Shown: piece by piece, positions 1 through 64,000 of the stretch
Numbering within the stretch: the first letter of the stretch is position 1
How the letters are laid out: each line of letters starts with the position of its first letter
Source of the DNA: Eledone cirrhosa
Taxonomy: Eukaryota
DNA: 64,000 nucleotides
Direction of reading: 5' to 3'
Assembly: GCA_964016885.1 (NCBI GenBank)
Contig: OZ024743.1
Location: forward strand, 123,814,001-123,878,000
Made by a program: the position numbers and the translations under genes
The notes under the pieces: model-generated
The model's input: the letters and a program-made list of their open reading frames with translations, nothing else
What the model was told of the DNA's origin: nothing
Database searches by the model: none

Positions 1-2464
1 TTCCAGGGTGGTGAGTGTTTCCTTAGGGCAAGGCACGACAGTCAGGCGGTAGTAAGTGACGGATGCTATGTAAATGTTCGCCACCTCCGCCCGGCCTTTT
101 AGGGACAGTTTACACTTGGCCCATTTCTGGGTTAGTGCAAACACCTTGTTCGTAACCTCGTCCCAGTTCTTTTCCACCTGGAGGTCCGGTCCAAACCAGA
201 CCCCAAGCAACTTCACCGGGCCCTCCGTCCAGTGTCCGACGACACCGTCGGGAGGCATCGGTCTGCCTCTCCACGTTCCGAATTGCAGCCCGATGGATTT
301 TTCCCGGTTCAGTTTCGCTCCTGACAACCTTTCGTAATCCTCCAGTAAGGTACCGATCGCCTCGATCTCCGAGTCGGTCGATACCATTACTGTTACGTCA
401 TCGGCGTAGGCCGACACCGCTTTGCTCAATCCTGGTTCCAGGGGGATACCCTGCAACAACTCCAACTTCCTCAGTAAAGGCTCGAGAGTCAATACGTACA
501 GAAGGGAGGAGAGAGGGCACCCCTGTCGAATGGATCGTGTGATTTCGAACGGCTTCGAAAGGTAGCCGTTCACCTTGATCCTAGAACAGATGTGGTTGCT
601 ATGTAAGGCAGTGATCCAGCCTCTGAAAACAGGACCGAACCCAGCCGCCGCTAGCACCGCATCCAGGTAACCATGGTCGACCCTATCGAAGGCCTTAGAC
701 TGATCCAAGTTGATCAGGGCCCCACCGAAGCCGGGTTTGTTGCCAACCCTCTCTATGATGTATCGCATGAGGTGGAGGTTATCGTGAATGGACCTGGATG
801 GGATAGCAGATGTTTGCGCATCTCCCACCAGGCCACCCACGACAAGCGCCAACCTCTTTGCTAACACCTTGGCCAAAATCTTTAACTCTGTGTTTAGCAG
901 GGTTATGGGTCGAAAATTATTTATATTATCCCCCTTGTTCTCGTCCTTCCTCACCAGCGAGACTACGCCCTTGGCTACAGAACAAGGAATTCTCCCGTTC
1001 TGCTGCCAATTGCAGTAGACCGCTTCGAGGAGTTCGGAGAAGAAGACCGGCATTGCTAAATAAAGTTCGTAAGGTATACCATCGAGACCTGGAGATTTGC
1101 GTCTGCTGCATTGGCTCAGCGCATCCCCGATCTCATCAGCCGAGATTGGTCCCTCGCAGGACTCTGCCTCTTCGCTCGAGAGACGCGGCAGGCCGTCGAG
1201 GTATGGACCGAAATCCACGTCCTCGCCCGGACCCTCGCCTCCCCCCGAATAATCGAGCAAAGTGCCTTTGAAAGGCCTCGCACATCTGCTTAGGCTCCCG
1301 GATCACCCGTCCATCCTCGTCTTGCAAAGACCGGATGGTGGATCGATTTCCACTCTTAGCTTCTGTCACGCGGGCCCAGCCAACGGCTTTGGCCCCCTCA
1401 TTACCTAGAGCACGTATTTTACTTCGAATGACGCAGCCTTCGTGCTTTGCATCGAAAAACTGGTTCAATGCCGTCCTCGATGCCAGCACTCTGGCCACAT
1501 CTTCGCTCTTGATTGCCTCTTCTAATTTACCTGTTAATTCTTTCCCGTTTCTATTCCTATCGGCAGCTAACATCTTTCTATAACTTATTGATTCTGTTCT
1601 AATCTCTCTTTTGAGAGATGCCCACCATCGGTTGTTGACGATTGCACCCGTCAACCTCTCCTTAACTAATCTGCTAATCCGGTTTCTGTAAGTCTCTTTT
1701 GCCGGTGAAGACAAATTAAGTTTCCAGTAACCGGGACCCTGTTTATGTGTTTTCTCGAGATTGACTACGCAGGTCACTAATTTGTGATCCGTATAGCCAA
1801 CCGTGCGCATTTCTGGACAGCTTAATATGTCCCTATCCTTACTTCTAACTAAGAATCTATCTAAGTACGATCTAGATTGACCACTATGGTTCGTCCAAGT
1901 CCAGGTTGGCACAGTGGGAAAATCTAGTCGATATCTATCGACCAAGTTAAAACGGTCGAGTAACCCCTTGAGGCTGTTACATCCCCCTCTATTAGGACAT
2001 GCTCCTGCATAGTCCCAACGTGCATCTAGGATGTCATTCCAATCCCCTGCTAGAAGCAGGGAACGCGACGTTCCCAGAAAAGTCTCCAAACGCTGGAAGA
2101 AGTCGGGCCGTTCAGCTCCGAAAGGGGAGTAGACGGCGACCAGTCTCAAGGCCGCACCTTCACAACTGCCAACGTCTAGCACCAACAAACGACCCTCCGG
2201 GTCCGAGTGAACAACCTGTACGGCGAGACCCAGGTGTTTTTCCAGCAGTACGACAACCCCACCCCCACCTCCAGGTTGACAGAGAGAGGCATGCACCTCA
2301 AAGTCATCGAAGGTAGGGGCCAGCTGCCGCACGACGCTGATCCGAGTCTCACAGATAACCATTACATTTATACCACGTGACCTGAGGTCATTTAGAAGCT
2401 TTGCTTGCTTCCAAGTTGAGCCCAGGCCACGTGCATTCAAACATCCTACTCTTAACACATCCAT
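1..2464 (-). pseudogene. Copy A ORF2, APE endonuclease + reverse transcriptase, frameshifted near 1200
   Basis: CLNARGL, CETR, AGDWN, SYLDRF, TDHK, GPGYWKLN; RT motifs RPITLLN, DQSKAFDRVDH, QGCPLS, YADD continue in another frame. Confidence 0.93.
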
Positions 2465-2497
2465 GTGGGCGGCAAAGCCAAAGGAGAGTGTAGAGAC

Positions 2498-4417
2498 CTA
2501 CTTTTCTGCTTCCCAGGGTTCGGGTCGCACGACTTCCATGGGGTCGGGGGTGTTGGGTGAAGGGGTGTCTTGTGGTGGTGTGGGGTCGTCAGTGTGTGGT
2601 GGGGTTGGGGTGTTTGGAGTTGTGTTGGGGAGGGGAATGGGGGGGGGAAAGCTTTTTAGTAGTACGCGGTTTATGGGTTTGACAGAGGGTGGTCCTACGT
2701 CCTCCTTAAAATCCTTTTTTAGTTTTTGGTAGAGGTTCATTGGGATATTTATTAAATGTGGGTAGTTTTCTGAAGAAACAAAGTTTACACCTTCGGTTTG
2801 TACCGAAGGATTATTGTTTATGAGTTCATTTAATTTATTATTGTTTCTGTTGATGTAAGTATAGTGTAATGTCTTTTTTTCGGATGGTGTGAGTGTTTCG
2901 AAGAGGGGAGGGGCAGGTTTGGTTTGGTTTGTTGCTGGAGGGGTGTTTTGTGTTTTGTTGGATTGTGTTGACATTTGGGTAGGGGTTGTTTGGCCTTGTG
3001 TGTTTTGCACATGTTTTCTTTTTTTCCTTTTAATCTGTCTGAAGGACTCCGTTTCTTCCTCCGAATTCGTTGGGTTATCTTCAGTGTTGGAGGGAAGAGG
3101 TAAGTTTTGCTGGTAATGTTTCCGTGTTGGTTTTCTTTGTGGGGGAGATGGATATCACTATGTTAGACTGTGTTGTGTGTTGTGGCTGCGGTGGTTGTGT
3201 TGTTTTATTGAGTGAGGGGTTGGGTGGGACTGTATTTTGTTTTTGGGTAATGTGTTGTGACTGTTTGTGTTGTGGTGGTGGTGTAGTTTTACTGAGGGAC
3301 GGGTTGGGTGGGACTGAGTTTTGTTGTTTGTTTATCTGTTGTGGTGGTGGTGGTGGTGGAGCTGGTGGAGCTGGTGTTGGTAGCAGGGTTTTCTTTTTGT
3401 TGAGTTGGGGACAAGCCGCCTTCAGGTGCCCTCTGCCTGTACAGATATGAAAGGACGGCCTTCTCACCTCCACGCTAATGTTTATATACCCGTGGCACTC
3501 TAATAGGATTCTGTCGGGTATTTGGGCGATGCGTTCAGGCTTCATTTGCACTACAAGTTCTATACCTGTTCCACTGAACGCATTGCCTGTGGTTTTCCCA
3601 ATGGAAATCACGTTGTCATTCGCTGGATCGATGAAGCCAGCTATGAGCCAGGAGTAGTCCACATCTGGCATCATTGCATCCAGCCATATGCGCTGAGTTC
3701 TTTTACCCATATAAGATGGATAAAAGGTAAAATTTGTCGAACGAATCGGTGACAAAGCACATTTTTTTGCCGCCGATTCGTTCTTCATAATAATCGCTAG
3801 GCTTCCATACAGTCTGTCTTTTCTTATGAAAGTGGTTTCATTAAGTACTTCTGTAAGTACTGCTTTGATTTCTGTTTGTGTTGGCTCATGAGGTTTTTTA
3901 GAAATGTTGTTGATGGTGCGGAAAACGACCGTCCGACTTTCAATGTCTTTGGTGAGTTCTTGAGGCATTTTTACCGATAAAATACCATTTTCCCCTTCAG
4001 TTATGTATTGTTTGGCGTCTGTAATTCTTTGTGCCACATCTGAAATATTTTCAGGTATATATGTCAAAGATTTCTTTGTTGTTTGTGCAAATGAAATATT
4101 ATTGGTGTTGACTTTGTCGTCTGCTTTGCTTTCTGTTATAATGTTGTTTTCAAATGTTATTTTTGTGTTTGTCGTGTCTTTGTTTGTGGTATTAATATTG
4201 TCATGCAATTTTTCAATTTTTTATTTTTTCGTTGTTGGAATCAATGTCCAGATTTGTGTTTTCGTCATTTTTCTCCGCAGATTCGTCTGTTTTTATTTTA
4301 TTTTTTTCTTTCCTTCTCTATGACGTTAGTTGGGAAGGAAGGGGGGACTAAAGCGTGCGAGCTTACAACTCTTACCGCTGTCCCCCCACCACTATTTTCG
4401 TTAGCTTCGTTTAACAT
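2498..4417 (-). pseudogene. Copy A ORF1 (gag-like; knuckle, Pro/Thr-rich linker, conserved C-terminal domain), frameshifted
   Basis: Pieces 3081..4208 and 2498..3010; HICTGRGHLKAAC; C-terminal VQTEG..HL..DVGPP..NRVLLK.FP shared with B-D; start inferred at ATG 4417. Confidence 0.8.
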
Positions 4418-4654
4418 TTCTGTCAGACGATTGAAATTTTTATGCCACAAAATTTTTAAAACAGGTTTTTCACCCCTGGGAGGGGCAAAGATGAGCTGAC
4501 CCACTGCCTGACAGTTCAGACAGGGGGTCAAGCTACACAATAGTATCAAAATTAAAATTGAACTTACAAAATTTCCGCAATAAATTTGAACAAAACTTCT
4601 GCGCGAAGTGAATTACATCTACGCTGTAGAACAGACGACAGCTAGATTATAAAC

Positions 4655-4737
<83 letters not shown>
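4655..4737. repeat. (GA)n microsatellite with GATA units at both edges, between Tx1 copies A and B
   Basis: Direct reading. Confidence 0.97.
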
Positions 4738-4739
<2 letters not shown>

Positions 4740-4969
4740 GTTCTATTTATTTGCCACCAAGGCATCAAAGATTGGGACAAATACAAGGGGGGGTAGTTTA
4801 CATACATTTCAAAAAGACGTGTAAAAACATATAACAAATCAAATTCAACAATCGAAGTCCTCAATAGGGAGGGGACGTTGACGTGGGTCGCACAGACACC
4901 CGAAAAAAATGTGCAACCCTCCTCCTCAGGAGCACAAAGAGTGGGTGCTCCCTTCCTCTCCTCTCTCAC

Positions 4970-7900
4970 CTACAGGCTGATATAGAGAGAAGGCCCATTC
5001 ACTCGGGCCATTCTTGACACTTTCACCCACCTTTCATAAAACTTGCTGGGGTAGAGCACCTCTCTCTCCATTCTGATCCTTCTTCTAAAATGGTACTTGA
5101 AAAAAAGGACCAGTTGTTGGCCGGAGATCGAAAAGTGTCTGACCTCAGCCCTTTCAACCTCGTCCACCATACAACCTCTTTCGCCATAGCTATCACGCAG
5201 AGAAAAACTGCCTCTCCTTCGTTTTTGAATGGGGGAGGCGGTTTGATCGTTACAATGTACTCGGTGGTCAACCGGATTGGTCCCACCCGCGACAGTAGTC
5301 GTTCCACATAGCCCCACAGGTCAGCAACACCCGGGCAGTGTACGAATGCGTGCGCGACGATTTCCTCGTCACGTACGCATCTCGGAGAGATCTTCTTCGA
5401 GGGGTCCCTACCTGGGCGCCCTTGCCTGTAGAGCTTGTCCCGAACGAGTAGAGCTCCTCGGTAGCACTGTCAAACCAGGGACTTTTGGAAGTTGTCCATC
5501 GGTCCCGGGCCAAACGTCCTACCGAACAAACTGGCTAGCTCGTCTTCCTCCATGCCCAGAACCTCTCCGAGAGCGTCGTCGCACTTGCTGCGCACCAACC
5601 CTCTATAGAATGTTGAGGTTGAGTCTCCACTGATTGCCGGATCCGCTTGCCAGAGGGCCGTGAGCGCCTGAGCACATTCAATGTGCCAGTCACCCACTTT
5701 TCTCGGTCTTTGCTTGACCCAGGTTTGCAGCTCGGTGAGTGAGACGAGTCTCGGAAAGGCTCGCCTCACGAAAGGGGCCCACACTGTCTGACCGGTGAGG
5801 ATTACCTGGAGGTGCCGTAGCCTTAATGCGTGTCTACGCATCGTCAGCCACGGCATCCCCAGCCCTCCGTTCGAAGGGTGTTGACAGCAGATGGATGTTC
5901 TCACCAAAGGGGCCCGCTTCTTCCAGAGGAATAGGAAGAGCGCGTGCTCCATTTTGGCGAGCGTTTTCGCTGGGCAAGGCACGACAGTCAAGCGGTAGTA
6001 GATGACGGACGCTATATAAGTGTTCGCCACCTCTGCTCGACCTTTCTGGGATAGTTTGCATTCGGCCCACTTCTGGGCGAATGCAAACACCCTGCCCGTT
6101 ACCTCGTCCCAGTTTTTCTCCACCTGGAGGTTCGGTCCGAACTAGACCCCGAGCAGCTTCACCGGTCCCTCCGTCCAGCGTCCGACGACGCCGTCGGAGG
6201 GCATCGGTTTGCCTCTCCACGTTCCGAGTTGCAAACCGACGGACTTGTCCCGTTTCAACTTGGCTCCTGTAAACCTTTCATATTCCTCCAGTAAGGTGCC
6301 GATGTGCCCGATTTCCGAGGCGCACGACACCATTACTGTCATGTCATCGGCGTAGGCCGACACCGCTTTCCGCAATCCCGGCTCCAAGGGGATTCCCTGC
6401 AACAGCTCCAACTTCCGCTGTAGTGGCTCAAGAGCCAGCACATACATGAGGGAGGAGAGAGGGCATTCCTGTCGGATGGATTGCGCGATTTGGAACGGCT
6501 CCGAGAGGTAGCCGTTCACCTTGACCCTCGAGCAGGTGTTGCTGCTGTGCATTACAGCAATCCAGCCCCTGAAAACGGGTCCGAAGCCTGCTGCCGCGAG
6601 CACTGCATCCAGGTACCGATGGTCGACCCTATCGAACGCCTTAGATTGATCCAAGTTGACCAAAGCCGGGTTCGTTCACTACCCTCTCTACGATGTATCT
6701 CATGAGGTGGAGGTTGTCGTGTATGGACCTGGACGGGATTGCGCATGTCTGCGCTTCTCCCACCAGGTTCCCGACGACAAGCGCCAACCTCTTCGCTAAC
6801 ACCTTAGCCAAAATCTTTAACTCTGTGTTTAGCAGAGTTATGGGCCTGAAGTTATCTTTGTCATCCCTCTTGTTCTCGCCCTTCCTCATCAGCGTGACTA
6901 CGCCCTTGGTCACAGAACTGGGAATTCACTCGTTCTGTTTCCAGCTGCAGTAGACCGCCTCGAGGAGATCGGAGAACAAGTCCGGCATCGCTACATAAAG
7001 TTCGTATGGTAGACCATCGAGACCGGGAGATTTGCGTTTGCCGCATTGGCTCAGCGCTTCCCCTATTTCAGCGGCTGGAATCGGCCTTTCGCAGGACTTC
7101 GCCTCCCCGTCCGAGAGCCGCGGCAGACCGTCGAGGTATGGCCCGAAATCCATGGCCTCACCCAGCCCGCCGCCCCTCCCGAACAGTCGTGCAAAGCGCC
7201 GTTGAAAGGCAGCGCACATCCGCTCAGGTTCAAGGATCACACGTCCATCCTGGTCCTTCAGAGACCGAATCGTGGACTTGTTTCCACGTTTTGCCTCTGT
7301 CACTCGGGCCCAGCTAACAGTTTTGGCTCCCTCGTTACCCAGAACACGTATTTTACTCCTGACAACGCAGCCCTCGTGCTTCGCATCAAAGAAGTGGTCT
7401 AAGGCCATTCTTGACGCCAGCACGCCGGCCACGTTGCCACTCCAAATCGCCTCTTCTACTCTATCTATCAATTCCCTTTCAGGTATATTCCTATCTGATG
7501 CTAATTCCTGACTAAAACCTATCGATTTTATTCTAATTTCTCTCTTGAGAGATCCCCACCACCTGCTGTTGACAATTTCCCCCGTCAACCGCTGATTAAC
7601 TAGAGTGCTAATCCGCTTACTGTAAGCTTTGTTTGTCGGTAAGGACAAGTTTAGCTTCCAGTAACCGGGTCCTTGTCTATGGGTTCTATCAAGGTTGACC
7701 ACTCCGGTCACCAACTTGTGATCCGAATAGTCAACCATGATCATTCGTGGACAGCTTAATATGTCCCTATCCTTATTTCTAACTAGGAACCTATCTAGGT
7801 ACGACCTAGATGTTCTGCTACGATTAGTCCACGTCCACAGTGGCACAGTCGGAAAATCTAGTCGATATCTATCGGCCAGATCAAATCGGCCGATTAACTG

Positions 7901-8397
7901 TTTGAGGCTGTTACACCCCACTCTATTTGGACATGCCCCTACATAGTCCCAACGTGCATCCAGGATACCATTCCAGTTCCCCACTAAAAGCAAGGAGCGA
8001 GACGTTCCCAGAAAAGTCTCTAGACGTTGGAAGAAGTCCGGTCGCGGTGTCCCAGATGGGGCATACGCTGCCACCAGCCTGAAGGTTCCACCTTCACTAC
8101 TGCCGACGTTTAGAACCACCAGTCGACCCTCCGGGTCCAGGTGTACCTTCCGTGTTGCGAGGCCCAGGTGTTTTCGCAGCAGAACGACCACCCCGCCCCC
8201 ACCCCCCGGCTGACAGAGAGATGCATAGATCTCAAAGTCGTCGAAGATGGGGGCCAGTTGGTGCTCGCTGCTGATCCTAGACTCGCAAATAGCTATCACA
8301 TCCATTCTGTGTGACCTGAGGTCATTTAAGAGTTTGCCCTGCTTCCGGGACATCCCTAACCGCGCGCATTTAAACATCCAACTCTTATAACAGCCAT
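4970..8397 (-). pseudogene. Copy B ORF2 (APE, RT, C-terminal Cys/His domain), several frameshifts
   Basis: Pieces 6926..8377, 6641..6913, 6142..6663 (YADD), 5470..6123, 4970..5317; ATG at 8397 in ccaacATGG context; ends RVNGPSLYISL*. Confidence 0.92.
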
Positions 8398-8440
8398 GTT
8401 GGTGATGAAGAGTTTAAAGTGGAGAAAAAGGAAAAGACAC

Positions 8441-10208
8441 CTACCTGTCCTTCTCCTGGGGACCAGGCTGCACAATTTCCATGGGCGAGTCGGTGGGTTG
8501 TTTGGTGGGGGTGGGGGTTGGGGGTGTGGTGGGGTGAGGGTGTTTGGTGGGGGAAGGGGTGTATGGGGTGGTGGTGGGGAAACATTTCAACAGGACGCGG
8601 TTGCTAGGTCTAGTACAGGGGTTCCCCACGTCCTCGGGCAAGTTCTGTTTGAGCATTGCGTAGGTGTCCCTTGGGACCCTAATCATTTTTAAATGCGGTT
8701 TAGTCACCGCGTTGGTGAACATTTTCCCTTCGGTTTCCACCGAAGGGTCTTTGTCTATTGTTTGCACAAGTGTTTTGTTGTTTATGTTGATGTATGTATA
8801 CTGTATTTTGTTGTGTTGTGTTTGTTTTTGTTTGTTGTTCTTGTGTGTGTTTGCGTTTTGTAGTATGTGTTATGTTTTCGGGAGGGGTGGGTTTTTTGTT
8901 TGTGTTGTTTGATCTGTTTGTGCTGGTGGTTGTGTGTTTGTTGCATTTTTGTTAATGTGGTGCCTTCTTTTCTTTCTTTTTACAGGTTGAAAGGGTTCTC
9001 CCTCGTCGTCACTGGGTGACGTTGATAAGGGGTCCTCGTCCGTGTTGTTGGGGAGGGGTATATTTTGGGGTTTTGTTGCGGTTGCTTTTGTATTTGTTTT
9101 AGGTGGGGAGGGGTTGGGCGGGACAGTGTCTTGTGTTGTTATTGTTTCGTGTTGTTGTGGTGGTGGTGGTGGTGGTGGTGGTTGTGTTGTTGTGTGTGGG
9201 TGGGCAGAAGCGTCTTTTTTTAGGGGGGGGGGGGGGCATTTAAAAGTGGACAGGAAGCCCTCAGGTGACCACTTCTTGAACAGTGGTAGCATGAAGGCCG
9301 CCTGCCCTCAACAGAAATGTTTATGAAGGCGACTCCATCCAGGGACACACGCTGCGGTATTCTTGCTATCCGTTCTGGTCTCATTTGGACCAGAACTTCA
9401 AGGCTATTGCCGCCGAATACGCCCCCGGTGGATTCGCCTCATCTTCTAAGAATCTCGTTAGCACCCACCAAATGCTCGAGATTCTTATCTTTTGAGTTCT
9501 TTTCCCCAAATATGTGGGGGAAAAGGTGTATGCTTTGGATACAATTGGCGACACAGAATATTTCCGTGCCGCCAATTCATTTTGCATTAAAACAGATATG
9601 CTTCCATACAGTTTCCCTTTCTGTATGAAAGCGATATCATTCCAGGCACTACTTAGGACCAGCTCAATTTCGCTTTGGGACAATTGAGCCGGTTTCCTAG
9701 TCGTGTTCGAAACTGTCCTAAAGATTACAGTCCTGAGGACTGTGTCCCTTCTAATTTCTTCGGGGGAGATAATTGTGGATTCCCCACCTTCTCCAAAAGT
9801 TACACAATTCCTTGCTTCTTTCAGCAATTTCTTGGGATTCGAGATGTCCAGTGCCTTGTATGTCTGCGTTTCTCGGACCGCCTGTGCGAAGGAGACTGCA
9901 GCTGTGGGTCCGTTTTCTTTCGCGTTGTTATCATTGTTGTTGTTGTTGTTGTTATTCGTGTTAGCTTGCTTTTTTCCTTTGTTGGTGTTGTCATTATTGC
10001 TGTTGTTGGTTGTGTTGTTATTGTCATTGTTGTTCTTGTTTGTGTAATTGTTACTTTTGGGGTTTTCACCCATTTCCACAATTTTTTCTTTTGATTCCGT
10101 GGTGTCTTTTGCGGGAGTGAAGAGGGAAGGCTTACAGCGTTGTGCTGCTACCTTCTCTCTATCACTTTCCTTGGGGGGCGTGGCATGCGTCGTATTAATG
10201 GCGTCCAT
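8441..10208 (-). pseudogene. Copy B ORF1, frameshifted
   Basis: Pieces 9381..10235, 8870..9292, 8441..8767; CYHCSRSGHLRASC knuckle near 9250-9292; KRKKRRH basic patch. Confidence 0.82.
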
Positions 10209-10411
10209 TGTCACTAAACGACTTTTTATCGACAACTTATAACTATTAAATTTCGCCCCAAAAAGGGGCGAAATTTATTTTACCCAACGTCTGCAGGCCC
10301 AGGCGAGGGTTTAAACACAACAAATAACAAGTTACTTAAACAAACCTACCGCTTCTCGTAATAAATTCCGACAAAATGCAGGAGCGAAACAAAAACACGT
10401 CTATCTTCTCC

Positions 10412-10516
<105 letters not shown>

Positions 10517-13134
10517 TCATTGACTAATAGATAGATAGATATTTCATATATATTTGCATATCCAAATATATATGCATCTAATATTTCGTATATATATATA
10601 TCTACATATAGATATAGATATATGCAGGTATGTATGTTGATACATTGCATATTCTTCTACATCGTGAAGCAATAAATGCTTAGATTTTCTCCTTTTCTCC
10701 TTTCCTTTTTTTTTTCATTTTGCATTGGGAATTGTAATTACATGAGCAATAATAGATGTGTATTATTTTATATATGCAGGAATTATTCTATGGATTATTG
10801 TATACACACACACATACATACACACATGCACAGGCATATACGCACACATACACACCCATAAGCACACAAACACACACACACATATACATACACACACACA
10901 TACACACATATATACATATATTTATATATATGCCTGTGTTTTTGGTTGTATGTGTTATGTGTGTGTTCCAATATTTCAAGTGGATGTTTACATTGGTTAG
11001 CATATGCAAATATGAATAAATTCGTGTATGCAAGTGTATTCCTATACGGATTTACATATGCAAATGCATCACTCTGCTGTTCTATAAGCTGATTGAGTAG
11101 TTAATGTTGCCAATATGCCTACACCGACAATCTGAATAGTTATTAAATCCTTCGAAATACAATCAATAAAATGAATAAAACAAAAGAACACCCAAGTCAA
11201 ATGATTTTTATCCTCGTTGATACCCTAGAGCGCTTCTCAAATGATATTTTTTGATTGAGTAGGTTACATGTTTCTGAAATATGAATTTGTGTGAAATTAC
11301 TTGAAGATCAGTCAGTAAGATGTTCTTATTTCAATTTTGCCGCTTGTGGCTATGGTAAAAATGTTAAATATAGAGAAGATGAAAGCTAAGTTTGTTAATT
11401 TAATCAAATTGGTAATTTCGTCGCTGAACTGTTTATAACTGCTATTGTCATGGGTGTCGTGTTTTGAAAGGAAGAGATAAAGTAATTTCGTTAAAGGAAA
11501 TATATTTGCTTCTGTTAAAAATAAAGACGTAGTTTTCGGAAAATAACTCAATGGTTAGGATAAAGGACATAGAATTAAGTAGTTGAAATCAAAGGTGTTC
11601 AAGCTGTAATCGTTGAGGGTTTTGTTTGTTTTTTTGTACATTATCCAATGAGATCTTCCTTATTTTTTTGAGACGTTTATGATTTGGTTGCTATTTCTAT
11701 TAAGTCTAACTGCTATGGAGAGGATCCACATTTCGATCATGTATTCTCTGTATTGTTAATGGTAGTGTCAAATGTAAGCATTGGAGTACCTTATGATGGG
11801 ATCGTATCTGCTCTTAAATGAGGTGACGAAGAATTAAAAAGGAAATTCATAAGCCTCTGTATGATTTTACTTTCCCGAAATAGTAACAAAATTACTTCAG
11901 ATTACATTCCCTTGTCTTGAGTTACTGGATAATGTACATAATAACAAAGGGTAATATGATCACAGTTCAAATATCTTTGATCATGGGCCTGCTAGTTTAG
12001 GGCTGTCAGAAACTTGACAGCGATACGATACTAAAATAGTGGTAGGAAGCCAGTAAATGTATATAACTTGAATGTGCATATCTAGAACTTCGGGGTACAC
12101 AGATTATCTCTATATATTTGCTCTTATCGACGCTACCTTCTTATATTAAATCCTTTTTCAAACATTCCCTGCGTTTATAATTTACATAAATGACATTTTA
12201 AAAATCTTTGTGCGCTTCATTTTGTTTTCCGACTTCATGCGTTGGATACGTTGTTTATCAGTTGTTTAAAGTCTAACTATTATTTTAGAGAGGTGAATCT
12301 GTGAGTCATTCGCCTGCATAGTTCTAAGCTAACATGGCATCCGTGTTATCTTAGTATTGTTATTGAGGATGACAAATGGGATGTGGAGTGTATTATGGTG
12401 CCGTCGCATTCGGAAAGAAAAAAAAAGTTGGGTAATACAGTTGCTGAGATTTGAAATATACCCGAACTATTAAATTATCAATTCTGTTGTCGGCCACGAC
12501 TTTTGTCAACAACATAATTGAAAATAACTTGCACTACAATGAGACTAGCTATTTCCTGATGCAATGTGAATTTAGCTTCTTCAAAATGTCTTTATATCTA
12601 CGAAAACGTATTGTAGAAGTTATCTTACCAAGTGGACATGAAAAAGAACGACACTTCGTAAATATCGAAAATATAAGACAAATATTTATTAATACAGTTG
12701 ATCGTTTAGCCTTATGTTAGTCCTACATATACAGCAGAAATGAAATCAAAATCATTCCCGCAATGATCATCTCTTTCTATCAAGAAGTTTAGACCTATAA
12801 CAACCTTATTCAATTTATTCTGCTCTTTTTCAAGACGCTAGAATAAAATTATCTAATCTAATCTAATCTGGCCGAGTTTACACTCGCAAATAAGAACCTG
12901 GGCCGCCTCTAGGAGCATTGGATTTGGTGTACTTCATGTTTGTTTCGGTTTCTGAATACAATCAGGGGTCGCAGCTTCTCCTGAAGGTCAATAGTTCTCT
13001 TCTAACTGGAGCGGGAGCGCCTTTCCATTGTCAATTTGCATTGATCATCTGTAAAGCCGCATTGTTCTCAGAACCACTACACATTTCTTTCGATGCGTGC
13101 AGCTGGAACTACTGCCACCCATTGATTTGGCAAG

Positions 13135-13285
13135 ATTGCAACTCATTTCTACAGCTGAGTAAACTGGAGCAACGTGAAACAAAGTGTCTTGCTCAAGGAC
13201 ACAACACATCACAAGATTCGAGAATCGAACTCACAACCTTTCGATTGCAAGCCCAAGGCTCTAACCACTATTCCATGTGCCTTCT
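13135..13285 (-). mobile_element. tRNA-derived SINE (same family as 18944..19222)
   Basis: Reverse strand reads tagtggttagagc..gagttcgattct..tgtgtccttgagcaagacact. Confidence 0.7.
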
Positions 13286-13379
13286 TGTAATTAAAGCAAC
13301 CACATAGATGCGACCACGTATAAGTGACCACGCAGAGGCTATCTCGCAAGGAATTGATGCCTATAGTAGTTAAATTGTA

Positions 13380-13570
13380 TTGGTGGATTAGCAGTATCGG
13401 TAGAGCGCCAGACGCCATGCTTTGACGCATTGAGTTATGGCCCTTGCCATTCTGAGTTCAAATCCCACCGAGGTTAACTTTGCCTTTCATCTTTACGGGG
13501 TCGATAAAATAAAGTACCAGTAATACACTGGGGTAATAGCTGGCCTTGTGCCAAAAGTACAAACAATTAT
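13380..13570 (+). mobile_element. tRNA-derived SINE, octopus-like family
   Basis: B box gagttcaaatccc; body tttgcctttcatc..ggggtcgataaaataaagtaccagt recurs at 26856, 26963 and 28365, and reversed at 18490, 27710 and 51555. Confidence 0.78.
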
Positions 13571-13899
13571 AGTAGTCGTGACATGTATACCACGGAAGCC
13601 AGGTGGTATGTATATCAGTGTAAAATGAACGTTTGCAACGAAGGAAAGATATCTAGAATAACGAATTCAAATAACTTTTCGTTTAGGTATTTTTCATATC
13701 AAAGTCAGCATTAAATGAGTTCAATATGCTCTCTTCCGCTTCAGTTACGATTTTCAACACCGTGGAAAATTAATACTTATAATATATATGTTGAATTACA
13801 TTCACACATACACAAACACCCAAACTCACTCAGACGCAAGCATATACACACATATCCACACACATACATACACATATACACATTATATCATATATGAGG

Positions 13900-14182
<283 letters not shown>

Positions 14183-14805
14183 ATATCTGATGATTTCTAA
14201 AGAATGAAACAGTTCTAGTCCTGTAGAATCTCATCTATATTAAAACTTTTATACTCTGCTATGTATTGAGTACCTTACTTACTGTGGTTACATTTGATGC
14301 TGACTCCTATTCTACAGCAACCTCAAATGCTAGAATTGGCAGTGCAATGGTTTGGCGGCCCTGAAAAGCCAAAATTCTTTCGGCAATGCATCTCAGCTTT
14401 TCAAATTTTTCTTGCTGTAGTTTTCTCAAAATTACTATATAGATGTAAAGCGCGGACACTATACAGAAATTACATTAACTCTCTAGACTCGTTTTACATG
14501 AGATATTTACATTGAAATCAGCTTTGCCTTTCTTCTTTCTGGGATGATAAATAGGGTATACATCTAAAGACGGCGAATTGGCGGGAATGTTACAACACCG
14601 GGTGGGATGTATAGCGGTATCTCTTTCGGCTATATACCTTCTAACTTCAAATTCCATTTATGTCGCCAGCAGAAAACGGTAGCAATTCTGTCAGAGGATG
14701 GGACATGCAGATTGTAACAGCAACGGGAAATATTAGTTGAAACATAGTTTCCTTACTCTGAATTGAACCGTCCGCCATCTTCTATCATCACTTTTTATGA
14801 ATTAG

Positions 14806-17800
14806 ATTTTATTAAGCTCTCATACATTTTATTAAGCTCTCATGTTATTAAACTCTCATACATTTTCTTAAGCTCTCATGTTATTAAACTCTCATACATT
14901 TTATTAAGCTCTCATGTTATTAAACTCTCATACATTTTATTAAGCTTTCATACATTTTATTAAGCTCTCATGTTATTAAACTCTCATACATTTTATTAAG
15001 CTTTCATACATTTTATTAAGCTCTCATGTTATTAAACTCTCATACATTTTATTAAGCTCTCATACATTTTATTAAGCTCTCATGTTATTAAACTCTCATA
15101 CATTTTATTAAGCTCTCATACATTTTATTAAGCTCTCATGTTATTAAACTCTCATACATTTTATTAAGCTCTCATACATTTTATTAAGCTCTCATGTTAT
15201 TAAACTCTCATACATTTTATTAAGCTCTCATACATTTTATTAAGCTCTCGTGTTATTAAGCTCTCATATATTTTATTAAGCTCTCATGTTATTAAACTCT
15301 CATACATTTTATTAAGCTCTCGTGTTATTAAACTCTCATACATTTTATTAAGCTCTCATGTTATTAAACTCTCATACATTTTATTAAGCTCTCATACATT
15401 TTATTAAGCTCTCATGTTATTAAACTCTCATATATTTTATTAAGCTCTCATGTTATTAAACTCTCATACATTTTATTAAGCTCTCATGTTATTAAACTCT
15501 CATACATTTTATTAAGCTCTCATACATTTTATTAAGCTCTCATGTTATTAAACTCTCATACATTTTATTAAGCTCTCATGTTATTAAACTCTCATACATT
15601 TTATTAAGCTCTCATGTTATTAAACTCTCATACATTTTATTAAGCTCTCATGTTATTAAACTCTCATACATTTTATTAAGCTCTCATACATTTTATTAAG
15701 CTCTCATGTTATTAAACTCTCATACATTTTATTAAGCTCTCATGTTATTAAGCTCTCATACATTTTATTAAGCTCTCATGTTATTAAACTCTCATACATT
15801 TTATTAAACTCTCATACATTTTATTAAGCTCTCATGTTATTAAACTCTCATACATTTTATTAAGCTCTCATGTTATTAAACTCTCATACATTTTATTAAT
15901 CTCTCATATATTTTATTAAGCTCTCATGTTATTAAACTCTCATACATTTTATTAAGCTCTCATGTTATTAAGCTCTCATACATTTTATTAAGCTCTCGTG
16001 TTATTAAACTCTCATACATTTTATTAAGCTCTCATATATTTTATTAAGCTCTCATGTTATTAAACTCTCATACATTTTATTAAGCTCTCATACATTTTAT
16101 TAAGCTCTCATGTTATTAAACTCTCATACATTTTATTAAGCTCTCATGTTATTAAGCTCTCATACATTTTATTAAGCTCTCATGTTATTAAACTCTCATA
16201 CATTTTATTAAGCTCTCATATATTTTATTAAGCTCTCATGTTATTAAACTCTCATACATTTTATTAAGCTCTCATACATTTTATTAAGCTCTCATGTTAT
16301 TAAACTCTCATACATTTTATTAAGCTCTCATGTTATTAAACTCTCATACATTTTATTAAGCTCTCATGTTATTAAACTCTCATACATTTTATTAAGCTCT
16401 CATATATTTTATTAAGCTCTCATGTTATTAAACTCTCATACATTTTATTAAGCGCTCATGTTATTAAGCTCTCATACATTTTATTAAGCTCTCATGTTAT
16501 TAAACTCTCATACATTTTATTAAGCTCTCATATATTTTATTAAGCTCTCGTGTTATTAAACTCTCATACATTTTATTAAGCTCTCATGTTATTAAACTCT
16601 CATACATTTTATTAAGCTCTCATACATTTTATTAAGCTCTCATGTTATTAAACTCTCATACATTTTATTAAGCTCTCATGTTATTAAACTCTCATACATT
16701 TTATTAAGCTCTCATGTTATTAAACTCTCATACATTTTATTAAGCTCTCATACATTTTATTAAACGCTCATGCTATTAAACTCTCATATATTTTATTAAG
16801 CTCTCATGTTATTAAGCTCTCATACATTTTATTAAGCTCTCATGTTATTAAACTCTCATACATTTTATTAAGCTCTCATGTTATTAAACTCTCATACATT
16901 TTATTAAGCTCTCATGTTATTAAACTCTCATACATTTTATTAAGCTCTCATGTTATTAAACTCTCATATATTTTATTAAGCTCTCATGTTATTAAACTCT
17001 CATACATTTTATTAAGCTCTCATGTTATTAAACTCTCATACATTTTATTAAGCTCTCATACATTTTATTAAGCTCTCATGTTATTAAACTCTCATATATT
17101 TTATTAAGCTCTCATGTTATTAAACTCTCATACATTTTATTAAGCTCTCATGTTATTAAACTCTCATACATTTTATTAAGCTCTCATGTTATTAAACTCT
17201 CATACATTTTATTAAGCTCTCATGTTATTAAACTCTCATACATTTTATTAAGCTCTCATGTTATTAAACTCTCATACATTTTATTAAGCTCTCATGCATT
17301 TTATTAAGCTCTCATGTTATTAAACTCTCATATATTTTATTAAGCTCTCATGTTATTAAACTCTCATACATTTTATTAAGCTCTCATGTTATTAAACTCT
17401 CATACATTTTATTAAGCTCTCATACATTTTATTAAGCTCTCATGTTATTAAACTCTCATATATTTTATTAAGCTCTCATGTTATTAAACTCTCATACATT
17501 TTATTAAGCTCTCATGTTATTAAACTCTCATACATTTTATTAAGCTCTCATACATTTTATTAAGCTCTCATGTTATTAAACTCTCATACATTTTATTAAG
17601 CTCTCATGTTATTAAACTCTCATACATTTTATTAAGCTCTCATGTTATTAAACTCTCATACATTTTATTAAGCTCTCATGTTATTAAACTCTCATACATT
17701 TTATTAAGCTCTCATGTTATTAAACTCTCATACATTTTATTAAGCTCTCATACATTTTATTAAGCTCTCATGTTATTAAACTCTCATACATTTTATTAAG

Positions 17801-18442
17801 CTCTCATGTTATTAAACTCTCATACATTTTATTAAGCTCTCATGTTATTAAACTCTCATACATTTTATTAAGCTCTCATGTTATTAAACTCTCATACATT
17901 TTATTAAGCTCTCATGTTATTAAACTCTCATACATTTTATTAAGCTCTCATGTTATTAAACTCTCATACATTTTATTAAGCTCTCATGTTATTAAACTCT
18001 CATACATTTTATTAAGCTCTCATGTTATTAAACTCTCATACATTTTATTAAGCTCTCATACATTTTATTAAGCTCTCATGTTATTAAACTCTCATACATT
18101 TTATTAAGCTCTCATGTTATTAAACTCTCATACATTTTATTAAGCTCTCATGTTATTAAACTCTCATACATTTTATTAAGCTCTCATGTTATTAAACTCT
18201 CATACATTTTATTAAGCTCTCATGTTATTAAACTCTCATACATTTTATTAAGCTCTCATGTTATTAAACTCTCATACATTTTATTAAGCTCTCATGTTAT
18301 TAAACTCTCATACATTTTATTAAGCTCTCATACATTTTATTAAGCTCTCATGTTATTAAACTCTCATACATTTTATTAAGCTCTCATGTTATTAAACTCT
18401 CATACATTTTATTAAGCTCTCATGTTATTAAGCTCTCATACA
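14806..18442. repeat. 3.6-kb minisatellite; 36-bp unit = TACATTTTATTAAGCTCTCA (20 bp) + TGTTATTAAACTCTCA (16 bp)
   Basis: Roughly 100 near-identical units with occasional extra 20-mers; no unique spacers. Confidence 0.97.
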
Positions 18443-18489
18443 ACGTCAACGATAGGCGAGTCCATCATCGGTGTGTATATATGTATATA

Positions 18490-18680
18490 TTATAATTGTT
18501 TTTACTTTTGGCACAAGGTCAGCAATTACCACAGTGCACTACTGGTACTTTATTTCATCGACTCCGTAAGGATGAAAGGCAAAGTTAATCTCGGCGGGTA
18601 TTGAACTCAGGCCGTAGAGGGACGTAACTCTATGCTGCAAAGCATGGCGTCCGACCCTCTACCGATACTGCCAATCCAGA
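18490..18680 (-). mobile_element. tRNA-derived SINE, octopus-like family
   Basis: Reverse-complement match to the 13380 family (actggtactttattt..aaggatgaaaggcaaagtt..ttgaactcag). Confidence 0.7.
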
Positions 18681-18820
18681 TACATTGTAATGAATGTCAT
18701 ATCTATCCGTCTGTATCACAATCGTTACAATATAACAAAATCGTTCTATGACTCTATTCATGGAATAAAACGGCGTTCTCTGGCAAAGGTATTATCAGTT
18801 TCTCTCTCTCTTCCTCACCG

Positions 18821-19222
<402 letters not shown>

Positions 19223-19770
19223 AGATATGTGTGTGTTGTGTTGTGTGTGTGTGTGTGTCTTCTTCACTGCCGTTTTCTCAAAGAGGGGAAAAGTCAACGC
19301 CCTTATCTTTTTATTTTTTCATGACTTCCGTGACTAGAGGAAGGAATTTATAGTCAAAGTGAAGACCAGGTTTGAATAATTTCAATAAAACACCATACTG
19401 ACATCCCGACTAGCCGTAAAATTAACCCTCCATATTTAGTTTATTTTATTTCGCTGTATCCTCTGGCAGACTCTGGTCATAACCAAATTCATCTCATTTA
19501 GAAATATTATTGAAAAAAATTTTTTTTTAATTCATTTCCGCATCTGACTCCATATATAGGTTGTCTTACGTTACAACCGTCTGTATGGATTGTTAAAGTG
19601 GATAGATTAAATTCAGATTGCTGAATTAAATTCTCATTCGAACTATTGAGACAGTTTAAGTTTGACCACCACGTTTACATGTTGTGAATAATAAATATCG
19701 AATAACATGTATCTGAGAAAGAGGCAGAGGAAGAAGAATTCATTATGTAAATAGATCTCCATTGAGTAAT

Positions 19771-20374
19771 TGTATGGCCCTTGAGTATGGCCATTGCACG
19801 ATATAACATTATTAATAATTATTAATTAATTCTATCGTGCAATGCCTGTGCGTGAAGAATTTTTTTAAGTGAGGAAAGACTTTGCACTGAGCCAATCCCA
19901 CTCTCTGAGCAACAGCAGCTGTAACCCGAAAAGAAGAAATGATCAACATCATCGACAACTACTGAGCCGCGGGTTTTATGTCGGAGTTATCTCAGTTTCC
20001 CGAGTTGCCGTCTCCTAGAAAAATGCCCTGATAAAGGCTAAGGGTCCTTCACTCCCAGTGGTTTAACTGCATGATCGGGTATCCAGCCCGATTATTTCTG
20101 TCCCCGCGCATATATATACATACGTATAATCTATATACATATATACACACATATACACATATGTATATACATATTTACACATTTTTGGATGGCCGTTGTC
20201 TCTTATGAGTTCTTCCGCCATTTGTCAAGTTTTGTTTTTTGTCCTGCAGGTGTCCAAAATCAACCTCCTCACCAAGTAAACTTAGCGGGGTTGTCGGTTT
20301 AATTGCCGACGACACGACCATGCGACAGGTTTTACTGGGTTATATGTTACCAGTAGCACTCAAGAGTGACCCGG
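19771..20374 (-). mobile_element. Non-autonomous retroposon, subfamily 2 (related to the 605-bp element), with internal CA/TA repeat
   Basis: Shares gcaatgcctgtg(c)cgtgaag, tcccactctct, tctcctaga and the terminal hairpin block with 20481..21087; second copy at 40891. Confidence 0.7.
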
Positions 20375-20480
20375 TATACATACATACATACATACATACA
20401 TACATACATACATACATACATACATACATACATACATACATACATACATACATACATACATACATACATACATACATACA

Positions 20481-21087
20481 TGGTGGCTGCCAACTCGCTT
20501 TCGAGTGCGGCCACTACTTTATATCCATGTAGGAGAACCCCTACCGATGCGCTGAACGAGTGGGACTTTTTAGTCCAGCCAGCGACTTGAAAACTCTGGT
20601 ACAAACACTATACTTGTGACAATTATTGACACATAGTGTTGGGCCAATGTACCATGTGACGACAAGTGCAGAGAGATCTCCAGATATAAAGCAATGCCTG
20701 TGCCGTGAAGCTTTTATAGTGAGCAAAGGCACTGCACAAAGCCAGTCCCACTCTCTTAACCAAGATGATATTTACCAAAAAGAAGAACATGTCAACACCA
20801 TTCGATACCATCAGAGTTGCAGGTGTTATATCAGAGTTTTCCTTCTCCTAGAATTCTGCCTTGACAAAGGCGAAGGGGTCATCTCTCCCGGTGATTTTGG
20901 ATGGCCATTAACTTTTAAGAGCTCCTTTGCCCTTTGACGGGTTTTGTTTTTAGTCCTGCAGGATGTCCAAAGTCACCCTCCTCACCAAGAAACCTTGGTG
21001 GGGTTGACAGTTTAGTCGCCAAAGACCCGACCATGAGACAGGTTGTACTGGGATACATGTTACCAGTAGCACCAACTGGTGACCTGA
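20481..21087 (-). mobile_element. ~605-bp non-coding non-autonomous retroposon (SINE-like), copy 1
   Basis: Near-identical to 21230 and 23779; no tRNA head; orientation inferred from truncations that always remove the GGTCACC end; (TGTA)n follows the 3' end. Confidence 0.8.
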
Positions 21088-21229
21088 CATACATACATAC
21101 ATACATACATACATACATACATACATACATACATGCATACATACATACATACATACATACATACATACATACATACATACATACATACATACATACATAC
21201 ATACATACATACATACATACATACTTACA

Positions 21230-21807
21230 TGGTGGCTGCCAACTCGTTTTCGAGTACGGCCACTACTTTATATCCATGTAGGAGAACTCCTACCGATTCG
21301 CTGAACGAATGTGACTTTTTAGTGCAGCCAGCGACTTGAAAACTCTGGTACAAACACTACACTTGTGACAATTATTGACACATAGTGCTAGGCCCATGGT
21401 ACCATGTGACGACAAGTGCAGAGAGATCTCCAGATACAAAGCAATGCCTGTGCCGTGAAGCTTTTATAGTGAGCAAAGGCACTGCACAAAGCCAGTCCCA
21501 CTCTCTTAACCAAGATGATATTTACCAAAAAGAAGAACAAGTCAACATCATTGGATACCATCAGAGTTGCAGGTGTTATATCAGAGTTTTCCTTCTCCTA
21601 GAATGCTGCCTTGACAAAGGCTAAGGGTCATCTCTCCCGGTGATTTTGGATGGCCATTGACTCTTAAGAGCTCCTTTGCCCTTTGACAGGTTTTGTTTTT
21701 AGTCCTGCAGGACGTCCAAAGTCACCCTCCTCACCAAGAAACCTTGGTGGGGTTGCCAGTTTAGTCGCCAACGACCCGACCATGAGACAGGTTGTACTGG
21801 GATACAT
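21230..21807 (-). mobile_element. 605-bp retroposon copy 2, about 30 bp 5'-truncated
   Basis: Breaks at gatacat, a microhomology with (TACA)n. Confidence 0.8.
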
Positions 21808-21881
21808 ACATACATACATACATACATACATACATACATACATACATACATACATACATACATACATACATACATACATAC

Positions 21882-22805
21882 ATAAATCTCTCACCCAGAG
21901 AAATCGGAAGATCCTATTCAATGTTCAAACAAGAAAAAAAAATTGACCAATTTACAGAGAAAGTTGTGCATGGATACTTGAGACGCAAAACACAGACCAT
22001 AGAGGGGATAAACCACTCAAAAAGCCTGGCATGGAGTTCCGACAAGTTTATGACATCACACCTTGAGGGATATCTCTATGCAATACAGGAACAAGAACTC
22101 CCTACCAAATATCTGCTGCACAAAAGAGGAGGGCCAGCAGCTGACAATAAATGTAGGCTATGTAAAACAAAGATCGAGGATGTAAGCCACATTGTTGCCA
22201 GCTGCGAAAGAATGTCATCTCGCTACTACCTCCCCATGAGACACGATGGGATAGCTAGAACTATCTGGAACGCACTTCGGAAAACAAAATTAACAACAAA
22301 CGAGGAAGAATATATTGAGACAGATGGCACTAAGGAATACTGGTGGAACCTGAAAATAAAAACTGCCACCAAATTAAAGCACAACCGGCCTGATATTGTA
22401 GTTTGGGACCACACATTGAAAACGTGTTCTGTTGTGGAGATCAGCTGCCCACTTGATGTAAACGTTGTCAGAAAAATACAGGAGAAGGAGGACATCTACG
22501 GACCATTGATGAGGAGCTTACAAATCCAGTATCCAAGATACACCTTTAGCTTCATACCCATCATTATTGGTGCTACGGGTTATATACCAACCCGCTTGGA
22601 CCAAAGTATGACCGAACTTGGATTTGCGGACAAAAAGCGCAGCTCCCTAATTCATAGTCTACAAATGGTTGCGATAGCTGGCACCTTCAAAATATGCAAA
22701 ACATTCTTGCGATTCAAGGGATGACAATTTCTTTTCTTTTACAACCTTGCCACCAGGAAGGTGGCCGGTCAAAAAAATATACTCGAAATTAAGAGAAAGA
22801 GAAAA
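21882..22805 (+). mobile_element. 5'-truncated R4/Dong-type RLE LINE (family 1): zinc knuckle, restriction-like endonuclease and 3' UTR
   Basis: CRLC..HIVASC, RHDGIA, HNRPDIVVWD..VEISCP..K..Y; stop at 22724; flanked by (TACA)n; near-identical to 42571..43492. Confidence 0.88.
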
Positions 22806-22830
22806 CATACATACATACATACATACATAT

Positions 22831-23186
22831 GTTAGTAACCGCCTCAACACAAATCTTGAGAAGCTAGGCTTCACAAGAACAGAAAGAACACAACTAGTTA
22901 GGAAATTACAAGTACAATCAGTAAAAAATATGTAAAACATTCCAAAAATGTTGCATCTAATAACTGCATATACACATGTGCAGATACAAAGCATATACAC
23001 ATCCACACATACGACTCAAAACATCCACATCCACACATACAATAACATCCATATCTACACATGCATGCATGCAGACATATCTACCTATTTGATGTTGTGT
23101 AAATTCCAATGAGAGAGTATTGTGTCTATGTTAGAAACCGACTCTCTCTATTGGTAAAAATTTGTGAAATTAAAAAACCAGAAGAA
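22831..23186 (+). mobile_element. 3' fragment of a second R4/Dong-type family
   Basis: LEKLGF..LVRKLQ..KICKTF-like C terminus; 3' UTR stem ccaatgagagagt..actctctctattgg; flanked by (TACA)n. Confidence 0.68.
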
Positions 23187-23228
23187 CATACATACATACA
23201 TACATACATACATACATACATACATACA

Positions 23229-23259
<31 letters not shown>

Positions 23260-23288
23260 GTACGTACGTACGTCATTCGTATATACAT

Positions 23289-23549
23289 AGGTTCAGTTTC
23301 ATACTTATCATTATTGGAGTTACAGGATATATACTAACCCAACTGGACCAAGTACACTTGGATTTGTGGAGAAAGAACGTGGCTCCTTAATTTATAAGCT
23401 ACAAATAGCTGCAATATCTGTAAAACAATCTTGCGATTCAAAGAATGAACGATTGCATAAAGAACGACAAAAAATTCTTTTTCATTGTAATCTTGTCACC
23501 AGGAAGGTGGCCGGTCAAAAATAAACTTTAAATAAAGTGAAAGAGAAGA

Positions 23550-23551
<2 letters not shown>
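23289..23551 (+). mobile_element. Diverged 3' fragment of R4/Dong family 1
   Basis: FSFILIIIGVTGYI; 3' UTR caccaggaaggtggccggtc; ends in (TACA)n. Confidence 0.75.
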
Positions 23552-23580
<29 letters not shown>

Positions 23581-23600
23581 CATACATACATACATACATG

Positions 23601-23740
23601 TACACATCCACACATACGACTCAAAACATCCACATCCACACATACAATAACATCCATATCTACACATGCATGCATGCAGACATATCACCAGGAAGGTGGC
23701 CGGTCAAAAAAATATACTCGAAATTAAGAGAAAGAGAAAA
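23601..23740 (+). mobile_element. Chimeric Dong family 2 / family 1 3'-UTR fragment
   Basis: 23601-23686 matches 22996-23080; 23686-23740 matches 22751-22805. Confidence 0.75.
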
Positions 23741-23778
23741 CATACATACATACATACATACATACATACATACATACA

Positions 23779-24386
23779 TGGTGGCTGCCAACTCGTTTTC
23801 GAGTACGGCTACTACTTTATATCCATGTAGGAGAACTCCTACCGATGCGCTGAACGAGTGTGACTTTTTAGTGCAGCCAGCGACTTGAAAACTCTGGTAC
23901 AAACACTACAGTTGTGACAATTATTGACACATAGTGCTGGGCCCATGGTACCATGTGACGACAAGTGCAGAGAGATCTCCAGATATAAAGCAATGCCTGT
24001 GCCGTGAAGATTTTATAGTGAGCAAAGGCACTGCAGAAAGCCAGTCCCACTCTCTTAACCAAGATGATATTTACCAAAAAGAAGAACATGTCAACATCAT
24101 TGGATACCATCAGAATTGCAGGTGTTATATCAGAGTTTTCCTTCTCCTAGAATTCTGCCTTGACAAAGGCTAAGGGGTCATCTCTCCCGGTGATTTTGGA
24201 TGGCCATTGACTCTTAAGAGCTCCATTGCCCTTTGACAGGTTTTGTTTTTAGTCCTGCAGGATGTCCAAAGTCACCCTCCTCACCAAGAAACCTTGGTGG
24301 GGTTGCCAGTTTAGTCGCCAACGACCCGACCATGAAACAGGTTGTACTGGGATACATGTTACCAGTAGCACCAACTGGTGACCTGA
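23779..24386 (-). mobile_element. 605-bp retroposon copy 3
   Basis: Near-identical to copy 1; (TACA)n on both sides. Confidence 0.8.
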
Positions 24387-24464
24387 CATACATACATACA
24401 TACATACATACATACATACATACATACATACATACATACATACATACATACATACATACATACA

Positions 24465-26854
24465 GTGAAAAATAAAATAGAGACGATGTTTGGTAACAGT
24501 AGAACCAAAGCTCTTCAATATAAGTTGATCACCCTCAAACAAGAATTGAGAGCTGTTAGCGAAAAACGCCGACGCCTGAAGACGGTAGATGAGAGAAAAA
24601 TGCTTAATAAAAGATTCAGACGAAACCAAACATTAGTCTATAGAGATATGAAGAACAAAATAATAAGTGTCACTGAGGCCCCATCCCAGAAAGACAGATT
24701 CCTTTCGGAGAAAAATATGGGGTGAAAAGAAGAATTTCAACCAAGATGCAGTGCGGCTAAAAGAAATCCGAAAGAACTATTGCTCCTACACTACAACAAA
24801 AACAATCGAAATAAGTGAGGGTACCCTTGAGACTGTGATAGGAAAACTGCAAGATAAGAAAACTCCAAGGAGAGACATTGATTGTCGGCTACTGGTACAA
24901 AAAACTGATATTCTATCGGAGGTATCTTACTGACCTCTACTAACAAGTTCTTAAGGGAGATACACTTATACCAGAATGGTTGACATTAGCACAAACGTTA
25001 CTGGTCGACCAAGAACAAAGACACCCACTTGGCAAAAAACTACCGACCCATTGCATGCCAGAACCTGATGTATAAGATGTATACAGCCTGCCTGAACCTA
25101 TTCCTCCAAGATCACTGTGAAAATAATATATCATCACAGATGAACAAGCAGCTGGAACGAAAGGGGTTTGGGGATGTGCTGAACAACTCCTAATCAACAA
25201 AACGCGGAGGTGCGACAACTTATGAGGAATATGGCTACAGTCTGGCTAGACTACAGGAAAGTTTTCGATTCTGTTCCTCACTCTTGGATGATAGAGGCCC
25301 TCCAACTTGCTAAAGTCCCAGACATTATTATCAGAGCCATAGAGAAGCTGTCTTCTTCTTGGGCTACTATCCTAAGGTTAAAGACAGAGAGGGAGGACTC
25401 TATTTTCACCGATAAAATAAAATATCGCAGGGGTTTATTTCAGGGAGACAGTCTCTCTGTGATATTATTCATCCTGTCATTAAACCCCTTGTCCTTTCTG
25501 CTCAAGAAATGTGAAGGATATATCATTGGCTCACAGGAGGACAGAAATACGAATCTAACCCATAATTTCTTTGTGGATGATCTGAAACTCTATGCCAAGA
25601 ACATGGGTGGCATGAAGAAAAATCTTGACCTGGTTACAACGTTCTCAAAGGGTATAGGAATGGAGTTTGGCCAAGATAAATGGTCATACATGACTGTAAA
25701 GCGGGGAAAAACAACAACCCAATCTAGCAACATTGTCATCAATGGCCTAACTGTTTCACCAATATCTGATGAGGACTGCTACAGATACCTGGGGATAGAT
25801 GAGAACATATCATATAATGGTATCTGTAATAAGGAACGCGTAACCAGAGAATACTACACCCGATCAAGAATGATTTGATCATCGGAACTCTCTGCGCAAA
25901 ACAGAACAGTGGCTCACAATGTGTTTGCTGTGCCTGTCCTAACACCAACGTTTGAAATACTCAATTGGACGATAGACGAAATCCGAGCAGTTGATGTTGG
26001 AACTCGAAAAATACTAAACAACACCGGAAACTTCCACATCAACAGTGACATAGACCGCCTTTACTTGAAACATAAGCAGGGAGGCAGAGGCCTAACATCA
26101 GTCCATACAGCATTTGAATGTCGCATCATATCCCTCCGACAACATCTACGAACCTCGAAGCGTAGGAGCCCGTCTCTCGAGCAAGTCTATCTGCATGAAA
26201 CAGATAAGATCATGGGAAGGAACTCCTCGACAGATATTCCCTGAGTGATAATCAAAACCTCACACCCAGGGAAGTCGCTCAGCAGTATCGCAGTGAATCC
26301 ATGGATGAAAAACTGCATGCTTATCGGCAAAAAATCATGCATGGATATGTTGTCAGCAAGCTCCAGAGTGAGAGTAATATAGATAAGGAAAGTAGTCTAT
26401 CTTGGACCAACAACCGCTATATTGCCTCCCACTTTGAAGGATACGCTTTTGCAATCCAGGAACAGGAGATTAGCACGAAATACCTGATTCACAAAAGAGA
26501 TAGGGATGCAGGCAAAACACCTAGATGTGATAACAAGCGCAGACTCTGCAGAACTAACATCGAAGATATCACCCATGTCATCAGCAGCTGTCCAAAGATA
26601 TCGCGGTACTATCTACCTATGAGACATGATGTAGTGGCCAAAACACTGTACAATGCAATCCGTAGAAAAGATAGCCCCGATAATAAACACATTAAAAGCT
26701 ACAGCAATGTGGAAGACATCCATGTACATAATATGAAAGAGTACTGGTAGAATGTTCCAGTAAAACCCCAATAAAATGCAGGCATAACAGACCAGATATT
26801 ATGATATGGGACAGGGAGAAGAAAACATGCACAGTAGTGGAAACTAGCTGCCCA
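24465..26854 (+). pseudogene. R4/Dong-type RT-RLE polyprotein, truncated at both ends, frameshifted
   Basis: YRPIAC, DYRKVFDSVPH, GLFQGDSLS, FFVDDLKLY, GGRGL, RHDVV, RPDIMIWD..VETSCP; starts directly after (TACA)n. Confidence 0.9.
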
Positions 26855-26855
26855 G

Positions 26856-27185
26856 GTTAGCTTTGCCTTTCATCCTTACGGGGTCGATAAAATAAAGTAC
26901 CAGTAATGTACTGGGGTAATTGCTGGCCTTGTGCCAAAAGTAGAAACAATTATTACATTAAAAGGGCGGTGGATTGGCAGAATCGGTAGGACGCCGGACA
27001 ACCTGCTTTGCGGCATAGAGTTACGGACATTTACGTTTTGAGTTCAAATCCCGCCGAGGTTAGTTTTACCTTTCATCCTTACGCGGTCGATAAAATAAAG
27101 TACCAGTCTGGGTTCAATTCAATCGACTTTCCTCTCCCCTTCAAATTGCTGCTGGCCTTGTGCCTAAAATAGAAACAATTATTAC
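26856..27185 (+). mobile_element. Two tandem octopus-like SINEs (partial 26856-26955; fuller 26963-27185)
   Basis: Match to the 13380 family; tggcagaatcggtagg A-box-like and gagttcaaatccc B box. Confidence 0.78.
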
Positions 27186-27819
27186 ATTAATTTGCTAAAA
27201 CTGTGGAATTTCATACACGCTGATATAAGTATTTGTTTTTCTAAAATTCTAGTAACCATGAATTGACGAAGAAAACATAAGTATTACATACGCACACATC
27301 TACGTGATGACTGAGGAAGGAAGAGGAGTGAGAAACTATAGAAGTCCAGCATTCTAAGATTCGTCACAGCTGTATGTTTGTACCACTTGTGTGAGTGAGC
27401 GAGAAGGAACCAGCCAACCAACAAACAAACAAACATCTCTTTTTTATATTATGTATAAAGTAGGTCTAATCAACCATAATACCATGCTGTGTGTGTTTAA
27501 TATTTATATGTCATTTGTGCATATATTCCGTACACTTATGTAATTATCTCCTAGAAATAACTTCGTAAAGTATTATTCTCATCTTTAATCAATTTCGTGT
27601 GCTACTATACAACATATCGACATAAACTATAGGGCTTATTTTACGCTAACCATTAATTTATCAAAACGTAAATTTCCCAGTCTGTATGATTGTTCATACA
27701 CCCGGTAATCTTGGTACCAGTTGACCCCAGTCATTTACTGATACTTTAATTTATTGACCCTAGAAGGATGAAAGGGATGGTTGACCTTCGTGTGTTTTGA
27801 ACTTAGAAATGTTTAATTA

Positions 27820-27883
27820 CCGTATTTCCCGGCGTCGAAGACTCTACTCGAGGACGAAGCGTCTTCGGCGCCAGGAAATACGG
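27820..27883. mobile_element. 64-bp Tc1/mariner-pogo-type MITE with TA target duplication, inside a SINE relic
   Basis: TA|CCGTATTTCCCGGCGTCGAAGAC..GTCTTCGGCGCCAGGAAATACGG|TA; about 23-bp TIRs. Confidence 0.75.
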
Positions 27884-28183
27884 TAAATGCCGCAAAGCTT
27901 TTTGTATGACACTCTACCAATACTGCTGGTCCAACGCCTTCTCATAGTGATTTCTGAAATTGGGCAGAACGTTATACAATACTTTCATAATTTCTAAACA
28001 TGGACACGTCATATATTATAATACGATTTCTATATGGGCATAATTGTACTGTATCAGATTTGACCACGTACTACACAACAATTAGAGAAACAGTTGTAAG
28101 AATGTGACCTTCTCGCGCTCTCTTTATATAATCTAATCTCTCTCTCTCTAGCTTTCTTGCACTCTCTCTCCCTCTATTCTCCC

Positions 28184-28227
<44 letters not shown>

Positions 28228-28364
28228 CTCTCTCCCGCTCTCTCCTCCCCGTACGTCAGAACGGAGCCCCTACGACCCCATCAGGAAATAAGGGCTTTTT
28301 ACTTTTATTAATATTTCAATGACTTAGGAGTTTGAATAATCGAAGAATCATGGAATTCAGTGTT

Positions 28365-28465
28365 ATGTTGACTTTGCCTTTCATCCTTACGGGGTCGATA
28401 AAATAAAGTACCAGTAATGCACTGGGCAATTGCTGGCCTTATGCCTAACGTAGAAACAGTTATGT
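28365..28465 (+). mobile_element. SINE 3' part
   Basis: gactttgcctttcatccttacggggtcgataaaataaagtaccag. Confidence 0.75.
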
Positions 28466-29579
28466 TGATAGTCAGCGTTAGAGTGAAGTTAAACATAACG
28501 ATTATTGTTGGAGTTTGTCATTCAATATGAGAATCTGAGTTAACTAAGGCGGAGATCAGCTTCCGTAGAAGCTTAGGTGATGGTAGTGGTGGTCATTGTT
28601 ACACAGAATATTAAACTACTCTCAAGGAGCAGTATTACAGTGGAGAAAGAAAATAGAGTTAAGTTAAAAAAGAAAGAAAAACAGTAATTTCTTTGGGAGA
28701 AACAAGCAGATTTATGAAATAGTTGTTACACAGGTTCAATTACAAATGTATTCCAGGCCTCAAACATCTGCCTATATTCATAAAAAAAAATCTTATAAAC
28801 TTGATTAGGAGGTGGAGCAAGCTTATTACATTTTTTTTTATTAGGGATATAAAATATGTGTGTGTATATCTGTATGTAGTTTATCTGTGCCATTATATCT
28901 GTGTACGTATGTGTCTGTGTGTATGTGTGAGTGTGTGTGAGCATATGCGAGCGTGTGTATGTGTTTAAATCTATATTTCTATGTATTTATACGTATATAT
29001 GCCTGTATATGTGTCTCTGGATGTGTGTGTAGGTATGTTTTCACAGTTTCCGCTCAATCAATTTCTGAAGCTAAATTACTTCAATAAAGTTAATATAACA
29101 TTCAGAAATGAAAGTAAAATTTCACAACTAAATCCCTTTTTTAATTAGCCTGTCAAGGCCGCCAAAGTCTGTATAAGGAAGTCTGCTGAATTAACATGCT
29201 CTATAAAGTCATAGTTTGTACACATATATTCACAAGCAAATATATTCATATGTATATCTTGACTGTCTTTTGAATAATTTTATTTTGATATTGAAAGTGT
29301 ATACATACACATACATGAAGAGAGAATATAATTACATAATATATTACACACAGGAACAAACACATGTACTTCAGTGAATATGAATATATATGTGTGTCTG
29401 TGTCAGTGTGTGTGTGCGCATATGTATGTGTAAATATATATGTATATATATATATATGTGTGTGTGAGTGTGGGATTTTAAATGTATATGAATGAGTGTA
29501 TAAATCTACACATGTACACACAAACATACATACACTGCTATATACCAAGATATACATTTGTGTATATGTAGGTATATAC

Positions 29580-29625
<46 letters not shown>

Positions 29626-30359
29626 GGCGGGCATGTGTGTGTGCGTGTGTGTCAAACGTATTACTCTGTATCCTTTGAACATCAACAGCGAGACATGGGG
29701 GATTTCTGGTGCCTGGACCACACAGGATCTCCAGAATTCCAGCCCAGGGTTTTTTTCTGGAGAGGCACTTCAGTCCCACTGTAAAAACCGGCAGCAACAA
29801 CATGGGTGGTAGTCTATTATAAGGAAGTAAAATGACCATGCCTACGCTACAAGTATGTCTGTAGGCGTGAAAATGAAAGCTAGTGACATCCTCCCAAAAT
29901 GCTGGGAAGCATCCGCAGGAGGTTACAACAAATGGAAACATGGCATAAAGGTAGACATGCTGAAGAGTAACCATAGAAATGTGATAAGGTGAAAAGGTGA
30001 CAAGTGAGGTGACATCAGTACCACCACAGCCAAATACAGTTTTACCTATAAAAGCTTCCACAGAGTATGCCATCCATGAAATTGGACTGTAGAGTCTTCA
30101 CAGGTATGATGTCCAAATCATGACTGACCAATGGCGCAAACTTCATTTTCTCTGGAGACAAACAGATGCCAGAGACAGATGCCAGAAATATGTATATAAA
30201 GTCATTCATAAACATGTAGATTCTTTGTTTTTTGTGAGTGTGGGTATATGTACACGTGCATTTATCTGGGCTGCATCAGTGTGTAGTGAAGTTTTACATA
30301 AGATATTAATATCTTGCGCAACAATTTTGTATATTTGTGTGGAAAGCCAACCTATGTGT

Positions 30360-30638
<279 letters not shown>

Positions 30639-30753
30639 GTTAATTTTGCGGGAAAATAATTAAGTATAATGAAATATATATATATGTATATATATATGTA
30701 TATATATATGTATATATATATATATATATATATGTGTATATATATAGAGAGAG

Positions 30754-31030
30754 AGAGAGTGGGACTGGTTTTGTGCAGTGCCTTTGCTCACTATAAAAGC
30801 TTCACGGCACAGGCATTACTTTATATCTGGAGATCTCTCTGCACTTGTCGTTACGTGGTACCATGGGCCCAGCACTATGTGTCAATAATTGTCACAAGTG
30901 TAGTGTTTGTACCAGAGTTTTCAAGTCGCTGGCTGGACTAAAAAGTCACACTCGTTCAGCGCATCGGTAGGGGTTCTCCTACATGGATATAAAGTAGTGG
31001 CCATACTCGAAAACGAGTTGGAAGCCACCA
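30754..31030 (+). mobile_element. 5'-truncated 605-bp retroposon copy, ending in (TA)n
   Basis: Reverse complement of 20481-20757. Confidence 0.82.
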
Positions 31031-31679
31031 TATATATATATATATTTCATTATACTTAATTATTTTCCCGCAAAATTAACTGTTTTATTACTGTATCATT
31101 AGAGTAGCTCTCTTCCCCTAGCACACATGCAATCGACTACAGATGCTCACCACTGGAGAATATAAAAGACTTTTATTTTCACTATTTACAAACAAAATCC
31201 TGCTGATGAGAATTTTGCCAGTGTTATGTATTCGCCTCAATAGAATACTTATAAAAGTATACATTGTATAATGGTCCTATGTTTCTTGTATATACAGCTG
31301 AAATGTATTTCTGTTTAATCGGAGATAATATGGGGCTAAACAAAAAACAGTACCACCTACAACAGAGCCTATATATGATCGCTCACGCTCATAGCATCCA
31401 GACATCCCTAAACAAAGAGTATATATATCTTCCTCTCCCATCCAATATTTTTCTTTTAATATTTGTAAGAATGATTGAAGCGAAAAAATATTTAGCATTC
31501 ATACGATTGAAATATATAAATAGTGAAATTAATTTGAAGATATATAACTATAAAATGATTAAAGTACACATGAACCTGAAAAAATTGCAAAAGTATTTCG
31601 TATGATTATCCACCTAAATCGATATTATGGAAAAGTAAGTTATCGGCAGATATCGTTGTCAATGGTCAAAGGTACCGTA

Positions 31680-32620
31680 TACAACAACTGAAACTAGCTT
31701 TGTTGTGTCATGAAATATTGCCCTAGCTAAACATCCAATATTCTGCTAGTAGAATATAATTCTCGTTGTTGAAGTGTTAGATAAAAAAAAAACACAAAAA
31801 CCTCAACGAGTAATAGCATAAACAATAGTCTAACGCCATACTACCGAGTAGACTATCTTCCAGGTCAATGCTAATGCTGCAGGTAAAATGGAAAATGATT
31901 TAAAGAATTTCCTTGTATTCAGTTTAGTTCTCGAGGAATCTACAGACATAAATGACAACCCACAACTGGCAGTATTTGTTCATTGTTTCCTCTGATGTAA
32001 CTGTAGATATGGTAGTAATAAACGAAACAATAAAGAAACAACTCGTGGTGTTCACATTAAAAAGTCTGCTTGATAAAACCTTAACAAATGTTGATGTTCC
32101 ACTGAATAAACTCCTTAGTGTTGCGACAGCTGTAATAGTGGGAGAAATGCACGATTAATTGCAATTAAGGTAATCCTAGTTTTCCAAATTTGCTCCTTGT
32201 TCATTGTATTATTCATTGTGAAAGCCGTGCAGCGAGATAATTCAAGTATGAAGATGTTATGAAATCTGTTTTCGGAATTATCATTTTCATATGCTTGAAT
32301 GAGAAGACCCATGGACATTTCAGAAATTTCATTGAATAACTGGAGCTTGAAGATAAACATAGCGATGTCTCTACTGCATTGTCAAACAACAATGCCTTGG
32401 GTAAGTTTGCGTATTTGTTGGAACCTATTATTACAATTCATAAAGCAAATAAACGTTCCTGTCCTCAACTCAAAAGTGATGAATGGATGCAAGATCTAGT
32501 GTTCTTTATTGACATAATGAATCATCTGCAAATTCTCAACTTGGAACCTCAGGGGTGTATATATCAAATTGTTTCTGATTTTACTCAGTTTCAGAATAAA
32601 ATACCAGTTTTTCAGATATA
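31680..32620 (+). pseudogene. hAT (Buster/Charlie/SPIN, GTF2IRD2-like) transposase relic
   Basis: FSLVLEESTDINDNPQLAVFV, LNKLLSVAT, HCIIH, WMQDLVFFIDIMNHLQILNLEPQG across broken frames. Confidence 0.78.
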
Positions 32621-33570
32621 CACACGCATGCATATATTATGTATATTTGTATGTGTGTATGTATGTATGTATGTATGTATGTATGTATGTATGTATGTAT
32701 GTGTGTATGTATGTATGTATGTATGTATGTATGTATGTATGTATGTATGTATGTATGTATGTATGTATGTATGTATGTATGTATGCGTGTATGCATGTTT
32801 GTATGCACGTGTATGTATGTATATATATGTATATATATGTATGTATTTATGCATGTATGTATGCATGCATGTATGTATGTACCAATGTATGTATGTGTAT
32901 ATATATATTTGTATGTATGTATTTATCTACGTAAAAAATGTTGATTAGTGGTTAGGGTTTCGGCTCACGTTCGCAAGTTATTTGGATTTGCGGCAGTGTA
33001 TTGTGTCCTTGATAAATTTCATTTTCAGAGTGGTGATAGCCTGTTTTCCTTGTTCAGTTAGACCAATCACTTCAAAAATATATTCTTGCTTTTGTTAATA
33101 GAAATGCAAGGTTTTAATAAAGGTTCTGAATTGGCAAGGTCGCTAGGGCGTCAGATGAAATGCTTTACAATATTTATTTCGGTTCTCTGCGTTCGACGAG
33201 TTCAGATCTCGTCTCACGGCGGTCAACTGTACCTTTCATCCTTTTGAGGTCGATAAATATGTACCAGTCCAATACTATGGTCGATTCCTCCTCTATTTCT
33301 CTTACACACTTCTTCTCTATCACACTCTCTCTCTCTCTCTCTTTCACAAGGAGAAATTGCTTGTTTGCAAACCTTGATAGGGAATGGGCTCCGCCGAGGT
33401 TTAAAGTGCTCAAGATTCGTCGTACGTCAATACAGCACCCCTATAACTCTACAAGGAGTTGCGAGTCCATATATACAAGGTTTGAACATTTTTTTTATTT
33501 ACTTAACAAAAGGCGCAAACATTAATGTGTTAAATTTTTTTAAGACTTCTTTGGTCTGGCATGTTTATAT

Positions 33571-34115
33571 CTTTGTCTTTGACCAGCTATGATTTTCTGT
33601 ATGTTGGTACGTATATCTTCAGACACAGCTGCTTTAAGAAATTTATTTAGATGTATAATGTTTTCTTCCACGGATGATCTTGCAATTATTATTTCATCAA
33701 TGTATTTAAGCCAAAGATGTAGACTCAATAAAATACTTCAATGATCAGAATTTAATCCAATTACATTGGTGAGTAAAATACGTTGCTATATGTTTTCTTA
33801 TTTATAATACGAAAAATATATTTTGCGGCGCTTGAAGGTAAAAAATACATATTTGGCTCTTCTTATCTAACAACGTGCTACGCCTAATATAGAAAATATG
33901 CTCACAATTGCTACACTTGACATCGCAATTCTTTATTCATCTAATAACGAGGTATTGATCACCAAAGTTCTCAATGGAAAAATGAGATAATAACTGCAGA
34001 ATCATCCGTGGAAGAGCACATTATAACTCTAAATAAATTTAGCCATGTCTGTACGTACCAACATATAAAAAAAATCCTAGCTGGTCAAAGACAAATGGAA
34101 ATCCTTGGTCATCTG
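33571..34115. pseudogene. Two inverted relics of a Ty3/Gypsy-like RT segment (33571-33712 minus; 33985-34115 plus)
   Basis: YIDEIII..SVEE.I.HL and K.I.AGQRQMEILGH resemble YxDD..EEH..HL and KC..YLGH. Confidence 0.5.
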
Positions 34116-35094
34116 AGAGAGAATTGGACATAGATTCAAGTATTTAGTGCTCTAACAACGTCTGTGTGAAAGGTGAAACGGAAATTAAATAATCTCGAAT
34201 GTATAGTGAAAAATAAATGTGTATAGAATACCTTTAATCCTGCACATATCTATCTATGTTTATATATGCTAGGTGCTGCATATTTCACCAGCCAGCCAGC
34301 CAATGATATGTAGAATTATAGTTATGAGCTTGTATAGCAGCATGTGAGCTCAACACAAAACAAAAAGGGACGATAGAAGACGAAACAAACATGATTGTGT
34401 GTGGACACAGTATTCTGTCATTCCGTGGCTATAAAAACATAAAAAATATTCAGCTGGGCAAAGAATAAATTAAAGAAAATTTGAACGGGCTCGGGAACGT
34501 AATATAGATAATAGACAGACATGTGCTTCACACCACATATCTTAATTCATCTAAAAACTAAGGCAGAGTTATGTCTTGTATATTGTATACATATCAATCT
34601 TGTATATACAGTAAACATGTGAGGGGGAACATAAAACAAATGCGACGAGTGGCGAGGACAAAACGAATGTTCTAACTCATGACTAACTTACATAATATTG
34701 AGATATTTGAGTGAATATATATTTCAAGTTTAGAATTTCAATGTAATTCTCTTTGAGTTTCTCACAAAAAGCGGCCTCCTAGTGAGAATTTTGTATAAGT
34801 AATTTATATTGAATTGCTTAATGTACTTCCTCTGTGTAGGTTCCCACAAAAACCAATGCAGGATTCTTTCTTTGATAAATTATGTCAATAAATATATACA
34901 ATTTTACATTCCTATGTATTTGAGGCTTTTAGTTGTGGTTGATGTTTAACCACAGGACAGCCTGATCGAGCAGATTTCATGATCTGACCTGCTCCTCGTT
35001 TATCAGGATAAGACTATATTATGTAAGATATTTTCTCTGTTTAAAGCAGCGGTGTGTGATTTGCAGGTATGTTAGTAGATGGAGAGGTAGTTAT

Positions 35095-35095
<1 letters not shown>

Positions 35096-35169
<74 letters not shown>
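35096..35169. repeat. (GATA)n at the 3' end of Tx1 copy C
   Basis: Direct reading. Confidence 0.97.
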
Positions 35170-35170
<1 letters not shown>

Positions 35171-35401
35171 ATTTCTATTTATTTGCCACGAGGGCACAAA
35201 AGAAGGGGACAAATACACAGTGGGGGAGTTTACATAAATCGAGTAAAGAAAAAAGGAATAACAATAATAATATAATAATAAAAAGTCCTCAAAAGGGAGG
35301 GGGCGTGTTCGGGATTGCACATACCCCCGAAAAGTGTGCAACCCTTTTCGCGGGGGAAGCCCAGAGAGGAGGCGCTCCCCCTTTCCTCTTCACTTCTTCA
35401 C

Positions 35402-38400
35402 CTACAGAACAATGTAGAGAGAAGGCCCATTTACACGAGCCATTCTCGCTTCTTTCACCCACCTTTCATAAAACTGTCTGGGGCCAAGCACTTCTCTCTC
35501 CATCCTGATCCTTCTTCCGAAGTGGTATCGGAAGAAGTAAACCAGGTGATGGCCGGAGAGAAAGTCACCCGACCTCAGACCTTTCAGGCGCGTCCACCAC
35601 ACAACCTCTTTCATCATGGCTATTACGCACAGAAAGACCGCCTCTGCTTCGTTTCTGAAGGGAGGCGGCGGCTTGATGTTCACCACAGACTCGGCGGTTA
35701 ATCGAATCGGCGCCACACGCGACAGCAGTCGTTCGACGTAGCCCCACAGATCGGCAACGCCCGGGCAGTGTACCAGTGCATGCGCAACGGTTTCCTCGTC
35801 GCGCACGCATCTGGGACAGATCTTTTTCGCTGGATCCCTGCCCGGGCGCCCGTGTCTGTAGAGCTTTTCTCGAACGGGCAGAGCCCCCCGGTAACACTGC
35901 CAGGCTAGGGACCTCTGGAAGTTGTCCATGGGTCCCGGGCCGAAAGTTCTACCGAACAGGCTGGCCAGTTCGTCCTCCTCCATGCCTAGCGACTCTCCAA
36001 GGGTGTCGTCGCCCCTGCTAGCCACCAGCCCTCTATAGAATGTCGAGGTGGATTCTCCACTGATAGTCGGGTCCGCTTGCCAGATAGACGTGAGCGCCTG
36101 GGCACACTCGGTGTGCCAGTTGCCCAGTTTTCTCGGTCTTTGCTTCACCCAGGATTGCAGCTCGGTGAGCGAGACGAGCTGTGGGAAGGCTCGCCTCACA
36201 AACGGGGCCCACACCGGCTGACCGGTGAGGAATACCTGTAGATGCCGTAGCCTCAATGCGTGCCTACGCATCAACAGCCACGGCATACCCAGCCCTCCTT
36301 TCGAAGGGTGCTGGCAGCAGATGGATCTCCTCACCATGGGAGGCCGCTTCTTCCAGAGGAACTGGAAGAGCATGCGTTCCATGATGGTGATCTTTTCCTT
36401 GGGGCAAGGCACGACGGTCAGGCGGTAGCAGATGACGGACGCTATGTAAGCGTTCGTCACCTCCGCCCGACCTTTCAGTGATAGTTTGCACTTGGCCCAC
36501 TTCTGGGTCAGCGCAAACACCCTGCTCGTCACCTCGCCCCAATTCTTCTCCACCTGGAGGTCCGGTCCGAACCAGACCCCGAGCAGCTTCACCGGGCCCT
36601 CCGTCCACCGCCCGACGACACCGTCTAACGGCATCGGTTTGCGCCTCCATGTTCCGAGTTGCAAACCGACTGACTTGTCCCGGTTCAGCCTAGCCCCCGT
36701 CAGCCTTTCGTATTCCTCCAGTAGGGTGGCGATCGCCCCGATTTCGGAGGCGTCCGCCACCATTACTGTTACGTCGTCGGCATAGGCCGAGACCGCTTTG
36801 TGCAATCCCGGTTACAGGGGGTATGCCCCGCAGCAACTCCAACTTCCGCAGCAGTTTCTCGAGAGTCAATACGTACAGAAGGGAGGAGAGGGGGCACCCC
36901 TGTCTGATGAAACGGCTCCGAGAGGTAGCCGTTTACTTTAATCCTAGAGTAGATGTTGCCACTGTGCATGGCAGAAATCCAGCCTCTGAAAACGGGTCCG
37001 AAGCCCGCCGCCGCTAGCACCGCATCCACATCCAGGTAACCATGGTCGACCCTATCGAACGCCTTAGATTGATCCAAGTTGATCAGGTCCCCACCAAAGC
37101 CGGGTTCGTTGCCAACCCTCTCTATGATGTATCGCATGAGGTGGAGGTTGTCGTGAATGGACCTGGACGGGATAGCGCATGTCTGCGCGTCTCCCACCAA
37201 ACCACCCACCACAAGCGCCAACCTCTTCGCCAACACCTTGGCCAAAATCTGTAACTCTGCATTCAGCAGAGTTATGGGCCTAAAGTTACTTAAGTCGTCC
37301 CCCTTGCTCTCGTCCTTCCTCACTAGCGTGACCACGCCCTTGGTCACTGAACAGGGAATTCTCCCGTTCTGTTGCCAGTTGCAATAGACAGCCTCGAGGA
37401 GTTCGGAGAACAAGGCCGGCATAGCTAGATAAAGTTCGTATGGTAGACCATCGAGACCCGGAGATTTGCGTCTGCTGCATTGGCTGAGCGCTTCCCCGAT
37501 TTCAGTGGCTGTGATTGGCCTTTCGCAGCACTCCACTTCGCCGCTCGAAAGACGCGGTAGACCGTCGAGGTATGGACCTAAGCCACATCCCCGACCGGGC
37601 TCCCGCCTCCTCCGAACAGTCGAGCAAAGTGCCTTTGAAAGGCCTCGCACATCCGCTCAGGTTCAAGGATCACCCGTCCATCCTGGTCTCGCAAAGACCG
37701 AATGGTGGATTTAATCCCACTCTTGGCTTCTGTCACCCGGGCCCAGCTAACAGCTTTGGTCCCCTCGTTTCCTAAAGCACGTATTTTACTTCGGACAACG
37801 CAGCCTTCGTGCTTCGCGTCAAAGAACTGGCTCAACGCCGTTCTCGCCGCTAACACTCTGGCTACGTCTCCGCTCCTAATCGCCTCTTCTAGTTTATCTG
37901 TTAACTCCCTTTCCTTCCTATTTCTATTCGCCGCTAGTTCCTTACTGTAACCTATCGAACTTACTCTAATCTCTCTCTTTAGAGATACCCCCCACCTACT
38001 GTTGACGATCGCTCCCGTCAACCGCATCTTAACTAAGCTACTAATCCGGTTCCTGTAATCTTTCTTTGCCGGCAAGGACAAGTTCATCTTCCAGTAACCG
38101 GGACCCTGTCTATGTGTTCTATCAAGGTTGACCACGCAGGTCACTAATTTGTGATCTGAATAGCCAACCATGATCAATTCTGGACAACTAAATACGTCCC
38201 TATCCTTACTCCTAACCAAAAACCTATCTAGGTACGATCTAGATTGTCCACTGCGGTTTGCCCAGGTCCAGGTTGGCGCAGTTAGACAATCTAGTCGAAA
38301 TCTATCGACCAGGTCGAATCGATCGAGTAACCCCTTGAGGCTGCTACACCCCCCTCTATCGGGACATGCCCCTGCATAGTCCCAACGCGCATCTAGGATT

Positions 38401-38834
38401 CCATTCCAGTCCCCCACTAAAAGCAGGGAACGCGACGTTCCTAGAAAAGTCTCCAGACGCTGGAAGAAGTCGGCTCTTTCAGCCCCGAAGGGGGCATAAA
38501 GACCGACCAGTCTGAAAGCCCCGCCTTCACCGCCTCCGACGTCCAGCACCAGTAATCGACCCCCCGGGTCCGAGTGAACAATCTGTACGTCGAGAGCCAG
38601 ACGTTTATCCAGCAGTACGGCAACTCCCCCCCCCCCGCCTCCGGGTTGACAGAGAGATGCGTGCATCTCAAAGTCATCGAAGGCGGGAGCCAGCTGTCGC
38701 ACGCTGCTGATCCGACTCTCGCAAACAACCATCACATCTATACTTCGTGACCTGAGGTCACTTAGTAGCTTTGCTTGCTTCCAAGCTGAGCCCAGGCCAC
38801 GCGCGTTCAAACAGCCAACTCTCAATTGATCTAT
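35402..38834 (-). pseudogene. Copy C ORF2 (APE, RT, CxxC..H..C), frameshifted; start codon apparently ATG>ATA
   Basis: Pieces 37578..38825, 36769..37650, 35402..36805; YADD; CPRC..ETVAHALVHC. Confidence 0.93.
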
Positions 38835-40656
38835 TTTGGTGTTGAAAGTGAAGAAAGAAAAGCACCTACCTCTCCGGGTTGTGTAATTTCCATGGCGTCA
38901 GGTGTGTTGGGTGGAGGGGTGTTTTGTGGTGGTGTGGGGGTGCCCGAGTGTGGTGGGGTTGGGGTGTTTGGAGTTGTGTCAGGGAGAGGGGAGGTTATGG
39001 GGAAATCTTTCAAGAGGACGCGATTTAACGGTTTTAAACAGGGGGGGGGCTCACGTCCTGTCTAAATTGTTCTTTTAAGGAACGATAAAGGTCCAGAGGG
39101 ACCTTTATCATTTTTAAATGGGTGAAGTTCTCTGTTGAGATAAAGTTTGGCCCTTCGGTCTGCACCAAAGGGCTATTGTTTATTAATTTAAACAGTTTTT
39201 TGTTTTCTTTATTTATATATGTGTATTGCAATCTCTTTTTTTGTGATGCTGTCAATGTTTCGGAGAGGGGAGGCGCAGATTTATTTTTGTTTGTTGAGGG
39301 TGGGGTGTTTTTTATTGGAGTTGGTGTTTGTGTGTGGGTTATTTGTGCTGTGCTGGGTGTGTGCTTTCTTTTTTTTCTTTTAACTTGTCTGAAGGCTTCT
39401 CCTCCTTCTTCTTCAGAAGTTGGGGGAAACTCTTCAGCGCTAGGTGGGAGGGACGTCGTGTCTGGTTGTTTTTTTTGCGGGAGGGGTAGATTTGTTCCTG
39501 TTTTTTTTATTATTTGTTTGGAATGCGTTTTGTGGTGGTGGTGGTGCTGTTTGTGTCGTGCTTGTGGTTGGTAATGGTGGTGGTGGTGTTTGTGTTGGTG
39601 ATGGTGGTGGTGATTTTTGTGTCGTGCTTGTGTTTGGTGCTGGTGGTGGTGATGTTTGTGTTGTGCTTGGTGGTGTTTGTATTTTGTTTGCTGTGTGTGG
39701 TATTAGTGTATTTTTGGAGGTGGGTGGTGTTGGTGTACTGTTTGTGGTGGGTGTGGGCAATAGTCCTTTTTGGGGGATACGTTTCGGGCAGTTAGCCTTA
39801 ATGTGTCCCCTTTCCGTGCATAAATAGCATGCTGGTCTTCTCCCCTCTACAATTATATCTATTGGGGTGAGCTCATCCAGCCAGATGCGATCCGGGATTT
39901 GTGCTATTCTTTCGGGCCTCATTTGGACTAGTAGGTCGAGGCCCATTCCCAGGAACGCATCTCCGGATGCCTTCCCCATTGACAGCACTGTGTCCTCGCC
40001 CATGTCTATGAAGCCAGCAATAGCCCACCAGAAGTCCATTGTGGGCAGCATTGTTTGTATTTTTACTCTCTGTGTTCTTCTACCCATGTAGGAGGGATAG
40101 AAGCTGTATGTTGTCGATGAGAGTGGGCTTAGGGAAAGCTTCTGCGCCGTTTCCTTGTCTTTTGTTAAGACCGAAATGCTGCCATAGAGTCGGTCCTTTC
40201 GTATGAAGAGAATATTCTTCATATAGTCTTTTAGGACCAACTCTATCTCCATTTGGCTGGGCTGTGCTGGCTTTCTTGTTTGGTTTAGGATTGTTCTGAA
40301 GAGAACTGTGTTCTCTGTTCTCGCTTTCTTGAATTCTGGGGGGGGGGGGGGGAGTTAATGGAAAACATTCCGTTCTCCCCCAAAACAATGTGTTTCTTTG
40401 CTTCGGCCAGTTTTTCTCTGGCGGCAGTTAGGTCTATTGGTGTAAATGTTATGGACTGTTTTGTTTTCTGGGCGAAAGTTGCCTTGTTGTTATTTGTATT
40501 ATTATTTTCTGTTTGTTTGTTTTCCGTTTGCTCATTTTCCGTAACATTTGTTTTTTCATTTTCCTTGTCTAATTTTGTTGTATTTATTTTTTGTTCTTCA
40601 GACTTGGGGGGCGTGGCAGAGCTAATGGCAGACATGTCTGCCATCTTTTCCGCCAT
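38831..40656 (-). pseudogene. Copy C ORF1, frameshifted
   Basis: CYLCTERGHIKANC knuckle; pieces 40285..40656, 39440..40252, 39034..39255, 38831..39013. Confidence 0.85.
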
Positions 40657-40890
40657 GCTGCCAAGAAAGAAATTTTACAGCAAAATAGATATTTATTTTA
40701 CCCCCTAAAAAGGGGGTAAATGTAAAAATGTTTCCCTAAATAACAGGGGTTAGTGTTCCAAATGTGTTGCACTGAAAGATTTATCTGGTACTTACTATAG
40801 TAAGGGTAAATCCCGATGGAATAGCGGAGCCGATGTGAAGCGTGTCTTACTCTATCAAGATAGATAGGTAGATAGATAGATAGATAGATA

Positions 40891-41230
40891 CATGATGGCT
40901 GCCCCCTCGTTATCGAGTATGGGCATTGCACGATATACCATTATTAATAATTATTAATTAATTCTATCGTGCAATACCTGTGCATGAAGATATTTTTAAA
41001 GTGAAGACAGACTGTGAACTGAGCCAATCCCACTCTCTGAGCGACAGTAGCTATAAACCGAAAAGAAGAAAGGATCAACATCATCGATAACTACTGAGCC
41101 GCAGGTTTTATATCGGAGTTATCCCAGTTTCCCGATTTGCCTTCTCCTAGAGAAAGGCTAGAGGTTCTTCATTCCCAGTGGTTTAACTGCGCGATCGGGT
41201 GTCTAGCCCTACTAGTTCTATGTCCCTGCG
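40891..41230 (-). mobile_element. 5'-truncated subfamily-2 non-autonomous retroposon, 3' end running into (TATC)n
   Basis: Matches 19771-20110; 3' hairpin ctcgataacgag. Confidence 0.72.
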
Positions 41231-41454
41231 CATATACATACACATGCACCATGTATATACACATATATGTATATGTGTATACATATGTGTATATCTGTAT
41301 ACATATGTGTATATATATGTATATGTGTATACATACATATGTATGTGTATACATACATATGTATGTATGTATACATACATACATACATACATACATACAT
41401 ACATACATACATACATACATACATACATACATACATACATACATACATACATAC

Positions 41455-43492
41455 CTGTTCTTACAGGATCACTGTGCTACCAACAACATCATAACACCTG
41501 AGCAAGCTGGTGGAAAGAGGGAGGTGTGGGGTTGCATAGATCACCTACTAACTAACAAAATGATTCAGGAAAAACAACAAAGAATCGCAGAAACATGACT
41601 GTGGTGTGGCTGGACTATCAAAAAGCATTTGATAGTGTACCTCATGGGTGGATTATTAAGGCTTTACAGTTAGCTAAAGTCCCACAACCATTGGTAGCTG
41701 CTGTTGAACGCCTGATCAAGAACTGGTACACCAATTTGATCCTTAGAGGTGAGAAGGAGCAGGTTAAGACTGATAAGATACATTACCAGAAGGGCATCTT
41801 TCAGGGTGATAGCTTGTCAGTGCTACTCTTCGTTCTCTCACTGAATCCACTATCTTACCTACTCAGGAAACAGGGTGGACAAAGAAGTAGGCCCAGAAGT
41901 ATCTCCCATCTTTTCTTTGTTGATGACCTGAAGTTGTATGGGCCAAATATCAATGACATCAAGAAACAATTGGACCTCATTACACAATTTTCAACCGACA
42001 TCAAAATGAAATTTGGTGAGTCCAAGTGTGCATATTTGGCAGTAAAACGTGGAAGAGCTGTGCCCTCCTCTAGAAATCTAGAGATGAACGGCCTGACAAT
42101 AAACCTCTGCAGTCAGGTGACAACTACAGATATCTTGGACAGGATGAGAATGTCAGATATGATGGACCCATAAATAAGGAGAGAACCAGAACTGAATACC
42201 TCAGAAGAGTAAAGAAAATATGGTCATCAGAACTGTCAACGTACAACAAGTACATTGCCCACAATACTTATGCTGTGTCAATTCTAACGCCAACATTTGG
42301 CCTGCTGAACTGGTCATTACAAGAACTAATTGAGATGGATGTTAGAACTCGCAAACTTCTCAGTGTTACTGGGAACTTTAACATCAATGGTGATGAGGAT
42401 AGGCTATACTTCTCACGCAAGGAAGGTGGCCGGGCTCTAAAATCCATATTAACATCATATGAGACTGAAGCAAAAAGGGTTGGCAACCATCTTGCCCAGG
42501 TTTATGAGCATGAAGAAAAAATATTAGGATAGCCACTGATCTGGAGGAGAGATATGGAATAAAGCCTGATATAAATCTCTCACCCAGAGAAATCGGAAGA
42601 TCCTATTCAATGTTCAAACAAGATGAAAAAATTGATCAATTTACAGAAAAAGTTGTGCACGGATACTTGAGACGCAAAACACAGACCATAGAGGGGATAA
42701 ACCACTCAAAAAGCCTGGCATGGAGTTCCGACAAGTTTATGACATCACACCTTGAGGGATATCTCTATGCAATACAGGGACAAGAACTCCCTACAAAATA
42801 TCTGCTGCACAAAAGAGCAGGGCCATCAGCTGACAATAAATTCAGGCTATGTAAAACAAAGATCGAAGATGTAAGCCACATTGTTGCTAGCTGCGAAAGA
42901 ATGTCATCTCGCTACTACTTCCCCATGACACACGATGGGATAGCTAGAACCATCTGGAACGCACTTCGGAAAACAAAATTAACAACAAACGAGGAAGAAT
43001 ATATTGAGACAGATGGCACTAAGGAATACTGGTGGAACCTGAAAATAAAAACAGCCACCAAATTAAAGCACAACCGGCCTGATATTGTTGTTTGGGACCA
43101 CACATTGAAAACGTGTTCTGTTTTGGAGATCAGCTGCCCAATTGATGTAAACGTTGTCAGAAAAATACAGGAGAAGGAGGACATCTACGGACCATTGATG
43201 AGGAGTTTACAAATCCAGTATCCAAGATACACATTTAGCTTCATACCCATCATTATTGGAGCTACGGGTCATATACCAACCCGCTTGGACCAATGTATAA
43301 CTGAACTTGGATTTGCGGACAAAGAGCGCAGCTCCCTAATTCATAGTCTACAAATGGCTGCGATAGCTGGCACCTTCAAAATTTGCAAAACATTCTTGCG
43401 ATTCAAGGGATGACAATTTCTTTTCTTTTACAACCTTGCCACCAGGAAGGTGGCCGGTCAAAAATATACTCGAAATTAAGAGAAAGAGATAA
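41455..43492 (+). mobile_element. 5'-truncated R4/Dong-type LINE (family 1), RT plus RLE, degraded
   Basis: DYQKAFDSVPH, GIFQGDSLS, FFVDDLKLY; RLE ORF 42610..43413; preceded by (TACA)n and followed by degenerate CATA units. Confidence 0.9.
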
Positions 43493-43709
43493 CATGCATA
43501 CATGTAAGTATGCATACATACATAAGTAGGTTGCTATAGATAATTGCTACATGGCCACTGAACATTTTGTCAACAGTCTGTAATAGATGGGAAAATATCA
43601 AATTACTATTTCCATGTCAAAGTTAGCACTAAGTGGTTGGCATATGACGAATGAATACAACTCGGTAAGACAACCACTTTGTGCTAACTTATGTGGACAA
43701 ATTGTATTT

Positions 43710-43852
<143 letters not shown>

Positions 43853-44486
43853 TGTATATGTACATACATACATACATACATACATACATACATACATACA
43901 TACATACATACATACATACATACATACATACATACATACATACACACACACATATCCATGCTGTTCTGCATTCGTACGCAGATGTGTGTAATATACATGT
44001 TTACCATTATCATTTAATGTTTACAGGAAATTAAGCAATAAATCTAATAACCAGGAACATTATACGATACTCTATCTGATAAATTGCATATCAAGATAAT
44101 AGTAAAGCAAGTAAGTATTAAGAGAAGCTATCGTCTTATATCCTATGTTTCCCAGTTCCCATCAAGCTAGGTGTTATATGCAAGCTAACTTTACTATTAA
44201 GATTACAATTAAGTACACTATTAAGTTTACATTTAAGTGGCGTTTATAATTTGATTTTTTTTAACGGATTATTTTGTTATCGTTCAGAATTGCATTGAGG
44301 TTGAGTTTGTTTATTTATTAATCAAAACAACCGCTTATTGAATTTCCATAGTTGTACATCTTACTTTTCTTGACAAGAATTGTCATTAGCACTAAAGTTG
44401 TTTTTTCCTTTTCATTATGTGAGTAATTTCAATTGATTAATGATTTGTTTTTGTTTATGGCATTAAATATATGACTCGAATCTTAA

Positions 44487-44905
44487 TCTATATATATATA
44501 TAAAACTGAGGTTGTCTGTCTGTCTGTCTACTAAAACGGTCGGCACACATCTCCTCTTAAACCGTACGCTCAAATTTCGGTGAAATTGCTACACTTATAG
44601 ATGAAGGTTCGGCGGAGACATCGGCAAAAACAAATTTCAAATCGACCCACAAAAGTGCAAAAATCGAATTTGTAATGTATTGATTTTTCAGTTCAAATGT
44701 ATAAATAGAGATGAGAGACGAGTTATTTCCCTTTTATGGAACGCGCAGACCGTCAACAAATTTCCACCACTTGCAGACGATCAGATATTTCGATTCTTGT
44801 CAAAATAAGTAGATGCTATAATATTTATTAAAAGTTTAAGCAAAGAATCACTGATTTCACCGTTAAGCAGCGATTCTCTGCTTAAACTTTAATCTGTTAT
44901 TTTAA
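44487..44905 (+). mobile_element. Non-autonomous Helitron 5' portion
   Basis: A|TCTATATATA..AAAACTGAGGTTGTCTGTCTGTC is a typical 5'-TC end with (GTCT)n; 3' end not seen. Confidence 0.55.
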
Positions 44906-44911
44906 TATATA

Positions 44912-46037
44912 CTAGCAGCAGGACCCGGCGTTGCACGGGGATGCAACACGCATATGCAAAGATTGAGGAATGTATCTGTGTACTTTTTGAATTCCCTTAT
45001 TCTCAGGGAATGATTGTTCATCTACTGGAAACGTAGAACACCAGCAGGCAGAATCCAGTAGTAGCGGTGTCAGTGGGCTGATTACGGAAATCCTGTATGC
45101 GAAAGAAGTAAGTAAGTGTTGTGGGGCGATGTATGTCGTAAGTCTGTTCACGAATTACCTCACAGATGGGGAACACACGTCAGTCTGACGGAGTGACGTA
45201 GTCATTTGTGTGAAAACCAAGTAGGGATGAACGTTTAAGTAGGGATATTGAGATGACGAAATCAACGTGGCAACGCAGCTGCAGCAGAAGGGGGTCATAG
45301 TGCAATTAGTACAAATGCTGGGCGGCACTGGTTGCACTGCATTTACACAGCAACAAAGGTGCGACAAAAGGGGTCACTGTGGAATTAGCACAACCGCTGT
45401 TCAGCGTACTTGCGCAGAACGTTCATACTGCAGTGTAGGTGCAACAAAAGGGGTCTTAATAGAAGTAGCACAGACGTGAGTTTTACGGTGTCAATAACAC
45501 GGCAATGTACACAGGGACCGGATTTGTGCGTCAACAGGGTGCCGACAAATATTTTAAGGTCCTCCTCATTTCCTCAACCCCACGAAAATGGTCCTGCTTA
45601 AAAGTAAGTAAGTGTTGTGTTCTCTGTTAAATAAACCAAATTGTTTAACGAAATATTATACGTTACTTACGATGTTTAAGTAGCGTTTATATTGAAAATG
45701 AAAAAGGCATATAATGCCCAATGCTAATTCGTAAATTTCCTAGAAACCATTAATGGAATCGGAAATCTTTTGTCCACAGCAATATGAGGGGACTAACTAA
45801 TGTGTGCTGCAAATTTCGAGGAAATCGGTTGGATTATCTTTAAGTAACGCCTCAAAAAAATACTAAAAATGCCTTTAAAATGCGGTTATTCGCATAATGC
45901 GGACCCTAGGGCAGAAAAAGTTAACATTTTTTTAGCCCATTGCACTTCAAGAAATATAAGTAACGTATGTGTAAAGTTTGAAAAAAGTCGGTTGGGTACT
46001 TCTCGAGTTTTAGGGATTTACACAGACAGACATTCTC

Positions 46038-46055
<18 letters not shown>
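44912..46055 (-). mobile_element. ~1.14-kb non-autonomous Helitron
   Basis: 3' end cccgtgcaacgccggg hairpin, then tcctgctgCTAG|T; reverse-complement copy of 62395..63529. Confidence 0.85.
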
Positions 46056-46092
<37 letters not shown>

Positions 46093-46093
<1 letters not shown>

Positions 46094-49000
46094 TAACAAA
46101 TGCCCCCCGTCCATTGGACGGTGTTAGTTCTCGGTAGGACTGCAGTCTTAATGGTGAAATTCCGTTTTGTCGATGGAGGATAATTTTACGTGATCAACTC
46201 TTTCAATCAAAAATGAGACGGTATTCAAAAAGAGCATGTTTTATTTACAGATATCTGTCATTAAAATGTGAAAATAGAGAAATATCGAAAATAGAAAATA
46301 GAGAAAAATGGAATTATCGTTTGGAATGTCGTTTAATTGACTGAATGGCTGAAGAATCGGTACAAAAAGCATAGACGACAGTTCGGTTGACATGAAGTCA
46401 ATCTGTAAGAAACTACATGTTTAATTGAATTATGAAATAACCTGGGGCATGTGGAAGGATGTCCATTGAAATGAAAAAATGGTTGATTTCATCAATGTGC
46501 ATTTGTTGGAAGAGTAACATTACTTATTGTGAAAAGTAAGTAATCGCAATAAGGATCAACCTGAAGGGGCTTTCAACTCCACGGAAAAACTATTGGAGGG
46601 CTGCCTTGTAAACCACATTTTTTGTCAATCTTCCGGGAGCATAGTAAAAGAGATTGGCCGAGTTTCCAAATACTACTATTTGTAGGAGCTAAGATGGCCC
46701 TTTCACACATCCATTGATGACTGACGTAATTTGTTGAGAGGTCGGGGTAAACTCTTGTGCAAATGTCCTCAGGGCTGGAGACGTAGTTACCGATGGTAGT
46801 TATGTCAACCAAACCGTTTACGTCGATTGGTAAGTTCCCATTACCAACATCCAATAACTTTGAAGCAAAGTAATTGTCACCGTCTTGTTGGTGGAGAATC
46901 GATCGCATGTTGATGGTTAACTTTCTCGACTGGACGAAGCGCCAAAGATGAGAATGTTTAATGCAAGCATCTATTTCATCAACTGGTTGGCCTTTTGGGA
47001 CAATGGGAAGAGTTTGACGAAAATCCCCAGCAAGAAGCTGAACGACGCCACCGAAGGGTTGAGAGTTGTAGCGCAGGTCTTGTAGCGTTGTATTCATTGC
47101 ATCCAGTGCATTCTTGTGGGACATTGTTGCTTAGTCCCAGACAATCAATTTGCATTTTTGAAAGACAGCAGCCTCATCAGAATCCTTCTTTATATTGGTG
47201 GTCAGATTTTCAACATGACCGATGTTAAGGGGAAGCTTAAATGTTGAATGGACTGTTCTGCCGCCGTCTAGCAGTGTTGCTGCTATTCCTGAAGACGCCA
47301 TTGCCATGACAATCTGTCCACGTTGGCGAACTTTGGCAAGAAGGAGATTGAGGAGAAATGTCTTTGCTGTGCCACCTGGCGCATCAAGGAAGTAGATGCC
47401 ACCGCTGGTGTCTTCAAGCATGGTCAAAACAAAAGTATAGACATCAGCTTGTTCAAGATTCAAAAGTTTTTCTCTTTTTTGAACGTAGGACAGAAGCCTG
47501 GCAGCATCGTAGCATGTCTCCCTTAGTAGGGGGCAGTTACAAACAGCCTCATTTTCTCTTTTAGGGGATTCCATACAGTAGTTCTTCAAGGGACGGCCAC
47601 CCATTTCCAAAAGTATAAGTATATCTTTTAGAGACCGCAGTTGTACATTTCAGGTGTAAACTGTAAATTCATGTGTGTGGACGCGAAGCGAGATTGCATT
47701 AGGATGTCCAAGCACATGCTGTCGCGATATTTCTCCCAGAAAGACTATGGATTCCCACCAGTATAACGGCGAAAAGCTTTCGAAGTGCAATTGGTGACTG
47801 CAACATTGATGCTTCATGGAGGGCGTGGTCATAGTGGTCATCATTGTCGAGAAGACCTAATTTGGAGCAGGCCTCTTTAAATGTTGAACAAATATGACCA
47901 TTGAAGGTACGAAGGTCTTCAAAGGAAGTTAGACCTTTGACAACGTGCAATAGAAGACGAAAGAATAGAAGGTGAGAGCATTCTGAATTGAGCGGGTGAA
48001 CTGTGTACACTCTTGAGAGAGCATCAGACTCACGCATCGAAGCATCCCTTTGTGAAATGCGTCCTCGCTTTCTTCTTTGAAGATTTATTCCACGTGTAGA
48101 ATGTAGACAACTCCGCATAAAGAAGTGTTCTGGCAAGAGAGTCAGAAGTACAAAGTTCAAAGAATCCGGTAAGGGTCGTTCTTCGAGGTTGTCTTGCACA
48201 GTCAAGCATATTTTCTTGGTTAAAATACACCCGTTGACCATTCTCCAAATAAACGCTGAGGTGAATAATTGCAGGTTCATGGATCGGAAAACCAAATATG
48301 CGCCAAAATGCCTCGTTAGAAGAGATGTAGCGTCCAGTTTGGAAAAATGAGACTTCATCTGTGGCGGCATCAGGGTTATCGGTCTTAGCTAACTCAATAA
48401 CTGATCGATCGGCTCCCTTATGAACATACTTGCAGATGTATTGGATTGATTTTACGGAGTTGCAGAATTCAACATTAATGTGGGCTGAAAACATTTTACA
48501 AAGCACCTTGTTATGTGGTACAACGCATCGGTTGTCGATATTGAAATCTTGACCACCAACCATTGTTACAGTTGCCGTATGTCTACCCTCCTGCAGTGCC
48601 CTGCGACGGTATAAGGGGTAGCCATCATCACCAGTTTTTGTTTCATGGATAAGTTTACGTGGGTAACGCTTTGTACATTTCCCATTATCGTACATGCAGA
48701 TTTTGGATTTAGGTGGCCACACGGTCCATGGATCATGTTGGCTTTTATAATTTGAAAAAGGACAAGGTCTTTTGGGGGATGTGGCAGTTCAGCACTTATA
48801 ACGGAATCAACATCAGTTGACATGAGTTTTTTTTAAGCCAAAGGAGAATATGGGCATGTGGGAGTCCTCTCTTCTGCCATTTTACGGTGTACATGAAACA
48901 CCTTACTGGTCCAAAAAGTTGTCCGTATTTTATAACATCCATCATTTTCATAAGCTTTAGGTGAAACACTCTAGATGTGATATCATGCCTGTGTGAAGGA

Positions 49001-51008
49001 TTTTGGCCATGAAGTAAGTGAGACTGGATGTCAAACCATTTTGGATTGCATGTGAAGGTGATAAAAAGATCAGGACGGCCACAATGGCGGACATAGGTGA
49101 GAACATCCTACATTTGTTCATGCATGTAACGGGGTCCTCTAGTGTATGACGATGGGAGAATGACAGAAAGCCCAACATCCGAAGCAATAACCTGATCATT
49201 TCGGTTGACTTCGTCACGTAGATGGCCGTATTCTTCTGAACGCAGTTCCTTTTGATGGTGTCTTATCCATTGGAGGCGTTCAGTGTCAATCTGGAAAAGG
49301 AAGAAATTGTTGTGGTAAATATTGAGTGAACTGGCTGAGGAAATTTTCTGAACGAAATCATAAAATAAGAAATAGTTACCTTAGCAAATACGTCTACACA
49401 GTATTGATTGAGGAGCATCCGTGTTCTATGCAGAATGTTGATGTCGTTTTTGCGAACCATAAGCCTAAATGCATAAAATTCCATTTGTGAAATGGTTTTC
49501 CGTGGTTGAAGATACATTAAAGTTACCGGATTACAATTTGGCAAGTCAATGCGGTAGCCATCGTCGCCAAAGGGGAACAGTAATGGATATTGGAGGGCAT
49601 CATATGCAGGATGAAGTTCATTTATTTTTTGAAGACGCGAGTCTTGCCATTCAAGAACAATATCACGATTTGAAGCACTCTCATTAGGACTTGTTATAAG
49701 CACCGCAACTTAATCGGTTTGGGGTCTGTTAAAGGAACCCTGATGCTGCCCTGTCGGAGCGTGGTCACCTCGAATAACAACCTTGAATTGATTGGTGTTA
49801 ACATCTCTACGCTGAAAAGCAGTTTTGAAAATGGTGACGTAGGGGTTTATGGTATGAAGCATATATTGAAGAGGCTGCAGAAGAAAAAGTATTGTTCCTT
49901 TAGCAACTGAAGCTCTTCGTGCAGTTTCTTCAGGTTCGTTCCCCATAAAGTATATCTGGAGAAAACTGTGTTCATCGTCATCTTGTGGAATAAGGGAGCC
50001 AATTTGATGGTAAATTTGGCCTTGCACTTTGAATGTGGGCATATAATTTCCATGTTTTATTGGTGTATGACCAAAGCTTGTCATTTGGAAAGCCAAATTG
50101 TAGGCTCTTATATTTCTAAGAAAGTATTTAGAATCAGGGTGGTCTCCAAGCAGCAGAGAATTCAAAGGTTTGGCACCGACTTGTAAATGAAGCAATCTAA
50201 CCGTTCCATTGGAGCAGTATATACCGGTAGATTCTGCTGTCCACCTCATTGTGTTACAATGAACGCAAACAGTTGACATGCTACTAATGATGATATGTGG
50301 GTGGGATGCGTAGTCCTCTTGGAGGCTGTAATGAAAAGCCTTCTTAGACCAGTAACAGGAAGAAACCCTCGGAAAGACATGAAAACGCATTTTCCGCTGA
50401 GAATCAGCCGCAAGTCTTGTTGCCCTTTGGTCAACAGTCTCTAAAGCACGGCTATTTGAAGTAGAAGCAGCATCGCAAGCAAGCCGGAGTTCGGCTTGTT
50501 CAGCAGTCTGTAATGCTCTGGCCTTCGAAGTAGAAGTAGCATTGCGAGCAAGCTGGAGTTCTGCTTGTTCAGTTGTCTGTAATTCTCTGGCGATCGAAGT
50601 AGAAGCAGAATTGCGAGCACGCCGTAGCATACATTGTTCTTCTGTCTCGCTTGCGTGCAAAGAACGCAAAGCAAAAGCATTTCTTGTTTTTCTTCCAATG
50701 TGACTCTTGCTTTTTCGAGGCATTCTATGGAAAATCTGTAATTGAATAAATCTGAAACAAATCAAATCAAAGAAATTCACCTCGTTGCTGTTGACACCGT
50801 TGCTGTTGACACTTACTTACTTTTAAGCAGGACCATTTTCGTGGGGTTGAGGAAATGGGGAGGACCTTAAAATATTTGTCGGCACCCTGTTGATGCTTCG
50901 TACTTTCATCACGCACAAATCCGGGCCCTGTGTACGTTGTCGTGTTATTGACACCGTAAAACTCACGTCTGTGCTACTTCTACTAAGACCCCTTTTGTTG
51001 CACCTACA
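46093..51008 (-). mobile_element. Degraded autonomous Helitron, 5' end missing
   Basis: RepHel gene; 3' hairpin ccgtccaatggacgg (46107-46121) then TTAG|T at 46093. Confidence 0.88.
46573..50723 (-). pseudogene. Helitron RepHel (HUH Rep + PIF1 helicase), frameshifted, helicase incomplete
   Basis: YNLAFQMTS, YDALQYPLLFP, WQKRGLPHAHILLWL (HUH, about 48835-48880), YICKYVHKG, DAPGGT, SSGIAATLL, AGDFRQTLP, ERAILAPTN; intron 49291-49379. Confidence 0.93.
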
Positions 51009-51905
51009 CAACACTTTCCCAAAGTATATAGCTAATGTCCTATAACATTTTCCACGAATAACGGTTAATTTTTTACACATTTTTTTACACATTCTTTTTA
51101 CACATATTTCAATATTTTCTACAATGTATTAATTCAGTTTCTCAGCATATATTAAGTCTTTGACCTTTTTTCGATAGCCTTAGATTTTCGTTCAAACCTT
51201 CGTAGATTTTGTAAACAAATTATGACGTCATATGTTTTTCTACGTTTATAAATCATTCTAGCAATTTCCTTTATTTACTTGTTGATATAAAATAAAAATT
51301 AAATAGTATACCCCACATATATAGATTTTTAATAGAAATGTTTAATTTTGACATAGAATATTTTTATTTTTTTATTTAATTTTATTTTATAAAAATCTTT
51401 TTCATACTTATTTTAATTTAATTTAATTTTGATTAATTTTATTTTATTAATACATTTTTACACTTCTTAATCCAATTTTTAGTATTTAAATCCAATATAA
51501 AATAATATACCCAGTTTCTATATTTTAGACCTCTAATATTTGAATACCATCTATAATTGTTTCTACGTTTTGGCACAAGGCCAGCAAATACCCAGTGCAT
51601 TACTGGTACTTTATTTTATCGACCCCTTTATTTTATCGCGCATACACCTCATTAATTTACTTTTTAACCGTTATTTACAGCTTGTTTCATTTTGACAGCA
51701 TTCCTGATCAAAAGTCTCTCTCTCTCTCTCTCTTTCTCTTTCTCTCTCTTCCTTCTTTCTTTTTTCCTTTTTTTTTTCCTTTTTCCTCTCTTCACTTTCT
51801 TTTTCTTCTATTTTCCTATCTTTTTCTTACTCTTATATTTCTGTAATATGTAAACTTTCTACTTTCCTGTTGACAAGTGTTTTTAGGCCTCATATCATGT
51901 TACCT

Positions 51906-51975
51906 TATTTTATCAGATGAGAACACAATTTTTGTCCCAGGATGATGTTGTTTTCGAAATGCGCATAATAAAATA
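51906..51975 (+). ncRNA. Degenerate minimal hammerhead ribozyme (Penelope pLTR-type relic)
   Basis: Stem I TATTTTAT/ATAAAATA; core CAGATGA (U>A); weak stem II; GAAAT-GCGC-ATA. Confidence 0.62.
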
Positions 51976-52012
51976 TATGGAACTTTTTTAACCATCTTTT
52001 AATTTCTTCTTA

Positions 52013-52112
<100 letters not shown>

Positions 52113-53173
52113 TTCGAGCTTAATGAGTTTATGTCATTTGAAATAGAAACAGAAAGTCATTAATATAATGGTACATCTTTTTCTTTTTTCTAGGGTTGCT
52201 GAATCTAGAGCAATGTGGTAATCATATATAGTGATATCCAGAATGTGATAATATTTTGTTATCCTCTCTATTTTTTTCTATTTTCCCTAAATTAGACATA
52301 ACAGAGACATTACCATATATACTCAAATATCAACTGATCTAAATATAATCTAAACTCCTATTTTATGCCTGAGAAATGGGCAGAAATCGAAAACCCGTTT
52401 ATAAGGTGAGGTAGCTAATCAACACATTATGTTTAGATGGTGTGATTTTGAAATACTCATGAGTATTAAATATATTTATGAAGTTTTAATATTTTGATGT
52501 TTAAAATGTTTTAAGTGTCGTTTAAAATATAGTTTTTGTTTCACAACTCCATTATGTAATGCATTTTTACCATTTCATTCGTTTTATAGTTTCAACAAGT
52601 TTCTCAAACTTTTATTTACTTCTGGCCACTCACATACTGGGAGTAGTTGAAAGTAAACAATCGAATAAGAGAACTTTGTATAGGAATTCATTGAGTAGAA
52701 GTGGGAGAGAGAGACAGCAAGTAAGAGAGAGAGGAGAGATAGAGAAAGAAAAAGAGAGGGAGAGAGAGAGCAATAAAATAAAATCAGATTTCTATCTTAC
52801 GTTTTTAAGCATTATAGGGGTGCAGATGATAACATGTTCATTTTGTAGACTTGCTATCAAAGAAAATTATTTTTTCGTAACAAAGCAATTTATTTGTCTT
52901 TATTTTCCTCTAATAATATATATCTTTCTTTATTTGCCACAGGGGCGTACAAAAATGGGACATTACAAGACGTGACGGCGGGGGTTTTACATAAAAATAA
53001 CTTTAACATTAATAAATAACAATAAACTATATATAATAAAATAACAATTGAAATCCCCAATAGGGGGGGGCGTTACTGCAGGGTTGTTTTACACCCCGTG
53101 GATAGAACAACCCTCAACACCAGGAACACGTTTTGTAGGTGTTGCTGTCTTCCCTCTGTTTATCTTCCTCAAC

Positions 53174-56100
53174 CTACAGGTTTATATACAGAGAAGGCCC
53201 ATTCACTCGGGCCATTTTTGCCACATTCACCCACCTTTCAGTGAATTTACTTGGGTGTAGCACCTCTGTCTCTACTCTCACCTTCCTTCTGAAGTGATAC
53301 TTAAAGAAGGGGATAAGTTGTTGTCCGGAGAGAAAGGTGTTTGCCCTCAGTCCTTTTAACCTCGTCCACCATATTACCTCTTTCGCCATAGCCACCAGAC
53401 AGAGGAAAACCGCCTCTCCTTCGTTCTCAAATGAAGGCGGAGGGGTGATCCTCACGATGGACTCGGCTGACAACTGGATGCGTCCCACACGTGACAGCAG
53501 CTGTTCGACATAATTCCACAGGTCGGTCACCCCTAGGCACTGAACAATTGTGTGCAGAACGGTTTCGATGTCCTGCTCGCATCTTGGACAGGTCCTTTTG
53601 GCAGGATATCTGCCAGGGCGTCCGTACCTGTAGATTTTGTCTCGAACTGGTAGAGCTCCTCGGTAGTACTGCCAAGCCAGAGACCTCTGGAAGTTATCCA
53701 TAGGCCCTGGACGGAAAGTCCTCCAGAACAGACTAGTCAGTTCGTCCTCCTCGATGCCTAGAGTTTCCCCGAGAACGTCGTCGCACTTATCCTCCACTAA
53801 TCCCCTATAGAATGTCGCAGTAGAGTCTCCGCTGATTGCCGTTTCCGTTTGGTAGAGGGCTGTGAGCGCCTGTAGGCACTCGAGGTGCCAGGCACCCATT
53901 TTCGGTCTTCGCTTGACCCAGGACTGCAGCTCTGTTAGTGAGACGAGTTGTGGAAGAGCTTGTCTCACAAACGACAGCCACACCGGTTCACCGGTCAGGA
54001 ATACCTGGAGATGGTGTAGCCTCAGCACATGTTTGCGCATCATCAGCCACGGCATGCCCAGCCCTCCGTTAGAAGGGTGTTAACAGCAGATGGATCTCCT
54101 CACCAATATAGCCTGTTTCTTCCAGAGGAACTTGAAGAGGAGGCGTTCCATTTTGGTAAGGTATTCGTGGGGGCAAGGCACGACTGTCAAGCGGTAATAG
54201 ATGACGGACTCTATGTAAGTGTTCGCCACCTCCGCTCGACCGTTCAAGGAGAGTTTGCACTCAGCCCACTTCTGGGTGAATGCACACACTTTCGCCGTGA
54301 CCTCGTTCCAGTTCTTGTCCACCTGGAGGTCTGGATCGAACCAGACCCCGAGCAATTTCACCGGTCCTTCCGTCCAGTGTCCAACGACACTGTCGGAAGA
54401 CATGGGTTTGCCTCTCCATGTGCCGAGTTGCAAACCGACAGACTTGTTTGGGTTTAGTCTTGCTCCTGTCAACGTTTCGTATTCCTGTAATAGGTTGCCG
54501 ATTACCCTGATTTCCGAGGTTTTCGACACCATTACGGTTATGTCGTCAGCATAGGCTGACGCTGCTTTACACAGTCCTGGTTCGATCGGGATGCCCTGCA
54601 ACAGCTCCAATTTCCGCAGTAACGGCTCGAGAGTTAGTACATACAGAATGGAGGAGAGAGGGCATCCCTGACGGATGGAACGCATGATTTGGAATGGCTC
54701 TGATAGGTAGCCATTCACCTTCACTGCCGAGCAGATGTTGGTGTGCATGGCAGCGATCCAGCCTCTGAAGACGGGACCGAAGCCGGCCGCCTTGAGAACT
54801 GCTTCCAAGTATTGATGGTCGACCCTATCAAATTCCTTAGACTGATCTAAATTGATCAGAGCCCCACCAAAGCCAGGTTTACACCCTACCCTCTCTATGA
54901 TGTATCGCATGAGGTGGAGGCTGTCGTGTATGGACCTGGTCGGGATTGCACACGTTTGTGCTTCCCCTACCAGGTTCTCGACGACAAGCGCCAGCCTTGC
55001 TGCTAACTCCTTGGCCAAAATCTTTAACTCTGTGTTGAGAAGAGTTATGAGCCTGAAATTGCTTATCTCATCCCCCTTGTTCTCATCTTTCCTAATCAGC
55101 GTTACTACGCCTCTGCCTACAGAACTGGGAATCCTCCCGTTCTGCTGCCAGTTGCAGTAGACCGCTTCCAGGACGCCAGAGAACAAGTCTGGCATGTCTA
55201 TGTAAAACTCATAGGGTAGACCATCTAAACCGGGTGATTTGCGCTTCCCGCAGCGGCCTAGGGCATCTTCTATTTCTCCCGCTGTGATCGGCCATTCGCA
55301 GCATTCGTGTTCGAGAGTCGCGGTACGCCGTCGAGGTAGGAGCTGAAGTCCATCACCTCGCTCGATGTACCGCTTTGCCCGAACAGTTGTGCAAAATGCT
55401 GCTGGAAGGCCGCGCACATCCGCTTGGATTCAAGTATAATGCGTCCATCTTTGTCTTGCAAAGACCGAATTGTGGATTTGTTGCCACTTTTCGCCTCTGC
55501 CACTCGGGCGCAGCTAACAGCTTTGGCTCCCTCGTTTCTTAGAGCACGTGTTCTACTTCTGACAATACAACCTTCGTGTTTCACGTTGAAGAACTGGTCT
55601 AGTGCCGTTCTCGCCGCTAGCACGTCAGCTGTACTGCCATTCCTAAATGCCTCTTCTATTTTAGCTACCAGTTCCTTTTCAGTTTTGTTTTTTTCTAAAG
55701 CTACTTCCTTGCTAAATGCTATTGATTCTATTCTAATTGTTCACTTGAGAGAGCTCTACCACCTGTTGTTGACGATGGCCCCTGTCAACTGGCACTTAAC
55801 TAAGGTGCTAATCCGTTTACTGTAGGCCTTACGCGCCGCGAGCGACATGTTTAGCTTCCAGTATCGGGGTCCCTGTCTATGTATTCTATCAAGGTTGACT
55901 ACGTAGGTGACTAATTTGTGGTCATCTTAATGTGCATTTGTGGACAGCTTAATGTTTCCTTATCATTCTGTCTAATTAAAAATGTATCTAAATACGATCT
56001 AGAAGACCCAGTACAGTTGCTCCACGTCCACAGTGGTGCACTCGGGAAGTCTAGTCGATATCTATCAGCCAGTTGGAATTGGCTGATGAGATTTTTGAGG

Positions 56101-56592
56101 CTATTACACCCCCCTCTATTATCACAAGCTCCTACATAGTCCCAACGTGCGTCTAAGATGCCATTCCAGTCCCCCGCTAACACTAAGGAGCGAGACGTTC
56201 CCAGGAATGGCTCCAGACGCTTGAAGAACTCTGGTCGCGATGTCCCAGTCGGGGCATATACGGCCACCAGTCTGAAAGCTCCCCCTTCACTACCATTCAC
56301 GTCCAGGACCACCCAGGCTGCCCTCCGGGTCCAAGTGAATCGTCTGTATTTTGAGATCAAAGTTTTTTCGAAACAGAACAGCAACTCCCCCTCCACCTCC
56401 TGGCTGACAGAGAGATGCGTAGATCTCAAAATCATCGAACATGGGGGTTAGCTACTGCTTGTCGTGAATTCTGGACTCGGTGATGGCTATCACATCTTTA
56501 CAATGTGACCTGAGATCATTTAAAAGCTGGCCCTGTTTCCAGGACATACCCAGGCCACGTACATTCAAACATCCAGCTTGTATAGTCGCCAT
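53174..56592 (-). pseudogene. Copy D ORF2 (APE, RT, Cys domain), degraded
   Basis: MATIQAGCLNVRGL start; AGDWN; QGCPLS; YADD; CPRC; ends GPSLYINL*. Confidence 0.93.
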
Positions 56593-56632
56593 GTTGGTGA
56601 AGAAGAGTTAAGGAGAGAAAAGGCAGGAACAC

Positions 56633-58488
56633 TTACCTTTTCGTTTCCTGGAGGTCGGGTTGTTCGATCTCCATGTCCAGATTGGTGGTGTTTGGGGAGG
56701 GAGGGAATCCTTTTAGCAGGACACGGTTAAGGGGCTTTTGGCAAGGGGGGCCCACATCATGTGGGAAGTTCTCTTTTAAAGTTTCATACTGTAGGGTTGT
56801 TACCCTGATAAGTTTGAGCGTTGGGGTGGGTCGTTGGTGGGGAAAGTTTTCCCTTCCGTTTGTATTGTGGGGTCCTTTAGGACAGTTTCCACCAGTTCTT
56901 TGTTTCTTGTTTTTATGCATGTGTAGTGTGTTTTGTTTCTTATGTGTACTGTTTCTGTTTGTAGTTTTCTTTTTGTGGTTGGGGTTTGTGATTGTGGTGT
57001 GGGTGTTTGTTTTGTTGGTGAAGTGTTTGGTTGTATTGGTGGTGATTGTGTTGTTGGTGTGTTTGTCGTTTGTGGCGGTGTGTTTATGGTGGGGTTGGGT
57101 GTGTGCGTGTTTTCTGTAAATGTTTTTGTGTCTTTTTTGTGTCTTTTTTGTTTTTTGGATTTTTGGGGTTCCTCTTGATTCTCACTTGGAGATGTAGAGG
57201 TTCCCGTATCTGAGACTTCTGAATCAGGGGTAGATGGGACGGGTATGTTGTGTGGTGGAGTGTTTGTGCAGGTGTTTGTGGAAGTATTTGACAAGGGGAG
57301 GGGGAGAGGCAATGGAGGGTTTTTTTCAGTGTGATTTTGTGTGTGTGGTTGTCTCTGGTCTGTGGTGGTGTGGGAGTGGATGTTGCAGGTGTTTGTGTTG
57401 TGTTTGGTTTGGAGTGTTGATGTTGGGGTTTTGGTGTTGGTAATAACACCTTGTTTGTCCTCGGTTTGTTCAAGAGACCTTTAAGTGTGTGGTTTTGCCA
57501 CACTTATGGCATTGAGGTCTCTACTCCTCCACTAAAATGGAGATGACATCTTCCTCAAGGACGATCCTGTCCGGTATTTTTTCAACTCCCTCTGGCCTCA
57601 TTTGTACCAGAACCTCGATGCAGGTTCCAAACCAGTTATGACGGTCTGTCCTGTCTACAGATAGGAGGGTGTCCTCATCCTTCTTCAGGATGCAGCGTAG
57701 GATCCACCATATGTTGACCTCTGCTGGGATCCTGGTTATTTTTATTTTGTAGGATCTTCTTCTAATGTATGTGGGGAAGAAGATGTATTGATCCGTTTTT
57801 ATTGGGTGAACCGAGTGTTTTTATGCCAGAGTTTCGCTCTTAAAGAGCACTGACACACTTCCATACTGTTTACCTCTTTGGAGGTATGCCACGTCTGGCT
57901 TGATGTCTTTTAGTGCAGCTTCGATAGTGCTTGTTGGGAGCGTTATGGGTTCTTTTGGTAGTGATGTCAACTGTTCTATAAATTAGCTTCTTTTTCTGTG
58001 TCATTTCTCTTATTTGTGGGGTATGTGTATGTGTGGGGTGTCTCCCTCAAACGTCACATAGAAGCTTCTTCCAAATATTGGGACTTTTGGAGTAGTATTT
58101 AAAATCCTGTTGTTTAGCAACTGTTGCTGCAAATGAAATGTTGTTATTGTTGTTGTTGGTGGTGATGATGGTCTCATTCATTGTGTTGCCACTGATTCCT
58201 TTTTTTGTGTTGTTGTTCTCATTTATTGTGTTGTTGTTGTTGGTTGTGGTGGTATTAGTGTTTGCTACACATACTTCCTTCTGTGTGTGGATACATGTGA
58301 CGTTTGTGACGTCAGGCGTGTTCAGTTGCTTACAAGCAGCTGAAGCTTGTTCCTCTTCTAAATGTTGAGGCGATAATGTTGGCATTCCTGTGTCTATGTC
58401 TGCTACTACCTGCTGGTCAAGTAGGCATGGCTTTCCCTTCCTATCTTCTTGTTTTGACAAAAAAAGTAAGTGCCTTTGCTTCAGCCAT
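56633..58488 (-). pseudogene. Copy D ORF1, degraded
   Basis: CHKCGKTTH knuckle near 57490-57512; IQTEG..HDVGPPCQKPLNRVLLKGFP C-terminal domain. Confidence 0.78.
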
Positions 58489-58960
58489 TTTTTAAAATTT
58501 GAAGTGCTTTGCAAAATTTTTTTTTCGAAAATATTTTGGATGTTTTTGCCCTGAAGGGAACGATATTTTGGGAGACTGACCAGATCAAAATTTGACCTGT
58601 CAGTCCTCTACAAATTGGTATAAAAATAAAAGTTCACAATGACGAATTTCTAAAGAAATTTAATCAAAACTTACCGAGCAAGTTTAACACATGTGTCCAT
58701 CCCAGAGATAGATAGATAGATTTTCCTCTAATAATATATAATGAAGTTGCCAGTCCACTCAATGATGCCAGACAGTATTGTTTCAAGATTTGTTAATATT
58801 TCATCAGTGACACACATTCAATCCATACTGGCGTGGAAATAGACTAAAGTCTATATAAAATTTTGCAGGTTGTTGTTTTAAATGTCCACTTTCCCTGCTA
58901 GCAAGAGTTAGACGTATATATATATATATATATATAAATTAATAAAATAATGAATAAACA

Positions 58961-59093
58961 AAGAAATGCGGTTTTTCGCCTAATGCGGATCCATTGCACT
59001 TCAAGAAATATAAGTAACGTATGTGTAAAGTTTGAAAAAAGTCGGTTGGGTACTTCTCGAGTTTTATGGATTTACACAGACAGACATCCTCTG

Positions 59094-59160
<67 letters not shown>

Positions 59161-59904
59161 GATAAATCTACCAAAAGTTTACGGTAGTGTCCAATCCGTA
59201 TGAAGAACTCAATGTAATCCGGATATCATGAAAAGAGAAGATGCATTCAAAAACTACTTTCGGTGAAAAATAAACGGAAAACAGAGTCAAGATAAATTAA
59301 TAAAATAATGAATAAACAAAGAAACAGTTCCTTATATTAAAAAAATTCATCATTTTACGATCGTTTCTAGGATATATATGTGTTAGAGTTGGTATGCATA
59401 TTCTATAGATCTATGTACAATATTTATACAAACTATCAGAGGGTATATACATACCTACACATATATATGCTGTCTTCAGAAATAATGATATTTGTTTATT
59501 GAAAAAAACAAAGATTCAATACAATAGGTCTGTTTGGGAACAGGTTTTGAATTGACCAATAGAGAGATAGTGAGGGTCAGGATAGTAATATAGTAGTAGA
59601 AGAACCTTAAATTATGGGTAGAGGAAGGTAGATTTCAGTTTTGGATGGAAAAGAATATTATGAATGAAGGATTATTTTAGGGAAGAAATAGGTCTTATGC
59701 TGACCTCAGAAATAATTTTATTTTTTCATTGAATAAAACCAACAAAGATCTAATATATTCTGCCTGTTTGGTAAGAGGTTTAGAATTAACCAATAGAAAG
59801 TTAATAATTGGCCAAATGGTAAAATAGTAGTAATTGAAGCTTATTTTAGGGGTGAAAATAGGTCAGGTGGTCAGTAAAAAGTATACAAGCAGTTGCTGTT
59901 ATAA
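58961..59904 (-). repeat. Left arm of ~1-kb inverted repeat (copy of 61530..62535)
   Basis: About five substitutions seen by eye plus a (TA)n length difference. Confidence 0.95.
59347..59488 (-). ncRNA. Hammerhead ribozyme, inverted copy
   Basis: Reverse complement of 61946..62087. Confidence 0.75.
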
Positions 59905-59937
59905 AAATGGTATACAAGCAGTTGCTGTTATAAAAAT

Positions 59938-60696
59938 GTGTGTGGTGAGGTCATTAACAATAATTCTCTTAATAAACATCAGGATGCATCCTATAAAAAC
60001 AATAAACAACATCGAAACCGTAATAGACGAGTTACTTCGTACAATGCTCCATTTAATTTACAAATTAAGGATAATATACCTAAAAAATTCTTTAATATCC
60101 TAGAGAAAAACTTCCCGCCAAACCACAAATACCATCAAATCTTAAATAGATCAACGGTTAAATTCTCCTACTCAACAACCAAAAGCATAAAACAAAATAT
60201 AAGTGCCTATAATGCATATAAATGTAAAAAAAACATGAGTATACCACCAGTACATCAAACTAACCATAATATCTCCTCAGATACAGGATTCACGAAAAGT
60301 TGTAACTGTAGAAACAAGGCAAACTGTCCATTAAAAGGAAATTGCCTTGTTAACAACATAGTATATAAATGTAAAGTTAACACTAAGGACTCAATTTATT
60401 CATATATAGGAGCTACCTCTAACAAATTTAAGGTAAGATTTAATACCCACAAACATAGCTTTAAAAATGCCGCACTAGCTAATACAACATCTCTAGCTGA
60501 AATAATAAATAGTTATAGAAAGAGGAATATAGAATATGACCTGACCTGGAGTGTGCTCAAAAGGGCCACCCCTTATCAAAATAGTAGAAATGAATGTAGA
60601 TTATGTTCCCAAGAACTTTTTGAAATAATGAAATCTAAGGATATCCTATTAAATAAGCGACAGGAATTAATAATATCGTGTAATCATAAACTTTAA
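59938..60696 (+). CDS. Penelope-like element C-terminal region: RT thumb remnant, Cys linker and GIY-YIG endonuclease; open frame, 5'-truncated
   Basis: YNAPF..NFPPNHKYHQILNRSTVKFSYS; CNCRNKANCPLKGNC; IVY..YIG..R..H; CRLC..E; LLNKRQE; first in-frame ATG only near 60235. Confidence 0.88.
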   Translation: MCGEVINNNSLNKHQDASYKNNKQHRNRNRRVTSYNAPFNLQIKDNIPKKFFNILEKNFPPNHKYHQILNRSTVKFSYSTTKSIKQNISAYNAYKCKKNMSIPPVHQTNHNISSDTGFTKSCNCRNKANCPLKGNCLVNNIVYKCKVNTKDSIYSYIGATSNKFKVRFNTHKHSFKNAALANTTSLAEIINSYRKRNIEYDLTWSVLKRATPYQNSRNECRLCSQELFEIMKSKDILLNKRQELIISCNHKL

Positions 60697-61107
60697 AAAT
60701 TAATTGATAAATTATTTTTTTAATTTAGTTAACCTATAATTAATATTCTACTACTGATGAACTACATAATTCTGCTTTAAAAATTATAAACCTAATTAAT
60801 ATACACTTTTGAAATTAATATATAAACTATTTTTAATTTAGTTAACCTATAATTAATATTCTACTACTGATGAACTACATAATTTTGCTTTCCTTCTTAC
60901 AAATATCATTTCCTAAAACTGATACCATTAAGTAAACATATATAATGCTTTAACTTCGGGTTATGACTCTATGTTCCTTGAAAACTATATATATTTACTA
61001 ATTCTCACTAATAAATTTAATCCCCCCCCCCAATAATTATATGTATATATAAGTGTATATGTGTGTGTAAATGTATGTGTATGTATGTATATGTGCATGT
61101 ATATATC

Positions 61108-61145
<38 letters not shown>

Positions 61146-61945
61146 TGTATATATATGTATATGTATATATATATATGTGTGTGTATGTATGTGTGTGTGT
61201 GTATATATATATGTATATATATGTATATATATATATATATATATATACGTGTGTATGTGTATATATATGTATATATATGTATATGTATGAGTATATATAT
61301 ATATATATATTATTTTTATATTCTTTTAATTTCCCCTCATCTTTAACAGCACTTTTCAACTGCATCTAACTCTTATTTATCATATCTATATGTATTAGTA
61401 TAATTTTATCAATATAAATATACCCATCAATTAAATTAATTTATATTCTTTTCATAGATGTATTTTTTTCACTAACATTCTTATCTTAAAACTTTAGTCA
61501 CCTTAGATATTTATATTGGCATTACTATGTTATAACAGCAACTGCTTGTATACCTTTTACTGACCACCTGACCTATTTTCACCCCTAAAATAAGCTTCAA
61601 TTACTACTATTTTACCATTTGGCCAATTATTAACTTTCTATTGGTTAATTCTAAACCTCTTACCAAACAGACAGAATATATTAGATCTGTGTTGGTTTTA
61701 TTCAATGAAAAAATAAAATTATTTCTGAGGTCAGCATAAGACCTATTTCTTCCCTAAAATAATCCTTCATTCATAATATTCTTTTCCATCCAAAACTGAA
61801 ATCTACCTTCCTCTACCCATAATTTAAGGTTCTTCTACTACTATATTACTATCCTGACCCTCACTATCTCTCTATTGGTCAATTCAAAACCTGTTCCCAA
61901 ACAGACCTATTGTATTGAATCTTTGTTTTTTTCAATAAACAAATA

Positions 61946-62087
61946 TCATTATTTCTGAAGACAGCATATATATGTGTAGGTATGTATATACCCTCTGATA
62001 GTTTGTATAAATATTGTACATAGATCTATAGAATATGCATACCAACTCTAACACATATATATCCTAGAAACGATCGTAAAATGATGA
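61946..62087 (+). ncRNA. Type I hammerhead ribozyme with long stem II
   Basis: Stem I TCATTATTT/AAATGATGA; CTGAAGA 61955-61961; stem II ATATATATGTGT/ACACATATATAT and GGTATGTATAT/ATATGCATACC; GAAAC-GATC-GTA; predicted cut after 62078. Confidence 0.78.
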
Positions 62088-62273
62088 ATTTTTTTAATAT
62101 AAGGAACTGTTTCTTTGTTTATTCATTATTTTATTAATTTATCTTGACTCTGTTTTCCGTTTATTTTTCACCGAAAGTAGTTTTTGAATGCATCCTCTCT
62201 TTTCATGATATCCGGATTACATTGAGTTCTTCATACGGATTGGACACTACCGTAAACTTTTGGTAGATTTATC

Positions 62274-63529
<1,256 letters not shown>

Positions 63530-63562
63530 TAGTATTATATAGCAACCGAGTCGATTCTGTGC

Positions 63563-63835
63563 TGACAACTCATCAAAAGAGTCTGTGGTTCACCCTGTTA
63601 TCGGCAATAGCTTACCTCTACATCAGGCATATCAAACTGAGGGTGCCCCGAGAGCCACATGGGTCACATATGTGTTGTCTGAGGGCCACACACGACAACT
63701 ATTTGCGCACATTACAACTATTTTATATTTTTATTTTATAGTACGAAGATAAAACATGCTCGCACTGTAAACATTTTTGTGCGGACCGCAGGTGTGCTTG
63801 TAAAGGACCGCATGCGGCCCGCAGGCCACATGGTA
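63563..63835. mobile_element. Possible hAT/Charlie-like non-autonomous end relic
   Basis: caggcatatcaaact terminus-like start; gcggcccgcaggccacatg subterminal motifs. Confidence 0.35.
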
Positions 63836-64000
63836 CTTTGATCTGTTAAAAATAGAAGCTAGATATCTCCTACTCTCATAAATAGGTGAGGACACTAAAT
63901 AATGTAGTTCTGGATATTGTGCTTGAAAACAAAGAGAAGAAATGGTCACAGCCGCAACACTTGTGATTATAAGTACGCTTGATCAGGACTGAACTGGGAG

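What the first reader, a model, noticed from the sequence alone, without database searches (positions are those of the whole stretch)
4966..8450. Tx1 ORF2 appears to lie exactly inside a spliceosomal intron (candidate ORF1-only spliced mRNA)
Seen on the minus strand: a 5' splice-site consensus at the end of ORF1 in all four divergent copies. A has AA|GTAGGT (2501-2496), B CAG|GTAGGT (8444-8439), C GAG|GTAGGT (38869-38864), D AAG|GTAAGT (56636-56631). In A, B and D the ORF1 stop codon lies inside the donor. In all three copies with a 3' end, the ORF2 stop is an acceptor-like CCTTCTCT..CTGTAG|GT (B 4972-4970, C 35404-35402, D 53176-53174), while the 3' UTR beyond it diverges. Splicing B gives AG|G TGA, the same ORF1 C terminus (..KDR*) as unspliced RNA; C would end E|VKK*; D would gain about 27 aa. 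Known: copia-type LTR elements make gag-only spliced RNA. I do not know of this layout in Tx1/L1 LINEs. Inference: splicing sets the ORF1:ORF2 ratio and acts as an activity switch, with only intron-retained RNA transposing. Caveats: no canonical branch point seen, B has a CAG 7 nt upstream of the acceptor, and GPSLY coding could explain the pyrimidine tract.
Basis: partly seen in the sequence, partly recalled or inferred. Interest (0 to 1): 0.88.

Follow-up and report, generated by a model that had tools for sequence, protein, structure and literature searches.

The report
LINE likely splices out its ORF2
A large, recently active family of jumping genes keeps a near-perfect splice-donor signal exactly where its first gene ends, and likely uses it to cut out the whole reverse-transcriptase gene and make a message for the RNA-binding protein alone, though no spliced RNA or spliced copy has been seen.

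Summary
The four copies belong to a Tx1-like LINE lineage with 11 subfamilies in this genome (ORF2 68-92% identical). In all 11, the donor at the ORF1 end is the best or tied-best of 215-342 GT sites, although its reading phase differs between subfamilies; 0 of 30 distant L1/Tx1 relatives have such a donor. The acceptor at the ORF2 stop is strong in A, B, C and E, weak in six subfamilies, and absent in F (TAA stop, 1,211 copies), which has a new CAG 164 nt downstream. Splicing would end ORF1 within 3 codons in 9 of 10 subfamilies with an AG; this was predicted for A before its end was read. D fails, and the match is not significant once lineages are collapsed. The four window copies also carry a 59-67 nt intron-like 5' UTR segment. 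Against: no spliced genomic copy was found (0 versus 598 C, 1,211 F and 59 B unspliced). Splicing itself is untested. Verdict: functional donor very likely; ORF1-only spliced mRNA about 60%. The scan noted this before on two other pieces of this genome.

The parts
4735..10413 (-). Element B: full-length, decayed Tx1-like LINE between (TATC)n and (TC)n
   Evidence: endonuclease domain
8441..10208 (-). B ORF1 (interrupted in this copy); stop TAG lies inside the donor
   Evidence: intact relatives encode about 610-700 aa with a weak CCHC knuckle match
8439..8447 (-). B main donor CAG|GTAGGT (+1 at 8444), followed by a pyrimidine-rich spacer to the ORF2 ATG
   Evidence: GTAGGT in 27 of 30 B loci; rank 1 of 309 GT sites in a B representative
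4970..8444 (-). Candidate 3475-nt intron holding the spacer and all of ORF2 (ATG 8397, stop 4972-4970)
   Evidence: splicing inferred, not observed
4970..4990 (-). B candidate acceptor at the ORF2 stop, with a competing CAG 7 nt upstream
   Evidence: rank 5 of 271 AG sites; the upstream CAG ranks 1
4966..4968 (-). TGA that would end ORF1 after splicing (AG|G TGA)
4746..4751 (-). B AATAAA at the end of the 3' UTR
10291..10349 (-). B 5' UTR intron-like segment GTAGGT..CTGCAG, 59 nt
2496..2501 (-). A main donor; its acceptor CTGTAG|G TAA lies left of the window (locus L331)
4508..4567 (-). A 5' UTR intron-like segment GTAAGT..GTCAG, 60 nt
38864..38869 (-). C main donor, phase 0; unspliced ORF1 runs on for 12 codons
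35390..35419 (-). C acceptor at the ORF2 stop (AG ends 35402) and in-frame TGA three codons later
   Evidence: rank 1 of 260 AG sites in a C representative
40736..40795 (-). C 5' UTR intron-like segment GTAAGT..CACTAAC..TTTAG, 60 nt
   Evidence: kept in 514 exact matches, removed in 0
56631..56636 (-). D main donor AAG|GTAAGT, phase 2
   Evidence: 29 of 30 D loci
53174..53191 (-). D candidate acceptor, weak; splicing here would add about 27 codons
   Evidence: rank 28 of 285
58608..58674 (-). D 5' UTR intron-like segment GTAAGT..TTGTAG, 67 nt

Best explanation
This LINE lineage keeps a strong splice donor at the end of ORF1 and likely makes two RNAs from one transcript: a spliced message of about 2.2 kb that encodes ORF1 alone, and an unspliced 5.7-kb RNA that encodes both proteins and is the only form that gets copied into the genome. 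Shown: the donor, its position and conservation, a candidate acceptor at the ORF2 stop (strong in A, B, C, E), a stop within 3 codons of the predicted junction in 9 of 10 subfamilies, and that integrated copies are unspliced. Inferred: the spliceosome joins the donor to the AG of the ORF2 stop (in F probably to a CAG 164 nt further on); the junction leaves ORF1p nearly unchanged and gives it a short 3' UTR, which would avoid nonsense-mediated decay; ORF2p is made only from unspliced RNA and binds that RNA in cis, so spliced RNA leaves no copies. The net effect would be an excess of ORF1p over ORF2p, as in copia-type gag-only splicing. Regulation of the splice as an activity switch is speculation.
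For: Donor is rank 1 in 9 and tied first in 2 of 11 representatives, among 215-342 GT sites each (scoring matrices recalled, one copy per subfamily). It persists over ORF2 identities of 68-92% and in three phases: phase 1 in E, G, H, I, J, K; phase 2 in A, B, D, F; phase 0 in C. Four-fold sites are invariant across the same subfamilies in only 13 of 58 cases. In F the donor sits about 45 nt downstream of the position used by H and I, again at the ORF1 stop. Control: 0 of 30 distant L1/Tx1 ORF1 ends score as high. Spliced-frame stop after 0-3 codons in A, B, C, E, G, H, I, J, K, using TGA, TAA or TAG at different offsets, versus 18 of 102 frames in distant relatives. A's G TAA was predicted in note before read it. 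F, which lost the stop AG, has a T-rich tract and CAG at +164 (rank 2; CAG kept in 33 of 35 F 3' UTR matches) where H has no AG. A second intron-like segment of 59-67 nt lies in the 5' UTR of all four window copies.
Against: No spliced genomic copy: C 0 versus 598 donors and 660 3' ends; F 0 versus 1,211; B 0 versus 59; A, D, G/K and H/I 0 without exact denominators. The 5' segment is never missing either (0 versus 514), although an RNA lacking only it would still encode both proteins; human L1 does leave such copies (PMC5860796). Acceptor weak in D, G, H, I, J, K and absent at the stop in F. D and F changed phase without a matching change at the stop. The phase match gives p = 0.004 treating subfamilies as independent but 0.30 when collapsed to four lineages. 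TAG conservation is not above background. No clear branch point upstream of the acceptor (by eye). The F acceptor was found after the fact.
Confidence: 0.6

Rival explanations
1. Both donors are U1 snRNP landing sites that are not spliced. They protect the A-rich transcript from premature cleavage and polyadenylation or boost transcription; the AG at the ORF2 stop and the nearby stops are inherited by descent.
For: Donor much better conserved than any acceptor. No copy lacks either segment. AATAAA occurs 220-420 nt upstream of the donor in 7 of 10 representatives. In human L1 a conserved 5' UTR donor is kept for promoter activity rather than for splicing (PMC5860796, section 10).
Against: Does not explain why the donor sits at the ORF1 stop and moved with it in F, why the first 3' UTR stop tracks the donor phase in A and B, or why G, J and K keep a phase-1 stop with three different codons or offsets. 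B, D and I lack nearby upstream AATAAA.
Confidence: 0.22
2. The donor is spliced, but mostly to other acceptors (U-rich 3' UTR sites, a downstream tandem copy or host exons), so ORF2 does not lie exactly inside one defined intron.
For: Higher-ranking AG sites lie in the 3' UTR of D, F, H, I and J; B and E have a better CAG 7 nt upstream; copies often lie head to tail.
Against: In C the stop AG ranks 1 of 260 and in A 4 of 261; downstream sites would add 14-47 codons.
Confidence: 0.1
3. The motif is not a splice signal. GGTAAGT plus the pyrimidine spacer is a translation termination-reinitiation or protein-binding signal for ORF2 that resembles a donor by chance.
For: It lies about 40 nt before the ORF2 start, and T-A-A/T-A-G/T-G-A inside it serves as the ORF1 stop in phase-2 subfamilies.
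Against: It is kept in phases 0 and 1, where it is not the stop; all variants (GTAAGT, GTAGGT, GTGAGT) stay within the donor consensus; a similar motif recurs near the 5' end.
Confidence: 0.08

Closest known systems
Ty1/copia gag-only subgenomic RNA (Drosophila copia, Arabidopsis EVADE; PMC7197481, passages seen)
   Same: Structural protein made from a spliced RNA lacking the enzyme region; unspliced RNA encodes the enzymes and is the template.
   Different: Those are LTR elements with one gag-pol frame and the spliced RNA is demonstrated. Here the element is a two-ORF LINE and the spliced RNA is only predicted.
Human L1 splicing and SpIREs (PMC5860796; abstract, introduction and section 10 read)
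   Same: A LINE of the L1/Tx1 type with conserved splice sites, including a donor near the 5' end.
   Different: SpIREs splice within the 5' UTR or into ORF1, are described as dead ends, and leave integrated copies. Here the main donor is at the ORF1 end, would remove ORF2, and no spliced copy was found.
Microsatellite-targeting Tx1 elements (Kibi (TC)n, Koshi (TTC)n, crocodilian (TTCC)n/(TTTC)n; PMC4494074, passages seen)
   Same: APE endonuclease plus RT in ORF2, separate ORF1, copies flanked by microsatellites.
   Different: Flanks here are (TATC)n or (TTA)n; the passages seen mention no splicing of the elements; relationship by RT tree not tested.
Penelope-like elements that keep a spliceosomal intron in mobile copies (PMC4209133, abstract start in a search listing; detail recalled)
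   Same: Retroelement whose genomic copies retain an intron.
   Different: Different retroelement class; the intron does not contain the RT gene (recalled).

Membership tests
Tx1 clade LINE | ORF2 with APE endonuclease, RT and C-terminal zinc-binding region | tested here: met
   PF03372 and PF00078 above cut-off, PF13966 just below it, in intact L128 ORF2 and window pieces
Tx1 clade LINE | Separate ORF1 with a zinc knuckle | tested here: met
   611-aa ORF1; C-x2-C-x4-H-x4-C in all 5 aligned ORF1s; Pfam zf-CCHC E 0.018, below cut-off
Tx1 clade LINE | Target preference, here microsatellites | tested here: met
   (TATC)n or (TTA)n flanks in the fetched copies; not counted against a random expectation
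Tx1 clade LINE | RT groups with named Tx1 elements in a tree | not tested
Spliceosomal (U2-type) intron | GT..AG ends with a strong donor | tested here: met
Spliceosomal (U2-type) intron | Polypyrimidine tract and branch point before the AG | tested here: inconclusive
   Acceptor rank 1-6 in A, B, C, E; 14-58 in six subfamilies; none at the stop in F; no clear branch point
Spliceosomal (U2-type) intron | Removed from RNA (junction reads) | not testable with these tools
   No run on record as RNA was available
SpIRE-type spliced integrated LINE | Genomic copies lacking exactly the intron | tested here: not met
   0; gap-pattern positive control 660 matches
Ty1/copia with gag-only subgenomic RNA | LTR element with a single gag-pol frame | tested here: not met
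   Two ORFs, APE endonuclease, no integrase match, AATAAA plus microsatellite tail; the likeness is one of function, not membership

The most novel reading that the evidence does not exclude
A LINE lineage that sets its ORF1p:ORF2p ratio like a retrovirus or copia element: ORF2 is an intron, spliced RNA is a pure ORF1 message, and only RNA that escapes the spliceosome at both its introns transposes. Splice sites and stop codons have co-evolved to keep this across at least 11 subfamilies and probably other octopod genomes, which would make splicing the control point of the element's activity.
Probability: 0.5. Interest if true: 0.8.

Novelty: new variant of a known kind. Interest (0 to 1): 0.62.

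Why it matters
LINEs need far more ORF1p than ORF2p, and the known solution is inefficient reinitiation on one bicistronic RNA (established knowledge, recalled). A conserved ORF1-only splice would be a second solution, convergent with copia elements, and would turn LINE splicing from a dead end into part of the life cycle. It is directly testable: the young C subfamily has hundreds of near-identical intact copies, so one junction sequence can be sought in any RNA-seq of the species. It would also mean that ORF1 expression overstates transposition potential in these genomes. Eight literature searches listed no paper whose title or abstract start describes this layout in a LINE; subscription journals, Repbase reports and supplements were not seen.

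Tried and rejected
RNA: no RNA holder listed for element B. Three runs of unrecorded kind were laid on B; they behave like genomic DNA contigs of one sample, and the 15 joints shown of 223 did not include the predicted one. No reads could be laid on the young C subfamily, so that test is open. P0129 is a 603-aa ORF1 relative on a 2,209-nt contig, the size expected of a spliced message, but it ends in DQGK, the unspliced reading; inconclusive. Twenty C copies picked for short or unmatched ends had deletions, truncations, chimeric ends or point changes, none starting at the donor. Protein searches with ORF1 gave 0 and 1 hits; the profile search gave octopod gene models, but the O. sinensis model has no close family here (37% at best). 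Metagenome relatives were too distant to share the layout and served as controls. Rejected: C's stop three codons after the junction as a compensatory change, since A has the same stop. Rejected: TAG conservation as evidence. Not relied on: the apparent youth of GTAAGT over GTAGGT copies of C (0.47% versus 2.48% pairwise), because the two sets were picked differently. PMC12129022 and PMC2911113 (passages) did not bear on the question.
Full report
Observation. The genome is 3.0 Gb; the closest named proteins come from Argonauta and Octopus, so the host is inferred to be an octopod. The Tx1 label was not tested with a tree.

Family. Searches of the own genome gave 11 subfamilies, A-K, whose ORF2s are 68-92% identical; ORF1 proteins of K and F are 24-31% identical to C. 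C and F are young: many hits have intact frames of 1,166 or 1,204 codons, with 598 exact C donors and 1,211 exact F donors.

Donor. Within subfamilies it is near fixed: 27 of 30 B, 29 of 30 D and 30 of 30 A loci keep +1..+6. Across subfamilies it is GTAAGT, GTAGGT or GTGAGT after G. With recalled frequency matrices it ranks first in 9 and ties first in 2 of 11 representatives, among 215-342 GT sites; E's representative lacks most of ORF1. It occurs in phase 1 (E, G, H, I, J, K), phase 2 (A, B, D, F) and phase 0 (C), so no single coding constraint explains it; four-fold sites are invariant in only 13 of 58 cases over the same tree. In F it lies about 45 nt downstream of the H/I position, again at the ORF1 stop. 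Of 80 metagenome loci, 40 had a long ORF2 and 30 of those an ORF1 end; none had a donor as strong. An Argonauta ORF1 model ends in EGKS and an unnamed one in DQGK, the amino acids that GGTAAGT gives in phase 1; this is an inference from protein only.

Acceptor. The AG of the ORF2 stop ranks 1, 4, 5 and 6 of about 260 in C, A, B and E, but 14-58 in D, G, H, I, J and K, and F ends in TAA. TAG in 10 of 11 subfamilies is unremarkable: 52% of 23 two-fold sites do as well. F has a long T-rich tract and CAG 164 nt into the 3' UTR, kept in 33 of 35 matches, where H has no AG; splicing there would add 19 codons and stop before AATAAA. Older F copies show the same pair of features in 6 of 10 fetched regions; three had no 3' end and one was cut short. 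In B the competing CAG 7 nt upstream would also end ORF1 two residues later, at the ORF2 stop (from the sequence).

Phase test. If donor joins the ORF2 stop AG, ORF1 ends after 0 (A, B, E, H, I, J), 1 (G, K) or 3 (C) further codons, but 27 in D (36 copies). The other frames are mostly long. Phase-1 subfamilies use TGA, TAG or TAA at +3 or +6. A and B have lost the phase-1 stop and have one in phase 2; I wrote this prediction for A before reading its end. Distant relatives have a stop this close in 18 of 102 frames. The probability is 0.004 if subfamilies are independent and 0.30 if collapsed to four lineages, so this is suggestive only. D and F changed phase with no matching change.

Second intron-like segment. 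All four window copies have GTAAGT or GTAGGT about 30-100 nt from the 5' end and an AG 59-67 nt later, C with CACTAAC before it. G and H have a similar segment; F, J and K have weaker donors.

Search for spliced copies. None was found: B 0 versus 59; C 0 versus 598 donors and 660 3' ends, also 0 with a pattern that would catch about half of joins to any other acceptor; F 0 versus 1,211; A, D, G/K and H/I 0. The 5' segment is absent from 0 versus 514 C copies, and the one hit of a general test was a point variant. All searches needed exact matches. Strict cis preference predicts no ORF1-only copies, but the result for the 5' segment means that transposing RNA is never spliced there, which fits either complete escape from splicing or no splicing at all.

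Mechanism. Best reading (0.6): one transcript, two fates. Spliced RNA of about 2.2 kb (5705 minus 3473 nt for C) supplies ORF1p with an almost unchanged C terminus; unspliced RNA supplies ORF2p and is the template. Rivals: unspliced U1 binding that protects the transcript (0.22), splicing to other acceptors (0.10), a non-splicing signal (0.08). No RNA evidence was obtainable.

Comparison. It would work like the copia gag-only subgenomic RNA (PMC7197481, passages) but is not a copia element. It differs from human SpIREs, which splice in the 5' region, integrate and are dead ends (PMC5860796, abstract, introduction, section 10). Microsatellite-targeting Tx1 elements are the likely kin (PMC4494074, passages). 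Eight searches, judged from listings, showed no report of this layout; one on octopus Tx1 listed only general repeat surveys. Supplements were not read. Two earlier notes of this scan describe the same layout on other pieces of this genome; they are not independent support.

Verdict. Observation confirmed; interpretation partly supported; new variant of a known kind; interest 0.62.

Noticed in passing
window 38826-38838 (-); L111-L130: Subfamily C has no ATG at the ORF2 start: the position of the ATG in other subfamilies reads ATA and overlaps the ORF1 stop (ATAG). The first Met lies about 55 codons in, inside the endonuclease, in all 20 fetched loci, yet frames are intact; non-AUG reinitiation is likely.
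   Followed up: partly
G000, subfamily C: Most copies look full length: 514 5' ends, 598 ORF1 ends and 660 3' ends by exact patterns, unusual for a LINE.
   Followed up: no
window 4657-10541; L119, L120, L126, L293: Copies of the same or different subfamilies form head-to-tail arrays joined by the microsatellite tail; A-E use (TATC)n and F-K use (TTA)n.
   Followed up: partly
window 58720-58740 and 52902-52922: Element D has a 21-nt direct repeat at both ends (target site duplication), with a short (TATC)n run inside it at the 5' end.
   Followed up: no
window 10260-10275, 40700-40720; L292, L305: 5' UTRs of several subfamilies hold short perfect G/C hairpin-like inverted repeats just downstream of the intron-like segment, with unrelated sequence around them; not folded.
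   Followed up: no
window 9258-9787: One joint in two of the laid runs skips 528 nt of ORF1 with GT..AG ends on the minus strand at single-copy depth; probably a chance deletion in one copy.
   Followed up: no
window 14806-18442: A 3.6-kb AT-rich satellite array with a 36-nt base unit.
   Followed up: no
window 46573-50816 (-) and 21786-26750, 41098-43413 (+): Other decayed mobile elements: long minus-strand frames that read like a Helitron-type helicase, and plus-strand RT fragments of another LINE type (labels by eye, no search run).
   Followed up: no
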